Shown here: positions 1 to 64,000 of the stretch, one piece after another
How the letters are laid out: each line of letters begins with the position of its first letter
Numbering within the stretch: the stretch's first letter is position 1
Assembly (NCBI GenBank): GCA_041548485.1
Contig: JBFESP010000004.1
Location: forward strand, 33,319 to 97,318
Source of the DNA: Thermoplasmata archaeon
GTDB lineage: Archaea; Thermoplasmatota; Thermoplasmata; UBA10834
Reading direction: 5' to 3'
DNA length: 64,000 bases
The notes under the pieces: model-generated
Databases searched by the model: none
The model's input: the letters and a program-made list of their open reading frames with translations, nothing else
Told to the model about the DNA's origin: nothing
Made by a program: the position numbers and the translations under genes

Positions 1-631
1 TGAGACGATCCAGACCGATGACGTCGTCGAACATATCAAGGGTCCTCTCGTATCCCTTCGAAGTCCTCACGTCGTATCCTGCGGCATAGGCGTGACACGT
101 GTCGAAACACACTCCGACACCCTTCTGATCCTCGAGCAAGTCAATCATCTTCGCCAGCTGCTCGAACGAATGGCCAAGAACCGATCCCTGTCCGGCGGTA
201 ATCTCAAGGAGGGGTATCACGTCCGAAGACCCGAACTCAGCTCTGACCCAGTTCAATGATGCGGCAACTGCTTTGATCCCCGACTGTTCTCCGGATCCAA
301 CATGCGCCCCTGGGTGGAAGATGAGGTATCGTGCGCCCAGCAGTCTCGCTCGCTGCATCTCGTCAAGAAGCGCCTCACGGGACTTCTTCTGAAGAGCTTC
401 ATCTGGACTTGCCAGATTGACCAGGTAGGAATCGTGGATCACCGTCTCGACGATGCCGTTCCTGCTGATTTCCTCCCTGAATTGCGCGACGTCGCTCTCC
501 GCCAGCGGCTTGACCTTCCACTGCATCTGGTTCTTTGAGAATATCTGCATGCAGTCACAGGTGAGCGCTCGTCCTCGTCCGGGAGCCTTGAACACACCGC
601 CTGTGATTGAGACGTGAGCTCCAAGAAGCAC
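1..631 (-). CDS. nfo: Endonuclease IV (AP endonuclease family 2), 3' end runs off window
   Basis: Manual translation from GTG at 631: MLLGAHVSITGG...QIFSKNQ...HDSYLVNLASP...FHPG...LEITAGQG...CFDTCHAYAAGYD. These are the Endo IV metal-binding motifs. Missing from the ORF track because there is no stop in the window. Confidence 0.92.
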   Translation of the reverse strand, partial: MLLGAHVSITGGVFKAPGRGRALTCDCMQIFSKNQMQWKVKPLAESDVAQFREEISRNGIVETVIHDSYLVNLASPDEALQKKSREALLDEMQRARLLGARYLIFHPGAHVGSGEQSGIKAVAASLNWVRAEFGSSDVIPLLEITAGQGSVLGHSFEQLAKMIDLLEDQKGVGVCFDTCHAYAAGYDVRTSKGYERTLDMFDDVIGLDRL

Positions 632-679
632 TGCTACCCCTCGTGACCGTATACGCAGGAATGTAGATAAGGCTCAGGC

Positions 680-2545
680 TCAGAAATCCACCGTGAAGAG
701 ATATCCCCCATCAACCTGTGTGGATTTGGGAGGGACGCCCGCCTTGTGCATGAGCGCAATCATCGCAACGTTGTCTCTCATCACCTCGGCCGTGAATCCA
801 GCAATCTTCTTCGCTCTTGCGATCCGGACCATGGATTGCATGAGAAATGTCCCAATGCCCTTCCCCTGCCACCCGTCCGCGACAAGGAAAGCCGCTTCTG
901 CGCGGTTCGTAGCGGGGTTCAGATGGAAGCTCCCCACGCCAACCATCTTCTGTCTGGGCGGTCGTCCGTGTATGACCACGAGGGACATTTCGGTCTCATA
1001 GTCTATGCAGCAGAACTCCTGAAGTCTCCGGTGAGGCATCGATTTGAGCATGCTGAAGAACCTGCTTATGATGGACTGATCGCTCAGGTCGTAAAACATG
1101 TCACTCATCATTTCCTCGTCGGTAGGTCGAATCGGTCGGACGATGAGGTCGACGCCATCGCTCGTCACCATTGTGGTCACCAATTCCTCGGGGTAGATCC
1201 CGGCTTCCGGGAGGATCTGGTCACTGTAGATGTAGTGCAGCTCCTTAGCCTGAGCGAGAAGCTGCCTGCGGAACTTCGGATGTGCGACGCCAATCAATGC
1301 CATAGCCCTTTCGCGTATGCTCTTCCCGTGGAGGTACGCTACACCCCACTCGGTCACGACATAGTGCACATCGCCTCTGCTGGTGACGACGCCCGCTCCG
1401 GGCTTGAGCGTGATCACAATCCTCGATATCGCATCGTCCTTTGCAGTCGATGGCATGGCGATTATCGGCTTCCCGCCCTTCGACCGGGCAGCGCCCCTGA
1501 TGAAGTCAACCTGACCTCCGATTCCGGAGTAGAACATAGGACCGAGTGAATCGGCACAGACCTGACCAGTGAGGTCGACCTCGATGGCAGAGTTGATCGC
1601 CACCATCTTGTCGTTCTGCGCGATCACGAATGGGTCGTTGGTGTATTCGGTTGGATGGAACTCGATTGACGGGTTGTTGTCGACGAAATCGTAGAGCTTC
1701 TCGCTGCCCAGGCAGAAGGACGCGATCGTCTTGCCGGGATGGAGCGTCTTCTTTGAGTTGTTGAGCACGCCCCTCTCGAAGAGATCCATGAGACCGTCCG
1801 AGAACATCTCGGTATGTATCCCCAAGTCCTTCTTGTCGGTCAGATGATTCAGGACCGAATCGGGAATGGCGCCAATACCCATCTGAAGGGTGGACCCATC
1901 TTCGACAAGGTTCGCTACGTTGCGCCCGAGCCTCTCGGCCACTTCATTGGCGGGCTCCCAGTGCGATGTCAGCAATGGCTCATCTACGGGAACAACGAAA
2001 TCGATATCCTTGATGTTGATGAAGCAGTCCCCAAGGGCCCTGGGGGACCGGACATTCACCTCTGCAATAACCTTCGTGGCATTCTCCGATGCAGACTTCA
2101 CCACATCCGTCGATACGCCGTAGCTGCAGTATCCGAATTTGTCGGGCTCAGAAACCTGTATGAGTGCAACGTCGATCGGAGACTGTCCCGACGAGAACAA
2201 CGCGGGAATCTCGGATAGAAACACCGGTGTATAGTCGGCCCTTCCTTCCGCGATAGCCTGCCTCGTGTTCGCCCCTATGAAGAACGCATTGTGCCTGAAC
2301 TGATCAGTGAACTTCTCCTCGGTGTACGGTGCGACACCGAGTGTCATTATGTGCATGATCTTCGTATCAGCAAGCCTTCCAGCGGACTCGATCAGTGTAT
2401 TGACAAGCGTCTGCGGCTCAGCAGCGCCAGAACCGATGAATACCTTGTCCCCGCGTCTAATGCCTGAGATCGCCGCATCGGCGGTTCTGACCTTATGCTG
2501 AAACCGCTTCTGCCAATCTACCATCGCCCAGGACCGGTCTTTCAT
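680..2545 (-). CDS. Acetyl-CoA hydrolase/4-hydroxybutyrate CoA-transferase family fused to C-terminal GNAT acetyltransferase
   Basis: LQMGIGAIP, GIHTEMFSDG, SGIGGQVDF and VVTEWG motifs; C-terminal IRPIRPTD...WQGKGIG GNAT motif A. Start uncertain (2599/2545/2524). Confidence 0.88.
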   Translation of the reverse strand: MKDRSWAMVDWQKRFQHKVRTADAAISGIRRGDKVFIGSGAAEPQTLVNTLIESAGRLADTKIMHIMTLGVAPYTEEKFTDQFRHNAFFIGANTRQAIAEGRADYTPVFLSEIPALFSSGQSPIDVALIQVSEPDKFGYCSYGVSTDVVKSASENATKVIAEVNVRSPRALGDCFINIKDIDFVVPVDEPLLTSHWEPANEVAERLGRNVANLVEDGSTLQMGIGAIPDSVLNHLTDKKDLGIHTEMFSDGLMDLFERGVLNNSKKTLHPGKTIASFCLGSEKLYDFVDNNPSIEFHPTEYTNDPFVIAQNDKMVAINSAIEVDLTGQVCADSLGPMFYSGIGGQVDFIRGAARSKGGKPIIAMPSTAKDDAISRIVITLKPGAGVVTSRGDVHYVVTEWGVAYLHGKSIRERAMALIGVAHPKFRRQLLAQAKELHYIYSDQILPEAGIYPEELVTTMVTSDGVDLIVRPIRPTDEEMMSDMFYDLSDQSIISRFFSMLKSMPHRRLQEFCCIDYETEMSLVVIHGRPPRQKMVGVGSFHLNPATNRAEAAFLVADGWQGKGIGTFLMQSMVRIARAKKIAGFTAEVMRDNVAMIALMHKAGVPPKSTQVDGGYLFTVDF

Positions 2546-2702
2546 CTGATTCGCTGAAGAAGTACTGTCTGAGGCATTATAACGCTTTGGAACCGACAAG
2601 GGAGGGCTCGTTCCTCCTTCAGGCCAGACATCCCTCTTCAGTGAACAGGTCTGAGCGGCCTGACGGCCCCGGCCAGGGTGGTCGAGCCTGTCAAGCGCGA
2701 CA

Positions 2703-3011
2703 TCAAAGTGTGCCTATGAACGTCTTCAACGCCTCCAACTCCTGCCCCACCCGCAAAACGGCCTTCTGTGAATCCGAGAATGTAAGCTCTGGATGCTCAG
2801 CCTTGAGGCTGTCGAATATCTCAGCGGGGGATATCTGATGCAGTTCGGCCAGTATGATGCCCTTGTGCTCGTACAACGCCCTGAGAGGCGGTTCTAGAAG
2901 AGGAGCGATATCGAAGTCGCCCGTTAGCCACGTTTCGAGGTCCTCCTGCTCCATCTGGCCAAGGTTGTTGAGGAGAAATCGCCTGATCGCCTTCTTCCAT
3001 TCGGTCTCCAT
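2703..3011 (-). CDS. Hypothetical protein (102 aa, acidic, helical)
   Basis: Clean ORF filling the gap between CoA-transferase and mttB-like gene; no recognised motif. Confidence 0.65.
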   Translation of the reverse strand: METEWKKAIRRFLLNNLGQMEQEDLETWLTGDFDIAPLLEPPLRALYEHKGIILAELHQISPAEIFDSLKAEHPELTFSDSQKAVLRVGQELEALKTFIGTL

Positions 3012-3128
3012 TCTGCCTGCCTCGTTCTACACCCGGAATGCCTGAATGAGCATTAATCTTCCCCCTCAAAGCCAAAAGGTTCTTGATGGCCGAGCGCTTC
3101 ACCCGGTCTGCTTAGGAGATACGGGACC

Positions 3129-4553
3129 ATGGCGAACGCTAGGATGCGCTTTCTCGGCAATGAGGAGATTGAGAGGATACATTCGACAGCCTTGAGGATC
3201 CTTGGGGAAGTGGGTGTGCTCGTACACAGCGATGAGGTGTGCGACCTACTGCTGGGGGCTGGGGCGGAAAGGGCGGAGGATGGACGAAGAATCACCATAT
3301 CGGAGGACGTCGTCAGGGCAGCGCTCGCCAGCGCTCCTAAGACGATCCTGCTGGCATCGGCTGACGGCGACCACGATATCACGATACCATCAAGGGACGG
3401 GGATCTCTATGTGGCCAACGGAGGAGAGGGAGTCAGGATGGTCGACCTCATCACGGGGGAGACGAGGCCCTCCGGATCGCCTGACCTGCGCAACTTCGCC
3501 AAACTCATAGACGCCCTTCCCCAGATCGACTTCTACTGGGCTATGGTGGGGGCGCTCGAAGAACCTTCAGCCACGAAAGAGGTGGTGGAGATGAAGATCT
3601 CCCTGGAGTGGACCTCCAAGCACATCCAGATGGGGGCGACCACAGCGGACCAGGCGAGGAAGATGATACAGATGGCGGCGATCCTCACGAACGGCCCGGA
3701 GAACCTCGCGAAGCGCCCGATCATCTCTGCAGTGCAGTGCCCGATCTCCCCTCTCACTTTCGAGAAGGGGCTGGTCGAGGCGCAGGTGGAGTTCGCCAGG
3801 GGTGGTATTCCTGTCATCGCCATGGCCGCAACGGTTGCCGGGCTCACGTCGCCCATAACCATCGCTGGGACGATAGCGCAGATAACCGCGGAGAACCTGG
3901 CGAGCCTCGTGATATCCCAGGCTGCTCGGAAGGGCGCGCCTTTCATCTTCAGCTCGGACTCAAGCCCTGGAGACCTCAAGACGGGGTCGATAGACTATGG
4001 CGGGCTCGAGACGCCACTCTTCAGGACGGCGGCGGGTGAGATGGGAGAGTATCTTGGTCTCCCGAAGATGGTGGCGGGGATAGGACTCGAGAACCTGTCC
4101 TCGACCATGGGCAACCTATGGGAAGGTGTCGCCTACGTCATGACCCAATCCCTGGTGCCGTCCGACCTCGGCTCGGGTCCCGGGGGGCTGGACCAGGCAG
4201 TGGGAGCATCCTACGAGCAGTTAGTGCTCGACGCGTGGGTCTGGGAGATCGCACGCGAACTCAGGCGCGAGTTCGACGCGAGCGATGACGCCGTCTCATA
4301 CGAGACCATCGCGTCTGCGGGTGTCGATGGCAACTTCCTCGGGAAGAAGCACACGGCGACGAGGTTCAAGAGCGAGTGCACCTCGACGCGCATGCCCGAG
4401 ACTACGATGAGCATGCGCCTGAGGGACGCGGTCAGGGGCGAAGCGATCGCAAGGGCTCACGAAGAGGCGAAGAGGATCCTGGATAAGCAGTGGAAGCCCA
4501 AGATAAGCCCCGAGCAGTCTGCGAGGATGGACGACATCGCGTACGGACGATGA
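3129..4553 (+). CDS. MttB superfamily (trimethylamine/quaternary amine:corrinoid methyltransferase), non-pyrrolysine type
   Basis: N-terminal EEIERIHSTALRILGEVGV, ISPL, AGLTSPITIAG...AENLA and DLKTG motifs; no in-frame TAG. Confidence 0.85.
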   Translation: MANARMRFLGNEEIERIHSTALRILGEVGVLVHSDEVCDLLLGAGAERAEDGRRITISEDVVRAALASAPKTILLASADGDHDITIPSRDGDLYVANGGEGVRMVDLITGETRPSGSPDLRNFAKLIDALPQIDFYWAMVGALEEPSATKEVVEMKISLEWTSKHIQMGATTADQARKMIQMAAILTNGPENLAKRPIISAVQCPISPLTFEKGLVEAQVEFARGGIPVIAMAATVAGLTSPITIAGTIAQITAENLASLVISQAARKGAPFIFSSDSSPGDLKTGSIDYGGLETPLFRTAAGEMGEYLGLPKMVAGIGLENLSSTMGNLWEGVAYVMTQSLVPSDLGSGPGGLDQAVGASYEQLVLDAWVWEIARELRREFDASDDAVSYETIASAGVDGNFLGKKHTATRFKSECTSTRMPETTMSMRLRDAVRGEAIARAHEEAKRILDKQWKPKISPEQSARMDDIAYGR

Positions 4554-4564
4554 GAAGGGAGGTG

Positions 4565-4638
4565 CGCCCGAGCTGGGATTCGAACCCAGGTCTAGAGCTC
4601 CGCAAGCTCCTAGGATATCCAAGCTACCCCACTCGGGC
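4565..4638 (-). tRNA. tRNA-Arg(GCG)
   Basis: Reverse complement folds as a cloverleaf: GCCCGAG/CTCGGGC acceptor, GGAGC-TTGCGGA-GCTCT anticodon arm, CTGGGTTCGAATCCCAG T arm. Confidence 0.95.
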
Positions 4639-4704
4639 TTGACCTGTGGCGTCAGCCCCCTCCATGCGGACAACGGTAGAAATACCTAACCGTAGGGGCG
4701 ACGC

Positions 4705-5583
4705 TCAATAGGCGGTCGTCCAGTCCACCTTACCTTTCTTGCGAGCGATGTTGTCCGCCACCCTGAACACGCCTATCGACATGATGAAGAACACGCCTGC
4801 AGAGACAAGCAACAGCGCCATGAGGGTGAGATCGCTCATGCCGCCCATCCCTGTGACATCGTATCCGGAGGACGCCGCGAGGCCATCCATGGCCTCTGGC
4901 ACGACCGCGCGCCTGACGACCTCCATCCAGTAGGTCACAGGCAGGAACTTCGAGATCGTCTGAGCCCATGACGGCAGTATCGTGATCGGGAACACCACCC
5001 CCGACATCACATAGAACACTCCCGCCAACCCTTCGTTGATGCCTATGCTGTGCTTCGCCGTGAGGAACGACACGCCCCCCATGGCGAGGCCGAGGATGCA
5101 TATGCAAAGTAGTCCGACAGCGAGTGACGGCACCAGCAACAGCCAATCGACCGCCCCGAGGTCGATCCCGACGCCGAGCGCGAGCACGCCGAACACGAGA
5201 GTGATGAAGACTCCGAACGACGTTATGGCTATCTTGATCGCCGACCTGCCGAATATGTAGACGTAGAAGTTCATGGGCGCCATGTAGACGTGCTTCAACG
5301 TCATGTAGTGCTCCCTGTCGTCGTGGATGACCCATGTGACGCCGAACAGGACCTCGGCCACGAACATGTACAGGGCGTTCCCGACGTACATGTACGAGAA
5401 GAAGTCGTTGGCCGTCTCGCCGCCGGTGATGACCAGGTACATGAACACCAGGATGAGCGTGCCTGCTATCGGCTTGACAATCGAGTATGTAGCGAACAGG
5501 AACGGGTCGGTCCAGTTGGCCTCCATCTGCCATCCGAGCCAGGCGGAGTCCTTGAGTAGCCTGAGATCTCTGATCACTGCCAT
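4705..5583 (-). CDS. ABC-2 type transporter permease
   Basis: Multiple TM segments, SGVVFPITILPSW motif; start moved to ATG 5583, which overlaps the upstream stop. Confidence 0.85.
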   Translation of the reverse strand: MAVIRDLRLLKDSAWLGWQMEANWTDPFLFATYSIVKPIAGTLILVFMYLVITGGETANDFFSYMYVGNALYMFVAEVLFGVTWVIHDDREHYMTLKHVYMAPMNFYVYIFGRSAIKIAITSFGVFITLVFGVLALGVGIDLGAVDWLLLVPSLAVGLLCICILGLAMGGVSFLTAKHSIGINEGLAGVFYVMSGVVFPITILPSWAQTISKFLPVTYWMEVVRRAVVPEAMDGLAASSGYDVTGMGGMSDLTLMALLLVSAGVFFIMSIGVFRVADNIARKKGKVDWTTAY

Positions 5584-6395
5584 CTCAATGTCAGCCTCCC
5601 AGTTGTCTTCCCGAGATGCTCCATGTATCTCAGGGCGTATCTCGCGAGCAACATGAACACGACGCAGAGCACGCACAACACAGCTATCTCGGTGTTCACC
5701 GACAAGAACGCGTCGTCCGCCCCTGCTGGGAATATCACCTGCCTCATCGCATCAAGGCCGAGTGTTACCGGGATTATCGACGCGCCGGCTGCAGCCCAGA
5801 AGCCAAGACACCTCACTGGGAAGTAGAACCCTGTGGCGAAGTAGATCGGCTCCATCATGAGGGAGGATAGATGGTAGGCCTCCCTTCCGAGAAGCAGGTA
5901 GAGAGAGGCGAACATCATGCCCATGCCGTAGAGAGAGATCATTGTGACCACGAACACGACGAGCAAGGTGACCGGGCTGCCCAGGGAGAAGATGACGTCG
6001 AAGGCTATCACGCCGACCACCACAGTAGCCGCCGCCTGTATCGTCGTCTCGACCAGCCCGCCCACCGCCATCCCCGCCAAGATGGACATCCTGGAGGTCG
6101 GGGCCATGAGATAGAGCGACAGATTGCCGATCTCCTTCTCCCAGTACAACTGGGATGCCATGCTCCAGAGTATGTTGAGCCAGAAGGCGGTCATGGCACC
6201 GCCCAGGACGACATAGCCGATGAACTCGGCGTCTGCTTCCAGGAAGCGGTAGACGTACGCGTAACCTGCGATGGTGAACAACGGAAGCACGACATCGAAG
6301 AAGAACCAGCTGGGCTCCCTGGTGGAGCCGATGAGTCTGGGATACGCCCTTCCACGGATCGCCCTCAGGTTACTTATCAGAGGGCTCTCACTCAT
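5574..6395 (-). CDS. ABC-2 type transporter permease
   Basis: WEKEIGNL, TGFYFPV, IPVTLGLDAMR; overlaps neighbours. Confidence 0.85.
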   Translation of the reverse strand: MSESPLISNLRAIRGRAYPRLIGSTREPSWFFFDVVLPLFTIAGYAYVYRFLEADAEFIGYVVLGGAMTAFWLNILWSMASQLYWEKEIGNLSLYLMAPTSRMSILAGMAVGGLVETTIQAAATVVVGVIAFDVIFSLGSPVTLLVVFVVTMISLYGMGMMFASLYLLLGREAYHLSSLMMEPIYFATGFYFPVRCLGFWAAAGASIIPVTLGLDAMRQVIFPAGADDAFLSVNTEIAVLCVLCVVFMLLARYALRYMEHLGKTTGRLTLRWQ

Positions 6396-7369
6396 TCGAG
6401 CCCTCTCCCCACGAGCTTAATGAAGACATCCTCGAGAGTCGGCTCGGTCTTCTGCAGCGAGAGGATCTTCGACCCCTTCCCCAGGACCGTCGATACGATA
6501 TCTGACACGGACGACTCGTCCTCCAGGACGAACCTCAGGGTCGTCTCGTTGCCTCCCGCGTCCTTGGTGGACGAGAAGTTGCCGATGCCCGGTATGGAAC
6601 TGAAGTCGTTGATGTCGTTGAGCCCGCCGACCGACAAGGTCAGAGTCGAGTTCATCCTGACCAGCTTCTTCAGGTTGTGTGGGGTGTCGCACGCGAGGAT
6701 CTTGCCGTCGTCTATGATGGCAATCCTGTCGCATAGCTCGTCCGCCTCCATCATGTAGTGCGTCGTAAGCAGAACCGTTCTGTTGCGGTCCTCACGTATC
6801 CAGTCGACGACGAATTCCCTCACCGTCCTCGCGGCGTTGACGTCCAGACCGAGGGTCGGTTCGTCGAGGAATATGATCTCGGGATTCGTCACGAACCCCC
6901 TGATCACGTTCATCTTCTGCCGCTGGCCCGTCGAGAGCGTCCTGACCTTCTCCTTGTCCTTGTCCCGGAGGCCGAATCTGTCAAGGAGAGCATCGATCCT
7001 CTGATGGGCCTCTTTGCTCTTCACTCCGTAGAACTGCGAGAACATCCACAGGTTCTCACGGACCGTGAGAAGACCATATCCGGATATCTCTCCCCCGGAC
7101 ACCATGTTGATGCGCTTCCGGACCTCCTGCAAGTCTTTCGCGACGTCGAAACCCGCGACGTACGCCTTCCCTGAGGTGGGTAGCAGCAGCGTGCTCAGTA
7201 TCTTGAGTATGGTCGTCTTCCCAGCCCCGTTGGGGCCGAGAACGCCGAACAACTCACCCCTGTCGATCCTCAGGTCCACTGAGTCGAGGGCCGTGACTAT
7301 CTTGCCCTCCTTCTTCTTCTTGGGTCGGAAGACCCTCGTCAGAGACTGAGTCTCAACAGCATGCTGCAT
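6392..7369 (-). CDS. ABC transporter ATP-binding protein (DrrA-like exporter)
   Basis: Walker A GPNGAGKT, LSTGQ signature, IIFLDEPT, TTH, C-terminal PTLEDVF. Confidence 0.93.
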   Translation of the reverse strand: MQHAVETQSLTRVFRPKKKKEGKIVTALDSVDLRIDRGELFGVLGPNGAGKTTILKILSTLLLPTSGKAYVAGFDVAKDLQEVRKRINMVSGGEISGYGLLTVRENLWMFSQFYGVKSKEAHQRIDALLDRFGLRDKDKEKVRTLSTGQRQKMNVIRGFVTNPEIIFLDEPTLGLDVNAARTVREFVVDWIREDRNRTVLLTTHYMMEADELCDRIAIIDDGKILACDTPHNLKKLVRMNSTLTLSVGGLNDINDFSSIPGIGNFSSTKDAGGNETTLRFVLEDESSVSDIVSTVLGKGSKILSLQKTEPTLEDVFIKLVGRGLE

Positions 7370-7471
7370 TCAGATACCTGCCTTATGCGCTTCGTCATAC
7401 AAAGCATCGGATGGAGCGGAAGTGTGCGCCGTTGACCGGTGAACGCCTTCCTTTCAGACAACCATGCCAGG

Positions 7472-7663
7472 TCACGCCTCGTACTGAGTCCTGTACCTGG
7501 TGACATAGCCAGCGATCTTGTTCCTCATGGAGACGGAGCGCACATCGGTGAGCTTCGAGACCATCTGCTTGTTGTGCTGGTAGTCACTCGTGAACTGTTC
7601 CGGATACTTATGGACCAGCTCGACGGCTACCCGCTTGATGTATGTTGGCCTTATGTTTCCCAT
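7472..7663 (-). CDS. rps17e: 30S ribosomal protein S17e
   Basis: MGNIRPTYIKR...RNKIAGYVTR. Confidence 0.95.
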   Translation of the reverse strand: MGNIRPTYIKRVAVELVHKYPEQFTSDYQHNKQMVSKLTDVRSVSMRNKIAGYVTRYRTQYEA

Positions 7664-7747
7664 ACCAGCTCACCGTGAAGGGCTCCGAAGGAGAAGGGTA
7701 TATATATGATTTGTGGGGACAGGTGCAGGGAGCCACGCGCGCATGTT

Positions 7748-8464
7748 TCAGTCGCCAGCGCGCGAGATCTCAACCAGAAGTTCCTCATCGGACGGTAGGC
7801 TGTTGTCCGCGTAGGGTCTGCCGCACGAATATTCTCCCTCGGGGCATGACCCCCTGAAGCATCCCGGGCCCGCATCAGCGAAGAGGATGGGAGCGGCCTT
7901 CCTTGCCTCAGCCAACATCTTCCAGGCCATCAGGCGGATCTCCCACTGCGCCCGCCTGCAGCACCTGAGTCTGAAGAGATGCCAAAGCTCCCTGGCGTTC
8001 ATCGTGACGGTTATGTTGGTGTGGCATGCGTTCGGGAGCGCGTACCTCGCGTCCTCCTTCGGCATCTTCTGCGCCAGCTCACGATACGCCACCCAAGCAT
8101 CGTCCATAGCCTTATCGTAGAGCATCTTGGCCCCGGGGTCCGCCGATATCTTCGGAGGGGTCACATACTCCGCCTTGTCCATGCTGACATATCGTTGACT
8201 CTGCTGGGAATAGGACGCGATCCGGTGTCTCACCAGTTGATGTGTCAGTGACCTTGATACGCCCTCGATACTGAACGTGAAATGAGCGTGCTCCACCACG
8301 GAGAGATGGCCCATGCCGACGACCTTCTCTATCATCCTCTTCGCCCGGTCATCAGAGGTCGTCTCGAACAACTCGGTCGCGCCCTCCTCGGAGTAGCACG
8401 ACTGAGCAGCCGCGGCGCAGATCCTGTCAGGATTCCTTGTGTAGTCGACGAGTGTTACCTTCAC
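7748..8464 (-). CDS. thyX: FAD-dependent thymidylate synthase
   Basis: GHLSVVEH, RHRIASYSQQSQRY (RHRX7S), NAREL, AQWEIR. Confidence 0.95.
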   Translation of the reverse strand: MKVTLVDYTRNPDRICAAAAQSCYSEEGATELFETTSDDRAKRMIEKVVGMGHLSVVEHAHFTFSIEGVSRSLTHQLVRHRIASYSQQSQRYVSMDKAEYVTPPKISADPGAKMLYDKAMDDAWVAYRELAQKMPKEDARYALPNACHTNITVTMNARELWHLFRLRCCRRAQWEIRLMAWKMLAEARKAAPILFADAGPGCFRGSCPEGEYSCGRPYADNSLPSDEELLVEISRAGD

Positions 8465-8800
8465 GTGCGCACCAGCCGGGTAAGGCGGCTAAACGGGTTT
8501 CCTCTGTGATAACCTTTTAGGGGCTCTGGGCATGCGATCAGTCAAGCCGGATTGACTCGAGACTCCTTCCCTTTCTTCATGCCCTTCGTCCAGGAGGAGC
8601 AGGGGCAGAGGGATTCGAACCTCTGCTGAGCCAGTATGTCCGAAGCCTGAAGAGATCGGGCGAGAGTCCACGCCGGGGGCGACCCCTCCCCTCGTCTCCT
8701 TCCCGCATCGGTAATCAGAACGGGTCTCCCCCGTGGCTCGGGTTCTGAAAGTTATTTATAGGACACATTATGTTATGTATAGCGCACTAAGGTGTGTTTC

Positions 8801-9253
8801 ATGAAAGAGATGACAAAACTCGTGCTGCTTGCTGTGCCTCTCGCCATTCTCGTCGGCTACTCATGGTTGTTTGTGCTACCCTACTACTCGTATGTCGATC
8901 CCCTGGATAGAGCGCCTGGCCCCGTCATCCTTGGGACCATCTGGGCCGTTGGCATCACCATCGCGTCCGCGGTCATAGTCATAAGGCAGTATCGTGCCGT
9001 TCGAGTGGGATTCCGACTGAATGATGAACGCAGTAGGGGGATAGCATTGCGGGCTGGTTACTACTCGTTCTGGATCTCAGTTGGATGGTGGCTCCTTCTC
9101 AATTTCGTCATCCTATCAGACACAGGAGCATTGGGACTTCTATCCATTGACAAAGCTCCGGAGGCGTTGTTCGGAGGAATGCTGGCACTGCCCGCAATCT
9201 TCTTCATTGTCTGGTCATATCTGACACACAGGTACAGGCCGGGTCCTGGGTGA
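8801..9253 (+). CDS. Small membrane protein, DUF2178-like
   Basis: 4 TM segments with DER-x-x-I-x-x-RAGYYSF motif; AGGTG SD before ATG 8801; adjacent to an XRE regulator as is typical. Confidence 0.65.
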   Translation: MKEMTKLVLLAVPLAILVGYSWLFVLPYYSYVDPLDRAPGPVILGTIWAVGITIASAVIVIRQYRAVRVGFRLNDERSRGIALRAGYYSFWISVGWWLLLNFVILSDTGALGLLSIDKAPEALFGGMLALPAIFFIVWSYLTHRYRPGPG

Positions 9254-9257
9254 TTCA

Positions 9258-9452
9258 TTGAAGACGAGAATAAAGGAGCTCAGGGCAAGGCATTCGATGA
9301 CCCAGGACGACCTGGCAAAGCTTGTTGGCGCCAGGAGGGAGACGATTCTAGCTATCGAAAACGGCAGGTACTACCCCTCCGTGAAACTCGCTCATGATAT
9401 TGCCTTAATCCTTCATACCACGATTGAAGAGATATTCATGTTCGACGAGTAG
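9258..9452 (+). CDS. XRE/Cro-type HTH transcriptional regulator
   Basis: IKELRARHSMTQDDLAKLVGARRETILAIENGRYYPS. Confidence 0.9.
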   Translation: MKTRIKELRARHSMTQDDLAKLVGARRETILAIENGRYYPSVKLAHDIALILHTTIEEIFMFDE

Positions 9453-9687
9453 AACGATTATTCCGAGCAGACGGTCTAAGAACCGCTGGAGGTGCCTTCG
9501 TGGAAGATCTCCTGCGCTTCATGCCATTCCCCTCGACCAGACTTCCGATGGCGCCGCTCTTATGATCGTTTCTCAGGAATAGTGGGACTTGTGGAGATGG
9601 GAGCCACAAAACTGTCCACCTACGCCGATTAGGCCTTCCCCTCTGAATCCTTTTCATGAGGACGTCACCCCTGGTGTAACGACATCC

Positions 9688-10395
9688 CTACCCATAGGGA
9701 TGCTTCCAGACGAAGCTGGTGGAGTGCTCGCTAGAGCTGTCGGGCTGCGGGGAGGCGCTCATGAGCTGACTGAGTCGCACGACCTCCAGCTGCTCGGACT
9801 CCAATGCTCTAGCCACGCCCGGGACGTGTCCATCCCCGATGATGACAACGACGTTCGCATGGTCCTTGGCGATGCCCTGGATCCTCTCCGCCATGATCCT
9901 GTTCCTGTCGTCGATCAGCACCGCCTTCACTGTCGGAAACCTCTCGCCGATCCCCTCGATGTACGCCTCGTCGTTGCTCTGGTACGTCTCCATCTCCTTC
10001 TCGACCGTCTCCTTCGACGATACCAGCCCGACAAGCGCCCCGAAGAGAAGTCCGAACTTCTCCCTGACGGGCATCCTCTTCCAGAGTGTCGCGAGCATAC
10101 GCGAAGCATCCACATCGATGAGCGCCACCCTGGCACCGACATTCCTCGCGGCGGATGCTGCGGCGAGCATCTCGCCGCCGACTTCAGAGCCGAACTTGTC
10201 GGCCATCCGTTTCTGGAACATCGCAAGGAGCGAGTACTGCATCGGCACATGCCTAGAACCATCCTTCTGGAGAAGCGACTGATATCTTGCAGGATCGAGT
10301 TCGAGACAGACCACGTCCGGCCGTCTGGAGCATATCACCTCGTTAACCCTATCGGATATCGAGAACACGTGGCCCACGCCGACCAGAGTGATCAT
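9688..10395 (-). CDS. TraB/GumN (pheromone shutdown) domain protein
   Basis: LVGVGHV, PDVVCLELDPAR, GGEM, LIDDRNRIMA, IGDGHVPG. Confidence 0.85.
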   Translation of the reverse strand: MITLVGVGHVFSISDRVNEVICSRRPDVVCLELDPARYQSLLQKDGSRHVPMQYSLLAMFQKRMADKFGSEVGGEMLAAASAARNVGARVALIDVDASRMLATLWKRMPVREKFGLLFGALVGLVSSKETVEKEMETYQSNDEAYIEGIGERFPTVKAVLIDDRNRIMAERIQGIAKDHANVVVIIGDGHVPGVARALESEQLEVVRLSQLMSASPQPDSSSEHSTSFVWKHPYG

Positions 10396-10448
10396 GGCCT
10401 CTGGCCATCAGGAGAGGGTTTTAATAAAGCTTTTCACAATTTCCGCCC

Positions 10449-11084
10449 GTGACGCGGCTCGTGGTCTTTGACATGGACGGGGTCCTAGCGGATACCGAGA
10501 GCTCATGGACGTATGTTCACCGGCATTTTGGAGTCAACAACGACCACTCGCTCAGAGCTTATCTCGGTGGGGAGATAGACGACCGTGAGTTCATAAGAAG
10601 GGACATCGACCTCTGGAGGGAGAAGGACCCAGCGTTATCGAAGGACTCAGTTCGCAGGATACTCGCCGACGTGCCCACCATGAACGGCGCAGAGGTGGCA
10701 ATCGCAGAGCTCAGGAGGCGGGACATCAGAACAGCCATCGTCTCAGCGGGAATCGACCTCCTCGCCCAGAGGCTCGCCGTAGAGCTCGGGATAGACATGT
10801 TCTTCGCGAACGGATTCGTCGCGGACTGCGAGGGAAGGTTGACTGGCGAGGGCATCCTGAACGTCCGGCTGGCGGAGAAGGGTGAGAAGGTCGCGATAGT
10901 CGCAAACTTGCTCGAAATCGGCAGGGAAGAGGTCGTCAGCGTGGGCAACTCCCGCTTCGACACGCCGATGTTCGACGCATCGGGGATCGGGATAGCGTTC
11001 TGCCCTGCCGACGATGAGGTGCGTGAGAAGGCGGACGTCGTCGTGGAGGACAAAGACCTCAGACTCATACTCGAGTCGGTATGA
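10449..11084 (+). CDS. HAD-IB hydrolase, phosphoserine phosphatase-like
   Basis: FDMDGVL motif I, VSAG motif II, GNSRFD motif IV. Confidence 0.85.
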   Translation: MTRLVVFDMDGVLADTESSWTYVHRHFGVNNDHSLRAYLGGEIDDREFIRRDIDLWREKDPALSKDSVRRILADVPTMNGAEVAIAELRRRDIRTAIVSAGIDLLAQRLAVELGIDMFFANGFVADCEGRLTGEGILNVRLAEKGEKVAIVANLLEIGREEVVSVGNSRFDTPMFDASGIGIAFCPADDEVREKADVVVEDKDLRLILESV

Positions 11085-11088
11085 TCCC

Positions 11089-11745
11089 TCAGTAGCCGTG
11101 CTCCCCGATCAGCGGGACGAATACGCATCCTCCGCAGTTCTCGCTGACCACCTGACCGCCCTTCTTCTCGACCTTCACGAGATCCTGGTACATTCTCCCG
11201 CCGACCGGCACCAGCATCTTGCCGCCGTCCGAGAGTTGATCGATGAGTGGTGATGGGACATCCGGCGCCCCACAGGCGACGAAGATGCGGTCGAAGGGGG
11301 CATTCTCCGGGAGTCCCAGCGATCCATCAGCGGATACCACCGTCACAGCATCGCAGTAGCCTGCTCGCGAGAGGTTGTCCCTGGCGAACTGGACAAGCGA
11401 GTCGACGCGCTCGACCGTGTACACATGGCCTCCAGGGCGGATGAGTTCGGCGACCACCGCAGCGTGGTATCCGGACCCGGCCCCGATTTCGAGCACCCTG
11501 TGACCAGGAGTGAGGTCGAGCTTCTCGGCCATTATGGCAACCATGTGAGGAGCGGATATCGTCTGGCCGCTACCGATCGGGAGCGGAGTGTCGACATAGG
11601 CGTCCGGCCTGAGTCTTGCGGGTACGAACTCCTCCCTACGCACGCGTCTCATGGCGTCCTCGACAGCGGGACTGACGACATACCCCCTTCTGACGAGGCT
11701 ATCGATGAGCCGGTTCCGCCTGTCCTCCACGGCATCCATGGACAT
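11089..11745 (-). CDS. pcm: Protein-L-isoaspartate O-methyltransferase
   Basis: GQTISAPHMVA, VLEIGAGSGY, APFDRI, FVPLIG. Confidence 0.95.
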   Translation of the reverse strand: MSMDAVEDRRNRLIDSLVRRGYVVSPAVEDAMRRVRREEFVPARLRPDAYVDTPLPIGSGQTISAPHMVAIMAEKLDLTPGHRVLEIGAGSGYHAAVVAELIRPGGHVYTVERVDSLVQFARDNLSRAGYCDAVTVVSADGSLGLPENAPFDRIFVACGAPDVPSPLIDQLSDGGKMLVPVGGRMYQDLVKVEKKGGQVVSENCGGCVFVPLIGEHGY

Positions 11746-11796
11746 CGGTGTATCAACGTCCGTCTGCGGAGTTAAACCTTGGCAGGGGCAGCGCCG

Positions 11797-12399
11797 TCAG
11801 CCGGATGTCTTCCTGACGATGTTCGCGTACACGCGGACGATGTCCCGGGCAATCGCAGCTCCCTTCCTGAGCGTTCTAGAATCAGTCTTGATCGTATGGA
11901 TGACCACGCTGCGCTTCCCGACGTCAATCATGTCGCCGATGAAGAACTCCTCGTCGGGAGAAACGATCATATGCTCGGAATAGGTCTTGCCGTGGTGGTT
12001 CACCGAGAAGGGCACCTTCACCTTGTCGAACCGCTTCCCCCATATCGTGTCGATGTTCCTTGCCTCGCAGACCTTGACGCGTGCCCCCTTCGACTCGATA
12101 GATGTCACCAGAACGGGCGTCTCGTCGCACATGATCTCATCGTCCGCGGAGAGCACTTCGTCAGGGCCGAGGGTGATGCTCGTGCGCGTTGACTCGGTCA
12201 GCCAGCTTATCACAACGGGCACGGTGATGGGCTTCTCCCCCTTCATCACAACATGATGCACATGCCCACATGCCCTACACTTAACGGTCGAGTCTAGCAC
12301 TTTCGCGCTTCGACCTGAGATTCTGCCCGCGAGCACCCCGTGGAGCGTCTCCTCCTTGCAGGACGGGCATTCGACCATCACCGAGGTAGGCGTCGTCAT
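11797..12399 (-). CDS. Archaeal zinc-finger protein (HVO_0476-like)
   Basis: CPSC...CRACGHVH followed by two repeated beta-rich domains; adjacent to pcm. Confidence 0.75.
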   Translation of the reverse strand: MTTPTSVMVECPSCKEETLHGVLAGRISGRSAKVLDSTVKCRACGHVHHVVMKGEKPITVPVVISWLTESTRTSITLGPDEVLSADDEIMCDETPVLVTSIESKGARVKVCEARNIDTIWGKRFDKVKVPFSVNHHGKTYSEHMIVSPDEEFFIGDMIDVGKRSVVIHTIKTDSRTLRKGAAIARDIVRVYANIVRKTSG

Positions 12400-12427
12400 C
12401 GCAACCGGCCAATAAGACTAGTACGAT

Positions 12428-13024
12428 TTACTTCTTTCTCAGGATCTCGAACGGTGGGCCATGACCGGGCACGACCACATCGGCCAGGCTGATCACCCTC
12501 TCCATGCTCGAGACCGCCAAACGACGGTCGACATGTATCGCTGGAGGGGTCATGCTCTCATAGTTTGACCTGGTGGGAAGCGCATCGCCACTTACGACGT
12601 AGTCCCTGTCCGACTTGACGAGGACCGATATGCTCCCTTTCGTATGACCTGGCGTCTCGATAACGGAGACTCCCTCGCATATCTCGGTCCCTTCTTCGGC
12701 GGCCATCGTGCCGATGGGGGGGTCCTCCAAGCGGTGGGCATACCTCCTCGCGTTGGGGAACACTTCGTTCCCTCCGCAGTGGTCCATGTGCAGATGCGTG
12801 TTGACCACCACATCGATCTCCTCAGACGAGATATTGGCGCCAGCAAGTGCCGCAGCCAACTCACCAATCCTGGCATACGCGCCCGTATCGACGACAATGA
12901 GCAGTTCCTCAGATATGATCAATGTGACCGTGGAAGATGCGTCGATTATGCGGGCGCCGTCATCTCTCACGATGTATCCCTCGCACAGGACGTGTGCTCT
13001 CGTCTCCGTCGACCCGCCGCTCAA
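12428..13024 (-). CDS. MBL-fold metallo-hydrolase
   Basis: THLHMDHCGG, TPGH, SGD, PGH; probable TTG start at 13024 overlapping the rhomboid TGA. Confidence 0.88.
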   Translation of the reverse strand: MSGGSTETRAHVLCEGYIVRDDGARIIDASSTVTLIISEELLIVVDTGAYARIGELAAALAGANISSEEIDVVVNTHLHMDHCGGNEVFPNARRYAHRLEDPPIGTMAAEEGTEICEGVSVIETPGHTKGSISVLVKSDRDYVVSGDALPTRSNYESMTPPAIHVDRRLAVSSMERVISLADVVVPGHGPPFEILRKK

Positions 13025-13902
13025 AGAAGATGCCCCCGACCGCACATGACGGACCCGCTCGTGATTTTGATCGGCGCGCCGCAGTGGGGGCATCTCGCTT
13101 TCGAGAGGAATTGCTCGATCCAGGCGCTCCTCACATCGGCAATCTCCTCCACCTCTATCCGTCTGAGCATCGCCTTGAGCTCCGGCGTATTCGCGAGCTT
13201 CCGGAGGGCGTTCATGGAGATCATCCGCTTGACGCGTCTATGAAGTGGCAGGCGCGCGATATACGGCGCGATGAGCATGCCGCCGAGTAGTCCACCTATG
13301 TGCGCCTCCCAGGCGATGTTGGTGTTTCCGAATACGAGCGCGATCTGCATCATGACGAAGATAGCGACGATGACCCAAACCTGCATCGGCGGGAGCGGGA
13401 AGAACATCAGGAACATCCGCATCCGCTCGTAAGGATACATCCTCGCAAACGCGCCCAGCACGCCACTGATCGCTCCGGAGGCGCCGACGACGAACAAGGG
13501 GAAGTCGTTCCACCTCAGCGCCGCGAACACCAGGGTCCCGCAAAGGCCGGCGAACAAGTAGATTATGATGAAGGGCCTGGGCCCGATCCTCTGCTCGAAT
13601 ATCGTCCCGATGAACGCCAGACCAATCACGTTGAAGAGGAGGTGGTAGATGCCCGCGTGGGCGTACATCGATGTGACGACAGTGTACATCCTGTCGAGAT
13701 GTAGGATGTCCTGCGGACTGAATGCGATGTCGATGAACGTGGGGCTCCAGGTATAGTGACCATAGTTCGGGGCCAGGAGTTCTACCCCGAAAACCATCAC
13801 ACAGCAGGCGCTCGCCACCATCGAGTAGCTGAACTGCCTCCAATACGAATACACCAGCCCGCCCACGATGATTGCGATTACGACGATGACCCAGGGATTC
13901 AT
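13021..13902 (-). CDS. Rhomboid family intramembrane serine protease with C-terminal Cys/His motif
   Basis: HAGIYHLLFN, GASG (catalytic Ser), AHIGG (catalytic His); C-terminal CPHC...CGRGH. Confidence 0.9.
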   Translation of the reverse strand: MNPWVIVVIAIIVGGLVYSYWRQFSYSMVASACCVMVFGVELLAPNYGHYTWSPTFIDIAFSPQDILHLDRMYTVVTSMYAHAGIYHLLFNVIGLAFIGTIFEQRIGPRPFIIIYLFAGLCGTLVFAALRWNDFPLFVVGASGAISGVLGAFARMYPYERMRMFLMFFPLPPMQVWVIVAIFVMMQIALVFGNTNIAWEAHIGGLLGGMLIAPYIARLPLHRRVKRMISMNALRKLANTPELKAMLRRIEVEEIADVRSAWIEQFLSKARCPHCGAPIKITSGSVMCGRGHLL

Positions 13903-13971
13903 CCTTTAGCTCCTTGGAAGGCTGCCAGCGGTCAGGTTAATGCAACATGGTAGTAAAACCTTAAGCATCTC

Positions 13972-14586
13972 ATGACGGATACTAGACCGATGAAGCTCGA
14001 CCAGTCGATAGATATCGACACGCATCCCGACGTATACGACCCGAACGAGGATTCGTATCTCATGCTGAAGGTCGTGGAGGTCAAGGAAGGCGAGACGTTT
14101 CTGGAGATGGGCTCCGGAACTGGGCTGACCGCCATTCACGCGGCGAAGGCTGGCGCGAGGGTGACAGCCGCGGACATCAACCCCAGCGCCGTCAAATGCA
14201 CCCGTAGGAACGCGCTGAAGAGTGGTGTGAGCGTGCGCGTCATCGAGAGCGACCTCTTCGAGAACGTCGAGGGCGTCTTCGACGTCATCGCATTCAATCC
14301 GCCGTATCTCGCATCCGAGGATACGACCACGGCGTGGATAGAGAGGTCCTGGAGCGGCGGCAGGGACGGCACGGACACCTCAGGGAGGTTTCTCGACGAG
14401 GCCTGGAAGCATCTGACCCCAAACGGAAGGGTGTACATGATACTCTCATCCTTGGGGAGCCTGAGAACGTTGCTCAGGATGGCAAAGGGACACTACCGCT
14501 CCACTATGATCGAGGAGGAACACATGTTCTTCGAATCGATCTTCGCCTACAGGTTCGACCTCGTGAATCTGGCCGCCGATAGGTAG
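13972..14586 (+). CDS. HemK2/PrmC-type release factor glutamine methyltransferase
   Basis: VYDPNEDSYL, LEMGSGTG, FNPPY. Confidence 0.88.
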   Translation: MTDTRPMKLDQSIDIDTHPDVYDPNEDSYLMLKVVEVKEGETFLEMGSGTGLTAIHAAKAGARVTAADINPSAVKCTRRNALKSGVSVRVIESDLFENVEGVFDVIAFNPPYLASEDTTTAWIERSWSGGRDGTDTSGRFLDEAWKHLTPNGRVYMILSSLGSLRTLLRMAKGHYRSTMIEEEHMFFESIFAYRFDLVNLAADR

Positions 14587-14646
14587 GCCAGAAGTATTAT
14601 AAAGGCCCCCTAGCCATCTCCCAAATCCATCCCAGGATGGGTCGTC

Positions 14647-14835
14647 ATGGCGGAACAGAGGAAGAGGAAGTACAACGACGAACAGAGCCTAGAGGAGCTC
14701 TGCAGAAGTTTCCTCGAATGCAGAGAGGACGACGACGGCGCGGCGATTGAGTACTGCAAGGGCTTCCTCGATGTGCTTTCGAAGAAGGATGTCAAGACAG
14801 GAGCCGTTTTATCTTCTCGTTCAAAACCTCACTGA
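14647..14835 (+). CDS. Possible small hypothetical protein
   Basis: TATA-like TATTATAAA about 45 bp upstream; 3' end overlaps gatE by 44 bp. Confidence 0.35.
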   Translation: MAEQRKRKYNDEQSLEELCRSFLECREDDDGAAIEYCKGFLDVLSKKDVKTGAVLSSRSKPH

Positions 14836-16675
14836 TGACTTTGCCGTCCACTTTTCCACGAAGCTCCTTCATCACCACACCCATGAGGGGGCCGAGGCTA
14901 GCCGCCCCGCGCTCTCTGATGAACTCCTCGCGCTCTGTGACGACACGCTCGCATAGAGCATCGAGGGCTTCATTGTCGATGGCTCCAACACCGGTGTGCT
15001 CGACCGCCTCGGAGACATCATATGACCCGCTCCTGACCATCCACGCGAGAAGCTCGGGGACGGCCTCCTTCGCGAAGGCGTCCTCTCGGAACTGAGTCAA
15101 GAGGGTTCTGAGCAGCTCGACGTCCAATCTCGCGACGGACAGACCCGCCTTCTCCAGCTCTGGAAACGTGTGGAGGTACACCCTCGCGACGACCTGCGGA
15201 TTTCCCAGGGACTTCGCAAGGAGCTCGAACTCGTCGTCGTATCCGGAGTTCATGAGGGCGTCGGCCTGGCTCCTGCTCAGCCCGTAATCCTTCACGAACC
15301 TGGCCATCGTCTCCTCGGGCAACTCTGGCATGTTCAATCTGATGCTGTCCAATACGTCGCCGTCCGCCCTGATCGGTCGCACATCGGTCTCGGGGTACAT
15401 CCTATCCTTGCCCGGAAGAGGCCTGCTGTATACCGACTTGCCGTCCGGGAGCGGATCCCTAGTCTCCTCTGGGACACCGTCCAGTCCCGCGTTCGCTCGG
15501 TCTACCGCTCTGGCAAGCGCGGCGCGCGCGCGCCCGGCGTCGTCGGCGATCAGGACGAATGCGTCCTCCTCACCCATCTTCAAGGCGTCCCGGATCAGCG
15601 CGACCTCCTTATCGGTGATCCCGTATCCTGGAAGCTCATCCGAGTGGAACAGACCCTTCACCCCGGAGACGCGTGCGTGGGCGGCGAGTTCCGCACCGAG
15701 CCGGCCTACGCCGTCCTCGGTCCGGGACAGCGTGTTGGCGAACTTCGGGAGCTTGGCGGCCAGGACCTTACCGCCAGACCCGATTGCCGAGGCAATGACT
15801 CCGCACCCGGAGCCCATGAGGGGTTGTGTGAGGTCCATGACGTCAGCAGACACCTTACCGGCGCCCCGCCGCCTGAGGAGATCCTTGACCTCCAGGAGCG
15901 CTAGTTGGCGCTTGACCTCCTCTTCTACATACACCGGCAGAAGCCTGAGCTCCTGGGCGCCCTTTATCTCCACGCGCGCGCCGCCAGGGATCGATATGTT
16001 CAGATCTTCGCGTATCGTGCCGATGCCGCGCCTCACCTTACGGGTGGCTCTCAGCAGAGAGCCCAATCGAAGCGCGACCTGTCTGGTCTCCTCGGGCGTG
16101 CTGATGTCAGGCCCCGTGGCAATCTCTATGAGCGGGATACCCAGCCGGTCCAACCGGTAAGTGACCTCCGACCCCTGCTCGGACATCTTCCTGGCCGCAT
16201 CCTCCTCAAGGCAGACGGACAGTATCGATATCCTGTTGCCAGATACCTCCAGATAGCCGTCGGATGCGACCAGCGCCGTCCGCTGGAAGCCGCAAGTGTT
16301 CGAGCCATCTATGACAATCTTCCGCATGAAATGGATCTCGTCTACCGGTGTCGCGTTGAGTAGAAAGGTCATCTCCATCGCCGCTCCGATGGCAAGCTTG
16401 TTGGCGTCGTGGGGGGGCTCCTCGTCCGCCTCGACGAGGCATGAGCAGCTGACGGACTGATACCTGAAGTGCAGCTTCCGTTCAGCCTCCTCGAGCGCCG
16501 CCCTGTCGATCTCACCCATCTCGCTCTGGGTCGGCCTGAGCCTCCGGACGAACTCCTGTCTGTAGTCGTCCACGAGAGTCGAGTCGCAGTCGCAGAACAG
16601 CTTCCCGGTGTTGAGCTGCTGGTGTATCTCGAGGCCGACCCGAAGGCCGAGTGTGCGATAGTCCACTTCAGACAC
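14792..16675 (-). CDS. gatE: Glu-tRNA(Gln) amidotransferase subunit E
   Basis: GLEIHQQL, MRKIVIDGSN, RLDRLGIPLIEI, RMYPETD. Confidence 0.97.
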   Translation of the reverse strand: MSEVDYRTLGLRVGLEIHQQLNTGKLFCDCDSTLVDDYRQEFVRRLRPTQSEMGEIDRAALEEAERKLHFRYQSVSCSCLVEADEEPPHDANKLAIGAAMEMTFLLNATPVDEIHFMRKIVIDGSNTCGFQRTALVASDGYLEVSGNRISILSVCLEEDAARKMSEQGSEVTYRLDRLGIPLIEIATGPDISTPEETRQVALRLGSLLRATRKVRRGIGTIREDLNISIPGGARVEIKGAQELRLLPVYVEEEVKRQLALLEVKDLLRRRGAGKVSADVMDLTQPLMGSGCGVIASAIGSGGKVLAAKLPKFANTLSRTEDGVGRLGAELAAHARVSGVKGLFHSDELPGYGITDKEVALIRDALKMGEEDAFVLIADDAGRARAALARAVDRANAGLDGVPEETRDPLPDGKSVYSRPLPGKDRMYPETDVRPIRADGDVLDSIRLNMPELPEETMARFVKDYGLSRSQADALMNSGYDDEFELLAKSLGNPQVVARVYLHTFPELEKAGLSVARLDVELLRTLLTQFREDAFAKEAVPELLAWMVRSGSYDVSEAVEHTGVGAIDNEALDALCERVVTEREEFIRERGAASLGPLMGVVMKELRGKVDGKVISEVLNEKIKRLLS

Positions 16676-17957
16676 TTCTCCTCGCCGTGATCTCTCCTGC
16701 GACGTCAGCGAGCATGATGTCTCTGACCTCCGAGGGGTCGTCGCTCTGCCCCATCGCCCACATGAGCTTCACATAGGCGGTCTCTGGAAGCATGTCGCCG
16801 AGCGGCACCACGCCTGCGGACAGCATGTCGCGACCCGTCGAGTAGACGTTGAGGTTGACCGCTCCGTACAGGCATTGCGTGGTCGCCATGACGTGCACCC
16901 CTTGCTTCACCGCCTTGCCAATGGACTCAATCAGCCGCTCCGACACGTGACCCAGACCGGTCCCGGCGATCACCACGCCCTCGACATTACCAGCTATCAT
17001 GTCGAAATGCTCAGGCTCGAAGCCGGGGTAGAAGTGTAGCATGCTGACCTTCGAGTTCATCTTGTCCCTGACCTCGACCGGTCCAGCCGCACGCCTGGAG
17101 TATTCGGAGGCGTAGACCGTCTCGCCGCCCTCAACGTGGGCTATCGGCTCGACGTTGACGCTCCTGAACGCGTCGCGTCTCGACGCGTGCAGCTTCCGCA
17201 CCTTGGTCCCCCTGTGGACGACGCAGCTCGTATCCGATACGCTGCCGTGCATCACGACCACGACCTCGCCGATGTCGCTCTCGACGCAGACACGGGCTGC
17301 GGCGAGGAGGTTCATGGTTGCGTCGGAGGACGGACGGTCGGATGAACGCTGCGACCCGACACACACGACGGGTCCCGTGAGGCTCTTGAGCATGAACGAA
17401 AGGGCGGCGGAGGTGAAACCCATCGTGTCCGTGCCGTGGGGAATGATCACACCCGAGGCGCCATGGTTGAGCTCGTCCGCCGCAGCCTTCGCCAGCTCCT
17501 GCCAGTGTGAAACCTCCATGTTCTCGCTGTATATCGAGCAGAGCACAGTGGCCTTCACGTCGCAGAGGTCCATCAGCTCCGGAACCGAGAACACCAGCTC
17601 CTCAGCGGACTTGGCGGGATGCACCGCCCCCGTCCGGTAGTCGACATACGATGCGATCGTCCCGCCGGTCCCAAGGAACGACACGTTCTTCTTCTCCGAA
17701 TCAGGAGGCATCACGCGCTTGACGGACGACTTGGCCTGCTTCTTGGATAGGAGCTTCGCAGAAGCTCCTTTCTCGACGGACAATCCGACGTTGTATCCGC
17801 TGGTAAGTTTGAGCGTGATCATATCGTGGCCGCTGAAGTCGTGGTGAGGCATCAGCGTACCCCGGTGGACCTGCCGGTCCAGGATGACCTCGATCTCGTC
17901 ACCGACCTCGGCTCCCGCCTCTGACAGCAGTTGACCGGCTCGGCCAGGATATCTCAT
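16668..17957 (-). CDS. gatD: Glu-tRNA(Gln) amidotransferase subunit D
   Basis: KLTSGYNVG, TGGTIASYVDY, HGTDTM, GSQRSSDRPSSD; start set to ATG 17957. Confidence 0.96.
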   Translation of the reverse strand: MRYPGRAGQLLSEAGAEVGDEIEVILDRQVHRGTLMPHHDFSGHDMITLKLTSGYNVGLSVEKGASAKLLSKKQAKSSVKRVMPPDSEKKNVSFLGTGGTIASYVDYRTGAVHPAKSAEELVFSVPELMDLCDVKATVLCSIYSENMEVSHWQELAKAAADELNHGASGVIIPHGTDTMGFTSAALSFMLKSLTGPVVCVGSQRSSDRPSSDATMNLLAAARVCVESDIGEVVVVMHGSVSDTSCVVHRGTKVRKLHASRRDAFRSVNVEPIAHVEGGETVYASEYSRRAAGPVEVRDKMNSKVSMLHFYPGFEPEHFDMIAGNVEGVVIAGTGLGHVSERLIESIGKAVKQGVHVMATTQCLYGAVNLNVYSTGRDMLSAGVVPLGDMLPETAYVKLMWAMGQSDDPSEVRDIMLADVAGEITARRSV

Positions 17958-18091
17958 GGTGCGGTAGATGGGATTTGTCGCATTAAATGATTTGCTGGCA
18001 CCGGCGGGAGCCATCCCTCAAAACACGTCCCTCAAGACGTTGGAACAACATACTTAAGATGTGAACTTGATGCACCGACCGGGAGCATAAG

Positions 18092-19417
18092 ATGAAGATA
18101 CTGGCCGTCGGTGGAGGGGGAAGGGAACACGCGATCGTCGAGGCATTGGCGCGTTCCGGCGCGGACATCTATGTCTGCATGAAGAACAACAACCCGGGCA
18201 TCGCCAGGAGGGCGAAGGACTGCCTCTTGGCGGAGGAGACCGACGTCACGAAGGTGGTCGACTACGCGGTGGCGAAGGGGGTCTCCGTGGCGGTCATCGG
18301 GCCGGAGGCTCCTCTCGAGGTCGGATTGGCCGACAAGCTGGAGGCTGCAGGGATACCAACCGCGAGTCCCACGGCGGCGGCTGCCAGGATTGAGACTTCC
18401 AAGAGCTTCACCCGCGGCCTCATGGAGGAGAGACGCATGAAGGGGCGGGCCAGGTTCGTGGTCGCCGACGACATGGCTGCTGCGGGCAGGGCGATAGATG
18501 AGCTGGGAGAGAGCGTGGTCGTCAAACCCGCGGGGCTGACTGGCGGAAAGGGCGTCAAGGTGTTCGGTGAGCATCTGATGTCAAGGAAGGACATGCTCGC
18601 ATACGCAGGAGAGATATTCGACAAGAGGATAGGCGGGAGCGCACAGCTCGTCATCGAGGAGAAGCTGGTGGGCGAGGAGTTCACACTGCAGGCTTTCTGC
18701 GACGGCTCAGGATTGGCGCCCATGCCGGCCGTCCAGGACCACAAACGTGCGTTCGAGGGGGACACCGGCCCGAACACGGGCGGCATGGGATCATATTCAC
18801 AGGCGGATGGCCTTCTCCCATTCCTGAGCAGGAGCGACTACGATGACGCTGTCGACATCATGCGCGAGGTCGTCGGGGCTTTGCGGGCAATGGGGACGGA
18901 ATACAGGGGCACCCTATACGGCCAGTTCATGCTCACAAAGGAGGGACCCAAGGTCATCGAGTTCAACGCGAGGTTCGGAGACCCGGAGGCGATGAATGTC
19001 CTGTCGATAATCGACAGCGACTTCGCGGGCATATGCGAGAAGATGGCAGACGGGGGCATATCTCCGAAGGATGCCGATTTCGCGCCCAGATCGACGGTGT
19101 GCAAGTACGTCGTTCCCGAAGGATACGGCACTAAGCCCATGGCCGGCGAGGAGATACGCATCGACGAGACGGCGATCGCAGGCGAGGGGGCCGTGCTCTA
19201 CTATGCGAACGTGAACGAGAAGGATGGAAGGCTCTACACAACCACATCCCGGTCGGCCGGTATAGTCGGGGTCGCCGACGACGTCGAGGATGCAGAGGTC
19301 ATCGCGGAGAACGCTATCCGGCACGTCTCCGGGATGATAGCGGTCCGCCACGATATCGGCAAGAGGGACGTACTCGACGCCAGGGTCCGCCATATGCGTG
19401 AGATAAGGGGGGAATAG
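18092..19417 (+). CDS. purD: Phosphoribosylamine--glycine ligase
   Basis: GGGGREHA, QDHKR, GPNTGGMG, EFNARFGDPE. Confidence 0.97.
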   Translation: MKILAVGGGGREHAIVEALARSGADIYVCMKNNNPGIARRAKDCLLAEETDVTKVVDYAVAKGVSVAVIGPEAPLEVGLADKLEAAGIPTASPTAAAARIETSKSFTRGLMEERRMKGRARFVVADDMAAAGRAIDELGESVVVKPAGLTGGKGVKVFGEHLMSRKDMLAYAGEIFDKRIGGSAQLVIEEKLVGEEFTLQAFCDGSGLAPMPAVQDHKRAFEGDTGPNTGGMGSYSQADGLLPFLSRSDYDDAVDIMREVVGALRAMGTEYRGTLYGQFMLTKEGPKVIEFNARFGDPEAMNVLSIIDSDFAGICEKMADGGISPKDADFAPRSTVCKYVVPEGYGTKPMAGEEIRIDETAIAGEGAVLYYANVNEKDGRLYTTTSRSAGIVGVADDVEDAEVIAENAIRHVSGMIAVRHDIGKRDVLDARVRHMREIRGE

Positions 19418-19420
19418 CAG

Positions 19421-20047
19421 ATGGACAATCTCGAATCGGTCATCGCTAGAATCGAGGCCGAGCTCGATGAGAAGGACCAGATAAGGGAGATAGCGCTCAA
19501 GTCCTCGAGGGCGGTCGTTCGCCTCTCCGGCTCCGTGCTGAAGGGTCTCCACAGACGGGATGACGTTAAGAGTCAGCTCGCCGAGCTGAAGGACGAGACT
19601 TCCAGGCTATCTAGCCTGCTCGGGGAGCACCCAGACCTCAAGCGGGCGGGATATGTGGAGAGCGCCTTCCAGGAGTACGCGGAGGTGGGGATTGTGATGT
19701 CTCTCCTTGAGAGGGACGACGTGCCCACGCTCGAGGAGCTGGGGATTGGCAGCGCTCCGTACCTGCTCGCTCTCGGGGACGTCGTCGGTGAGTTGAGGAG
19801 GTTCGCCCTCGAGGAACTCAGGAGGGGGAACGCCGACAGAGCGAGCCATTTCCTGGACAGGATGGAGGACCTCTACCACGCGCTGATACGGTTCGACTAT
19901 CCTGACGCCATCGCCTCGGTCAGACACAAACAGGACGTCGCCCGGAGCCTCCTGGAGAAGACCAGAGGGGACGTCGCCGTAGCCGTCAGCACACGGCGCC
20001 TACACGACAAGCTGGAGGACCTGCTGGGCAAGCCCGACCAAGGCTGA
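19421..20047 (+). CDS. Translin/C3PO family protein
   Basis: REIALKSSR, QEYAE, YLLALGDVVGELRR, RHKQDVAR. Confidence 0.85.
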   Translation: MDNLESVIARIEAELDEKDQIREIALKSSRAVVRLSGSVLKGLHRRDDVKSQLAELKDETSRLSSLLGEHPDLKRAGYVESAFQEYAEVGIVMSLLERDDVPTLEELGIGSAPYLLALGDVVGELRRFALEELRRGNADRASHFLDRMEDLYHALIRFDYPDAIASVRHKQDVARSLLEKTRGDVAVAVSTRRLHDKLEDLLGKPDQG

Positions 20048-20056
20048 TGGACCCGA

Positions 20057-20383
20057 TCAGGAGAAGTGCTTCTTCAGCACCGACTCTATGTTGGCTTTCG
20101 GGTGTGCGCCCGTGAGTCGCTCGACCTGCTGTCCATCCTTGAAGAATATCAGCGTCGGGATGCTGTGGATGCTCAGTGACATCGCGGTCTTCGGCGCCTG
20201 GTCAGTGTCGAGCTTGGCGAACACGACCTTTCCCTCGTAGTCCTTCGCGAGGGCCTCGAAAGTCGGCGCGACCATCTTGCACGGGCCACACCACGGCGCC
20301 CAACAATCAATCACAAGCTTCGGCGAACTCTTCACCGTTTTCTCGAAGTCCGCGTCTGATAAGTTGACAATGTTCTCGGACAA
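20057..20383 (-). CDS. trxA: Thioredoxin
   Basis: WCGPC active site, SIPT. Confidence 0.93.
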   Translation of the reverse strand: MSENIVNLSDADFEKTVKSSPKLVIDCWAPWCGPCKMVAPTFEALAKDYEGKVVFAKLDTDQAPKTAMSLSIHSIPTLIFFKDGQQVERLTGAHPKANIESVLKKHFS

Positions 20384-20470
20384 GGCAATCGCACCCCTGA
20401 CGGACCACTGGAGAAGACTGAATCATATTTTAGACTATCCCCGTTCTCGGACCTGCTGTCATGAGGGCGG

Positions 20471-21277
20471 TCACTTCTTCTTACGGACTGGCTTCTGCAG
20501 GAATGTGAGGAACGTGAACACGAACATGATTATGACCCCAACCGTCAGCACCGCCCCGATCGGGTTGCTCTCCTTACCGACGTAGACAGTCATGGTGTAG
20601 ACATTGTTCCCACTGCTGAATTCCACCAGGTCGTCCGCGTCGTCGAGCACCACCGTCACAGTGTGCTCCCCACTGCCGACATTGAGCCAGGTCCAGTTGT
20701 ATGTCAATTCCTTGCTCCCGCCGGCCGGTATGTCGAAGACCCGCTTCCCGAGGTATGTGTCATCGACATAGAACTTCGCTGTAACGTTCTTCGCCTCGAC
20801 CGAGCCCACGTTGTACACGGTGGCCCTTATGATGATCGGGTCCACGACCTTGATCTCGAAGTCTTTCACCTTGTCGACCTCGTCTCCGGTCGCAGGATCC
20901 TTCGAGGTGACATTGATCTTGACCTTGATCGTCTGGTCGGCTTCGCCCGGCATGGTCACATTGAACCTGAACACGCCACTGCTCGACGAGCCCGTGGACG
21001 GCGTCACAGATGAGCCAGTCTTATTGTCGGCCACTATCTCCGCCTTGTATGTGAAGTTGCCCCCGACATCCCCCGCCGGGCCGCCGCTCACCGTAAGAGT
21101 GCATGGGACCTTCTCTAGCTTCGCAGCGAACCCAGGTCCGTCGAATTGCAGCGAGAGGTCGCTGTATGCGCTAGCATTATGCGTGGATGGAACGACCAAG
21201 AACGCGGGGAGGGCGACCGTCAGGATCAGAACGATGGACGCGATGCCACACCATCCGTGACGGCTTCTGGTCGTCAC
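20471..21277 (-). CDS. Membrane-anchored CARDB (Ig-like) domain protein
   Basis: N-terminal hydrophobic signal, ATVYNVG...GEHTVTVVLD...VEFSSGNN CARDB pattern, C-terminal TM plus basic tail; overlaps aglB stop. Confidence 0.75.
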   Translation of the reverse strand: MTTRSRHGWCGIASIVLILTVALPAFLVVPSTHNASAYSDLSLQFDGPGFAAKLEKVPCTLTVSGGPAGDVGGNFTYKAEIVADNKTGSSVTPSTGSSSSGVFRFNVTMPGEADQTIKVKINVTSKDPATGDEVDKVKDFEIKVVDPIIIRATVYNVGSVEAKNVTAKFYVDDTYLGKRVFDIPAGGSKELTYNWTWLNVGSGEHTVTVVLDDADDLVEFSSGNNVYTMTVYVGKESNPIGAVLTVGVIIMFVFTFLTFLQKPVRKKK

Positions 21278-24200
21278 TGCTTCTCACCCCGCTTCTTCCT
21301 CAGGCCGCCGAGGCCCTTCCTGCGCCTCATGATGAGGAACATGCTCACGAGTCCGCCGATAGACAGGACGAGTCCGATGTTCACGTACAGGTTGGTGGCG
21401 TCGTAGTCGTACGAGATATCGTCGCGCTCGACCTCCAACCCCCCGGGACCGATGCTGACATCGGGAAGGAGTATCGGGACCGAGACGAGCGACGCCTGGC
21501 CAGGGTCATCGACCGACCAGACGCTCACCGTCGCCTCTGAGGTCGGGTCGGGGTCGGTCCTTATCGCCGTATATTCGACGTACAGGTCAATCGTCCCCTC
21601 CATCTCCAGGGTCATCTCCTCGACCGCGTCGTCGGAATCGAGATACGTCAGGCGGGCGTCCCATCCGTGCTCGTTGAGTACCGCGAGGTTGGATATCTCT
21701 ATCCCGAACACGGCCTCCGTGTTGCCTGAGTTGAGTACGGTGATCTTCGTCCTCGCCGTGCCCGAGGACACGGCGTCGCCCTCGTCGGAGACCGTGAAGT
21801 CCGCACTATACACCGGCTGGACCTTGACCACGAGCGGCAGGTCCGCCCTTGCGACCGAGGACGACAGCGACCTGACCAGAACCGGTACGGACGTGTTGCC
21901 CGCTGGTGCGGCGTCAAGGACCGTCACATGTGCGACGACCATGGCTGTGTTGCCGTTCGTGCCGAAATCGATGAACTGCGTCTCGGGGACGAACACGACC
22001 TCGAACTCAGTCCCCGCGTAGGAGCACGAGTAATCATCCCCTATGTTTCCCGTGTTCTCGATCGTGAAGGAATAAGTCACCGTCTCGCCCGGAGCTGCTG
22101 GAAGCGCCACCGACGCGTTCCATGAGGCTGCGACCGACCGTGTATTCTGTCGGTCTAGCGCTAGGTCGACATACGTGTCGTACGTGCCGACCTCGACCGG
22201 CGTCGTAGCGGAATACCCTATCGTCATTCCCGCCTCGGTCCTCTCGAACTCTGAGGAGAGGACATACGATCCGGACGGCACGAGCACGGAGAAGTAGCCC
22301 TGTGCGTCCGATAGGACTTCCGTCCTCGCATCGCCAGAGGATATCGCGACCGTCGATGCGAAGCCCGCATCCGATGCGGTCACCCTACCTGAGAGATACT
22401 TCCCCTCCGACAGGGTGACATCCATCACCCTGGGGCTGTTCCTTGCCAGGTCCACGGTCCCCAGGAACACGCGCTGATCCTGGAGACGCTTGACGAGGAT
22501 CGTGTACTCTCCTGGCTGCACCTGTGCGGAGAACCCTCCTGACGAATCAGTATACACTACAGCACCGAGACCGGCATTGGTGTTCGGCGTGAGCGTTATC
22601 TGCGCTCGAGTGGGCAGGCCGTCCGGTCCGAGGACCACGCCGCTGAAGGTCGTGTTATCGAGGCGCATCTCGAGATATGGTGTCAGAACGATGTCTGAGG
22701 ATGTCACGCTTACCAGCTCGGAGGCGACATACTCGACGTACAACGTTCGGCCGTCCACCGAGACGGTCTCCTCGAGGAGGAACGAGACCTCGTAGTCACC
22801 TGCTGGCACTTCCAGACTGAACGCTCCAGTCGTACTCGACACGGTCACGACCTGCGCGCCGCCTACAGCGGTCGCGGTGACCTCCACCGCCTCCGTGACG
22901 GGAGCGGAGCCGATGTGGGCGACGCCCGACACGTTGTGTGCCTTCGACAGAGTCATGTCGAACTGTCGGGAATCCGGTGACACATCAGCCTGCAGCACGC
23001 CGACGAAGAGTGATGCTCCCGTCGTGCCCGATGCATGGATATGATAGACTCCTGGCTGCACCCAAGCGGAGTACGAGTAAAGTGTGACCTCCGTCGTGAC
23101 GTTCTCCGGCCCGCTGATGGATACAGATATGTCGTCGGCCGCGCCGAACACATTCCCGTAGACCTCCACCCTCGTGATCGCGGAGATGTCCAAGTTGAGC
23201 GCCTCGCCCGACGGGGATATGACCTCCTCGGATTCGTGCTGAAGCCTCACGCCGGGTATGAGTCCGTAGTCCTGGTCGATCACGACCGTGTACTCGGACG
23301 GTGGCACGGACACGGTGAAATAACCACCAGCTCCGGTCTCGACCGTCACGGAGTCGAGGGAGAGCAGCTTCGGATGGAGGACGATCGGGATGCCTCGCAC
23401 TCCCACGCCATCGGCCGTCACCCGGCCGGTCACCGTCACCGGGTCTGGCACGGCCAACAACGTCAGGTTCTTCACCTCATCCCCGAGGAGTGTGGGGAAA
23501 TTCCAGGATGAATATCCTGGCTCGCCGAGTGACACGTAGATCCGGCTGCCCTCGGGGATCATCATCCTGTAGAGTGAGTCGTCTCCCGACCTGAAGTAGT
23601 AGGTTCGTCCGTAGGTGTCTGTGGCCCGCATCAGGGTGTAGGGGCTTGCCTCGTCCGCGCCCATCGAACCCGAACTGTCGCCATCCGTCCACAGATAGCC
23701 GGACGCAACCACCGCGTCCTCGGCGTAGAGCCTGAGGCCTGTGACGTCACTGTCGATCGTCATGCTGCCGGAGTACACTCCGTTCCCAGCGATAGCCCAG
23801 TACATGACATCGTAGTTCCCCGCCGGGAGACGACCCTCCATCTCCCCCAGGGTGTTGGTCATGAACGTGATCCTCGCGCCGTCGTCGGCGACGAATATCA
23901 CTGGCGTCTGTTTCACCAGGCTTCCGGAGGGCGTCCTGCAACTTATCTTGACCACGAATGACTGCTCGAGCGGGACCGTCCCTGAGGCACTGCTCTGGGA
24001 GTAGGTGTCGATCGATGCGAACCCTGCGTAATCAACATCGCCTGTCGGGTAGATCGAGTAGAGCGTCCAGTATCCTCTGGGCACCTCCACCTCGACCCAT
24101 CCGTACTTGTCGGTCAGTCCAGATAGACTGTCCGGCTGATAGTACACGTTGGTCAGGCTGTATGGAGCATACGGTACAGGGCTGCCGTCCAAGGTGACCC

Positions 24201-27200
24201 TGACCTTGATGGTCGTTCTCTCGAACACCGCATAGTCCTTCGTGATGACCCCGCCGCCCCTCGGCGCGACGATCGTCTCGAAGAGCATCCAGCCGGGGTC
24301 GTCCGTCTCAAGGGCATATGTGCCGGGGATGACCGCTGGGAACGAGAAGCCGCCCGTTGAGTTCGTTACCGTCGAGAGTTCGCAGGCCTTGTCGGTCATC
24401 CTGAGATGGACATCGACCCCCTCCAGCGGCGTTCCGTCAGGGGTGGTTATGTTTCCTATAACGGCTCCTGGCTCGACGGGAAGGTTCGCTACACTATCCG
24501 AGCCGGATGTGACATTGAATTCCTCGGACATCAGCATCTTGAGCCCTGTCAGCTCCGCGTAGACGGTGTACTGCCCCGGGGGCAGGGCGATGCTGAAGTA
24601 CCCTTCCGACAGCTCCGCGGAATGTTCGACGCCGTTGATGTTGTCCCTCGCGTAGACGGTACCTTCCTCGAACGGTTCATCGCTCGTGGTCGTGTAGTTG
24701 CCGTCGAGGTCGACGTCCCAGAACACATCCCCGTTGATCCCGCCGCTGGGCACCACGCAGTCCTTGCTGATTATGTAATCATACTCGCCGTCCATGTCCA
24801 GATCCTGCTTCACCCTCATCGACTGGTCGTCTGTGACATTGACCTCGAAGGCCCCCATCACTTTGCTGCCCTGCAGCTGTACATTGGCCGCGGGACCACC
24901 GGACGATACCACGAGCGAGAGGTTCCCGAACGGTGCCAGGATGGAATACATCCCATCGGCATCGGTGAGGGCCGTGTCGTGCGGGATCCCGTACTCGTCG
25001 AGGATCGTCACCCGCGCGCCCGAGACGACGGAGCCGTCTTCGGTCGTGACAGTGCCGTTCAGATACGCGCCGTGATAGTACTTCAGAAAGACAGTGCCGT
25101 AGTGATACAGAGACCTGGCGCTCACGTCGATCGTCCCATCCACCTCACCGGCCTGGATGCGCTCGGCCAGATTGAGCGCATCTTCGTAGCTGACCGCCTC
25201 CCACGCATCCTGGTGCTGCTGGACCAGATCGGACGGGTAAGGGTTGTAGTATGCCGTCCTGTAGACCACTCGGAAGTGAGTCATGTTCCAGCCAGGCATG
25301 GGCTGCTGAGAGCTGATTGCCCCCGAGTCACCCGGGAGCCCTGTGTTCGCGGTGCCGATGTCGGCGCCGCTGAATCCGCACATCGCCCTGTAGAACATGC
25401 TGTCGTAGAACATGTCCTTGTACTCGATCGTGTAGTCGACGACACGCGTATCCTGCGTTACCATGTCCAGGCTGACGGTGGCGCCCGATTCGGTGACGGC
25501 TTTGATCTCGAAGAAATCGATTGGGACGGAGCCGGTTACGCGTCTGTCCGAGAGCTTCGCAGGGGCATAGAATATGCCCGTGCTCATCGCCGAGTACGGG
25601 AACATTCTCGAGTCGACATTGAAGTAGCGTATCTCCCACCCTAGGAGCTCACACAGGTCGTCATAGAACGACACCAGAGGTTCGACGCCGATGATGGCAA
25701 GCGCCTCACGGCCGGCGACGATGCGCGCGTTTACATCGCTCATGTCGCTCGCCATAGGCCCATACAGATCAGGGTCGCCGAGCACCTCGTTGATGATATC
25801 CTCTCCGGGCCCTGTCAGGATGTGGCTCATCTGGCTGCTCGAGATGCCATATTCGTCGAACAGGTCGACGATGGCGGCCCTCTTGGCCTCGTCCGTGTTA
25901 TGCGCGTGCTGGAGCAGACGGAAGGCGAACAACGCGATCGTGTCCTCCTCAGTCTGCGCCATGATTGCGTTACCCGCCAGCTGATAACCGTTCTGGAAGT
26001 TGTCTGCGACGGTCGGATGCGCCCCCTCCTGAACGGCCTCGAAACCGTAGTCCCACCATGCGACATAGGCCGGGCGGCTGGTCTCCGGATAGATGTCCGC
26101 GTCTTGTCCAGCGAACCAGTCCCATGCAGCAGGATAATACTGGCTGGGCAGAGGCAGCGAGTATCCGAATGCGCCAAGGTACCAGTTAGAGCCGTTCTGC
26201 ACATCGTATCCGGCAGGCCGCATGAACTCGGGCAGACTGTTGTATATCTGCTTGTCGTATGAGCGCTTGGTCTCCGACGGAATCGCAGCATCCACGCTGA
26301 ACCACACGTTCGGTGTGACGATGAAGAATGCGAGAAACAGAACGCCCACGATGTGCCTGATCTTGATGCTCTTCCTGAACACCTGCCTGAACGACCCGCT
26401 CGCGTCCTTGAGTCCCTTCCTGACGCTGTTGAAGTCGAGCTTGTCCACGATCATAAGGAGGACCCAGCCGGCAGCGAGGGCGAATGCGGGGGCGGCGTTG
26501 AACATGAACCGGCCCGCGGATATCGCCATGAATATGGCCGCCGAGAGCCAGGCCACGATGAATATGTATCCTGCCGACGTCTGCTTGGGTATCTTCAGCA
26601 GGGCATAGATGAGGCCTATGAGCGAGAGGAAGAACGTGACCATGCCGAACGACATCGCCAGCTCGCTGAACTGCGGCGCACGGGCCTCGGCGATGGTCGA
26701 GTACAGCTTGTTCTGGACGAAATACCCCTGGCCTGAGATGATGGCCTCGCCGAGCTCGGGGTAGACGGCCATGATGCCCAGCACGCCGACCACTAGTATC
26801 ATGCCGATCGCGGGAAGAGACATCGTCCACGGGTAGTCCCTCGAAATCACGAACAGAAGCGCGAAGAACGACGCCGCTACGAACAGGTATACGGGCACGT
26901 CGAACCGGACCGAGACCAGTGACTGCTCGAAGTAGACCGGGAAGGAGAGCAGGAATCCGAAGGCCATGCAGATCATGACCAGGATGGTCGCGCTGGTCGA
27001 GTCGATGTCCTTGAAGCGATTGAGGAGTATCTGGAGCAGGAGATAAGCCAGGATGAGCACCGCGACATAGGCGAACCCCACCCACGCCATGATGACGCAT
27101 GCGAACGCGGTCCCTGCCAGGAGCGAGTACAGGATCGATGTCTTGCTCTGTGAGAAATAGGCCTGCATGCCGGCCTTGATGCTCGCGAGGCTCCTCCAGC

Positions 27201-27861
27201 TCTCGACCCAACGTATGTGCTGCTGCGATTTGATCGATTTGAGCAGGAAGTAGAACGTGAGGACTATGAAGAACAATATGAAAGCGTCGTGGTCCGCGTT
27301 GGAGAGAACGCTACGCTGCACGTGGGTGGGCATGACCGCGAGCAGGAACGCCGATATCAGACCTGCTCTCTTCCCAAAGGTCTCCCTGCCCAGCATATAG
27401 ACTGGCACTACGGTCAACGCGCCCCAGAAGGCCGTCGACCACACGAACATGAACCCTATGGAGTCGCTGACTGACTCGAACATGTCCGCTGCGACGATCG
27501 CTGGCAGGGCCACGGACATGCTGTAGAACGGCGGTCTGGGGTTCCTCAGGCCCTCCGGGAAGTTGATCAGGGGGTCCCAATACAGGGAATCGCCTGTCTC
27601 GACATGGTAATCGATGAGTCTATACCAGTAGTACGAGTCCGACCCCCCGGAGACGATGTAGTCATTGTCCGCGGAGAGGTCGTAGGCGAAGTACGAACGG
27701 AGGACCAGGGCGAGAAGGAATATGAGGACGAGCATAGCTAGGACTGACCAATTCGCCCTGGACCATCTGCCGAATCCGGTAGGCGCTTCCCCCCCGCGGA
27801 AAACCCTGGATAGAAGCGGCCTAGGAGGATCACCCTTTGTCTCAGCCAACGACTCTTCCAC
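21274..27861 (-). CDS. aglB: Oligosaccharyltransferase AglB/STT3 fused to a long array of beta-sandwich (carboxypeptidase-regulatory-like) domains and C-terminal TM anchor
   Basis: DSYY, DHD, TIAEA and WWDYG motifs in a polytopic N-terminal part; about 1250 aa of repeated G-x-V-T..G...T...G.F/Y beta domains. Confidence 0.9.
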   Translation of the reverse strand: MEESLAETKGDPPRPLLSRVFRGGEAPTGFGRWSRANWSVLAMLVLIFLLALVLRSYFAYDLSADNDYIVSGGSDSYYWYRLIDYHVETGDSLYWDPLINFPEGLRNPRPPFYSMSVALPAIVAADMFESVSDSIGFMFVWSTAFWGALTVVPVYMLGRETFGKRAGLISAFLLAVMPTHVQRSVLSNADHDAFILFFIVLTFYFLLKSIKSQQHIRWVESWRSLASIKAGMQAYFSQSKTSILYSLLAGTAFACVIMAWVGFAYVAVLILAYLLLQILLNRFKDIDSTSATILVMICMAFGFLLSFPVYFEQSLVSVRFDVPVYLFVAASFFALLFVISRDYPWTMSLPAIGMILVVGVLGIMAVYPELGEAIISGQGYFVQNKLYSTIAEARAPQFSELAMSFGMVTFFLSLIGLIYALLKIPKQTSAGYIFIVAWLSAAIFMAISAGRFMFNAAPAFALAAGWVLLMIVDKLDFNSVRKGLKDASGSFRQVFRKSIKIRHIVGVLFLAFFIVTPNVWFSVDAAIPSETKRSYDKQIYNSLPEFMRPAGYDVQNGSNWYLGAFGYSLPLPSQYYPAAWDWFAGQDADIYPETSRPAYVAWWDYGFEAVQEGAHPTVADNFQNGYQLAGNAIMAQTEEDTIALFAFRLLQHAHNTDEAKRAAIVDLFDEYGISSSQMSHILTGPGEDIINEVLGDPDLYGPMASDMSDVNARIVAGREALAIIGVEPLVSFYDDLCELLGWEIRYFNVDSRMFPYSAMSTGIFYAPAKLSDRRVTGSVPIDFFEIKAVTESGATVSLDMVTQDTRVVDYTIEYKDMFYDSMFYRAMCGFSGADIGTANTGLPGDSGAISSQQPMPGWNMTHFRVVYRTAYYNPYPSDLVQQHQDAWEAVSYEDALNLAERIQAGEVDGTIDVSARSLYHYGTVFLKYYHGAYLNGTVTTEDGSVVSGARVTILDEYGIPHDTALTDADGMYSILAPFGNLSLVVSSGGPAANVQLQGSKVMGAFEVNVTDDQSMRVKQDLDMDGEYDYIISKDCVVPSGGINGDVFWDVDLDGNYTTTSDEPFEEGTVYARDNINGVEHSAELSEGYFSIALPPGQYTVYAELTGLKMLMSEEFNVTSGSDSVANLPVEPGAVIGNITTPDGTPLEGVDVHLRMTDKACELSTVTNSTGGFSFPAVIPGTYALETDDPGWMLFETIVAPRGGGVITKDYAVFERTTIKVRVTLDGSPVPYAPYSLTNVYYQPDSLSGLTDKYGWVEVEVPRGYWTLYSIYPTGDVDYAGFASIDTYSQSSASGTVPLEQSFVVKISCRTPSGSLVKQTPVIFVADDGARITFMTNTLGEMEGRLPAGNYDVMYWAIAGNGVYSGSMTIDSDVTGLRLYAEDAVVASGYLWTDGDSSGSMGADEASPYTLMRATDTYGRTYYFRSGDDSLYRMMIPEGSRIYVSLGEPGYSSWNFPTLLGDEVKNLTLLAVPDPVTVTGRVTADGVGVRGIPIVLHPKLLSLDSVTVETGAGGYFTVSVPPSEYTVVIDQDYGLIPGVRLQHESEEVISPSGEALNLDISAITRVEVYGNVFGAADDISVSISGPENVTTEVTLYSYSAWVQPGVYHIHASGTTGASLFVGVLQADVSPDSRQFDMTLSKAHNVSGVAHIGSAPVTEAVEVTATAVGGAQVVTVSSTTGAFSLEVPAGDYEVSFLLEETVSVDGRTLYVEYVASELVSVTSSDIVLTPYLEMRLDNTTFSGVVLGPDGLPTRAQITLTPNTNAGLGAVVYTDSSGGFSAQVQPGEYTILVKRLQDQRVFLGTVDLARNSPRVMDVTLSEGKYLSGRVTASDAGFASTVAISSGDARTEVLSDAQGYFSVLVPSGSYVLSSEFERTEAGMTIGYSATTPVEVGTYDTYVDLALDRQNTRSVAASWNASVALPAAPGETVTYSFTIENTGNIGDDYSCSYAGTEFEVVFVPETQFIDFGTNGNTAMVVAHVTVLDAAPAGNTSVPVLVRSLSSSVARADLPLVVKVQPVYSADFTVSDEGDAVSSGTARTKITVLNSGNTEAVFGIEISNLAVLNEHGWDARLTYLDSDDAVEEMTLEMEGTIDLYVEYTAIRTDPDPTSEATVSVWSVDDPGQASLVSVPILLPDVSIGPGGLEVERDDISYDYDATNLYVNIGLVLSIGGLVSMFLIMRRRKGLGGLRKKRGEKQ

Positions 27862-27999
27862 CTAGCGATAGTAGCCCACCGATACCGAGAGGGCTATATA
27901 TACGTTATCGGAAAGAGGAGGCGCGGACCGAATGCCCAGATTGTACATCTGGCATACCCTCCGGAGGAGTGCCGTTAGCCTCCCCGTCCGACAACGCAC

Positions 28000-28656
28000 T
28001 CAGAGGGCGGCCTGAGCCTCTTCGGACAGCATTCTTGCAGCCTCGCGCGGGTCCTCGGCCTGATAAATCGCTCGACCGACTATGACGTAGGTCGCACCAG
28101 CTCTCAACGCATCGGATGCTTTCCCGCCCTGTGCACCAACGCCCGGGCTTATGATCTCGAGGGCGCCGATTACGCTCTTAAGCTCGGCCACGCGCCCAGG
28201 CCGGGTCGCGGGAGCGACTATACCTCTCGCGCCGACGCCCCTGGCCAGGAGTGCCAGCTGCTCGGCCACCGACGAGGTGAACTGCATCCCCCCGGGGTGG
28301 CTCATCTCCGTCACCACATAGGCCTGACCTTCCGCTGCATCGACACATGCCCTGACCGAATCCTCGCCGGTGAAACCGTGGCATATCACAGCCTCGGCGC
28401 CGCGAGCCATGGTCTGCTCGACGATCAGTCGGTTGGTGTTCGGTATGTCGGCGATCTTCATGTCGCAGACCACGGGGCTGAACCCGGCAATCTCGGCTAT
28501 GATGTCAGGGCCGGCTCCGAGTATCAACGGCCAGTTTATCTTGACCGCGTCGACGTGATCGCACACCGCCTCCGCGACGCGAATCGCTTCCTCCCTGGAC
28601 GTTACATCCAGTGCCAGGATCACGCCATTTCTCCTCTCCATGGTGTAACGCATCAT
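28000..28656 (-). CDS. pyrF: Orotidine-5'-phosphate decarboxylase
   Basis: ILALD, DMKIADIPNT, EMSHPG, PGVGAQGG, IVGRAI. Confidence 0.96.
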   Translation of the reverse strand: MMRYTMERRNGVILALDVTSREEAIRVAEAVCDHVDAVKINWPLILGAGPDIIAEIAGFSPVVCDMKIADIPNTNRLIVEQTMARGAEAVICHGFTGEDSVRACVDAAEGQAYVVTEMSHPGGMQFTSSVAEQLALLARGVGARGIVAPATRPGRVAELKSVIGALEIISPGVGAQGGKASDALRAGATYVIVGRAIYQAEDPREAARMLSEEAQAAL

Positions 28657-28731
28657 CAGAGGAGGTTCTTAGCCTTTTGCGTCGGGTCCGCGAACGACGG
28701 TTTATTATCGTCCCACGGATACTGCTCGGAC

Positions 28732-29811
28732 GTGACTCGCATCTCCAGGATGAAGAAGGGGGCGGCTTGCACCGGGCGGCTGCCTGACGGGTGCGTCCTT
28801 TGTGAGAAGGGAGCTAAGCTCGTGCTCCTAGTCACTGGCAGATGTGCCCGAAGGTGCTTCTACTGCCCTCTCTCGCACCAGAAGAAGGGGAAGGATGTCT
28901 TCTTCGCGAACGAGATGAGGGTCGAGCGCGCGTCACAGGCGGTGAAGGAGGCGATGCTGATGGACGCCTTGGGAACTGGCATCACAGGCGGCGATCCTCT
29001 GATGAGCCTCGACCGGACGGTCAACGCCATCAGGACGCTGAGAAAGGCTTTCGGGAAGGACCACCACATCCACCTCTACACCTCCACCGCGGACCCTAGA
29101 CCTGTAAGGCGGGTCGCGAGGGCCGGCCTGGATGAGATCAGGTTCCACCCGCCGGCCAACATGTGGAAGAGGCTAACCCGGTCTGGATTCGCGGACGCAA
29201 TCGGTGTGGCCAGGAAGTACGGCATGTCGGTCGGGCTCGAGGTGCCCGCCATACCCGGACACGAGAACGGTCTCAGGGCGGTCGTCGCCTTCGCGGATGA
29301 AGAGGGATTGGACTTCGTCAACCTGAACGAGCTGGAGTTCTCCGAGACCAACTGGCGGTCGCTGACCAGGCTCGGGATGGGCACGAGAGACGGCATATCA
29401 TCCGGCGTCGCTGGCAGCGAAGATATCGCCATGGGGTTCCTGCGAGAGGAGCATCCGACGCCACTGCATTACTGCTCCTCCGCGTTCAAGGATGGCGTCC
29501 AGCTGAGAAGGAGAATCACTCGCAGGGGACGGAACGTATGCAGGCCGCATGAGGTGCTCACGAAGGACGGCACGCTCCTGAAAGGGGTTGTCGAGACGGA
29601 CAGGCCAGTGCAGGTCCTGCGCATGCTGGCCCGCGATTACGGGGTGCCACCCGAGCTGCTATGGCGCGACAAGGAGAAGGCTCGACTGGAGGTCGCCCCA
29701 TGGGTGCTCGAGGAGATCGCGAACGAGCTGGAGTTGGAGACATTCCTGGTGGAAGAGTATCCGACGGCCGACAGACTGGAGGTCGAGAGGATGCCGCTCA
29801 GGCGACGCTGA
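28732..29811 (+). CDS. Radical SAM protein (uncharacterised archaeal family)
   Basis: CARRCFYC (CX3CX2C), ITGGDP, HIHLYT, GLDEIRFHP; start moved to GTG 28732 to avoid overlap with pyrF. Confidence 0.85.
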   Translation: MTRISRMKKGAACTGRLPDGCVLCEKGAKLVLLVTGRCARRCFYCPLSHQKKGKDVFFANEMRVERASQAVKEAMLMDALGTGITGGDPLMSLDRTVNAIRTLRKAFGKDHHIHLYTSTADPRPVRRVARAGLDEIRFHPPANMWKRLTRSGFADAIGVARKYGMSVGLEVPAIPGHENGLRAVVAFADEEGLDFVNLNELEFSETNWRSLTRLGMGTRDGISSGVAGSEDIAMGFLREEHPTPLHYCSSAFKDGVQLRRRITRRGRNVCRPHEVLTKDGTLLKGVVETDRPVQVLRMLARDYGVPPELLWRDKEKARLEVAPWVLEEIANELELETFLVEEYPTADRLEVERMPLRRR

Positions 29812-30223
29812 TGCTCTGCACGTTGTGATGCCTGCTGACCACTTCGCGCGCAATCCTCAGGTTCTTACCGCTCTTGCCGATCGCCTTCCCCTTGAGCGTG
29901 GGGTCGACCGTCACGGTCGCGTGCACGATGTTCCCGCGCGACTCGAGGGACACGGATTGCACGCTGTACGTGTGGAACACGTTACGTATGAAAGTCTCGG
30001 GGTCGTCCGAGTACTCGATGACGTGTATGTTCTTGCCCGTGAGGTTCTTGAGGCGGATGACGTTCTCGCCTTTCTTTCCCACGGCCCTGCTACCCTGTCC
30101 CTTCTCGACGACGAACACTAGCTTCTCCTCGGTCTCCATACAGTCCTTGACCTGCGTGTTCGTGATCTTCTCGAAAAGAGATATGTACCGGAGGGTGTCC
30201 CCCGTAAAGGTGATGTCGCCCAT
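29798..30223 (-). CDS. nusA: Archaeal NusA-like (two KH domains)
   Basis: AVGKKGEN and AIGKSGKN GxxG loops; canonical position after rpl30e. Confidence 0.93.
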   Translation of the reverse strand: MGDITFTGDTLRYISLFEKITNTQVKDCMETEEKLVFVVEKGQGSRAVGKKGENVIRLKNLTGKNIHVIEYSDDPETFIRNVFHTYSVQSVSLESRGNIVHATVTVDPTLKGKAIGKSGKNLRIAREVVSRHHNVQSISVA

Positions 30224-30238
30224 ACGACCACTCGTTCA

Positions 30239-34752
<4,514 letters not shown>

Positions 34753-34756
<4 letters not shown>

Positions 34757-37700
34757 TTCAGGTCCTCCAGTTGCAGGCGCATGACGACTCCGAGCGACAA
34801 CAGCTCGTCCAGGAGCAGTTTGAACGCGTACGAAGTCTGTATCTGGGATATCTTCGAGTTGTTCCCGCAGACGGGGCACCTGAACGTGCCGCGCCGGTCT
34901 AGTATGGCCACGTGGCCGCAGGTCGGATTGCCGCAGACGTACTGCAGCGTACCGTCCGACTCGTCCAGCAGCCTGTCCCTGATCACCATGGCCGCCCCGT
35001 GACCGATCAGGCAGTCCCTCTCCATCTCTCCGAACCTGAGACCACCCTGCCGGGACCGGCCCTCGGTCGGCTGTCTGGTGAGTATCTGCACGGGCCCGCG
35101 GCTCCTGACATGCAGTTTGCCGGAGACCATGTGATGCAGTTTCTGATAGTAGATGACGCCGATGAATATCTCGGCGTTTATCATCCTGCCAGTTGTGCCG
35201 TCGTACATGATCTCCTTGCCGTTGTGCTTGAACCCGTTCTTCACGAGCGCATCCCGTATGGCATCCTCACGCTCGCCGCTGAACGGCGTGCCGTCCATGA
35301 TCCGGCCCTCCATCGAGCCTACCTTGCCTCCGACCATCTCCAGCACATGCGCGACGGTCATACGCGACGGGATCGCGTGCGGGTTGATTATCAGGTCTGG
35401 GACCATGCCGCTATCGGTGAAGGGCATGTCGTGCTGGTCGACCAGTAGGCCGATGACGCCCTTCTGGCCGTGCCTTGACGCGAACTTGTCCCCGAGTTCG
35501 GGTGTGCGCTCATCCCTCACCTTGACCTTGACCAGACGGGAGCCGTTCTCGGACTCTGTGAGCATAACACTGTCGACCCAGCCCTTCTCCCCCGGACGAA
35601 CGGTCACGGATGTCTCGCGCCTCTTCTGCGGCGTGAGGAAGTCCGCCTCCTCCTCGAGGAACCTCGGGGGGGAGGTCTTGCCGATCAGGACTTCTCCGCC
35701 CTCGACCTTCGTCTCTGGGCTGATCAAACCGTCCTCTCCGAGGTTGCTGTACGAAAGGTCGGCCCTCGCACCCCTGACATCGGGGCTGGGTATCTCGAAG
35801 TGGTCCTCCTGACCACCTGGGTACCTCCTCTCCTCTGCCCTGTAAGTCCTCATGAATGTGGACCTGCCGAGCGCGCGCTCGATGGACGACTTGTTCATGA
35901 TGACCGCATCCTCCATGTTGTACCCGTGGTACGAGAGGATGGCCACCACGTAGTTCTGCCCGGCGGGCCTGCGATCGAAGCTGACGAACTCCATGGGTTT
36001 CGTGGTCACCAACGGCTTCTGCGGGTAGTGCAGTATGTGGCTCCTCGTATCAGGGCGGATCCTGTAGTTGGACGAACTGAGTCCCAGGGACTGCTTCGCC
36101 ATGCCGGAACCCATCGTGACCCTCGGGCTGGAGTTGTGCTCTGGATAGGGAACTACCGCCGAGCAGACCCCTAGGATGACCATCGGGTCGACCTCCAGAT
36201 GTGTGTACTCGTCGACCAGCAGCGATTCGATCTGCATCGTCCCTCCGCAGGCCCTGCATTCGAGCACCACTTTGCCCTCTTCCCCCGGATTCCTCCAGTC
36301 GGCATCCATCTCGGACAGGATCTTGCCGCAGTGACTGCACTTCTCCGGCGTATCGTAGGCGGAGACCGCGATGAAAGAGTCCTCCTCCTCCTCGGCGTCG
36401 ACCCATTCGACGACGCCCTCGCGTATCAGGTCGGACCACTTGGTCTTGCCCGAGCGCATGTCCTCGACATGGGCCCTGGTCATCAGCGTCCTCCCGTGAC
36501 GCACGACGAGCAGCGGCCTTCTCAGCCTGCCCTCGTCGCAGTTGATTATGATCTCGTTCATGTTGCCGTCGAACCGCACGTTGACCTCGTGCGACAGAAG
36601 ACCTGAACGCCTCCTCTGGCGCACTTCCTCCACGAGCTCCTTGGGCTTGTCGTAGAGCCCTATCAGGTCTCCGTTGACATACACCCTGGTCTCGGTGGTC
36701 TGATGCTCGCTGACCTCCCTCACGCCGAGGTCCCTCAGAAGCCATATCATCTCTCTCTCGTCCGTCCCCTCTGAGACGTCGACTATCAGCGCGCAGTTCT
36801 TGACGAGACCGCAGTTCTGGCCCTCAGGGGTCTCGTTCGGACAAAGCCTGCCCCACTGCGTGGGGTGCAAGTCCCTCGCTTCGAAGTGCGGCTGACTCCT
36901 TGTCAGAGGCGATGTGACCCTCCTCAGATGCGATAGGGCGCTCATGTTGGAGGTCCGGTCCAGCAACTGCGAGACGCCCGCCCTTCCGCCGACCCAGTTC
37001 CCGGTGGCGAACGCGTGCAGGAGCCGGTGGGTGAGCAGGTCTGGCCGAATGGCCGACGATATCCTCAGACCCTTCTTCCTCGTGTAGCCCCTCTCGAGCT
37101 GGTACTTGAGGTCCTTGATCAGGTTCGTAAGGGAGACCCTGAAGAGGTCCTCTATGAGATCGCCTGCCAGCTTGAGACGTTTGTTGGCGTAGTGGTCCTT
37201 GTCATCCGCCTTCCTCTTACCGAGTTCCATCTCGAGGATGGTCCTCGCGACCCTGCCGAGGAATATCGCCTTCTTCAGACGCACGTCGCCCGTGTCGCCC
37301 AGATGGGGCAGGAGCGACCTGTCGATGATGCTCTCCACCTTCTTCGCCCTGTACTCCTTCGCCTGCCCAGTCGCGAACTTGCGCTCGAGGAAGAGGATCG
37401 CGTCCTCGGTCGTGAATATCCCGTTCGGAGGGTAGAGCTTCTTGTTCTGGCACTCCTCGATGTTGGCGTACACGATGTTGGCCATCTGGGGGTCCGAGAC
37501 TACGGCCCTGTAGATCTCCTCGTCGCTCTCCATCCCGAGAGCCTTCATCAGCACTATGAGAGGTATCTGTCCGGACGCTGCCGGCACGGAGACGACCATC
37601 ACGCCGTCCTTCTTCTTCTCCATCAACGTGAGAGCCCTGTAGCCCTCCCTCTGGGAGAACACCTTGGCGACATGGAGACTGGTGCCGTATCTCTCGTTGA

Positions 37701-38343
37701 GTTCGACCATCACCCTGTTGGGAGCCAAGTCCTCGAGCGATATGAGCGCACGCTCCGTGCCACCGATGATGAAGTATCCGCCGGGATCACACAGGTCCTC
37801 GCCCATCGTAGCGAGGAACTTGTCCATCTCCTCCGACGTCGGCTCGCGGTCGAGGTCGACGTTGTCTCTGTGGAGGTTGCACTTCTTTGACTGGATCATG
37901 ACCGGCAGGTTGCCGATGTGTACCTTCTCCGGCTCTCTCTCGATGCCGTCCTCGACCAGTGTGAATTCAAGGTAGATCGGGGCTGAGTAGTTCAGGTTCC
38001 TCAACCTGGCCTCCATCGGGTACAGCGCGTGCGTCGCACCGTTGGCCTCCTTGATCACCGGGTTGCCGACTGAGATGGTCGGCTTGGCGTTCTGGTCGAT
38101 CAAGCCTGTCTTCTCGTCCCTCTTCCTTCCGAGGCGTATCTCGGTAATCTTCCCCTCGGTCCTGTCCGGGTCCAGTCGGATGACGCCCCTGTAGGACTCG
38201 TCCGGTGACGCGCGGACGTTGTCCACTATCATCTGCATCCTGCTGTTGGGGTGGTCCAGGGTCGGCAGGAAATCGTCGTACGATGCGATATGATGGTTGA
38301 CTACGCTCCGCTCTTTGAAATAGGTCTCTACGAGCTCCCTCAC
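34753..38343 (-). CDS. rpoB: RNA polymerase subunit B (Rpo2), unsplit
   Basis: [36 protein letters not shown]. Confidence 0.98.
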
Positions 38344-38347
38344 GTGT

Positions 38348-38605
38348 TCACCCCCGGATTACTAGCCTGTAGCAGACCGCCATGCCGCTGGTCGCGCTCC
38401 GCCTCACGATCTTGACGATCATTCCCTCCTCGACAGGGCCAGATATGGCGTCGAGCGCTAGTATGCACGGATCCGAGAGTCTGATCTTCGGAAGCTGGTC
38501 CTTCGTCAGACCGTACTGCTTCAGTACCTTGCCGACTTCCTTCTCTGGCAGAACATGATGCTCAGGTACGAGCTCATGCTCCAGAACGTTGGATTCCTCA
38601 ACCAT
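38348..38605 (-). CDS. rpoH: RNA polymerase subunit H (Rpo5)
   Basis: [31 protein letters not shown]. Confidence 0.95.
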
Positions 38606-38693
38606 TTCGAATTCACCCCACAAGAGTTGGACCGGGCTTATGAGAGGCGTTCATCTCCGACCCTACCTTGGGATTCCTCGACGCGCCGCCAAG

Positions 38694-38837
38694 CGGGCCC
38701 GCGGGGATTTCCGAGACTAGTCTGTGAGACTTAGTCATTCGAACCCCGGGCCACCTGCTTAAAAGGCAGATGCTCTTTCTAGGGAGTCTTATACACAGAG
38801 AATGCATGAGATTCCTACCTAGCTGAGCTACGGGCCC
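38694..38837 (-). tRNA. tRNA-Lys(UUU) with two non-canonical introns (40 nt at about 20/21, 38777-38816; 30 nt at about 59/60, 38708-38737)
   Basis: Removing both inserts gives a clean 74-nt cloverleaf GGGCCCGTAGCTCAGCTAGGTAGAGCATCTGCCTTTTAAGCAGGTGGCCCGGGGTTCGAATCCCCGCGGGCCCG; both junctions form bulge-helix-bulge-like motifs. Confidence 0.9.
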
Positions 38838-39261
38838 GTGGGCGGCGCGGATACCCGAGGCTGCTTCAGCAGGGCGTGTAGTCCGTTCTATTATTTAATA
38901 CCTACCTCATCCTAGCACTCGCACAGGAATCTTCTCCGAATATCGAATAAAAATAACGTTTGATAGAATTATTGACGAGTTATAAAATCTGGGACTCGGG
39001 AAGAACTTTATACTTTCCGCTTGCGAAGCGATGTCATGGACGAGCTTGACGCGGTCCGAGAATTGCACCGGTTTTCGGCATGCTGGCACCTTCATCTGAC
39101 CATGTTGTGAGAACCGGGGTGCGAATAGCGCACATCTTCGGTCACGAGCCCACTCAGGGGAACGATTCGAAGTATTTCCGAAGAGCGGTTCCGCAACGCA
39201 GCGGGAAATCAGCAGGTGTTATATACAGAAAGCATGTTCCTCAGCTTCGAGGTAGAACGGT

Positions 39262-39432
39262 TTGATTGGCCAGGAGAAGGCTTGTTCCTCTTGCGGAATC
39301 CGACTAGTCAAGAGTTCGGAGACCACATTCCCATGCCCAGACTGCGGAAGAAGTACGATCGGAAGATGCACGAGATGCAGAGACCAGAGCGTGAAGTACA
39401 GTTGCACTGAGTGTGGCTTCTCTGGTCCGTGA
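39262..39432 (+). CDS. Small zinc-finger protein (HVO_2753/DUF1610-like), 56 aa
   Basis: Manual translation MIGQEKACSSCG...FPCPDCG...GRCTRCR...YSCTECGFSGP (four CxxC); typical position upstream of aEF-1beta; below ORF-track cutoff. Confidence 0.88.
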   Translation: MIGQEKACSSCGIRLVKSSETTFPCPDCGRSTIGRCTRCRDQSVKYSCTECGFSGP

Positions 39433-39441
39433 GGTGTTTCC

Positions 39442-39708
39442 ATGGGAGAGGTCGCGTTACAGTATCGGATCCTACCTGACGGCCTGGAGGTCGATCTCGA
39501 CGGACTCCTGGACAGCATAACCAAGGCTTTGCCCGAGGGGGCGCAGCTGAAGGCGTCCGAGAAGAAGGCCGTCGCTTTCGGCCTGAATGCGATTCACGTG
39601 CTCGTCGTCCTTGATGATAAGGAGGGGGGCGTGGAGAAGGTCGAGTCGACCCTGGCGGGCATCCAAGGAGTCCAGAGCGTGGAGATAGTCCAGATGGGGC
39701 TCCTGTGA
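39442..39708 (+). CDS. ef1b: Translation elongation factor aEF-1beta
   Basis: MGEVALQYRILP...VAFGLNAI...VQSVE. Confidence 0.93.
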   Translation: MGEVALQYRILPDGLEVDLDGLLDSITKALPEGAQLKASEKKAVAFGLNAIHVLVVLDDKEGGVEKVESTLAGIQGVQSVEIVQMGLL

Positions 39709-39732
39709 AGCACACCGCCGATTCCCGAGAAC

Positions 39733-40365
39733 TCACTTCTTCGATTTCCTGTCCGGGGGGCAGCAGGATTTGAGGATATCCCTCAGTTCGCTCTTCCTCC
39801 TGACTCGTTCCTCGTAGCTCTTATCGTCCTCGTTTATCAGAGCCGCGTATTCAAGCATGGTCTGCTTGACAAAGAAGCCGACATCATCCATGTCTTCGAT
39901 CTTCTCGGTGTGCTTGCCTGCGCCACAGCATTCCTCGATCTCGTTGACAATCTTTGCTATCTTCTTGATGGACTTGGCGTCGGGCTTTGAAATCACCCCT
40001 ATCTTGGCAAGGCCGTCGAGCGCGCCCGTGGTCAGCTCCTCTATCGCCTGCTTGCCCTTGGTCTCACCGCATGAGAGGTGGAACATCTCGGCCGCTGACC
40101 GGTAGTACGTCTCGATGAAATGGCCCACGCGCTCCTCCCGCGCCACCTCCACGACCCCGACCTTCTTCATCTTCCGTATGTGGTGGTATATCGCCTGGGA
40201 CGTCAAACCGATGTCGCTCGCTATCTGGCTGACAGTCATCTCCTTCACCTTGAGGAGATAGATGATCTTCCTTCGCGTCCCGTCGGCCAGTATTTCGAAT
40301 GCCTCGGGGTCCTTTATGGTCTTCACAGCCTTCAACGCAAGCACCAGTAAAACACATGGTGACAC
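39733..40365 (-). CDS. ArsR-type winged-HTH transcriptional regulator with C-terminal domain
   Basis: LADGTRRKII, MTVSQIA...QAIYHHIRKM..VGVVEV..EERVG...ETYY; two CC pairs; true start may be 40344 or 40335. Confidence 0.85.
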   Translation of the reverse strand: MSPCVLLVLALKAVKTIKDPEAFEILADGTRRKIIYLLKVKEMTVSQIASDIGLTSQAIYHHIRKMKKVGVVEVAREERVGHFIETYYRSAAEMFHLSCGETKGKQAIEELTTGALDGLAKIGVISKPDAKSIKKIAKIVNEIEECCGAGKHTEKIEDMDDVGFFVKQTMLEYAALINEDDKSYEERVRRKSELRDILKSCCPPDRKSKK

Positions 40366-40399
40366 TGCACTATAATGCTTTTCATTATACAGTGAGTGT
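40362..40399. promoter_or_regulatory. Palindromic putative operator between ArsR-like gene and divergent small-ORF operon
   Basis: TATAATG-CTTTT-CATTATA perfect core (40371-40389) with imperfect ACACT...AGTGT arms. Confidence 0.55.
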
Positions 40400-40460
40400 T
40401 ACTCTATTAAAACGAAGGTTTTATTAACCAAAAGTCCCATTGGGTGTTGCAAAGGAGTGT

Positions 40461-40583
40461 TTGAACGTGTTCACGGCAAGCGAGGGAACAGAGTTCAGGG
40501 CCCGGAAGGATCGAGCGCGTGATCCCGCGCTCTTCGAGGTCTGGATGAAGGTCGAGATGGGCACCAGGGGGCGCGTGCAATGA
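40461..40583 (+). CDS. Putative 40-aa small protein
   Basis: TATA-like TTTATTAA upstream, AAGGAG SD, TTG start; stop overlaps the next ATG (ATGA). Confidence 0.4.
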   Translation: MNVFTASEGTEFRARKDRARDPALFEVWMKVEMGTRGRVQ

Positions 40584-40867
40584 CTTTCGGCCCATACTTG
40601 CTGCCGTCCGCGCGCAGGAACAGGCACGAGGACCTCGAGCGGTATGTCCAGCACGAATATCGCGAAGACGGTGCGCACTGGCTCGCCGCGACCGACGGTC
40701 ACGGGACTCATCTGAGACTGCCGGGCGAGGGGTCCGGAAAGCCAGCGCGAGACGGCGGCGCCTGTTGCGCCCAGACGAGGAGGGCAGAAGCCGGGAGTTG
40801 CTGTCCTGTGATGGGTGCGGTTTCAAAGGGAAGGCCCACAGCCGGCGTCACGTCGAGAGGCGACTGA
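40580..40867 (+). CDS. Hypothetical 95-aa protein with His residues and two CC pairs
   Basis: Coupled to the upstream ORF by ATGA overlap; next ATG follows 1 bp after its stop. Confidence 0.45.
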   Translation: MTFGPYLLPSARRNRHEDLERYVQHEYREDGAHWLAATDGHGTHLRLPGEGSGKPARDGGACCAQTRRAEAGSCCPVMGAVSKGRPTAGVTSRGD

Positions 40868-40868
40868 T

Positions 40869-40991
40869 ATGGAGAATCAGCATCGTTGCGGGCAGCGGAC
40901 CTGTACTCACTGCGGGTTGGAGTGCGACTGCGGATCGCTTGAGTGTCCCAGATGTGGGAACGTGTTCACAAAACCTTGCGGTCGCGATTGA
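40869..40991 (+). CDS. Putative 40-aa Cys-rich zinc-ribbon-like peptide
   Basis: MENQHRCGQRTCTHCGLECDCGSLECPRCGNVFTKPCGRD; CTHCG and CPRCG knuckles, 8 Cys. Confidence 0.55.
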   Translation: MENQHRCGQRTCTHCGLECDCGSLECPRCGNVFTKPCGRD

Positions 40992-41109
40992 GGCGCACTC
41001 TCGAGATCGACTGAAACGATGCCAGGCCCGCCTTCACTTACTCGGGTTCGTCAGATATCGGGCCAAGTGGTTTGGGAGAAATGGTTTCGCGCAATCGGAC
41101 CAGGTGACC

Positions 41110-42537
41110 TCAGACCTTCGGCGGCGGCAGGATGTACTTCCCCTTCATGAGGTATTTCGTCTGGTTCCTCGCGCGTCTGATCACGCTCTCGGCCTTGTCG
41201 TACAGCTCCTTCCTGCTGTGCTTCTCCCTTGCGAGGCCCTCGTTTATCGCTGCCAAACCGACGGCGACGGCCTCCCGCGGGAAAACCTCCCACTCGTCCA
41301 TCGTCGGGACGATGTAGTCATCCCTCAGCCCGTTGTCCTCGGCGGTCTTCGCAAGCTCGAGAACCGCGGCGAGGCACATCGTGTCGGATATGGTCTTGGC
41401 CTTCACATCGAGCGTTCCCCTGAATATGCCCGGGAAGCCGAGAGAGTTGTTGACCTGGTTCGGGAAGTCGGACCTGCCGGTCGCGATTATCTTCGCGCCC
41501 GCCTCCTTGGCCTCCCACGGCCAAATCTCGGGTATCGGGTTGGCCGTGGCGAACACTATCGCGTCGTCCGCCATGCCCTCGATCCAATCGATCTTGAGGG
41601 TGCCCGGACCCGGCTTCGACGCCGCGACGACGATATCAGCGCCCTTCATGGCATCTGCGTCGGTCCCGACGACGCCTTCCTTGTTGGAGTGCTCGCACAT
41701 GAACAGCTTTTCCCTGAACTCTGCCTTGATGTCTCCCCGGTCCGAGTGGAGCGTCCCCTTCGAGTCGCACATGACCATGTTCTCCCACTTGAAGCCGGAA
41801 AGCTGCATGATCCTGGATATGGCGATGTTGGCCGCTCCAGCACCGACGAAGGCGGCCTTCATCTGGGAGGGTTTCTTGCCGACCATCTTCGCAGCGTTTA
41901 TCGCCCCTGCGGCGACAATCGTGCCTGTTCCCTGCTGGTCATCGTGCCAGACTGGTATCTCGCACTCCTCCCGGAGGCGCTCGAGTATGTAGAAACACTT
42001 CGGCTGGGCGATGTCCTCGAGGTTGACCCCTCCCAGGGAAGGTTGGAGGTATTTGACGGTCTTGATGAACTCCTCGGGGTCCTTGGTGCCTAGACAGAGC
42101 GGGAAGGCGTCCACGCCGCCGAGGTATTTGAACAGAAGGGATTTCCCTTCCATGACAGGCATGCCGGCCTCGGGGCCGATGTCCCCCAGACCCAGGACCC
42201 GAGTGCCATCGGATATGACGCCGACGGTGTTCCAGCGGTTGGTGTGCACGTATGATAGTTCCTTGTTCTTGTTGATCGCTTTGCACGGCTCCGCCACTCC
42301 GGGGGTGTACCATATCGCGAAATCGCTGAAGTCGCGGACCACGCACTTCGGCGTGATCTCGATCTTGCCTTCGTAGAACGGATGATAGGCCATCGCCAAC
42401 CTGGCGGGCTCGTATGCCTTCTTCAGCATCTGGTCCACGGATGCCTTCGTTGGAGCCTTGGCCTTCGGCTTCCCCGCCTTCTTCGCGGAAGCTATCTTAG
42501 CAGCCTTCTTCTTCCCAGGTTTGGATTTCTTTGCCAT
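41110..42537 (-). CDS. NAD(P)-dependent malic enzyme with Lys-rich N-terminal tail
   Basis: YTPGVA, VLGLGDIG, PVMEGK, NLEDI, HDDQQGT, TGRSDFPNQVNN. Confidence 0.95.
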   Translation of the reverse strand: MAKKSKPGKKKAAKIASAKKAGKPKAKAPTKASVDQMLKKAYEPARLAMAYHPFYEGKIEITPKCVVRDFSDFAIWYTPGVAEPCKAINKNKELSYVHTNRWNTVGVISDGTRVLGLGDIGPEAGMPVMEGKSLLFKYLGGVDAFPLCLGTKDPEEFIKTVKYLQPSLGGVNLEDIAQPKCFYILERLREECEIPVWHDDQQGTGTIVAAGAINAAKMVGKKPSQMKAAFVGAGAANIAISRIMQLSGFKWENMVMCDSKGTLHSDRGDIKAEFREKLFMCEHSNKEGVVGTDADAMKGADIVVAASKPGPGTLKIDWIEGMADDAIVFATANPIPEIWPWEAKEAGAKIIATGRSDFPNQVNNSLGFPGIFRGTLDVKAKTISDTMCLAAVLELAKTAEDNGLRDDYIVPTMDEWEVFPREAVAVGLAAINEGLAREKHSRKELYDKAESVIRRARNQTKYLMKGKYILPPPKV

Positions 42538-42751
42538 TCGATTCTACTCCTTGTCTCTCGGCGTAAGTCGAAAGTCGTTGCACTTCTCTCTGAATTCGGA
42601 CAGATTCATAACGGCTTTCTTATGCTTGCGACCGATGAAAGGGGAACATTTCGGCGCATTAATACATTGCCATGTTACTTGATGCTTCGAGGGATGTTCT
42701 GACCCTCTGCCGACGATTCATATAAGCTTGCCCTCGGACATGGCGTCCTAG

Positions 42752-44395
42752 ATGAGAGCGCTCGTGCTTGATGGTTACACGGACGAGCCGGCCTGTCTTG
42801 GTGTGCCGCCCTTCATCTCACCGTACGTCCGCATGGCATACGGGGCTCTCCGGGCGGCTGGCGCGGAGACCGGGTACGCCACGATCGACCAGTTGAGGAC
42901 AGAACGGACCGACCTAACCAGGTTCGATCTGCTCGCGGTGGTTAGGCATGTGGCCGTTCCAGGCAAGTATCTCCGCGGCATGCCCGCCAGCGATAGGGAA
43001 CTCGCGGAGATAGGGAGAAGATTCCGGGGCCCCAGCATCGTTAGCCTGGGCCGGGGTGCCTCTGGAGGAACCGCTCCGACACCTTTGAGGGATGCGTTTC
43101 ATCGCATAGCTGACGGAGACATCGATGCGGGATTGTTCGACCTGGTCGCCTACGGGAGCTATGTGGACCGGAGGAGAACGATGGGGGAGTGGAACACTTG
43201 GCTCCTAAAAGGGACGGAGGCCTGTGAGAGCCATCCCGACCACGGCGGACCCTTGATCGCCGAGGTGCAGATGTCGAGAGGCTGCGTCAGGTATGTCTCC
43301 GGCGGCTGTGGGTTCTGTACGGAACCGTTGCACGGCGAGATCGTCTTCCGCACGCCCAAAGACATACTCGCGGAGGCAGAGGCGCTCGGCCGAGTGGGGG
43401 TGAAGAATCTACGTCTAGGCGCACAATCGTGCGTGTACTCCTACATGGCGAAAGGTGTTGGGGAGACGGAGACGCCGACCCCCTCTCCGGATGTGACGGA
43501 GAAGCTGCTCAGAGGCATATCCGAGGCGGTCCACCCGACGGTATTACACCTGGACAACGCCAACCCAGCGGTGATCGCGTCCCATCCGGATGAGGCTAGA
43601 GAGGTCACGAAGGCGATTGCGAGGCACTGCACCAGCGGGAACGTGCTGGCTTTCGGACTGGAGAGTGCCGATCCCAGCGTCTTCAGGGCGAACAACCTCA
43701 ACTCGGATCCAGAGCAGACCCTCGCCGCCATAAGGCTCGTGAACGAGGTGGGAGGTGCGAGGGGGGCAAACGGACTTCCACGAGTTCTGCCGGGCATCAA
43801 CTTCCTAGCAGGACTGTCCGGTGAGACGAAGGAGACCTACAGATCTAACATGGATTTCCTCACGAGCGTTCTCTCTGAGGGGCTCCTACTGAGACGCACG
43901 AACATACGCCAGGTCATACCGGCTCGAAAAGAGTACCCGGGAGTGAGGTCAAAGGGGGAGTTCTCAAGGTTCAAGAGGTGGGTGAGGCAGGAAGTCGACC
44001 TGCCGATGCTGGAAAGGATCATCCCAGACGGGACGGTGCTCAGATCAGTCTACACTGAACTCAGAGAGGGTGGCAGGACCTTCGGAAGGCAGGTGGGGAC
44101 ATATCCGATCCTAGTCGGTCTACCATATCCTGTCGAGGTGGGCAGATGGGTCGATGTCGCGGTGACTGGGAGAGGGCCGAAGAGCGTGATCGGGATAATG
44201 CAGCCGACTCCGGCGAACACGGCATCCTTGGCGATGCTGGAAGCAGTGCCGGGAATAGGGAGGCGGAGAGCTATGGCGATCGTGAGGGGGAGACCGTACC
44301 GCACGTCCGAGGAGCTGTGGAAGGTGTTGGGGGAGGACGACTCCCTCACAGCCGCCAGGACGCACCTCGCGCTGGATGACGCAGACCGCGGGTAA
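42752..44395 (+). CDS. Radical SAM protein with TRAM-like and C-terminal helix-hairpin-helix domains (uncharacterised archaeal family)
   Basis: DGYTDEPACLGVPP, RGCVRYVSGGCGFCTEP, HLDNANP, FGRQVGTYP, LEAVPGIG. Confidence 0.85.
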   Translation: MRALVLDGYTDEPACLGVPPFISPYVRMAYGALRAAGAETGYATIDQLRTERTDLTRFDLLAVVRHVAVPGKYLRGMPASDRELAEIGRRFRGPSIVSLGRGASGGTAPTPLRDAFHRIADGDIDAGLFDLVAYGSYVDRRRTMGEWNTWLLKGTEACESHPDHGGPLIAEVQMSRGCVRYVSGGCGFCTEPLHGEIVFRTPKDILAEAEALGRVGVKNLRLGAQSCVYSYMAKGVGETETPTPSPDVTEKLLRGISEAVHPTVLHLDNANPAVIASHPDEAREVTKAIARHCTSGNVLAFGLESADPSVFRANNLNSDPEQTLAAIRLVNEVGGARGANGLPRVLPGINFLAGLSGETKETYRSNMDFLTSVLSEGLLLRRTNIRQVIPARKEYPGVRSKGEFSRFKRWVRQEVDLPMLERIIPDGTVLRSVYTELREGGRTFGRQVGTYPILVGLPYPVEVGRWVDVAVTGRGPKSVIGIMQPTPANTASLAMLEAVPGIGRRRAMAIVRGRPYRTSEELWKVLGEDDSLTAARTHLALDDADRG

Positions 44396-44450
44396 CAGTC
44401 AAGTTATAGTATTGACCGCTCGATTCGCATTGCGCACAGAAGGTGGGAGT

Positions 44451-45584
44451 TTGGACGTCAGGCTGGCTGCGAGGTATCCCTTCAGGAAGGAATCAGCGGA
44501 TGTCCTGAAGGAGTCGGGGGTGACCCTCGACAGACTGATCTCCAGCATAGCGTATCAGGAGGCTCGGTCGCTGGGCAAGCAGAGGGTCCTGGAAGCCGTC
44601 GAATACGCCAAGATCGTCAGCCATCCGATGACGAACGAGACCAACGCCATGAACGAACTCCTCAGTTACCCTGTCGCCAGGATGCTCGTGTCCTGTCTAG
44701 GCGACAAGAAGTTCGTCCACAGGTACGCGGTCGCCGAGGCCAAGCTGGCGAACTCCAGGATGACCGAGGAGACCGAGCGCAGCAAGGAACGGGAGGCCAA
44801 GAGGGTCAGGAAGAGTGCTGGGGATGACGGCGTCGCATTCGTGATTAGGCTGGCGGGTGAGCTGGGGCTGCACGTCCATCACGTCGGAGACTCGCTAGCC
44901 GTCGAATTCGGCGACTACCTGAAGTGCTCGTCGGCCATGAAGAGCGGGTCGTGGAAGCTCGTCAACCAGGACGTCATTGGCGGCAGGACTCTCATAACAG
45001 AGGAGAGGTTGATACGACTGGTCGAGCAGATGATAACTGATGGGATCATCTCCGAGCTGCCGCTCCCCGTGAACGATGAGATCCTGGGCGCCCTCTCTGA
45101 CGACGTGGACGACATAAGGCAGGCGCTGGAGGAGAAGAGGGCTGAACAGCCGGAGAGGGACTTCGGGACCATCAGCATCGTGAGGTTCCCGCCCTGCATG
45201 AAGAAGCTGCTCGAGATGATACGCGCAGGGGAGAACGTGCCGCACACTGGCAGGTTCGCCCTCGTTGCCTTCCTCCACACGCTGGGGATGGATTCGGACG
45301 CCATCCTCACGACATTCGCGATGTCAGCCGACTTCGACGAGAACAAGAGCAGATACCAGATCCAGCACATAACGGGCGAGGTATCAGGCACGGAGTACAC
45401 GCCGCCTGAGTGCAATACGATGAGGAGCTACGGTATCTGCTTCGACCCCGACGACCTCTGCAACCGAGACTGGATGGCGCATCCTCTGACGTACTATCGC
45501 ATGAAGGGCAAGAAGCCGGGGAAGAGGCGAGGCAAGGTCAAGGGAGGGACTTCCAGATCAGATGCGCGCGCTGGACAGCGGTGA
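44451..45584 (+). CDS. priL: DNA primase large subunit
   Basis: ARYPF, RYAVAEAK, FPPCM, HTGRF, YQIQHI, YTPPECNTM..GIC...C; start TTG 44451. Confidence 0.94.
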   Translation: MDVRLAARYPFRKESADVLKESGVTLDRLISSIAYQEARSLGKQRVLEAVEYAKIVSHPMTNETNAMNELLSYPVARMLVSCLGDKKFVHRYAVAEAKLANSRMTEETERSKEREAKRVRKSAGDDGVAFVIRLAGELGLHVHHVGDSLAVEFGDYLKCSSAMKSGSWKLVNQDVIGGRTLITEERLIRLVEQMITDGIISELPLPVNDEILGALSDDVDDIRQALEEKRAEQPERDFGTISIVRFPPCMKKLLEMIRAGENVPHTGRFALVAFLHTLGMDSDAILTTFAMSADFDENKSRYQIQHITGEVSGTEYTPPECNTMRSYGICFDPDDLCNRDWMAHPLTYYRMKGKKPGKRRGKVKGGTSRSDARAGQR

Positions 45585-46158
45585 CGTTGCCCGCGATGCC
45601 GAAGTACAGCATCATCCAACCGATCAGGGAATAGCCGAACAGGTTCTCCCCCATGTCCACACCGAGGGACATCAGGGCGAACTGCACGATCGGTATGAGT
45701 ATCAACAGCGCCAGCCGGTCGGCTCTTCCGAGTATGCCTCGGTACTCCCTCCTGAGCCCGAGCGCCTGAGCCTGTGTCCCCATGTAACTGGCAAGCATCA
45801 CACCGATTATCGCGAACAGGCCGACGAAGACCGAGCAGTGGGCCCCCAGTGCCACGCCCGCGAGTATGAACACGTCGGCGTACCTGTCGAACACGTGGTC
45901 TACGAAGTCGCCTCGCTTGGACTGACTCGCCTGCAGCCGCGCGACCTTCCCGTCAAGCGCGTCCAACAGGCCGTTGGCCCCGACCATCAGGGCGGCGACG
46001 AACAGGAAGATTGCGGCTTCCAGAGTGAAGAAGAACCCTGCCAGAACCGCGAAGGCCAGAGCAGTGATCGAGAGGTGGTTCGGATTCATCCTGGACATAC
46101 GCCTGGCCGCGGGGGACAGCAGTTTGTCGGCCTCGTCGCGATAACTATCTAAAACCAG
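45538..46158 (-). CDS. CDP-alcohol phosphatidyltransferase (archaetidylinositol-phosphate synthase-like)
   Basis: PNHLS, DALDGKVAR...GDFVDHVFDR motif; first ATG at 46098, possible CTG start at 46158. Confidence 0.9.
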   Translation of the reverse strand: MVLDSYRDEADKLLSPAARRMSRMNPNHLSITALAFAVLAGFFFTLEAAIFLFVAALMVGANGLLDALDGKVARLQASQSKRGDFVDHVFDRYADVFILAGVALGAHCSVFVGLFAIIGVMLASYMGTQAQALGLRREYRGILGRADRLALLILIPIVQFALMSLGVDMGENLFGYSLIGWMMLYFGIAGNVTAVQRAHLIWKSLP

Positions 46159-46664
46159 TCTAGGACCTCCTGGCTCCAGTCAACATCGCCTACAGGATAT
46201 TTCTCACTTTCTCCGGCCAATATCTCCTCCACCGCGCACGCCGCATCCTGGACGCTCATGTCGGTCACATCGACCTCGCACACGACCGGAGCAGACTCCA
46301 GCGCCTCGATCAGGATGACATCGACCGCCTCGGCCTCGAGGTTCTCCATGATCTTCGCTTCGCTCCAACCTTTCCCTATCAGTCGCTTCTTCAGGATCCT
46401 CGGGGAGCATCTGAGGACGATCGCGACATCGACGCCGAGCAGGTGCGACAGATGGCCTTCGATGAGAGCATCCTCCTCCATACGGGCCACCGACTCCGCC
46501 AGCTTGTCGACATCCACCTCCTTCGTATCTCTGGCCATGTCGAATCCAACGATTGCATCGGCAGCCTCCGCGAGGGCGTCCACCGTGAGAACCCGGAAGG
46601 ACCTGACCATGGTCGAGACGCTTGTCTTTCCGACCCCGGGCGTGCCTGTGAGAGCGACCTTCAT
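46149..46664 (-). CDS. Archaeal adenylate kinase (AK6/Fap7-like)
   Basis: TGTPGVGKT, EGHLSH, LRC, KIMENLEAE. Confidence 0.9.
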   Translation of the reverse strand: MKVALTGTPGVGKTSVSTMVRSFRVLTVDALAEAADAIVGFDMARDTKEVDVDKLAESVARMEEDALIEGHLSHLLGVDVAIVLRCSPRILKKRLIGKGWSEAKIMENLEAEAVDVILIEALESAPVVCEVDVTDMSVQDAACAVEEILAGESEKYPVGDVDWSQEVLDWF

Positions 46665-46709
46665 CGACTGGGGTTAGCCAGTCCATGGTTTATTAATCAT
46701 CACCGATCA

Positions 46710-47516
46710 CTATCGATGCAGGGCCTTCATAAGATGCCTTGAGAACTCCTGCTCGAACTGGCATTTCTGGAGGCGGTCCTCGAAGACCCTGCGCACTGAC
46801 GCCACCGCCTTCGTGTCGGCCGGGAACTCGACGCCGCACTCCACATCCATGAGCAGGAGGAACTCAGCAGGTGCGAGGCCGATGTGGCGGGGGGGCCTCG
46901 CCGCTTCAGGGCCGATGCACTCCTCGTCGATCGCCCCGGCACTTCCGGCGTCTATCATCCAGACGATCCGTCTCACCATGTTCCACAGGTAGCTCTCAGC
47001 TTCGAAGTCAACGACGATGAACTGACCCGCGTCTGAGACCTCGATCGAATCGATCGTCCTGGTCGGGTCGCGTTCGTCCTTCCTTGAGAAATCGGAGAAG
47101 TCGTGGGTGCCCTCGAAACGCTTCGCGAGCATCCGCATCAATCCTACGTCCTGGGCGTCCCTACGCAGGTAGTACCTGTACCATCTCCGACGTGCCCACC
47201 TTGGATTGAAGTCCTCCGGGACCTGAACCGCTGAATAAGTCCATAGGTCCTTCGCCTGCGAGTTGACCGCCGAGCAGAGCGCCCTAAGAGGGAAACCGGT
47301 CGTGAACGATACCACGTTACAGACGGCGCTGACGCCCCTGTCCGTCCTGCTCGAACTCCGCAAACGCGCGTCCTTCGCGGATTCGACGGCATTCACGGCT
47401 ACGAGCGCGTCGATGAGTGCGCCCTCGACCGTTCTCTTCCGAGGCTGCCTCTGATAACCGAAGAACTTCGAGCCATCATAAGCTAGTTTGACCGCAACCC
47501 GCGACTCCTGAGGCAC
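46710..47516 (-). CDS. truA: tRNA pseudouridine(38-40) synthase
   Basis: AYDG..F.GYQRQP, SRTDRGVSA, GTHDFSDF, YLWNMVR. Confidence 0.94.
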   Translation of the reverse strand: MPQESRVAVKLAYDGSKFFGYQRQPRKRTVEGALIDALVAVNAVESAKDARLRSSSRTDRGVSAVCNVVSFTTGFPLRALCSAVNSQAKDLWTYSAVQVPEDFNPRWARRRWYRYYLRRDAQDVGLMRMLAKRFEGTHDFSDFSRKDERDPTRTIDSIEVSDAGQFIVVDFEAESYLWNMVRRIVWMIDAGSAGAIDEECIGPEAARPPRHIGLAPAEFLLLMDVECGVEFPADTKAVASVRRVFEDRLQKCQFEQEFSRHLMKALHR

Positions 47517-47570
47517 GGCCAGGACAATCCTACTACAGAGTTAAATATCTGCGGAATCTGTCGTACGGCC

Positions 47571-48296
47571 GTGCCTTCCATCAGGATCGTCCTCGTCGAG
47601 CCGTTGCACGACGGTAACGTCGGAGCAATCGCGAGAGCGATGAAGAACTTCGGCCTGGAGGAACTTGTTCTCGTCAGGCCCTGCGCCGTCGGGGAGGAAG
47701 CGGTGAAGCGGTCGATGCACGCGGTCGATGTCCTCAAGAACGCGCGAACTGTCTTCACCGAGGAGGAGGCGTTGGAAGGGGCGGACTATGTTGTCGCTAC
47801 CTCCGGTATCGACACCTCCAACGACAAGAAGTTCCCCCGGATATCGATGGTCCCCGAGGCATTCGCTGAGAAGGTGAAGGACTTCGGCGGGACCGTTGCG
47901 ATCCTGTTCGGAAGGGAGGATTTCGGGCTCGACAACGACCTCGTCAAAAGGTGCGACTTCCTCGTGACGATCCCCGCGAACCCACTGTATCCCATAATGA
48001 ACATCAGTCACGCGGCGGCCGTGCTGTTCTATGTGCTTCACTCCCGCGACGCTGTGAGGCTCGGGCCGAACAAGGCGTCCGGGATGGAGGTCGAAAAACT
48101 GAACGAGTACTTCTCAAGACTACTCGACGTGATCGAGTATCCCGAGCACAAGAAGGTGAAGACCTGCGTGATGTTCAGGAGGCTCATGGCAAGAGCGATG
48201 CCTTCCACCTGGGAGTTCCACACGCTCATGGGTATCCTGGACGGGGCGATAGATGCGGGTGAGTCTGGCGCGGAGCAGGACGGAGGCAAGGAATGA
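47571..48296 (+). CDS. TrmJ-type tRNA 2'-O-methyltransferase (SPOUT)
   Basis: GNVGAIARAMKNFG, LFGREDFGL, YPIMNISHA. Confidence 0.92.
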   Translation: MPSIRIVLVEPLHDGNVGAIARAMKNFGLEELVLVRPCAVGEEAVKRSMHAVDVLKNARTVFTEEEALEGADYVVATSGIDTSNDKKFPRISMVPEAFAEKVKDFGGTVAILFGREDFGLDNDLVKRCDFLVTIPANPLYPIMNISHAAAVLFYVLHSRDAVRLGPNKASGMEVEKLNEYFSRLLDVIEYPEHKKVKTCVMFRRLMARAMPSTWEFHTLMGILDGAIDAGESGAEQDGGKE

Positions 48297-48412
48297 AACC
48301 TCCTCATGCACCGACCGAGACTGTTTAAGCGCGAAGAAAATTGTTGCGCCCCCGGGGAGTTGTTGTGGGGGCGCGTGTTTGCTGTGTTGTTGTGGGGGGA
48401 GGAACTATTGGG

Positions 48413-49495
48413 TCATCCTGACACTCTGGCGAACGAATCCCGTCTCGTTCCGACGGCTTCACAACACGACCCGTTCCAAACGGTCGCGTCGTCCATTGAA
48501 GGCACGCATGCGTAGTCCGGTAGATAGGGTGGCTTCACCCCGGTCACTATCGCCATCAACTTGATTGTGCTTCTCAGATCGGCGTCGATCCTCGCGCCGA
48601 GCTTGATGTGGGCCTCGTCGCTGAGCCTCTTTGTTACGCCGTTCAGCACCTCGTACGCCTTTCTGAGAGACAAGGACGGTCCACCGGTAATGTGAATCAT
48701 CGCGCCAGAGGCGCCTTCGAAGTCGATGTCAAGGAGAGGGTTGGTGACCGCCTCCATCACCACCTTATCGGCGTCCTCGTTCTCGGCATAAAGCACGGTC
48801 GAGGCACCGCCCTGGATCATGATGTTGCGGAAGTCGGCGAAGTCTAGGTTGATCATGCTGGTCTGGCAGATCGTCTCGGTTATACCTCTCACGACTTCGA
48901 CGATAAGCTGGTCCATGACCATGAACGCCTGTTCGACTGGCAACTTGGGGACTATCTCCAGCAGTCTGTTGTTGTCGAGCATGATGGTGCTGTGTGCGTG
49001 CTCGCGCAACTTGGACACACCCCTGTAAGCCGTCTTGAGGCGGCTCTTCTCTATGTCGAAAGGGAGGGTGACAAGCGCGACGGATACCGCCCCGTGTCTG
49101 CGAGCGAGCTCAGCGACCACCGGCGCCGTCCCCGTTCCCGTGCCACCACCCATGCCAGCAGTTATGAAAACGATGTCGTAAGGCTTGACCGCAGCCTCGA
49201 TCTCGCCAGCGAACTCGTAAGCCACCTTCTCGCCCAGCTCAGCGTTTCCACCTGTCCCGTATCCTCCGGTCGACCGCTCGGCCAACAGTAAGCGCTTGTC
49301 CGCCTTGACCTGCGCTAGATGATACTTGTCCGTGTTCATCGCGATCGTGTCTATTCCATCGAGACCGACCCCGTTAATCCTGTGAACGCTGTTGGACCCG
49401 CCTCCGCCGCAGCCGACGACGCATATCTTCGGAGCAAGATGTGCCTCAAAATCGCGCTCGCTCTCAAGAGCTTCCTGGAGGAGCTTGCTGAGCAT
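48413..49495 (-). CDS. ftsZ: Cell division protein FtsZ (FtsZ2-like)
   Basis: VGCGGGGSN, NTD, GMGGGTGTG, NLDFAD, HITGGP; downstream of a cdrS-like gene; start ATG 49495. Confidence 0.9.
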   Translation of the reverse strand: MLSKLLQEALESERDFEAHLAPKICVVGCGGGGSNSVHRINGVGLDGIDTIAMNTDKYHLAQVKADKRLLLAERSTGGYGTGGNAELGEKVAYEFAGEIEAAVKPYDIVFITAGMGGGTGTGTAPVVAELARRHGAVSVALVTLPFDIEKSRLKTAYRGVSKLREHAHSTIMLDNNRLLEIVPKLPVEQAFMVMDQLIVEVVRGITETICQTSMINLDFADFRNIMIQGGASTVLYAENEDADKVVMEAVTNPLLDIDFEGASGAMIHITGGPSLSLRKAYEVLNGVTKRLSDEAHIKLGARIDADLRSTIKLMAIVTGVKPPYLPDYACVPSMDDATVWNGSCCEAVGTRRDSFARVSG

Positions 49496-49586
49496 CTCAA
49501 CAGCTCCGTTTCGAGCGCTCACGCTCATGCGTACACACATGCGTGGCCAACTTGCATCCCATCCCGCGTATGCCCTCGCGACGCCC

Positions 49587-49901
49587 TCACTTCTCCAATC
49601 CTTCGATCGCCTCTGCGAGCCTCTTGCGGATGTATTCGCGCACCGCATTCCTGATTGCATCGTCGACCGATATCGAGTCGCCATCCTGGACGAGCTGCTT
49701 CAGGTTCACGACGTTGCCCTTCGGAAGTTCGACCGTCACCTTCTCGATGTACTCAGGGGTGAACTCCCCGTCCACGAAACGGTCTATGGCCGCTCTGACG
49801 GCATCAGAAAGCGTTGAGAACCTTCCTTGGTCGACCAATGCCTGGAGCGCGTTGATTCGTTCGTGTGGCAACCGTATTGTGACTCTCTCCGATTCGACCA
49901 T
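49587..49901 (-). CDS. CdrS-like ribbon-helix-helix regulator with two tandem RHH domains
   Basis: ERVTIRLP...LVDQG...SDAVRAAI repeated as EKVTVELP...LVQDG...DDAIRNAV; directly upstream of ftsZ2. Confidence 0.85.
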   Translation of the reverse strand: MVESERVTIRLPHERINALQALVDQGRFSTLSDAVRAAIDRFVDGEFTPEYIEKVTVELPKGNVVNLKQLVQDGDSISVDDAIRNAVREYIRKRLAEAIEGLEK

Positions 49902-49914
49902 CTGGCCGCACTCC

Positions 49915-49985
49915 TTCGTCCGACACTTGAGGGCGTTTCGTCAGACAATTGTCATTAACGTTTAATCGATATTTATACCTTTCTA
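49915..49985 (-). promoter_or_regulatory. cdrS-ftsZ2 promoter with repeated motif near the start site
   Basis: Minus-strand AGAAAGG-TATAAATA (BRE/TATA, about 49970-49985); plus-strand TTCGTC(C/A)GACA at 49915-49925 and 49937-49947. Confidence 0.6.
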
Positions 49986-50051
49986 GGCCGTGGCATTGTT
50001 AACTTGAGTATGATGATTCCGGCCAGCTGCGTAGGACGCCAATCTGACGAT

Positions 50052-50813
50052 TCAATCAATGTCCACGATGACCCACGTGTCCTTTCCAGTTAGCGCTTCA
50101 GTCCTACCACCAATTAGACCGCATGTCTTGGGCAGAACCGAATTAACCACCTTGCCTCTACTGAACGAGGCTTCGTTGTGGACGTTCAATGCTTCTTTGA
50201 GTCGTTCGACTTCCCTGGTGAATGCTCTGCTAACCCTTGTCTTGCCCTGAGTATCGCGCCACACGTCGAATGGCAGAATCCACGCCAAGTCGAGAACTCC
50301 TGGTTCGAACCCGAGTTTCTTCTCTTCTTCTGTTCTCTGCGCTAGAACGTCCTGCATCCATTGAGGTGCCTTCTCTTCGTTTGTGTAGCGGCGACAGGGA
50401 GTTTTGTCAAATCGGGCAGCGTAAGTTTCTCCAGCAAGGATTGAACTGCGTGGAATTCCCGCAGCCGCGAGCAACTCCAGTGCATCCTTCCTGACATCAT
50501 CGTTGTTCACAAGCACCGTCATCGAGTTGAGCCATAGGTCTTTGCACCCAGTTTGATTGAGGAAGCTCTTCACTGAATTCTTCGAGAAGGAACCATGCTT
50601 CCGAAGGTTGTAGTTTAGATCCAAGTCTCGGATGCTACGTTCGCAATGACTTAGATACCTTACTGGCTGAGGGTGACGGAGATTGTCCGATTGTCTGTTG
50701 CGTATTGCCTCCAGCTGTATCAACTGATTCTCCTGGATGTACGCATCCACGACCCTCTTGTAGGAACATGTCTTGATGTACGCGTAGTATCTCGAGTCTC
50801 TGATTTTGGCCAT
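50052..50813 (-). CDS. Hypothetical protein (253 aa), cargo of insertion cassette
   Basis: Long ORF, GAGGGGG SD-like sequence upstream; no recognised motif. Confidence 0.7.
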   Translation of the reverse strand: MAKIRDSRYYAYIKTCSYKRVVDAYIQENQLIQLEAIRNRQSDNLRHPQPVRYLSHCERSIRDLDLNYNLRKHGSFSKNSVKSFLNQTGCKDLWLNSMTVLVNNDDVRKDALELLAAAGIPRSSILAGETYAARFDKTPCRRYTNEEKAPQWMQDVLAQRTEEEKKLGFEPGVLDLAWILPFDVWRDTQGKTRVSRAFTREVERLKEALNVHNEASFSRGKVVNSVLPKTCGLIGGRTEALTGKDTWVIVDID

Positions 50814-51074
50814 ACAACCCCCTCTTCAGAGATAGCCCTCATCGCGGAGCCATGATTGTGGCTTACGTCTTCAGAGACTTCTGGTGGTGAACTCGCCTTT
50901 CCGCGCAGCACTAGCTACCTTGGCCGTCGAACATCCATTTCGGAGATGTCCGCTGAACCATACATAAGTAAACAGAGTTCTGATTTTTGCATTTGTTTAA
51001 ATCCGATTAAGCCGCTTTGGCTTGGGGGGCTACAGACCGATTGAATGGTTTGAACCCCATGTAGGTGTGCGGAG

Positions 51075-52229
51075 ATGCATAATAATGCGAAGAAAGTGTG
51101 CCTTGTGGTAACCCTGAGCGCCGCGTTGATGGTGCCGGGGCTATTCGTAATTCCGAACGCCGCGGGGGAACCAGTTACCTGGACCTTAGCGTTATACGTG
51201 AATGGCGACAACAATCTCGAGGATGAGTGGGATGGAACTAGCCTTCCACTCTTGCTCAATCTTCCGGCAAATTCTGACATCAACATTGTGGCAATGGTTG
51301 ACCTGAAATCAACTGATGGCACAGACCTAGTTGAAATTTCTGGAAGTAGCTGGCAGGTTGTCGACAGTTACCCAGAGAAGAATTTTGGCGATGGAGCAAC
51401 CTTGCAGTGGTTCCTGAGCGAAGTCTCCGGTCTCTATCCATCCGAGATGTTATCGGTGACTATCTGGAACCATGGAAATGCCTGGAAAGACGTCAGCTTT
51501 GATGACACTTCGTTCGACAGGATGTATATGCCGGAGATGAAGGCAGCAATCGAGAATGCAGGCGTTTACATAGACGTCCTGTCGTTCGATGCCTGTAGCA
51601 TGGGAAATATCGAAGTCGCGTACGAGGCTTACACAACTGGGTTGGTCACCTACATGATAGGTTCTGAGGAATCCGTTCCATTCGACGGATTTCCCTATGA
51701 CTTCATGTGGACACCAGTAGCTCTTGATTCATCAAGAACCCCGACCCAGGTATCCGTGGACATGGTAAATGGCTGGGGACAGTACTACGACAACACTACC
51801 TTTAACACCGTGGGTCTCTCCGCAGTAGACGTGACGAGCATTGGTGAATCGATAACCACCTTCGAGACATGGAGTGGTCTCATGCACGACAACCTCGGCG
51901 CCTATGCTAGAGTGTATAGGGATGCTCTGAAGAGCGCGTACATTGCGTGGGGGACGAAATATCTGGTGGACATAGCTGATCTGGGAGACACACTGCTAGC
52001 CGACAGCAAATTCTCCAACGCGGCCCTGAGAAGTGCCACCACGGCTATGGTCACAGCAGTAGATGATGCGGTGTTGGCAGTTCACTCCTGCTCCGCGCTG
52101 CCAGATGCCAGAGGACTTACGCTGTGGTGGGGTGTAAAGGGCGACTATAGCTATTATGGGCCTTTATACCCGGAGATCCAGTATGCTATCGACACGGGCT
52201 GGGATGACTTTCTGGCGGACTACAACTAG
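51075..52229 (+). CDS. Clostripain-like cysteine peptidase (C11), secreted
   Basis: Signal peptide, WTLALYVNGDNNL, NFGDGATL, WNHG (His), FDACSMG (Cys), EVAYE, GSEE. Confidence 0.88.
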   Translation: MHNNAKKVCLVVTLSAALMVPGLFVIPNAAGEPVTWTLALYVNGDNNLEDEWDGTSLPLLLNLPANSDINIVAMVDLKSTDGTDLVEISGSSWQVVDSYPEKNFGDGATLQWFLSEVSGLYPSEMLSVTIWNHGNAWKDVSFDDTSFDRMYMPEMKAAIENAGVYIDVLSFDACSMGNIEVAYEAYTTGLVTYMIGSEESVPFDGFPYDFMWTPVALDSSRTPTQVSVDMVNGWGQYYDNTTFNTVGLSAVDVTSIGESITTFETWSGLMHDNLGAYARVYRDALKSAYIAWGTKYLVDIADLGDTLLADSKFSNAALRSATTAMVTAVDDAVLAVHSCSALPDARGLTLWWGVKGDYSYYGPLYPEIQYAIDTGWDDFLADYN

Positions 52230-52245
52230 GGCCAGCTGAGAACAA

Positions 52246-52270
52246 GTGCTCGCCCTTGCTGGGCGAGCAC
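52246..52270 (+). terminator. Perfect hairpin after the peptidase gene
   Basis: GTGCTCGCCC-TTGCT-GGGCGAGCAC followed by T-rich GCTTTCCTTATTTTT. Confidence 0.5.
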
Positions 52271-53121
52271 GCTTTCCTTATTTTTGCAGCATGGATGACC
52301 TTCACCAAACGGAAGCCGATGTTTCAGGATCAGGCTGTTCTCTCGCTGTAAATGCGGGTCATTTTGGCTCGAAAGAGGGCGATTTCGATAGCCGGAGACT
52401 GATTTCGGAGGATTTCCTTGAATCCTCCCCAAAAAGAAGACCCCGGTTCCCAAGGCGACGCCCAACGCGGTGCCCATATGCGCTTGTCTCAAGGAGGAGG
52501 AGAGATTACATTGAAAGGAACCGGGGTGAGCTGCGACTGATCGTCAACCATGTCAGCTCTTGTGCATCCCTCGACCACTATCCTCCTAGTCAGGCGACAT
52601 GTTTTAGGCATATTTCTACTCCATTGCTGAATTCTTGTCATTCTGCCTCGGAAGAGGTCGAGTTCAGTTGGCCCAGATACTAATTTCGGATACTCCGCCC
52701 GAAAGACCCGCTTCGCCATCGTTCTTCGCACTAGCTACGTCAGTTGTCAGACATCCATTTCGAAGATGTTCGCTGAATCATACTTAAGTTAACAGAGCCC
52801 TAGGCCGTGGTTCTGGAACGCCATCGGGTGGTCCCCGTCCGACGTTTTTCGCTGTGAATCTTCGGGTGGTGGCGAGCTTCAGAAGCTCGTGCCACTTGAA
52901 CCCTGGCAGGGCGGCGAAGAATCTGATGCTAGAGAAGAAGTAACCCGACACCAGATTACGAGGGGTGACTGGGTGGAGACCGCACCCCCCGGGCCTGTCG
53001 GGAGGCCCGATACTGTGAGTATCACACCCCCAACGAACAACATCAGGCTCGATTCAGATAGGAGGCTCGCAGCCTGAACCGAAACCATGATTTGCACCGA
53101 GTACGCTAACTGGCGGCGCTG

Positions 53122-54180
53122 ATGAAAACGGAAATCGAACGGGTGGTTGAGGAGTCGTCTAGGAAGCTCTTGCAGACATCGACCCCCCCGATCAAGTATT
53201 GGCTTCTGAGCGACGTTATGCGGAGGGCCCCAGACGACATAGCGTTGCAGCAGACGATGAAGGAATGCGAAACCTACCCTCCTCGTCTCAGACTCCTTAA
53301 GAAACTGCGGGAGGACGGAACCTGGCCGATAACCCGCCAGAGGGAGCTCGCAGAGGAGCGGGGGCCCGGCCCCCCGATAGGATGGACTTACACGACGATG
53401 CTGAGGAACCTGTACACGTTAGGAGATTACGTCACAGGTAAGGAGGAGGGCAACGTCAGGGCGGCCCTGGAACTCATCCTCAGCTGGCAATCCGAGAACG
53501 GCCACATCCCGGGACCCACGACCACCGCGTTTCCGGAACCGCACTACAACGGCTTCGCCCTCAGGAACCTGAACCAGTTCCGCTTGGACAGGGACCCGCG
53601 CACATACAGGCTCGAGCAATGGCTCGTCAGGATGCAGCGTCCCGACGGCGGCTGGAGCATACCGTACATACAGGATGTCCGCTACCTTCCTAGGTACAGG
53701 CACATGCGCATGAAAGACTTCATGGCGCTCATACAGAGCGATGACCGGCCACCGCACGACCCGAAGGAGCACGGACACATTCCGAGCTGTGTCTGGAGCA
53801 CCCTTGCAGTGCTCAGAGGGTTCTGCTGGAGCCCGTCCATGAGATACAGGAAGGAGATGAAGCGAGGAGCCGATTTCGTCCTCGACAGATTCTTCAAGAG
53901 GAACTATCACGCGTCATTCTATCTATCGGAGAAGAACTGGACGACCCTGAAGTACCCAACCTACTTGGGGAGCGGGTTGAGTGCGTTGGAGGTGCTTGCG
54001 TCGATGGGGTACGGATCCGAGGACGCACGCATGGAGGGGGCCGTGGGATGGCTGCTCAAGGCCAAATCCAAGGACGGTTTCTGGTACAGGTCCGACAGGC
54101 CTAGTCCTGACAAGGACCGATGGATAACGCTCTGCGCGCTCGCTATACTGGCGAGGTATGCAGGAAAGTACGGTCATTGA
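53122..54180 (+). CDS. Prenyltransferase/squalene-cyclase repeat (alpha/alpha toroid) protein, function unknown
   Basis: QW-like repeats LREDGTW, SWQSENG, MQRPDGGW, KSKDGFW. Confidence 0.7.
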   Translation: MKTEIERVVEESSRKLLQTSTPPIKYWLLSDVMRRAPDDIALQQTMKECETYPPRLRLLKKLREDGTWPITRQRELAEERGPGPPIGWTYTTMLRNLYTLGDYVTGKEEGNVRAALELILSWQSENGHIPGPTTTAFPEPHYNGFALRNLNQFRLDRDPRTYRLEQWLVRMQRPDGGWSIPYIQDVRYLPRYRHMRMKDFMALIQSDDRPPHDPKEHGHIPSCVWSTLAVLRGFCWSPSMRYRKEMKRGADFVLDRFFKRNYHASFYLSEKNWTTLKYPTYLGSGLSALEVLASMGYGSEDARMEGAVGWLLKAKSKDGFWYRSDRPSPDKDRWITLCALAILARYAGKYGH

Positions 54181-54240
54181 GCGGGGCGGTCGGCGTTCCA
54201 TGATTAACTGTATATATCACAGGTTGTTTGGCTATCAGAG

Positions 54241-55002
54241 ATGTCGACACCAACCGACCAGCCAGATTCGGCCCTCGCGGGCGGGCCGGCGCTCGAGGTT
54301 GTCAACCTCGTAAAGGACTACGGAGGGTTCAGAGCGCTCAAGGGCGTTTCGTTCACAGTCGATGATGGCGAGGTCTTCGGCCTGATCGGTCCGAACGGCG
54401 CGGGCAAGACGACCGCGCTCAGGATCATATCCACGATACTCCGGATAACTTCGGGTCACGTGAGGATGTTCGGGACGGACATAGCTGAGAGACCCCACGA
54501 GGCGAGGAAGATCCTCAGCTACCTTCCGGAGGATGCGGGAGCGTACAAGAACCTCACGGGCAACGAATACCTGGCTTTCATCGCGCGCTTCTTCTCGCAG
54601 AGCCGTGAGGGCGTGAGGAGAATCGTGTCGAGGGGTGTCGAGATAGCGGATCTCGGCGACAGGATGGACGACAAGGTGGATACCTACAGCAAGGGCATGG
54701 CACGGCGTCTTCTCGTCGCACGGGCTCTCATGATAGAGCCGCGCGTGGCAATCCTGGACGAGCTGACATCGGGCCTAGACGTCATCAATGCCCAGGAGAT
54801 TAGGAGGATAGTGAAGGATTCGTCCAGGCGCGGCACGACAGTGCTGTTGTCGTCGCACAATATGCTCGAGGTGGAGCTGATGTGCGACCGGATCGCGCTG
54901 ATCAACGACGGTGAGATAATCGAAGTGGGTACACCTGCCGAGCTCAAGGCGAAGCACAGCGCACAGAACATCGAAGAGGTGTTCATGAAGGTGGTCTCAT
55001 GA
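54241..55002 (+). CDS. ABC transporter ATP-binding protein (NatA-like)
   Basis: GPNGAGKT, YSKGM, ILDELT, SSH. Confidence 0.92.
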   Translation: MSTPTDQPDSALAGGPALEVVNLVKDYGGFRALKGVSFTVDDGEVFGLIGPNGAGKTTALRIISTILRITSGHVRMFGTDIAERPHEARKILSYLPEDAGAYKNLTGNEYLAFIARFFSQSREGVRRIVSRGVEIADLGDRMDDKVDTYSKGMARRLLVARALMIEPRVAILDELTSGLDVINAQEIRRIVKDSSRRGTTVLLSSHNMLEVELMCDRIALINDGEIIEVGTPAELKAKHSAQNIEEVFMKVVS

Positions 55003-56294
55003 ACAGCACCTTGAACATCCTCAGGAAAGAGATGCGCGAGATGATGACGAAGTCGACCATACTCCCGATCGTGGTCATAGCGGTCCTCTTCGGCGCGATG
55101 GGGAGCATGATGGGTGGCATCGAGGAGGAGGCGACGAGCGCTCCAACCGTCGGCATCGTCAACGACGACACCGACGGAGACTTGGCCGCCATCGCTGTCG
55201 ACGTCATCGGGACCCTCTCCGAAACGGTCTACAACGGGATCGATGTGGACGAGGGTGTCGCCACCGTCGACGAAGCTGGAGGAATAGCACTTCTGCATAT
55301 CCCCGCGAACTTCACCGAGCGGATCATGTTCGGGGAACCTGGCGCCATCCAAGTGTACTGGATAATGAAAGGGGCCGGTCTGCTGGACTCCATCTCATCG
55401 GGGGCGGTGAACAGCGTGCTCTGGAACGTGAACAGGGCGATCTCGATGCACCTCATCGATGTGAACGCCTCGATCAACTCGACTCTCGCGCTGAACCCGA
55501 CGACCAGGACGGAGACCACGATATTCGGAGACAAGGTCATGGACGGAATATCCCCTGGAACGCTCGGGTCCGTGCTGTCCACGCAGTCGTTCTTGGTACC
55601 TCTGGTCATGATGATGCTGATAATGGCCGCGGGAGGGACGGTCATCTCCTCGATGGGAATGGAGAAGGAGAACAAGACCCTCGAGACGTTGCTCACCCTC
55701 CCGGTCACCCGCGGGTCGATAGTCACTGGGAAGCTCGTTGCGAGTGCACTGATAGGGCTGGCGATGGCGGCCATATACATGGTCGGCTTCAACTACTACA
55801 TGACTGGGCTCAGTGGCTCAGGGGAGCTCGACTTGGAGAGATACGACCTCGCGTTGACCGCGCTGGATTACCTCCTTGTCGGCATCTCCCTCTTCGTCAC
55901 TCTCATCGCCGCGCTCGCGCTTTGCATGATCCTCGGGACCTTCGCGAAGAACTACAAGTCCGCGCAGACGCTGACGATGCCGATCTCCTTCCTCGCCTTG
56001 GTGCCGATGTTCGTGGTTATCTTCAAGGACTTCAACACGCTCCCTCCCGCAGCACAGGTCGTCCTGTTCGCCCTGCCGTTCTCCCACCCCATGATGGCGA
56101 TGCGATCCCTGATGTTCGACGATTACGCCCTCGTGTTGGGGGGAATCGCGTACTCCACCATATTCGCGATCGTCGCCATCGCCATAACCGTATGGATATT
56201 CAGGACGGACAGGCTGCTCACGGGCCGCATCGGTAGGAAGGCGGAGGGAAGAGGCGGGATCCTTCTCGGTATGATCTCGGGCCGAGGACGGTAG
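54999..56294 (+). CDS. ABC transporter permease (NatB-like)
   Basis: KEMRE start, extracellular loop, EKENKTLETLLTLP, GK; ATGA overlap with the ATPase. Confidence 0.88.
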   Translation: MNSTLNILRKEMREMMTKSTILPIVVIAVLFGAMGSMMGGIEEEATSAPTVGIVNDDTDGDLAAIAVDVIGTLSETVYNGIDVDEGVATVDEAGGIALLHIPANFTERIMFGEPGAIQVYWIMKGAGLLDSISSGAVNSVLWNVNRAISMHLIDVNASINSTLALNPTTRTETTIFGDKVMDGISPGTLGSVLSTQSFLVPLVMMMLIMAAGGTVISSMGMEKENKTLETLLTLPVTRGSIVTGKLVASALIGLAMAAIYMVGFNYYMTGLSGSGELDLERYDLALTALDYLLVGISLFVTLIAALALCMILGTFAKNYKSAQTLTMPISFLALVPMFVVIFKDFNTLPPAAQVVLFALPFSHPMMAMRSLMFDDYALVLGGIAYSTIFAIVAIAITVWIFRTDRLLTGRIGRKAEGRGGILLGMISGRGR

Positions 56295-56464
56295 GTCCGT
56301 CATTCACGTAGACGGCATCGGTGATCGACGATTGCGGGGCCAGATGCCGCCGGGTTCGAGTGGGGTCCGGAACGATCGTCTAGTAAACGGTTCTGGAGTT
56401 CGGCAGATACAGATGCCAGACAGCCCAGAGTTGTTCAGTGGAAATGCACCTTCTCCGGGAAATC

Positions 56465-56487
56465 TATTTAAATACCCATTTAAATAC
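56465..56487 (+). promoter_or_regulatory. Duplicated TATA box upstream of tbp
   Basis: ATTTAAATAC at 56466-56475 and 56478-56487. Confidence 0.55.
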
Positions 56488-56509
56488 TGTCGGGGCCGGT
56501 GGAGATTCT

Positions 56510-57058
56510 ATGGCAGTGATGAAGATAGAGAACGTTGTCGCCTCAACGTCTCTCGGGGCGGAGTTGGACCTTCAGGCGATCGCACTCGCGCTAGACGGCG
56601 CGGAATATGAGCCGGAGCAGTTTCCGGGGTTGATATACAGGCTCAAGGAGCCGAAGACAGCGACGCTGCTTTTCAGGAGCGGAAAGGTCGTTTGCACGGG
56701 TGCCAAGAGCCTCGAGCAGGTGAAGATCGCGATCGGCAAAGTGGCCAAGCAGATCGAAGCTGCAGGCATAGTGGTCGAGGGCGAGCCGGAGATCGTGGTG
56801 CAGAACATCGTCGCGTCGAGCGACCTCGGTGCGAAGATCAACCTGAACGCGATAGCCATAAGCCTCGGCCTCGACAAGGTCGAGTACGAACCGGAGCAGT
56901 TCCCTGGTCTCGTTTACAGGATCGACTCGCCCAAGGTCGTAGTCCTCCTCTTTGGAAGCGGCAAGCTGGTATGTACTGGCGCCCGAAAGCCAGAGGATGT
57001 CGGAGCAGCGGTCGACAAGATCACGGAGGACCTGAAGGCTGCCGGACTTCTGCGATAG
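56510..57058 (+). CDS. tbp: TATA-box binding protein
   Basis: Two repeats IENVVAS/VQNIVAS...EYEPEQFPGL...LF.SGK.VCTGA; start ATG 56510. Confidence 0.98.
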   Translation: MAVMKIENVVASTSLGAELDLQAIALALDGAEYEPEQFPGLIYRLKEPKTATLLFRSGKVVCTGAKSLEQVKIAIGKVAKQIEAAGIVVEGEPEIVVQNIVASSDLGAKINLNAIAISLGLDKVEYEPEQFPGLVYRIDSPKVVVLLFGSGKLVCTGARKPEDVGAAVDKITEDLKAAGLLR

Positions 57059-57069
57059 AGAGATGATAT

Positions 57070-57912
57070 ATGCCAGTGCCGATTCTGGACAACCACGTAC
57101 ACCTGGAGCCGCGCAAGGGTCGGAACGTCGACGCAGTCAGGGATTTCGAGCGGCAGGGTGGGACCCACCTCGTAGTGTCACACAAGCCTTACAGCGAGGT
57201 GCGCGTCAGCTCCGCGGAGGATTTCCGGGAGAGTTTTGACGTGACCGTTTCGATGGTCGACCGTATCAACTCCGAGACAGGGGTGAGGGCATACGCGACC
57301 GTCGGCCCGTATCCCGTGGAGCTCTTAGGCTTCCAGAGGAGGCTCGGCCTGGAGAGGGCCAGAGACCTCATGATAGCGGGCATGGACATCGCTGCAGAGT
57401 ATGTGGGCGATGGGAGAGCGCTCGCGATAGGCGAGGTAGGCAGACCGCACTTCGATGTCCCGGACGACATCTGGAAGATTTCGAACGAGATACTCCTGCA
57501 CGGAATGACCCTGGCGCGTGAGACCGACTGTGCTATCGTCCTCCACACCGAGAGCGGGACTGTGGAGACGATGCGCGAACTCGCTGAGATGGCGGACGCA
57601 GCCGGCCTTAGAAGGGACAGAGTGGTCAAGCATTACTCTCCCCCGGCCGTCCTGCCGGAGGAGAACTCAGGTCTCATGCCCTCTGTGCTCGCTGGGAAGG
57701 ATGCAGTCAAGGAGGCAATCGCCAAGGGGACGAGGTTCCTGATGGAAACCGACTTTCTGGACGATCCGGCCCGTCCGGGCGCGGTGATGGCGATAGCGAC
57801 TGTCCCCAAGAGGACGATGGATCTCATGGAGAAGGGGCTCATGACGGAGGACCAGGCCCGTGTGATCCACTCGGTGAATCCCGGAAGGACCTACGGTCCA
57901 GCCTTCGAATGA
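57070..57912 (+). CDS. TatD-related metal-dependent hydrolase (archaeal)
   Basis: DNHVH, IGEVGRPH, LHTE, KHY, METDFLDD. Confidence 0.85.
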   Translation: MPVPILDNHVHLEPRKGRNVDAVRDFERQGGTHLVVSHKPYSEVRVSSAEDFRESFDVTVSMVDRINSETGVRAYATVGPYPVELLGFQRRLGLERARDLMIAGMDIAAEYVGDGRALAIGEVGRPHFDVPDDIWKISNEILLHGMTLARETDCAIVLHTESGTVETMRELAEMADAAGLRRDRVVKHYSPPAVLPEENSGLMPSVLAGKDAVKEAIAKGTRFLMETDFLDDPARPGAVMAIATVPKRTMDLMEKGLMTEDQARVIHSVNPGRTYGPAFE

Positions 57913-58005
57913 AGACACCAGCTCGAGACACAGCGACACCAGCAAGGGCGTCGTCTCCGGATCATCGGACGACGAGGGGTTTCGTGGTCGTGAAGTGAAG
58001 GACGA

Positions 58006-58293
58006 TCACCAGACGATTTCGAATCCAGAGAACTCCCCTGTGGGGTCGGAGGTCTCGATCTCTTTCGAAGTCACCCTGGCGTACGGCTGCTCGTGCTCAC
58101 ACCAGTCGATTGCCCTCAGCACCTTGCTCTCCTCTCCCTCGAACACCACCTCCACCCTTCCATCGGAGGTGTTCCTCGCCCAGCCAACCAGACCGAGTGA
58201 TTCGGCGCATTTCTGGGCGTTAGCTCTGAAGAACACACCCTGCACCTTCCCACCGAAGAACACGTGTGCGCGGACTCTCACGTCGGAAATCAT
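58006..58293 (-). CDS. acyP: Acylphosphatase
   Basis: GKVQGVFFR, GWARN..DGRVE; start ATG 58293. Confidence 0.93.
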   Translation of the reverse strand: MISDVRVRAHVFFGGKVQGVFFRANAQKCAESLGLVGWARNTSDGRVEVVFEGEESKVLRAIDWCEHEQPYARVTSKEIETSDPTGEFSGFEIVW

Positions 58294-58478
58294 GGCGTTG
58301 AGAGATGAAAAAACTGTTGAACGCACCACCGCCGGGGCCGATGCTGGTGAGACCGCGCTCGGAACAAGATATTTATACTCACAGATTGATATATAAAATG
58401 CGCGCGGCGCGCGCGAGGGATGCACTTAAACGGAGCGAAGTGCATCATCTCCAACGCCTCAGGGATGGTGGCTGTATC

Positions 58479-59600
58479 ATGATGAGATCGCTTGTCGAAG
58501 ATGCGCTGGCACGGGAGTCTACGATGGATGCTAGCAGCGGACCAGAGACCGCTGCGTTCCAGGACCAGAGAGTCGATCAGGAACTCGAACAGATTCTCCG
58601 CGGCCTGAAAACGAACATAAAGATAATCGGAGTAGGAGGAGCGGGAACGAACACGATTTCCCGTGTCCACGACGAGGGCATAATCGGAGCTGAAGTGTTC
58701 GCGGCGAACACCGACGCGCAGCACCTCCTCGTACTGAGGGTACCGCACAAGATACTCCTTGGAAGGAGGGTCACCAGAGGACTCGGCGCAGGCTCGCTCC
58801 CGCAGATAGGGGAAGAGGCCGCGAGAGAGGCTGAGGACGACCTGAAGAAGATCCTCGCTGACACCCACATCTGTTTCGTCACGTGCGGGCTTGGAGGCGG
58901 CACTGGCACGGGTGGAGCGCCCGTCGTCGCCCGCATGGCGAAAGAAATGGGCGCGCTCACGATCTCGATTGCCACACTGCCCTTCGGAGGCGAGGGGCGC
59001 ATGAGGATGGAGAACGCCGAGTGGGGCCTCGAGAGACTCAGAGATGCCTCCGACACAGTCATAGTCATCCCGAACGACAAGCTCCTAGACCTCGTACCGA
59101 GGCTGTCACTCAACGCAGCGTTCAAGGTCACGGACGAGGTGCTCATGAGGTCGATCAAGGGGCTGACGGAGGTCATCACCAGGCCGGGACTGGTCAACCT
59201 CGACTTCAACGACGTGAAGACCATCATGAAGGGCGCGGGCGTCGCGATGATGGGGTTGGGCGAATCGGACGCACCCGGAGACGAGAGAATCACGGAGGCC
59301 ATCGACCAGGCGATCAACTCACCACTGCTCGAGGTGGACATAAGCGAGGCGAACGGTGTGCTCGTGAATGTCATCGGCGGGACCGATATGACCATCTCTG
59401 AGGCAGAGAGGGCCGCCGAGGAGATCCAGACACGCGTGGGCCAGAACGCCAGAATCATATGGGGCGCTGCGGTCGACCCTGCACTCGACAAGACCGTCAA
59501 AATCATGCTCGTCGCGACGGGCGTGAAGTCGAAGCAGATACTCGGGAAGCAGGGAGAACGGCGGCTCAAGGGCATCGGCGAGGTCGAACTGGTGCGCTGA
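58479..59600 (+). CDS. ftsZ: Cell division protein FtsZ (FtsZ1-like, copy A)
   Basis: GVGGAG, NTDAQHL, GLGGGTGTG, GLVNLDFND, ARIIWGA; start ATG 58479/58482. Confidence 0.95.
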   Translation: MMRSLVEDALARESTMDASSGPETAAFQDQRVDQELEQILRGLKTNIKIIGVGGAGTNTISRVHDEGIIGAEVFAANTDAQHLLVLRVPHKILLGRRVTRGLGAGSLPQIGEEAAREAEDDLKKILADTHICFVTCGLGGGTGTGGAPVVARMAKEMGALTISIATLPFGGEGRMRMENAEWGLERLRDASDTVIVIPNDKLLDLVPRLSLNAAFKVTDEVLMRSIKGLTEVITRPGLVNLDFNDVKTIMKGAGVAMMGLGESDAPGDERITEAIDQAINSPLLEVDISEANGVLVNVIGGTDMTISEAERAAEEIQTRVGQNARIIWGAAVDPALDKTVKIMLVATGVKSKQILGKQGERRLKGIGEVELVR

Positions 59601-59728
59601 GAATCGTCGTCCACCGTGCCGAAACTTTTAAGAGACCCAAGAAGCTACGGTCAAAAAGCCGGCGGGCCCGACCCGCAACTGGCATATTATCATCTAGTTA
59701 GATGGTTAATCCACCTTGGAGGTCTTAC

Positions 59729-60835
59729 ATGAAATCGCTCATCGACAGTGCCCTTGCGAACGTGGAGGAGGAGCACACGAAGAGTTCTCCGGACGCCATT
59801 CGAGCATTCACAGCGGAAGACGAGGAGCTGCAGAAGATACTGCACGACCTCAGAACGAACATAAAGATCATAGGATGCGGAGGCGGTGGATGCAACACCA
59901 TCAATCGCCTGGCGGAGGCGGGCATAGTCGGGGCCGAGCTCTACGCGGCTAACACGGACGCGCAGCACCTGCTCATGACGCGGTCGCCTCACAAGATACT
60001 CCTGGGCAAGAGGGTCACCAAAGGCCTCGGCGCTGGTGCGCTCCCACAGGTGGGTGAAGAGGCTGCCAGAGAGGCGGAGGAGGAACTCAAGATCGCCCTG
60101 AAGGATGCCGATGTCGTCTTCGTGACTTGCGGCCTCGGAGGAGGGACCGGGACCGGCTCTGCACCACTAATCGCCCAGATAGCGAAGGAGCAGGGGGCAC
60201 TCGCGATATGCATGTGCACGTACCCGTTCAGGGCGGAGGGAGTGATCAGAGCGGAGAACGCCGACTGGGGACTGGACCGCCTGAGGAACGTGGCCGATAC
60301 CGTTATAGTGATACCCAACGACAAGCTGATAGACCTCGTTCCGAAGCTGTCCCTGAACGCCGCTTTCAAGGTGGCGGATGAGGTGCTCATGAGAGCGATC
60401 AAGGGCATCACCGAGATCGTGACGAAGCCCGGGCTGGTGAACCTGGACTTCAACGACATAAAGACCGTCATGAAGGCGGGCGGCGTCGCGATGATAGGGC
60501 TGGGTGAAGCTGACGACGACGACAGGGCCGTGACGGCCGTGACCGAGGCCATCAACTCACCACTGATCGATCTCGACATAAGCGAGGCGACCGCAGCGCT
60601 CGTGAACGTCACGGGCGGCTCCGGCATGACGGTCAAGGAGGCGGAGGAGGTCGCGCAGATCATTCAGTCCAAGATCAATGCCAACGCGAGGATAATCTGG
60701 GGCGCCGCGGTCGACGAGACGCTCGATGAGACCATGCGCGTGATGGTCGTCATAACCGGTGTCAAGTCCAAGCACATATTCGGCCCGCCAAAGGGAAAGA
60801 AGGGTCAGGAGCTGGGACTAGACTTTATTAAGTAG
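59729..60835 (+). CDS. ftsZ: Cell division protein FtsZ (FtsZ1-like, copy B)
   Basis: Same motifs, C-terminal LGLDFIK; precedes secE-spt5-rpl11; GGAGG SD before ATG 59729. Confidence 0.96.
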   Translation: MKSLIDSALANVEEEHTKSSPDAIRAFTAEDEELQKILHDLRTNIKIIGCGGGGCNTINRLAEAGIVGAELYAANTDAQHLLMTRSPHKILLGKRVTKGLGAGALPQVGEEAAREAEEELKIALKDADVVFVTCGLGGGTGTGSAPLIAQIAKEQGALAICMCTYPFRAEGVIRAENADWGLDRLRNVADTVIVIPNDKLIDLVPKLSLNAAFKVADEVLMRAIKGITEIVTKPGLVNLDFNDIKTVMKAGGVAMIGLGEADDDDRAVTAVTEAINSPLIDLDISEATAALVNVTGGSGMTVKEAEEVAQIIQSKINANARIIWGAAVDETLDETMRVMVVITGVKSKHIFGPPKGKKGQELGLDFIK

Positions 60836-60859
60836 TTACTGTACTAGGAAAGGACCGCG

Positions 60860-61099
60860 ATGAGTGACATAGTCGAGAGATCCTGGGACCTCCAGAGGAA
60901 GATCGAGGAGAAGACGAGGCACATCGGCAAGGGGAAGTACGGCCGTGTGCTCAAGATGGCACGGAAGCCATCCGGCGAGGAGTACGTCAGGATAAGCCAG
61001 ATAGTGGCGATAGGGCTCATGCTCATGGGCGGCCTGGGGTTCCTGATCTACTGGATCTTCGAGTACGGATCGGACATGGTAGCGAGGGCGTTCGGATAG
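60860..61099 (+). CDS. secE: Protein translocase SecE/Sec61 gamma
   Basis: [16 protein letters not shown] plus a single TM segment. Confidence 0.93.
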
Positions 61100-61135
61100 G
61101 CGGCCATCGTGACGGTCGCGACACATTCATGAGGG

Positions 61136-62056
61136 ATGATTTTGGGAATCTTTGACGACGCTGAGCCGACGAAGAAGGAGCCGGAGAAGGCGCTCCCGCC
61201 GCAGCCTGTCGACAAATCCTTGAGGCTGGTGGTCCAGGGGGAGACGAAGCGGAGCATGGCCTCTGGGGACAGCTCGGACTTCGAGATGACCCTGAAGATA
61301 CCAGATGACGGGCAGAGTCACTCGGTAGTCGTCAAGGTCGATACCGTCTTCGCGGCGACCGAGGAGGGGTCCCCCGAGTGGTTCGTGAAGCTCCATGACC
61401 CGCTCGGGGTGGTCTGGGAGAACTCGCCGACCGCCGAGGTCGAGGAGGCCCGCGAGTTCGACATAATGCCAGGCAACGAGAAGACTTTCACGCTCAATGT
61501 GACGTCGCCGACCGGTGCTCGGTACGGCGACAAGATAACGGTCCTGGTCAACGTCAGCCTCAGAGACGACCCGAGCGTCTCGGATGTTGCCACGCTCCAG
61601 GCGTCGGCGAGACAGTCCGTCCTTGCAGTGAAGACTTCCATCGGGCATGAGAAGACTGTGACAGACTCCCTGGCCAGCAGGGCGAAGGGCAAGCCGATAG
61701 GCGTGTTCGCCATACTGTCACCGGCGACCATACGCGGGTACGTCTTCGTCGAGGCCATGAACACGGACGCCCTCCGAGAGGCGGTCAAGGGCGTCCGAAG
61801 GACGCGCGGGCTCGTGAAGGGCGAGACCAGCCTCGATGAGATCGGGCACTTCCTGACGCCGAAACCCATCGTCTCAGGCATCGTCGAGGGGGACATCGTC
61901 GAACTCATCGCCGGTCCGTTCAAGGGAGAGAAAGCCAGGGTGCAGCAGATAGACGAGGCGAAGGAGGAGATCACCGTCGAGCTGTTCGAGGCGATGGTCC
62001 CGATACCGGTCACGATCCGCGGAGATCATGTACGAGTGCTCGAGAAGGAGAAGTGA
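61136..62056 (+). CDS. spt5: Transcription elongation factor Spt5/NusG with extra N-terminal domain
   Basis: C-terminal half has NGN (AVKTSIGHE, RGYVFVEA) and KOW (GDIVELIAGPFKGEKA); about 155-aa acidic beta-rich N-terminal extension. Confidence 0.93.
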   Translation: MILGIFDDAEPTKKEPEKALPPQPVDKSLRLVVQGETKRSMASGDSSDFEMTLKIPDDGQSHSVVVKVDTVFAATEEGSPEWFVKLHDPLGVVWENSPTAEVEEAREFDIMPGNEKTFTLNVTSPTGARYGDKITVLVNVSLRDDPSVSDVATLQASARQSVLAVKTSIGHEKTVTDSLASRAKGKPIGVFAILSPATIRGYVFVEAMNTDALREAVKGVRRTRGLVKGETSLDEIGHFLTPKPIVSGIVEGDIVELIAGPFKGEKARVQQIDEAKEEITVELFEAMVPIPVTIRGDHVRVLEKEK

Positions 62057-62535
62057 ATGAGATGGTAGACAAGCTTGAGGTTCTTGTGGACGGGGGCAAG
62101 GCGACCCCAGGTCCGCCGCTCGGGCCTGCGCTGGGCCCGCTCGGTGTCAATGTGATCCAGGTAGTCGGCGCGATAAACGAGAAGACCAAGGCGTTCGTTG
62201 GCATGAAGGTGCCTGTCACGCTGATGATCGACCCGAAGACCAAGGAGTTCGAGATCAAGGTAGGCACGCCACCCACGACCGCGCTCATAATGAAGGAGCT
62301 GGGCCTCGAGAAGGGCAGCGGGAAGCCGAACTCGGACTTCGTTGGCAACCTGACCGTTAAGCAGGTCACCAGGATCGCAGACATGAAGAAGGATTCGATG
62401 CTCGCAAAGGACAAGAAGGGCAGGTTCAGGGAGGTCGTCGGGACATGCGTGTCCATGGGCGTGACCGTCGACAGCAAGGACCCGCGCAAGGTCATAGCCG
62501 ATATCGACGCAGGCGAGTATCAAGGGCTGTTCTGA
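62053..62535 (+). CDS. rpl11: 50S ribosomal protein L11
   Basis: GGKATPGPPLGPALGP, GTPPT, GTCVSMG. Confidence 0.97.
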   Translation: MNEMVDKLEVLVDGGKATPGPPLGPALGPLGVNVIQVVGAINEKTKAFVGMKVPVTLMIDPKTKEFEIKVGTPPTTALIMKELGLEKGSGKPNSDFVGNLTVKQVTRIADMKKDSMLAKDKKGRFREVVGTCVSMGVTVDSKDPRKVIADIDAGEYQGLF

Positions 62536-62566
62536 GAGCGGGAACGGGCACTCTCGTGCTGCCGTT

Positions 62567-64000
62567 TCATCCCATTCCAGCAGGAGCTTGCTCAGGTTTC
62601 ATCCGATCCATCTTGAGTCGGACGGCCTCGCACGCGATGGTGATCACGTCGATTGTGGGAGCTGCCGGTGGGCAGTAGGCCGTCTCGAGCTTGGCGAAGT
62701 CGTGCACGGTCATCCCGGCCTGAATCGCGACGACGAAGGCGTTTACGCGCATGTGCACTCGGGATTCGCCGACGATCTGAGCGGCCAGTATTCTCCCGTC
62801 GGCCGGATGGGCCAGCACCTTAACGTATATCTCCTTCCTGCCCGGGAAGTAGTCCGGCAACGTGAACCCTCTGACCTTTCCTATCACCGGCCTGATGCCT
62901 GCCATCTCCAGCTGGGCGTAGGTCGGACCGACCGCCGCCACCTGACAGCCGAACGGTTCGGTTGCGCGTGTCTGGAGGAAGCCTTTCGACAGCCTCTCAT
63001 CCCCTCCAGCGGCGTTCACACCGGCCACCATTGCCATCTTGACGGCGATGGTGCCGAGACCGCTGACGGCGGGCTTTCCAGTCACGAACTCCGGATACTC
63101 CGTACAGTCACCGACGGAGTACACCCCCTCGACGCATGTCTCGCAACGGTCGTCGACGATTATCTGCTTCGTCTCTCCCGTGCTACATCCGATCTGCTCG
63201 GCGAGCTCCGTCTCACCTCGCTGGCCTGTTGCGATGACCACGACATCCGCATAGAAGGTTCGTTCCTCGCCGGTTTTACGGTCGACAGCGACGACGCAGT
63301 TGGCTTTCTCCTCGCCGAGGATCTCGGTCACCTCGTACTCCGTGAACATCTTCACGCCGTTCCTCTCTATGGCCGATGCCATCATCTGAGCCATATCGTC
63401 GTCGACCATCGCCAGGATGCAACTCGAGAGGTACTCGATTATCGTAACCTTGCAGCCGCGTATCATAAGCGCCTCGGCCACCTCGAGCCCCACCAGACCA
63501 GCCCCAATCACCACCGCGCGTTTCCCCTTCGACGCGAGCGCCTGTATGCCCCGGGCATCCTCGATCGTCCGCAAGACGTAGACCCCGGCCTTGAGCTGGT
63601 TTGGCGAGGTTCCACCCGCGAGCGCTCCCTTGATAGGGGGTACGGAGGCGCTCGCACCTGTGGCCAGCACCATCGAGTCATACGGCAGCTCTAGCTTCTC
63701 GCCGTCGAGACGGTCGACATGGGCGACCTTCTCTGCCACGTTCACCCTGGAGACGCTCGAGCCGAGGTGCACGGCTATCCTGCTCTTCCTGAGCCGCTCC
63801 TCAGGCGCCTCAATCAGGTTCGTGAGCTCCGGGATCACGCCCGAGATGCCGTAGGGAAGACCGCACCGGGAGTACTGCGGATAGACCTCCCGTTCGACGA
63901 TGGTGACTTCGGCGTTCCTGTCGGTCTTCCTCGCGAACTGAGCAGCTGTCCCGCCCCCGCAGCCACCACCCACAATGATGATCTTCCTAACCAGTATTCC
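62567..64000 (-). CDS. FAD-dependent pyridine nucleotide-disulfide oxidoreductase (NADH oxidase/CoA-disulfide reductase family); 5' end at or near window edge
   Basis: IIIVGGG, YSRCGLPY redox Cys, ATG, IGAGLVGLE, YSVGD, AYCPP; frame open to 64000. Confidence 0.9.
   Translation of the reverse strand, partial: GILVRKIIIVGGGCGGGTAAQFARKTDRNAEVTIVEREVYPQYSRCGLPYGISGVIPELTNLIEAPEERLRKSRIAVHLGSSVSRVNVAEKVAHVDRLDGEKLELPYDSMVLATGASASVPPIKGALAGGTSPNQLKAGVYVLRTIEDARGIQALASKGKRAVVIGAGLVGLEVAEALMIRGCKVTIIEYLSSCILAMVDDDMAQMMASAIERNGVKMFTEYEVTEILGEEKANCVVAVDRKTGEERTFYADVVVIATGQRGETELAEQIGCSTGETKQIIVDDRCETCVEGVYSVGDCTEYPEFVTGKPAVSGLGTIAVKMAMVAGVNAAGGDERLSKGFLQTRATEPFGCQVAAVGPTYAQLEMAGIRPVIGKVRGFTLPDYFPGRKEIYVKVLAHPADGRILAAQIVGESRVHMRVNAFVVAIQAGMTVHDFAKLETAYCPPAAPTIDVITIACEAVRLKMDRMKPEQAPAGMG

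Follow-up and report, generated by a model that had tools for sequence, protein, structure and literature searches.

The locus described here lies in the archaeal genome G000, within a window of 64,000 nucleotides (the whole stretch of DNA that was analysed). Its centre is a block at 49992-52799 that holds two divergent genes, 50813..50052(-) and 51075..52229(+). The features of the locus, in window coordinates, are as follows.

48413-49684, minus strand: FtsZ paralog of the left flank, an ORF of 423 aa (Pfam Tubulin, 2.1e-37; FtsZ_C, 9.1e-22)
49587-49901, minus strand: ribbon-helix-helix (RHH, CopG-type) gene heading the RHH-FtsZ operon (Pfam RHH_1, 2.9e-08)
49970-49979, minus strand: putative TATA-like box GGTATAAATA (minus-strand reading) of the RHH-FtsZ operon, separated by 3 nt from the 9-mer
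49983-49991, no strand: left 9-mer CTAGGCCGT, target duplication or crossover core, with a species-specific sequence
49992-50014, plus strand: left end LE-A, 23 nt, found by direct reading and repeat search
50015-50051, plus strand: left subterminal region (GATTCCGG ... GTAGGACG ... TCTGACG), partly conserved after LE-A in relatives
50052-50813, minus strand: P0001, 253 aa, the presumed cargo of unit 1, with no Pfam family and belonging to a small ParB-associated family
50908-50979, plus strand: internal degenerate right-end module RE', with its terminal 23-mer ACCATACATAAGTAAACAGAGTT at 50957-50979
50996-51002, plus strand: putative TATA-like box of the protease gene, reading TTTAAAT here and in G005 and lying 16 nt beyond RE'
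51075-52229, plus strand: P0002, 384 aa, a clostripain-family (C11) cysteine peptidase (PF03415), the presumed cargo of unit 2
52433-52717, plus strand: "right part", a conserved non-coding body common to the gene-free unit of G001 and to copies in G011, G005 and G007
52718-52799, plus strand: right-end module RE, ~80 nt, with the 23-mer (52777-52799) as its terminus
52800-52808, no strand: right 9-mer CTAGGCCGT, an exact copy
52809-53070, plus strand: right flank (GGTTCTGGAACG...), which resembles the interior of an older unit without the 23-nt left end
53122-54180, plus strand: right-flank gene, 352 aa, with a weak match to SQHop_cyclase_C (4.8e-05, below the curated cut-off)

Because the FtsZ ORF as listed overlaps the RHH gene, its true start probably lies further downstream. 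At the TATA-like box of the RHH-FtsZ operon, TATTTATACCTTTCT showed no variation in the genomes aligned (7/7), and the box is probably the promoter of this operon; TTTAAAT is a putative promoter element of the protease gene.

The left 23-mer, GGCATTGTTAACTTGAGTATGAT, recurs at the right end as an imperfect reverse complement (20/23 complementary), and the exact 9-mer abuts both 23-nt ends; when the GG common with the left end is included, the direct repeat is 11 nt (CTAGGCCGTGG). The window contained 3038 pairs of exact 9-mer repeats 300 to 6000 nt apart, one of which had inverted arms of at least 20/23 just inside, and 100 Markov-1 randomisations gave no case at this threshold and 22 at a laxer threshold of at least 15/23. 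A preliminary description had proposed these inverted ends with a 9-bp duplication around the most AT-rich multi-gene block of the window, and both proposals held. In the GC scan no other 2.8-kb stretch of the window was as poor in GC as the block (50.8%, against 55.1% for the next non-overlapping block and a window mean of 59.0%); in the comparison with the genome the values were 50.9% and 58.9%. GC3 was 0.57 to 0.60 in the block, 0.70 to 0.76 in two clostripain paralogs and 0.76 to 0.78 in right-flank genes; the FtsZ gene adjoining the block also had a GC3 of 0.59. A Pfam scan of both ORFs found no transposase family in the block, as had been claimed, and the 47- to 55-kb region gave no Rfam match at E ≤ 1. 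Logan contigs of runs X1 and X4, possibly the source samples, provided a second, independent assembly, in which the stretch 49300-53500 lay whole within one 9393-nt contig with one differing letter, so that the junctions are not an artefact of one assembly, a possibility that had been raised. No alternative form of the stretch occurred in the X1 and X4 contigs (one contig each); such contigs drop rare variants and are therefore uninformative on mobility. The block is thus a real, compositionally foreign insertion without a recombinase gene.

A third, internal copy of the right end was found at 50908-50977; it was 83% identical to 52728-52797 over 70 nt, with 5 mismatches between the internal 23-mer and that of the right end. 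Because of this internal copy the block resolves into two units, that of P0001 and that of the protease, and is a composite with a common right-end module of ~80 nt. Of the single cargo element proposed at first, the insertion therefore stands and the singleness does not. Unit 1 comprises the left end, P0001 and the degenerate internal right end (988 bp, one ORF), and unit 2 its own putative promoter, a clostripain-type secreted protease, a conserved non-coding body of ~290 nt and the right end. The RE' module also precedes the protease in G005, and in both G000 and G005 the protease lies between direct RE copies. When 13 right-end copies from 5 genomes were aligned with MAFFT, 12 reached a common end, ...AACAGAGCC or a sequence close to it; the program misplaced the remaining copy, G005_c, which left 12 usable ones. 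Right-end modules were present in 6 of the 49 genomes of the order, at 1 to 5 copies each. Five of the 12 usable right ends, at other loci, were followed by unrelated sequence and not by the 9-mer, and one solo right end began 5 nt after a tRNA-Arg gene. RNAalifold gave no consensus structure for the module on either strand. Identity of the right part was 88% in G001, 79% in G011 and 75% in G005. It has a conserved-looking peptide frame, but substitutions were even over the codon phases (9/6/6 and 8/11/11), and a small gene there was rejected. A shared promoter-upstream element was likewise set aside: RE' and LE lie 12 to 16 nt before a TATA-like box, but no such box follows the other right ends. 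By direct reading, the RHH leader, the sequence that follows LE and the interior of RE all contain GTCNGAC palindromes.

The left flank was present in 12/12 genomes of the genus, and the LE core in G000 and 9 of the other 11, upstream of RHH-FtsZ wherever the context was read. P0001 was absent from all other genus genomes, including the 9 with the left 23-mer. At the same locus LE-A was identical in G011, G010, G002, G005 and G008 and had one mismatch in G007; across 7 genomes, 22 of the 23 columns of LE were invariant, compared with 2 of the 9 columns of the 9-mer and 15% of those in the 60 nt that follow. Matches to the LE core in G048 and G015:C9 (outside the genus) and at G005:C67:7745 were not beside RHH-FtsZ and were treated as chance. 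The empty site that the preliminary description had suggested seeking in related genomes was found in G003, another species, in which a clean gap of 82 nt separates the RHH promoter from the right-flank gene. G006:C97 keeps the RHH-FtsZ operon and its promoter and, of LE, just GGCAT. LE is thus dispensable for the operon, which these two genomes retain without it (bar 5 nt in the latter). Orthologues of the right-flank gene abut the left flank in G003 and G007. At this place relatives carried units of ~110 to 520 bp that have the same ends and contain no gene or one small ORF, among them a gene-free unit of ~460 bp in G001. Every complete unit seen in the genus lay at the RHH-FtsZ locus; the copies seen at other loci were all solo right ends. 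On visual comparison, the right flank at 52809-53070 appeared homologous to what follows LE-A in G001 (GGTTCTGGGTAG...) and to what follows RE-9mer in G005 and G011; it had no counterpart in the G003 empty site. The locus is a genus-wide insertion hotspot just upstream of the conserved RHH-FtsZ promoter.

The 9-mers at the junctions were identical or differed by 1 base within a genome, and differed between species. In G000 both copies read CTAGGCCGT. In G011, CTGAGCTCG precedes LE at 167 kb and also follows an RE at 1207 kb; in G005, CTAGACCTG is present in three copies along with CTAGACCTT, and in G001 it is accompanied by CTAGACCCG. Three further units had flanking repeats of the same length that agreed at 8/9 or 9/9 positions (8/9 in G001 and G005). 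Head-to-tail RE-9mer-LE junctions, possibly tandem junctions, were present in G001, G005 and contigs of run X6, and the RE-9mer-LE junction folds as a 13-7-13-type palindromic hairpin. No excised circle or same-strain empty allele was found among the contigs examined.

P0002 matched PF03415 (Peptidase_C11, E = 3.3e-36) over residues 41-334, covering profile positions 2-304 of 359. Its N-terminus is hydrophobic, and it contains the motifs WNHGNAW and FDACSMG, which we take to be the predicted His/Cys dyad. Paralogs in the same genome were 63, 57, 45, 43 and 38% identical. Orthologues were found in G005 at this locus (95% DNA identity) and in G007 at another locus (89%), where there were no end motifs and hence no signature of movement. 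The protease together with RE' was 95% identical to G005, compared with 88% and 85% for the flanks.

P0001 matched no Pfam, NCBIfam, PHROG or PADLOC family. It is not the orphan gene that it was first taken for, since a search of 5.8 billion clustered proteins found 4 relatives and a profile search found 24 representatives. No member occurred in 400 other genomes of the phylum or in 40 relatives, and single proteins of the family gave no match in viral or genome contigs. ParB_N domains are typical of plasmid partition proteins, and P0001 homologues follow a ParB_N gene at 3 of 5 metagenome loci; at the remaining two loci the contig ends within the upstream ORF, and two of the loci, L004 and L005, nearly duplicate each other. 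At a distant metagenome locus, L006, the P0001 homologue lies beside a ParB_N gene; L006 also carries an RHH-FtsZ pair with 64% and 51.5% aa identity to the RHH and FtsZ proteins here, and a 17/23 LE-like motif stands before that pair in the same position as here. Among 27 sequences of the family, D175 and W247 were the only invariant residues. The AF2 model had a pLDDT of 89.6, Foldseek gave no match at E ≤ 0.001, the best VIA Z was 3.7, and matches in the ESM Atlas (score 0.80) were uninformative. As modelled, P0001 appears to have a confidently predicted fold and no conserved catalytic set. We considered P0001 as the missing transposase, unit 1 being IS-like, but its homologues lack flanking inverted repeats of at least 14 nt (4 loci scanned). 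With a single invariant acidic residue, no fold match and homologues beside ParB_N, this role was rejected as unsupported. A defence system was also discounted, PADLOC giving no match except that of the ParB_N domain to a methyltransferase model. P0001 and the protease are probably cargo.

The preliminary description had suggested a genome search for an autonomous IS or for other cassettes with the 23-bp ends, and had inferred that a cognate IS located elsewhere mobilises the block in trans. Apart from the two ends of this block, the genome (1.69 Mb, 90.75% complete) had no copy of the end motif at up to 3 mismatches, and a looser BLAST search added only the internal copy. PF01609, PF00665, PF12762, PF13610, PF00239 and PF01548 had 0 matches in G000, which contained no IS6, IS1595, rve, IS110 or serine recombinase, and IS4/IS5-type DDE transposases (PF01609, PF13586) were found in none of the 12 genus genomes, three of which are single contigs; control genomes gave matches in each of the searches with PF01609, PF13610, PF12762 and PF13586. 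The block ends may resemble those of IS903 (GGC...TGTT), IS6 or ISPna2. For a derivative of IS5 (IS903 group), IS6 or IS1595, the corresponding families (PF01609, PF13610 and PF12762) were all at 0 in G000. The ends had no exact match in viral contigs. A cognate IS in G000 is thus not supported; of the IS-derived gene-capture unit, what finds support is a transposase-free, bounded insertion with gene-free relatives and an empty site. No recombinase gene was found in the 21 ORFs scanned at 39-64 kb of the window or in the 40 scanned around motif copies in G011, G010, G005 and G002. G000 has three tyrosine recombinases, all on other contigs, and integrase fragments are numerous in the genus. A phyletic link to the two non-Xer integrases of G000 was dropped; their homologues or fragments occur in 10/12 genomes irrespective of right ends, and they are therefore uninformative.

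The explanation that we tentatively prefer, without placing it at an even chance, is a family of non-autonomous, site-specific cassettes of low copy number that att-type conservative recombination moves in trans. The core on the two sides of the insertion is identical or differs by one base within a genome and lies at a fixed chromosomal site, used in G000 and 9 of the 11 other genus genomes; the mover would more probably be an att-type recombinase than an IS. Units would enter by site-specific insertion catalysed in trans. A full site would consist of a right arm, GTTAACAGAGCCC, a 7-nt spacer and a left arm, GGGCATTGTTAAC; the host site would supply the same spacer, giving an inserted unit that reads flank-9mer-LE...RE-9mer-flank, and later units could enter at either spacer copy and so form arrays. 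The resulting 55-nt palindromic junctions may be prone to the loss of one arm, and solo ends such as that on the right side of the window would be the outcome. Candidate enzymes would be tyrosine recombinases encoded elsewhere in the genome. Only the symmetry of the site points to the 7-nt crossover, and G000 itself has C...T in place of the symmetric C...G pair. In lambda-type attP x attB recombination and in tRNA-adjacent islands, a tyrosine recombinase acts at a fixed site with a short identical core. The units here are similar in their fixed site, their identical core, their element arms inverted around a spacer of ~7 nt, their arrays (by re-entry at attL or attR) and the one solo end beside a tRNA gene. 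They differ in having no integrase in or beside them, no circle or excision product among the contigs, and arms of 23 nt with the ~80-nt module on one side only. Counting against att-type recombination are the host-side arms at the two junctions, which are unlike the element arms, the lack of a recombinase in or beside the scanned units, and the right ends without the 9-mer. A 23-nt inverted end with an exact 9-bp direct repeat is, moreover, the textbook signature of DDE transposition.

That signature would follow directly from a classical IS-derived non-autonomous element (MITE or MIC), which we consider rather unlikely, though to be taken seriously. A DDE transposase with a strong target preference would recognise the 23-nt ends and make the 9-bp duplication; the composite would have arisen when the distal right end was used in place of the degenerate internal one, and the transposase would lie on an unassembled part of the genome (which is just 90.75% complete), on a plasmid or a virus, or be extinct. 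MIC231 of Bacillus cereus is an example of a mobile insertion cassette. Like MICs and MITEs, the units have inverted ends, a duplication of constant length (seen also in the three further units), no transposase inside and, in some copies, passenger genes. The sharp terminus of the aligned right-end copies, the conserved difference between left and right ends and the gene-free unit of G001 also fit, and tandem arrays would be expected if each duplication regenerates the preferred target. Passages of PMC3129680 list MICs, MITEs and solo IRs among the objects related to ISs, which can be activated by a cognate transposase acting in trans; MICs and MITEs moved in this way are there an accepted class. 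Unlike them, the present units occur at very low copy and almost all at one locus, with the same 9-mer site each time, and have no cognate IS or DDE transposase in the genomes searched. Several copies at unrelated targets were found neither in G000 nor in the genus, and the scarcity of right-end modules in the order and the absence of exact matches in viral contigs also argue against this origin.

It is less likely still that the locus is an immobile relic. The left 23-mer would then be a host site, such as an operator of the adjacent RHH protein, and the right-end modules old repeats; segmental duplication and homologous recombination between repeats of ~80 to 430 nt would have shaped the block, with gene conversion keeping the 9-mers alike. 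The almost invariant LE at a fixed distance from the RHH promoter, the GTCNGAC palindromes, the direct RE copies around the protease, a right flank that lacks exactly the 23-mer and the failure to find an enzyme are all consistent with such a history. The operon and promoter are, however, kept without LE in G003 and, bar 5 nt, in G006:C97, and the two 9-mers of G011, 1 Mb apart, share 5 differences from the G005 9-mer, which is hard to obtain by local conversion. Duplication or inversion does not yield direct 9-mers with inverted ends, and the foreign GC of the block and the higher identity of the protease cassette than of its flanks to G005 also speak against a relic. Chance repeats or an assembly chimera are very improbable, given the randomisations, the same ends in 9/11 other genus genomes and the agreement of the second assembly.

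Within the att-type reading, a more ambitious proposal, to which we give little credence, is an archaeal cassette-capture platform. A fixed site of the 9-mer and left 23-mer would receive small circular RE units, stacked by a host recombinase whose 13-7-13 site has a 7-nt spacer that is free to evolve, and species of sediment archaea would in this way exchange secreted clostripain proteases and genes of plasmid origin. The RHH protein, whose leader carries the GTCNGAC palindromes of the element ends, may be an accessory factor. The platform would be integron-like in function, with unrelated sites and enzyme. An integron has an IntI gene next to attI, and its promoterless, co-oriented cassettes end in folded attC sites. 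Integron gene cassettes are reported in Archaea (PMC9668308). Shared with these are single-gene units, a recombination module at one end, stacking at a fixed platform and cargo exchanged between species; in contrast, no integrase lies beside the platform (21 ORFs), there is no conserved right-end hairpin, junctions are mostly half-sites, and the genes diverge and appear to have their own promoters, the protease with a TATA-like box. Another likeness is to pdif modules, which carry complete 28-bp Xer sites at both ends, whereas each border here is one conserved arm plus spacer only. The pdif modules of Acinetobacter plasmids (PMC6449649) are recombinase-free gene modules; like them, the units here have no recombinase, have short inverted recombination sites and, as proposed, would use a host recombinase in trans. 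The site is not the chromosomal dif, because it is absent from some genus genomes (G003, G006). Tn7-like elements insert at one defined chromosomal site, always in the same orientation; they make a short duplication, and their asymmetric ends contain subterminal repeats. The units resemble them in defined position and orientation, short duplication and asymmetric ends, but have no TnsA, TnsB or TnsC-like genes and are non-autonomous units of 0.1 to 2.8 kb.

Should the locus instead represent a decaying MITE or MIC family of a lost IS, the finding would be ordinary. Independently of these readings, P0001 represents a small ParB-associated family with a confident model, the fold of which is unmatched in the structure libraries searched. 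If the site-specific reading is true, uncultured marine-sediment archaea would possess a compact, enzyme-less cassette system, and the 55-nt palindromic site and the host half-site would be defined DNA substrates for finding the archaeal recombinase. Extracellular protease genes would then have moved between species, as the 95% identity of the cassette against 85 to 88% for the flanking genes suggests. Clostripain-type peptidases are among the extracellular enzymes with which benthic archaea degrade detrital protein, and such a route of exchange would therefore bear on the spread of protein-degrading capacity.

The boundaries proposed in the preliminary description were borne out: GGCATTGTTAACTTGAGTATGAT lies at 49992-50014, its imperfect reverse complement (20 of 23 positions complementary) lies at 52777-52799, and CTAGGCCGT abuts both ends, at 49983-49991 and 52800-52808. 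Among the 3038 exact 9-mer repeat pairs located 300 to 6000 nt apart in the window, this pair was the only one with inverted arms of at least 20/23 just inside, and the same configuration was found in none of 100 Markov-1 randomisations. The block between the repeats was indeed AT rich, its GC content of 50.8% being the lowest of any 2.8-kb stretch of the window (next non-overlapping stretch, 55.1%; window mean, 59.0%). A single Logan contig of 9393 nt spans the whole stretch with 1 letter different (two runs, possibly the source samples).

A third copy of the right end, missed in the preliminary description, was identified inside the block (50908-50977 versus 52728-52797, 83% over 70 nt). This internal copy, RE', terminates in a degenerate 23-mer (50957-50979), and the block is therefore a composite of two units, arranged as follows.

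Features of the block and its flanks
49901..49587, ribbon-helix-helix (RHH) gene of the left flank, then an FtsZ paralog
Unit 1, left end, P0001 and RE', 988 bp in total
50813..50052, minus strand, P0001, 253 aa
Unit 2, TATA-like box, protease, conserved non-coding "right part" (52433-52717) and right-end module (52718-52799)
51075..52229, plus strand, P0002, clostripain-family (C11) peptidase (PF03415, E = 3.3e-36) with a hydrophobic N-terminus
Right flank, a 352-aa gene and an ABC transporter

The right part is without coding signal because substitutions are even over codon phases. Codon GC3 of the P0001 and P0002 genes (0.57 and 0.60) was below that of two clostripain paralogs (0.70 and 0.76) and of the right-flank genes (0.76 to 0.78); the adjacent FtsZ gene was also low (0.59). 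Paralogs of P0002 are encoded elsewhere in its own genome (63, 57, 45, 43, and 38% identity), and the clostripain family is large for a 1.7-Mb genome (C1:67579-68733, C5:62474-63628, C7:91787-92905, C17:1004-2152, C34:632-1705, plus weaker matches). Clostripain paralogs also adjoin end motifs in G010, G011, G005, and G007, four other genomes of the genus. The protease and RE' are 95% identical between the window's genome (G000) and G005, versus 88% and 85% for the flanks, and the P0002 orthologue of G007 (89%) is found at a different locus, without end motifs. A span of 12 kb in the window contains three FtsZ/tubulin-family genes (48413-49684, 58305-59600, and 59702-60835), the one beside the insertion hotspot being headed by the RHH gene with a leader that contains two GTCNGAC palindromes; a very long open reading frame (ORF) of 2195 aa occupies 21274-27861 on the minus strand.

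Window positions 47500-55000 were compared with the 11 remaining genomes of its genus (G001 to G011), and the junctions were then read. The left 23-mer was identical in G011, G010, G002, G005, and G008 and had 1 mismatch in G007, and its distance to the conserved TATTTATACCTTTCT of the putative RHH promoter was constant in these six genomes. P0001 was absent from all six, the window's own genome being the only 1 of 41 in which it was present. A second left-end type, with its first 15 nt in common with the left 23-mer, was found in G001, G004, and G009. Over seven genomes, 22 of the 23 columns of the left 23-mer were invariant, compared with 2 of 9 in the preceding 9-mer and 15% in the following 60 nt. 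The empty site sought in relatives was found, clean, in G003, in which 82 nt separate the RHH promoter from the 352-aa gene and neither end is present, and contig C97 of G006 retains GGCAT alone of the left end; the operon therefore does not need the left end.

The 9-mer varies between species yet recurs at junctions within one genome.

The 9-mer at the junctions, by genome
CTAGGCCGT, G000
CTAAACCTG, G007
CTAGACCTG, G005 and G001
CTAGAGCTG, G008, G009, and G004
CTGAGCTCG, G011
CTAGCTCTG, G010
CTAGCGCTG, G002

G005 carries its 9-mer three times in exact form and a fourth time with one change, and the two copies of G001 are not quite identical, one base being different. In G011, one copy precedes the left end at 167 kb; another, unchanged, follows a right end at 1207 kb. 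We infer from these sequences that insertion probably occurred separately in several lineages, because both G011 copies depart from the G005 9-mer at the same five positions; copies that predated the lineage split could not have acquired these changes independently. The G011 flanks lie on a single contig (left flank and left end at ~167 kb, right flank and right end with 9-mer at ~1.19 to 1.21 Mb, ends on the same strand), a split of ~1 Mb that a large chromosomal inversion could account for, had one of its breakpoints fallen inside the hotspot.

Complete head-to-tail junctions of right end, 9-mer, and left end were found in G001 and G005 and also on contigs assembled from an unrelated sediment run; their sequence, GTTAACAGAGCCC-N7-GGGCATTGTTAAC, folds as a hairpin. 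Small units with matching ends occupy the hotspot in relatives: G001 has one of ~460 bp (second left-end type, right part, and right end), G005 has one of 510 bp (containing an ORF of roughly 50 codons), and units of about 110 to 120 bp were read by eye in G004 and on contig C56 of G005. Past the 9-mer, the right flank of the window (GGTTCTGGAACG...) looks, again by eye, homologous to the sequence after the G001 left end and appears to be an older unit minus just its 23-mer. Thirteen right-end copies from five genomes were aligned, of which one (G005_c) was misplaced by the aligner; the 12 usable copies align over ~80 nt with one common last base (...AACAGAGCC or a close variant) and are followed by the species' 9-mer in 6 cases, by unrelated sequence in 5, and by CTGATTTTT after RE' of the window. 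Six of the 49 genomes in the order carried the module (E ≤ 0.001), each with 1 to 5 copies; it had no consensus secondary structure and no Rfam match. One solo copy in G005 (contig C67, locus L031, 4461-4614) begins 5 nt past a tRNA-Arg(TCG) gene.

P0001 had been regarded as an orphan, which holds in that it has no family in Pfam, NCBIfam, PHROG, or PADLOC, but relatives do exist: 4 among 5.8 billion clustered proteins, and 24 representatives in a profile search of 1.84 billion proteins, all of about 160 to 260 aa. P0001 and its homologues in loci L004 to L008 define a small family of about 240 to 250 aa. No further genome with relatives was found among 400 of the phylum. A ParB_N gene precedes the homologue in metagenome loci L005, L006, and L008, and the gene before family members is usually ParB_N/HTH(/RHH); in locus L004, a DUF3800 gene and an MT-A70 methylase come after the homologue. 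The order in L006 is ParB_N gene, P0001 homologue, 112-aa ORF, a left-end-like motif (17/23), RHH, and FtsZ, the RHH-FtsZ pairing thus being found again, alike in order and orientation to the window (64% and 51.5% identity, respectively). The confident AlphaFold model of P0001 (27 sequences; pLDDT, 89.6; pTM, 0.86) had no Foldseek match in PDB or BFVD at E ≤ 0.001 (best VIA-align Z, 3.7), and only D175 and W247 are invariant across the sequences. We read P0001 as cargo of plasmid-like origin rather than as the enzyme that mobilises the units.

The cognate insertion sequence (IS) predicted elsewhere in the genome was not detected: in the assembly (1.69 Mb, 90.75% complete), the end motif was confined to the two borders of the block, and BLAST with the ends added the internal copy and nothing more. 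PF01609, PF00665, PF12762, PF13610, PF00239, and PF01548 had no match in G000, with control genomes matched in each search, and PF01609 and PF13586 had none in the 12 genus genomes. A scan of 21 ORFs at 39 to 64 kb of the window turned up no recombinase or transposase gene, and an exact search of viral contigs gave nothing. G000 encodes three tyrosine recombinases, on contigs C6, C9, and C1; the one on C9 (locus L048, 1320-2346), an integrase of 316 aa, abuts tRNA-Ile. C-terminal fragments of this integrase (66 to 88% identity) are scattered over contig C32 of G000 and several genus genomes, which suggests another element family that may have integrated and decayed repeatedly. Integrase fragments in general are common in the genus, but none was seen beside any end. 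Two TnpB-type (OrfB_IS605) ORFs (C16:19857-20159 and C1:77570-77878; 412 and 378 aa) were the sole transposon-associated nuclease genes detected in G000.

Formally, the block is a mobile insertion cassette as the ISfinder authors use the term, its small relatives being MITEs (PMC3129680); both a cognate IS and dispersed copies would be expected of this class, but neither was found. In the way it works, the block resembles an integrated element with attL and attR on its two sides, although no integrase lies nearby. In the comparisons made here, it belongs neither to integrons nor to pdif modules.

We tentatively favor insertion of the units by att-type conservative recombination, which would take place at the 7-nt spacer. 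The reasons are the fixed site, the 13-7-13 layout of the full junction, the solo end that adjoins a tRNA gene, and the detection in the genome of no classical recombinases other than tyrosine recombinases. A DDE transposon that is strict in its choice of target, although rather unlikely, remains a serious rival: inverted ends combined with an exact 9-bp repeat are the hallmark of such an element, and the genomes are incomplete. Less probable still is a relic whose copies stay similar through homologous recombination and in which the 23-mer would act as an RHH operator. Whether by att-type recombination, as we favor, or otherwise, our data show that these recombinase-free units form a low-copy family, with left and right ends that are each conserved and differ from one another. 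The units recur at a single position in the chromosome, and their junctions carry repeats of a short host sequence.
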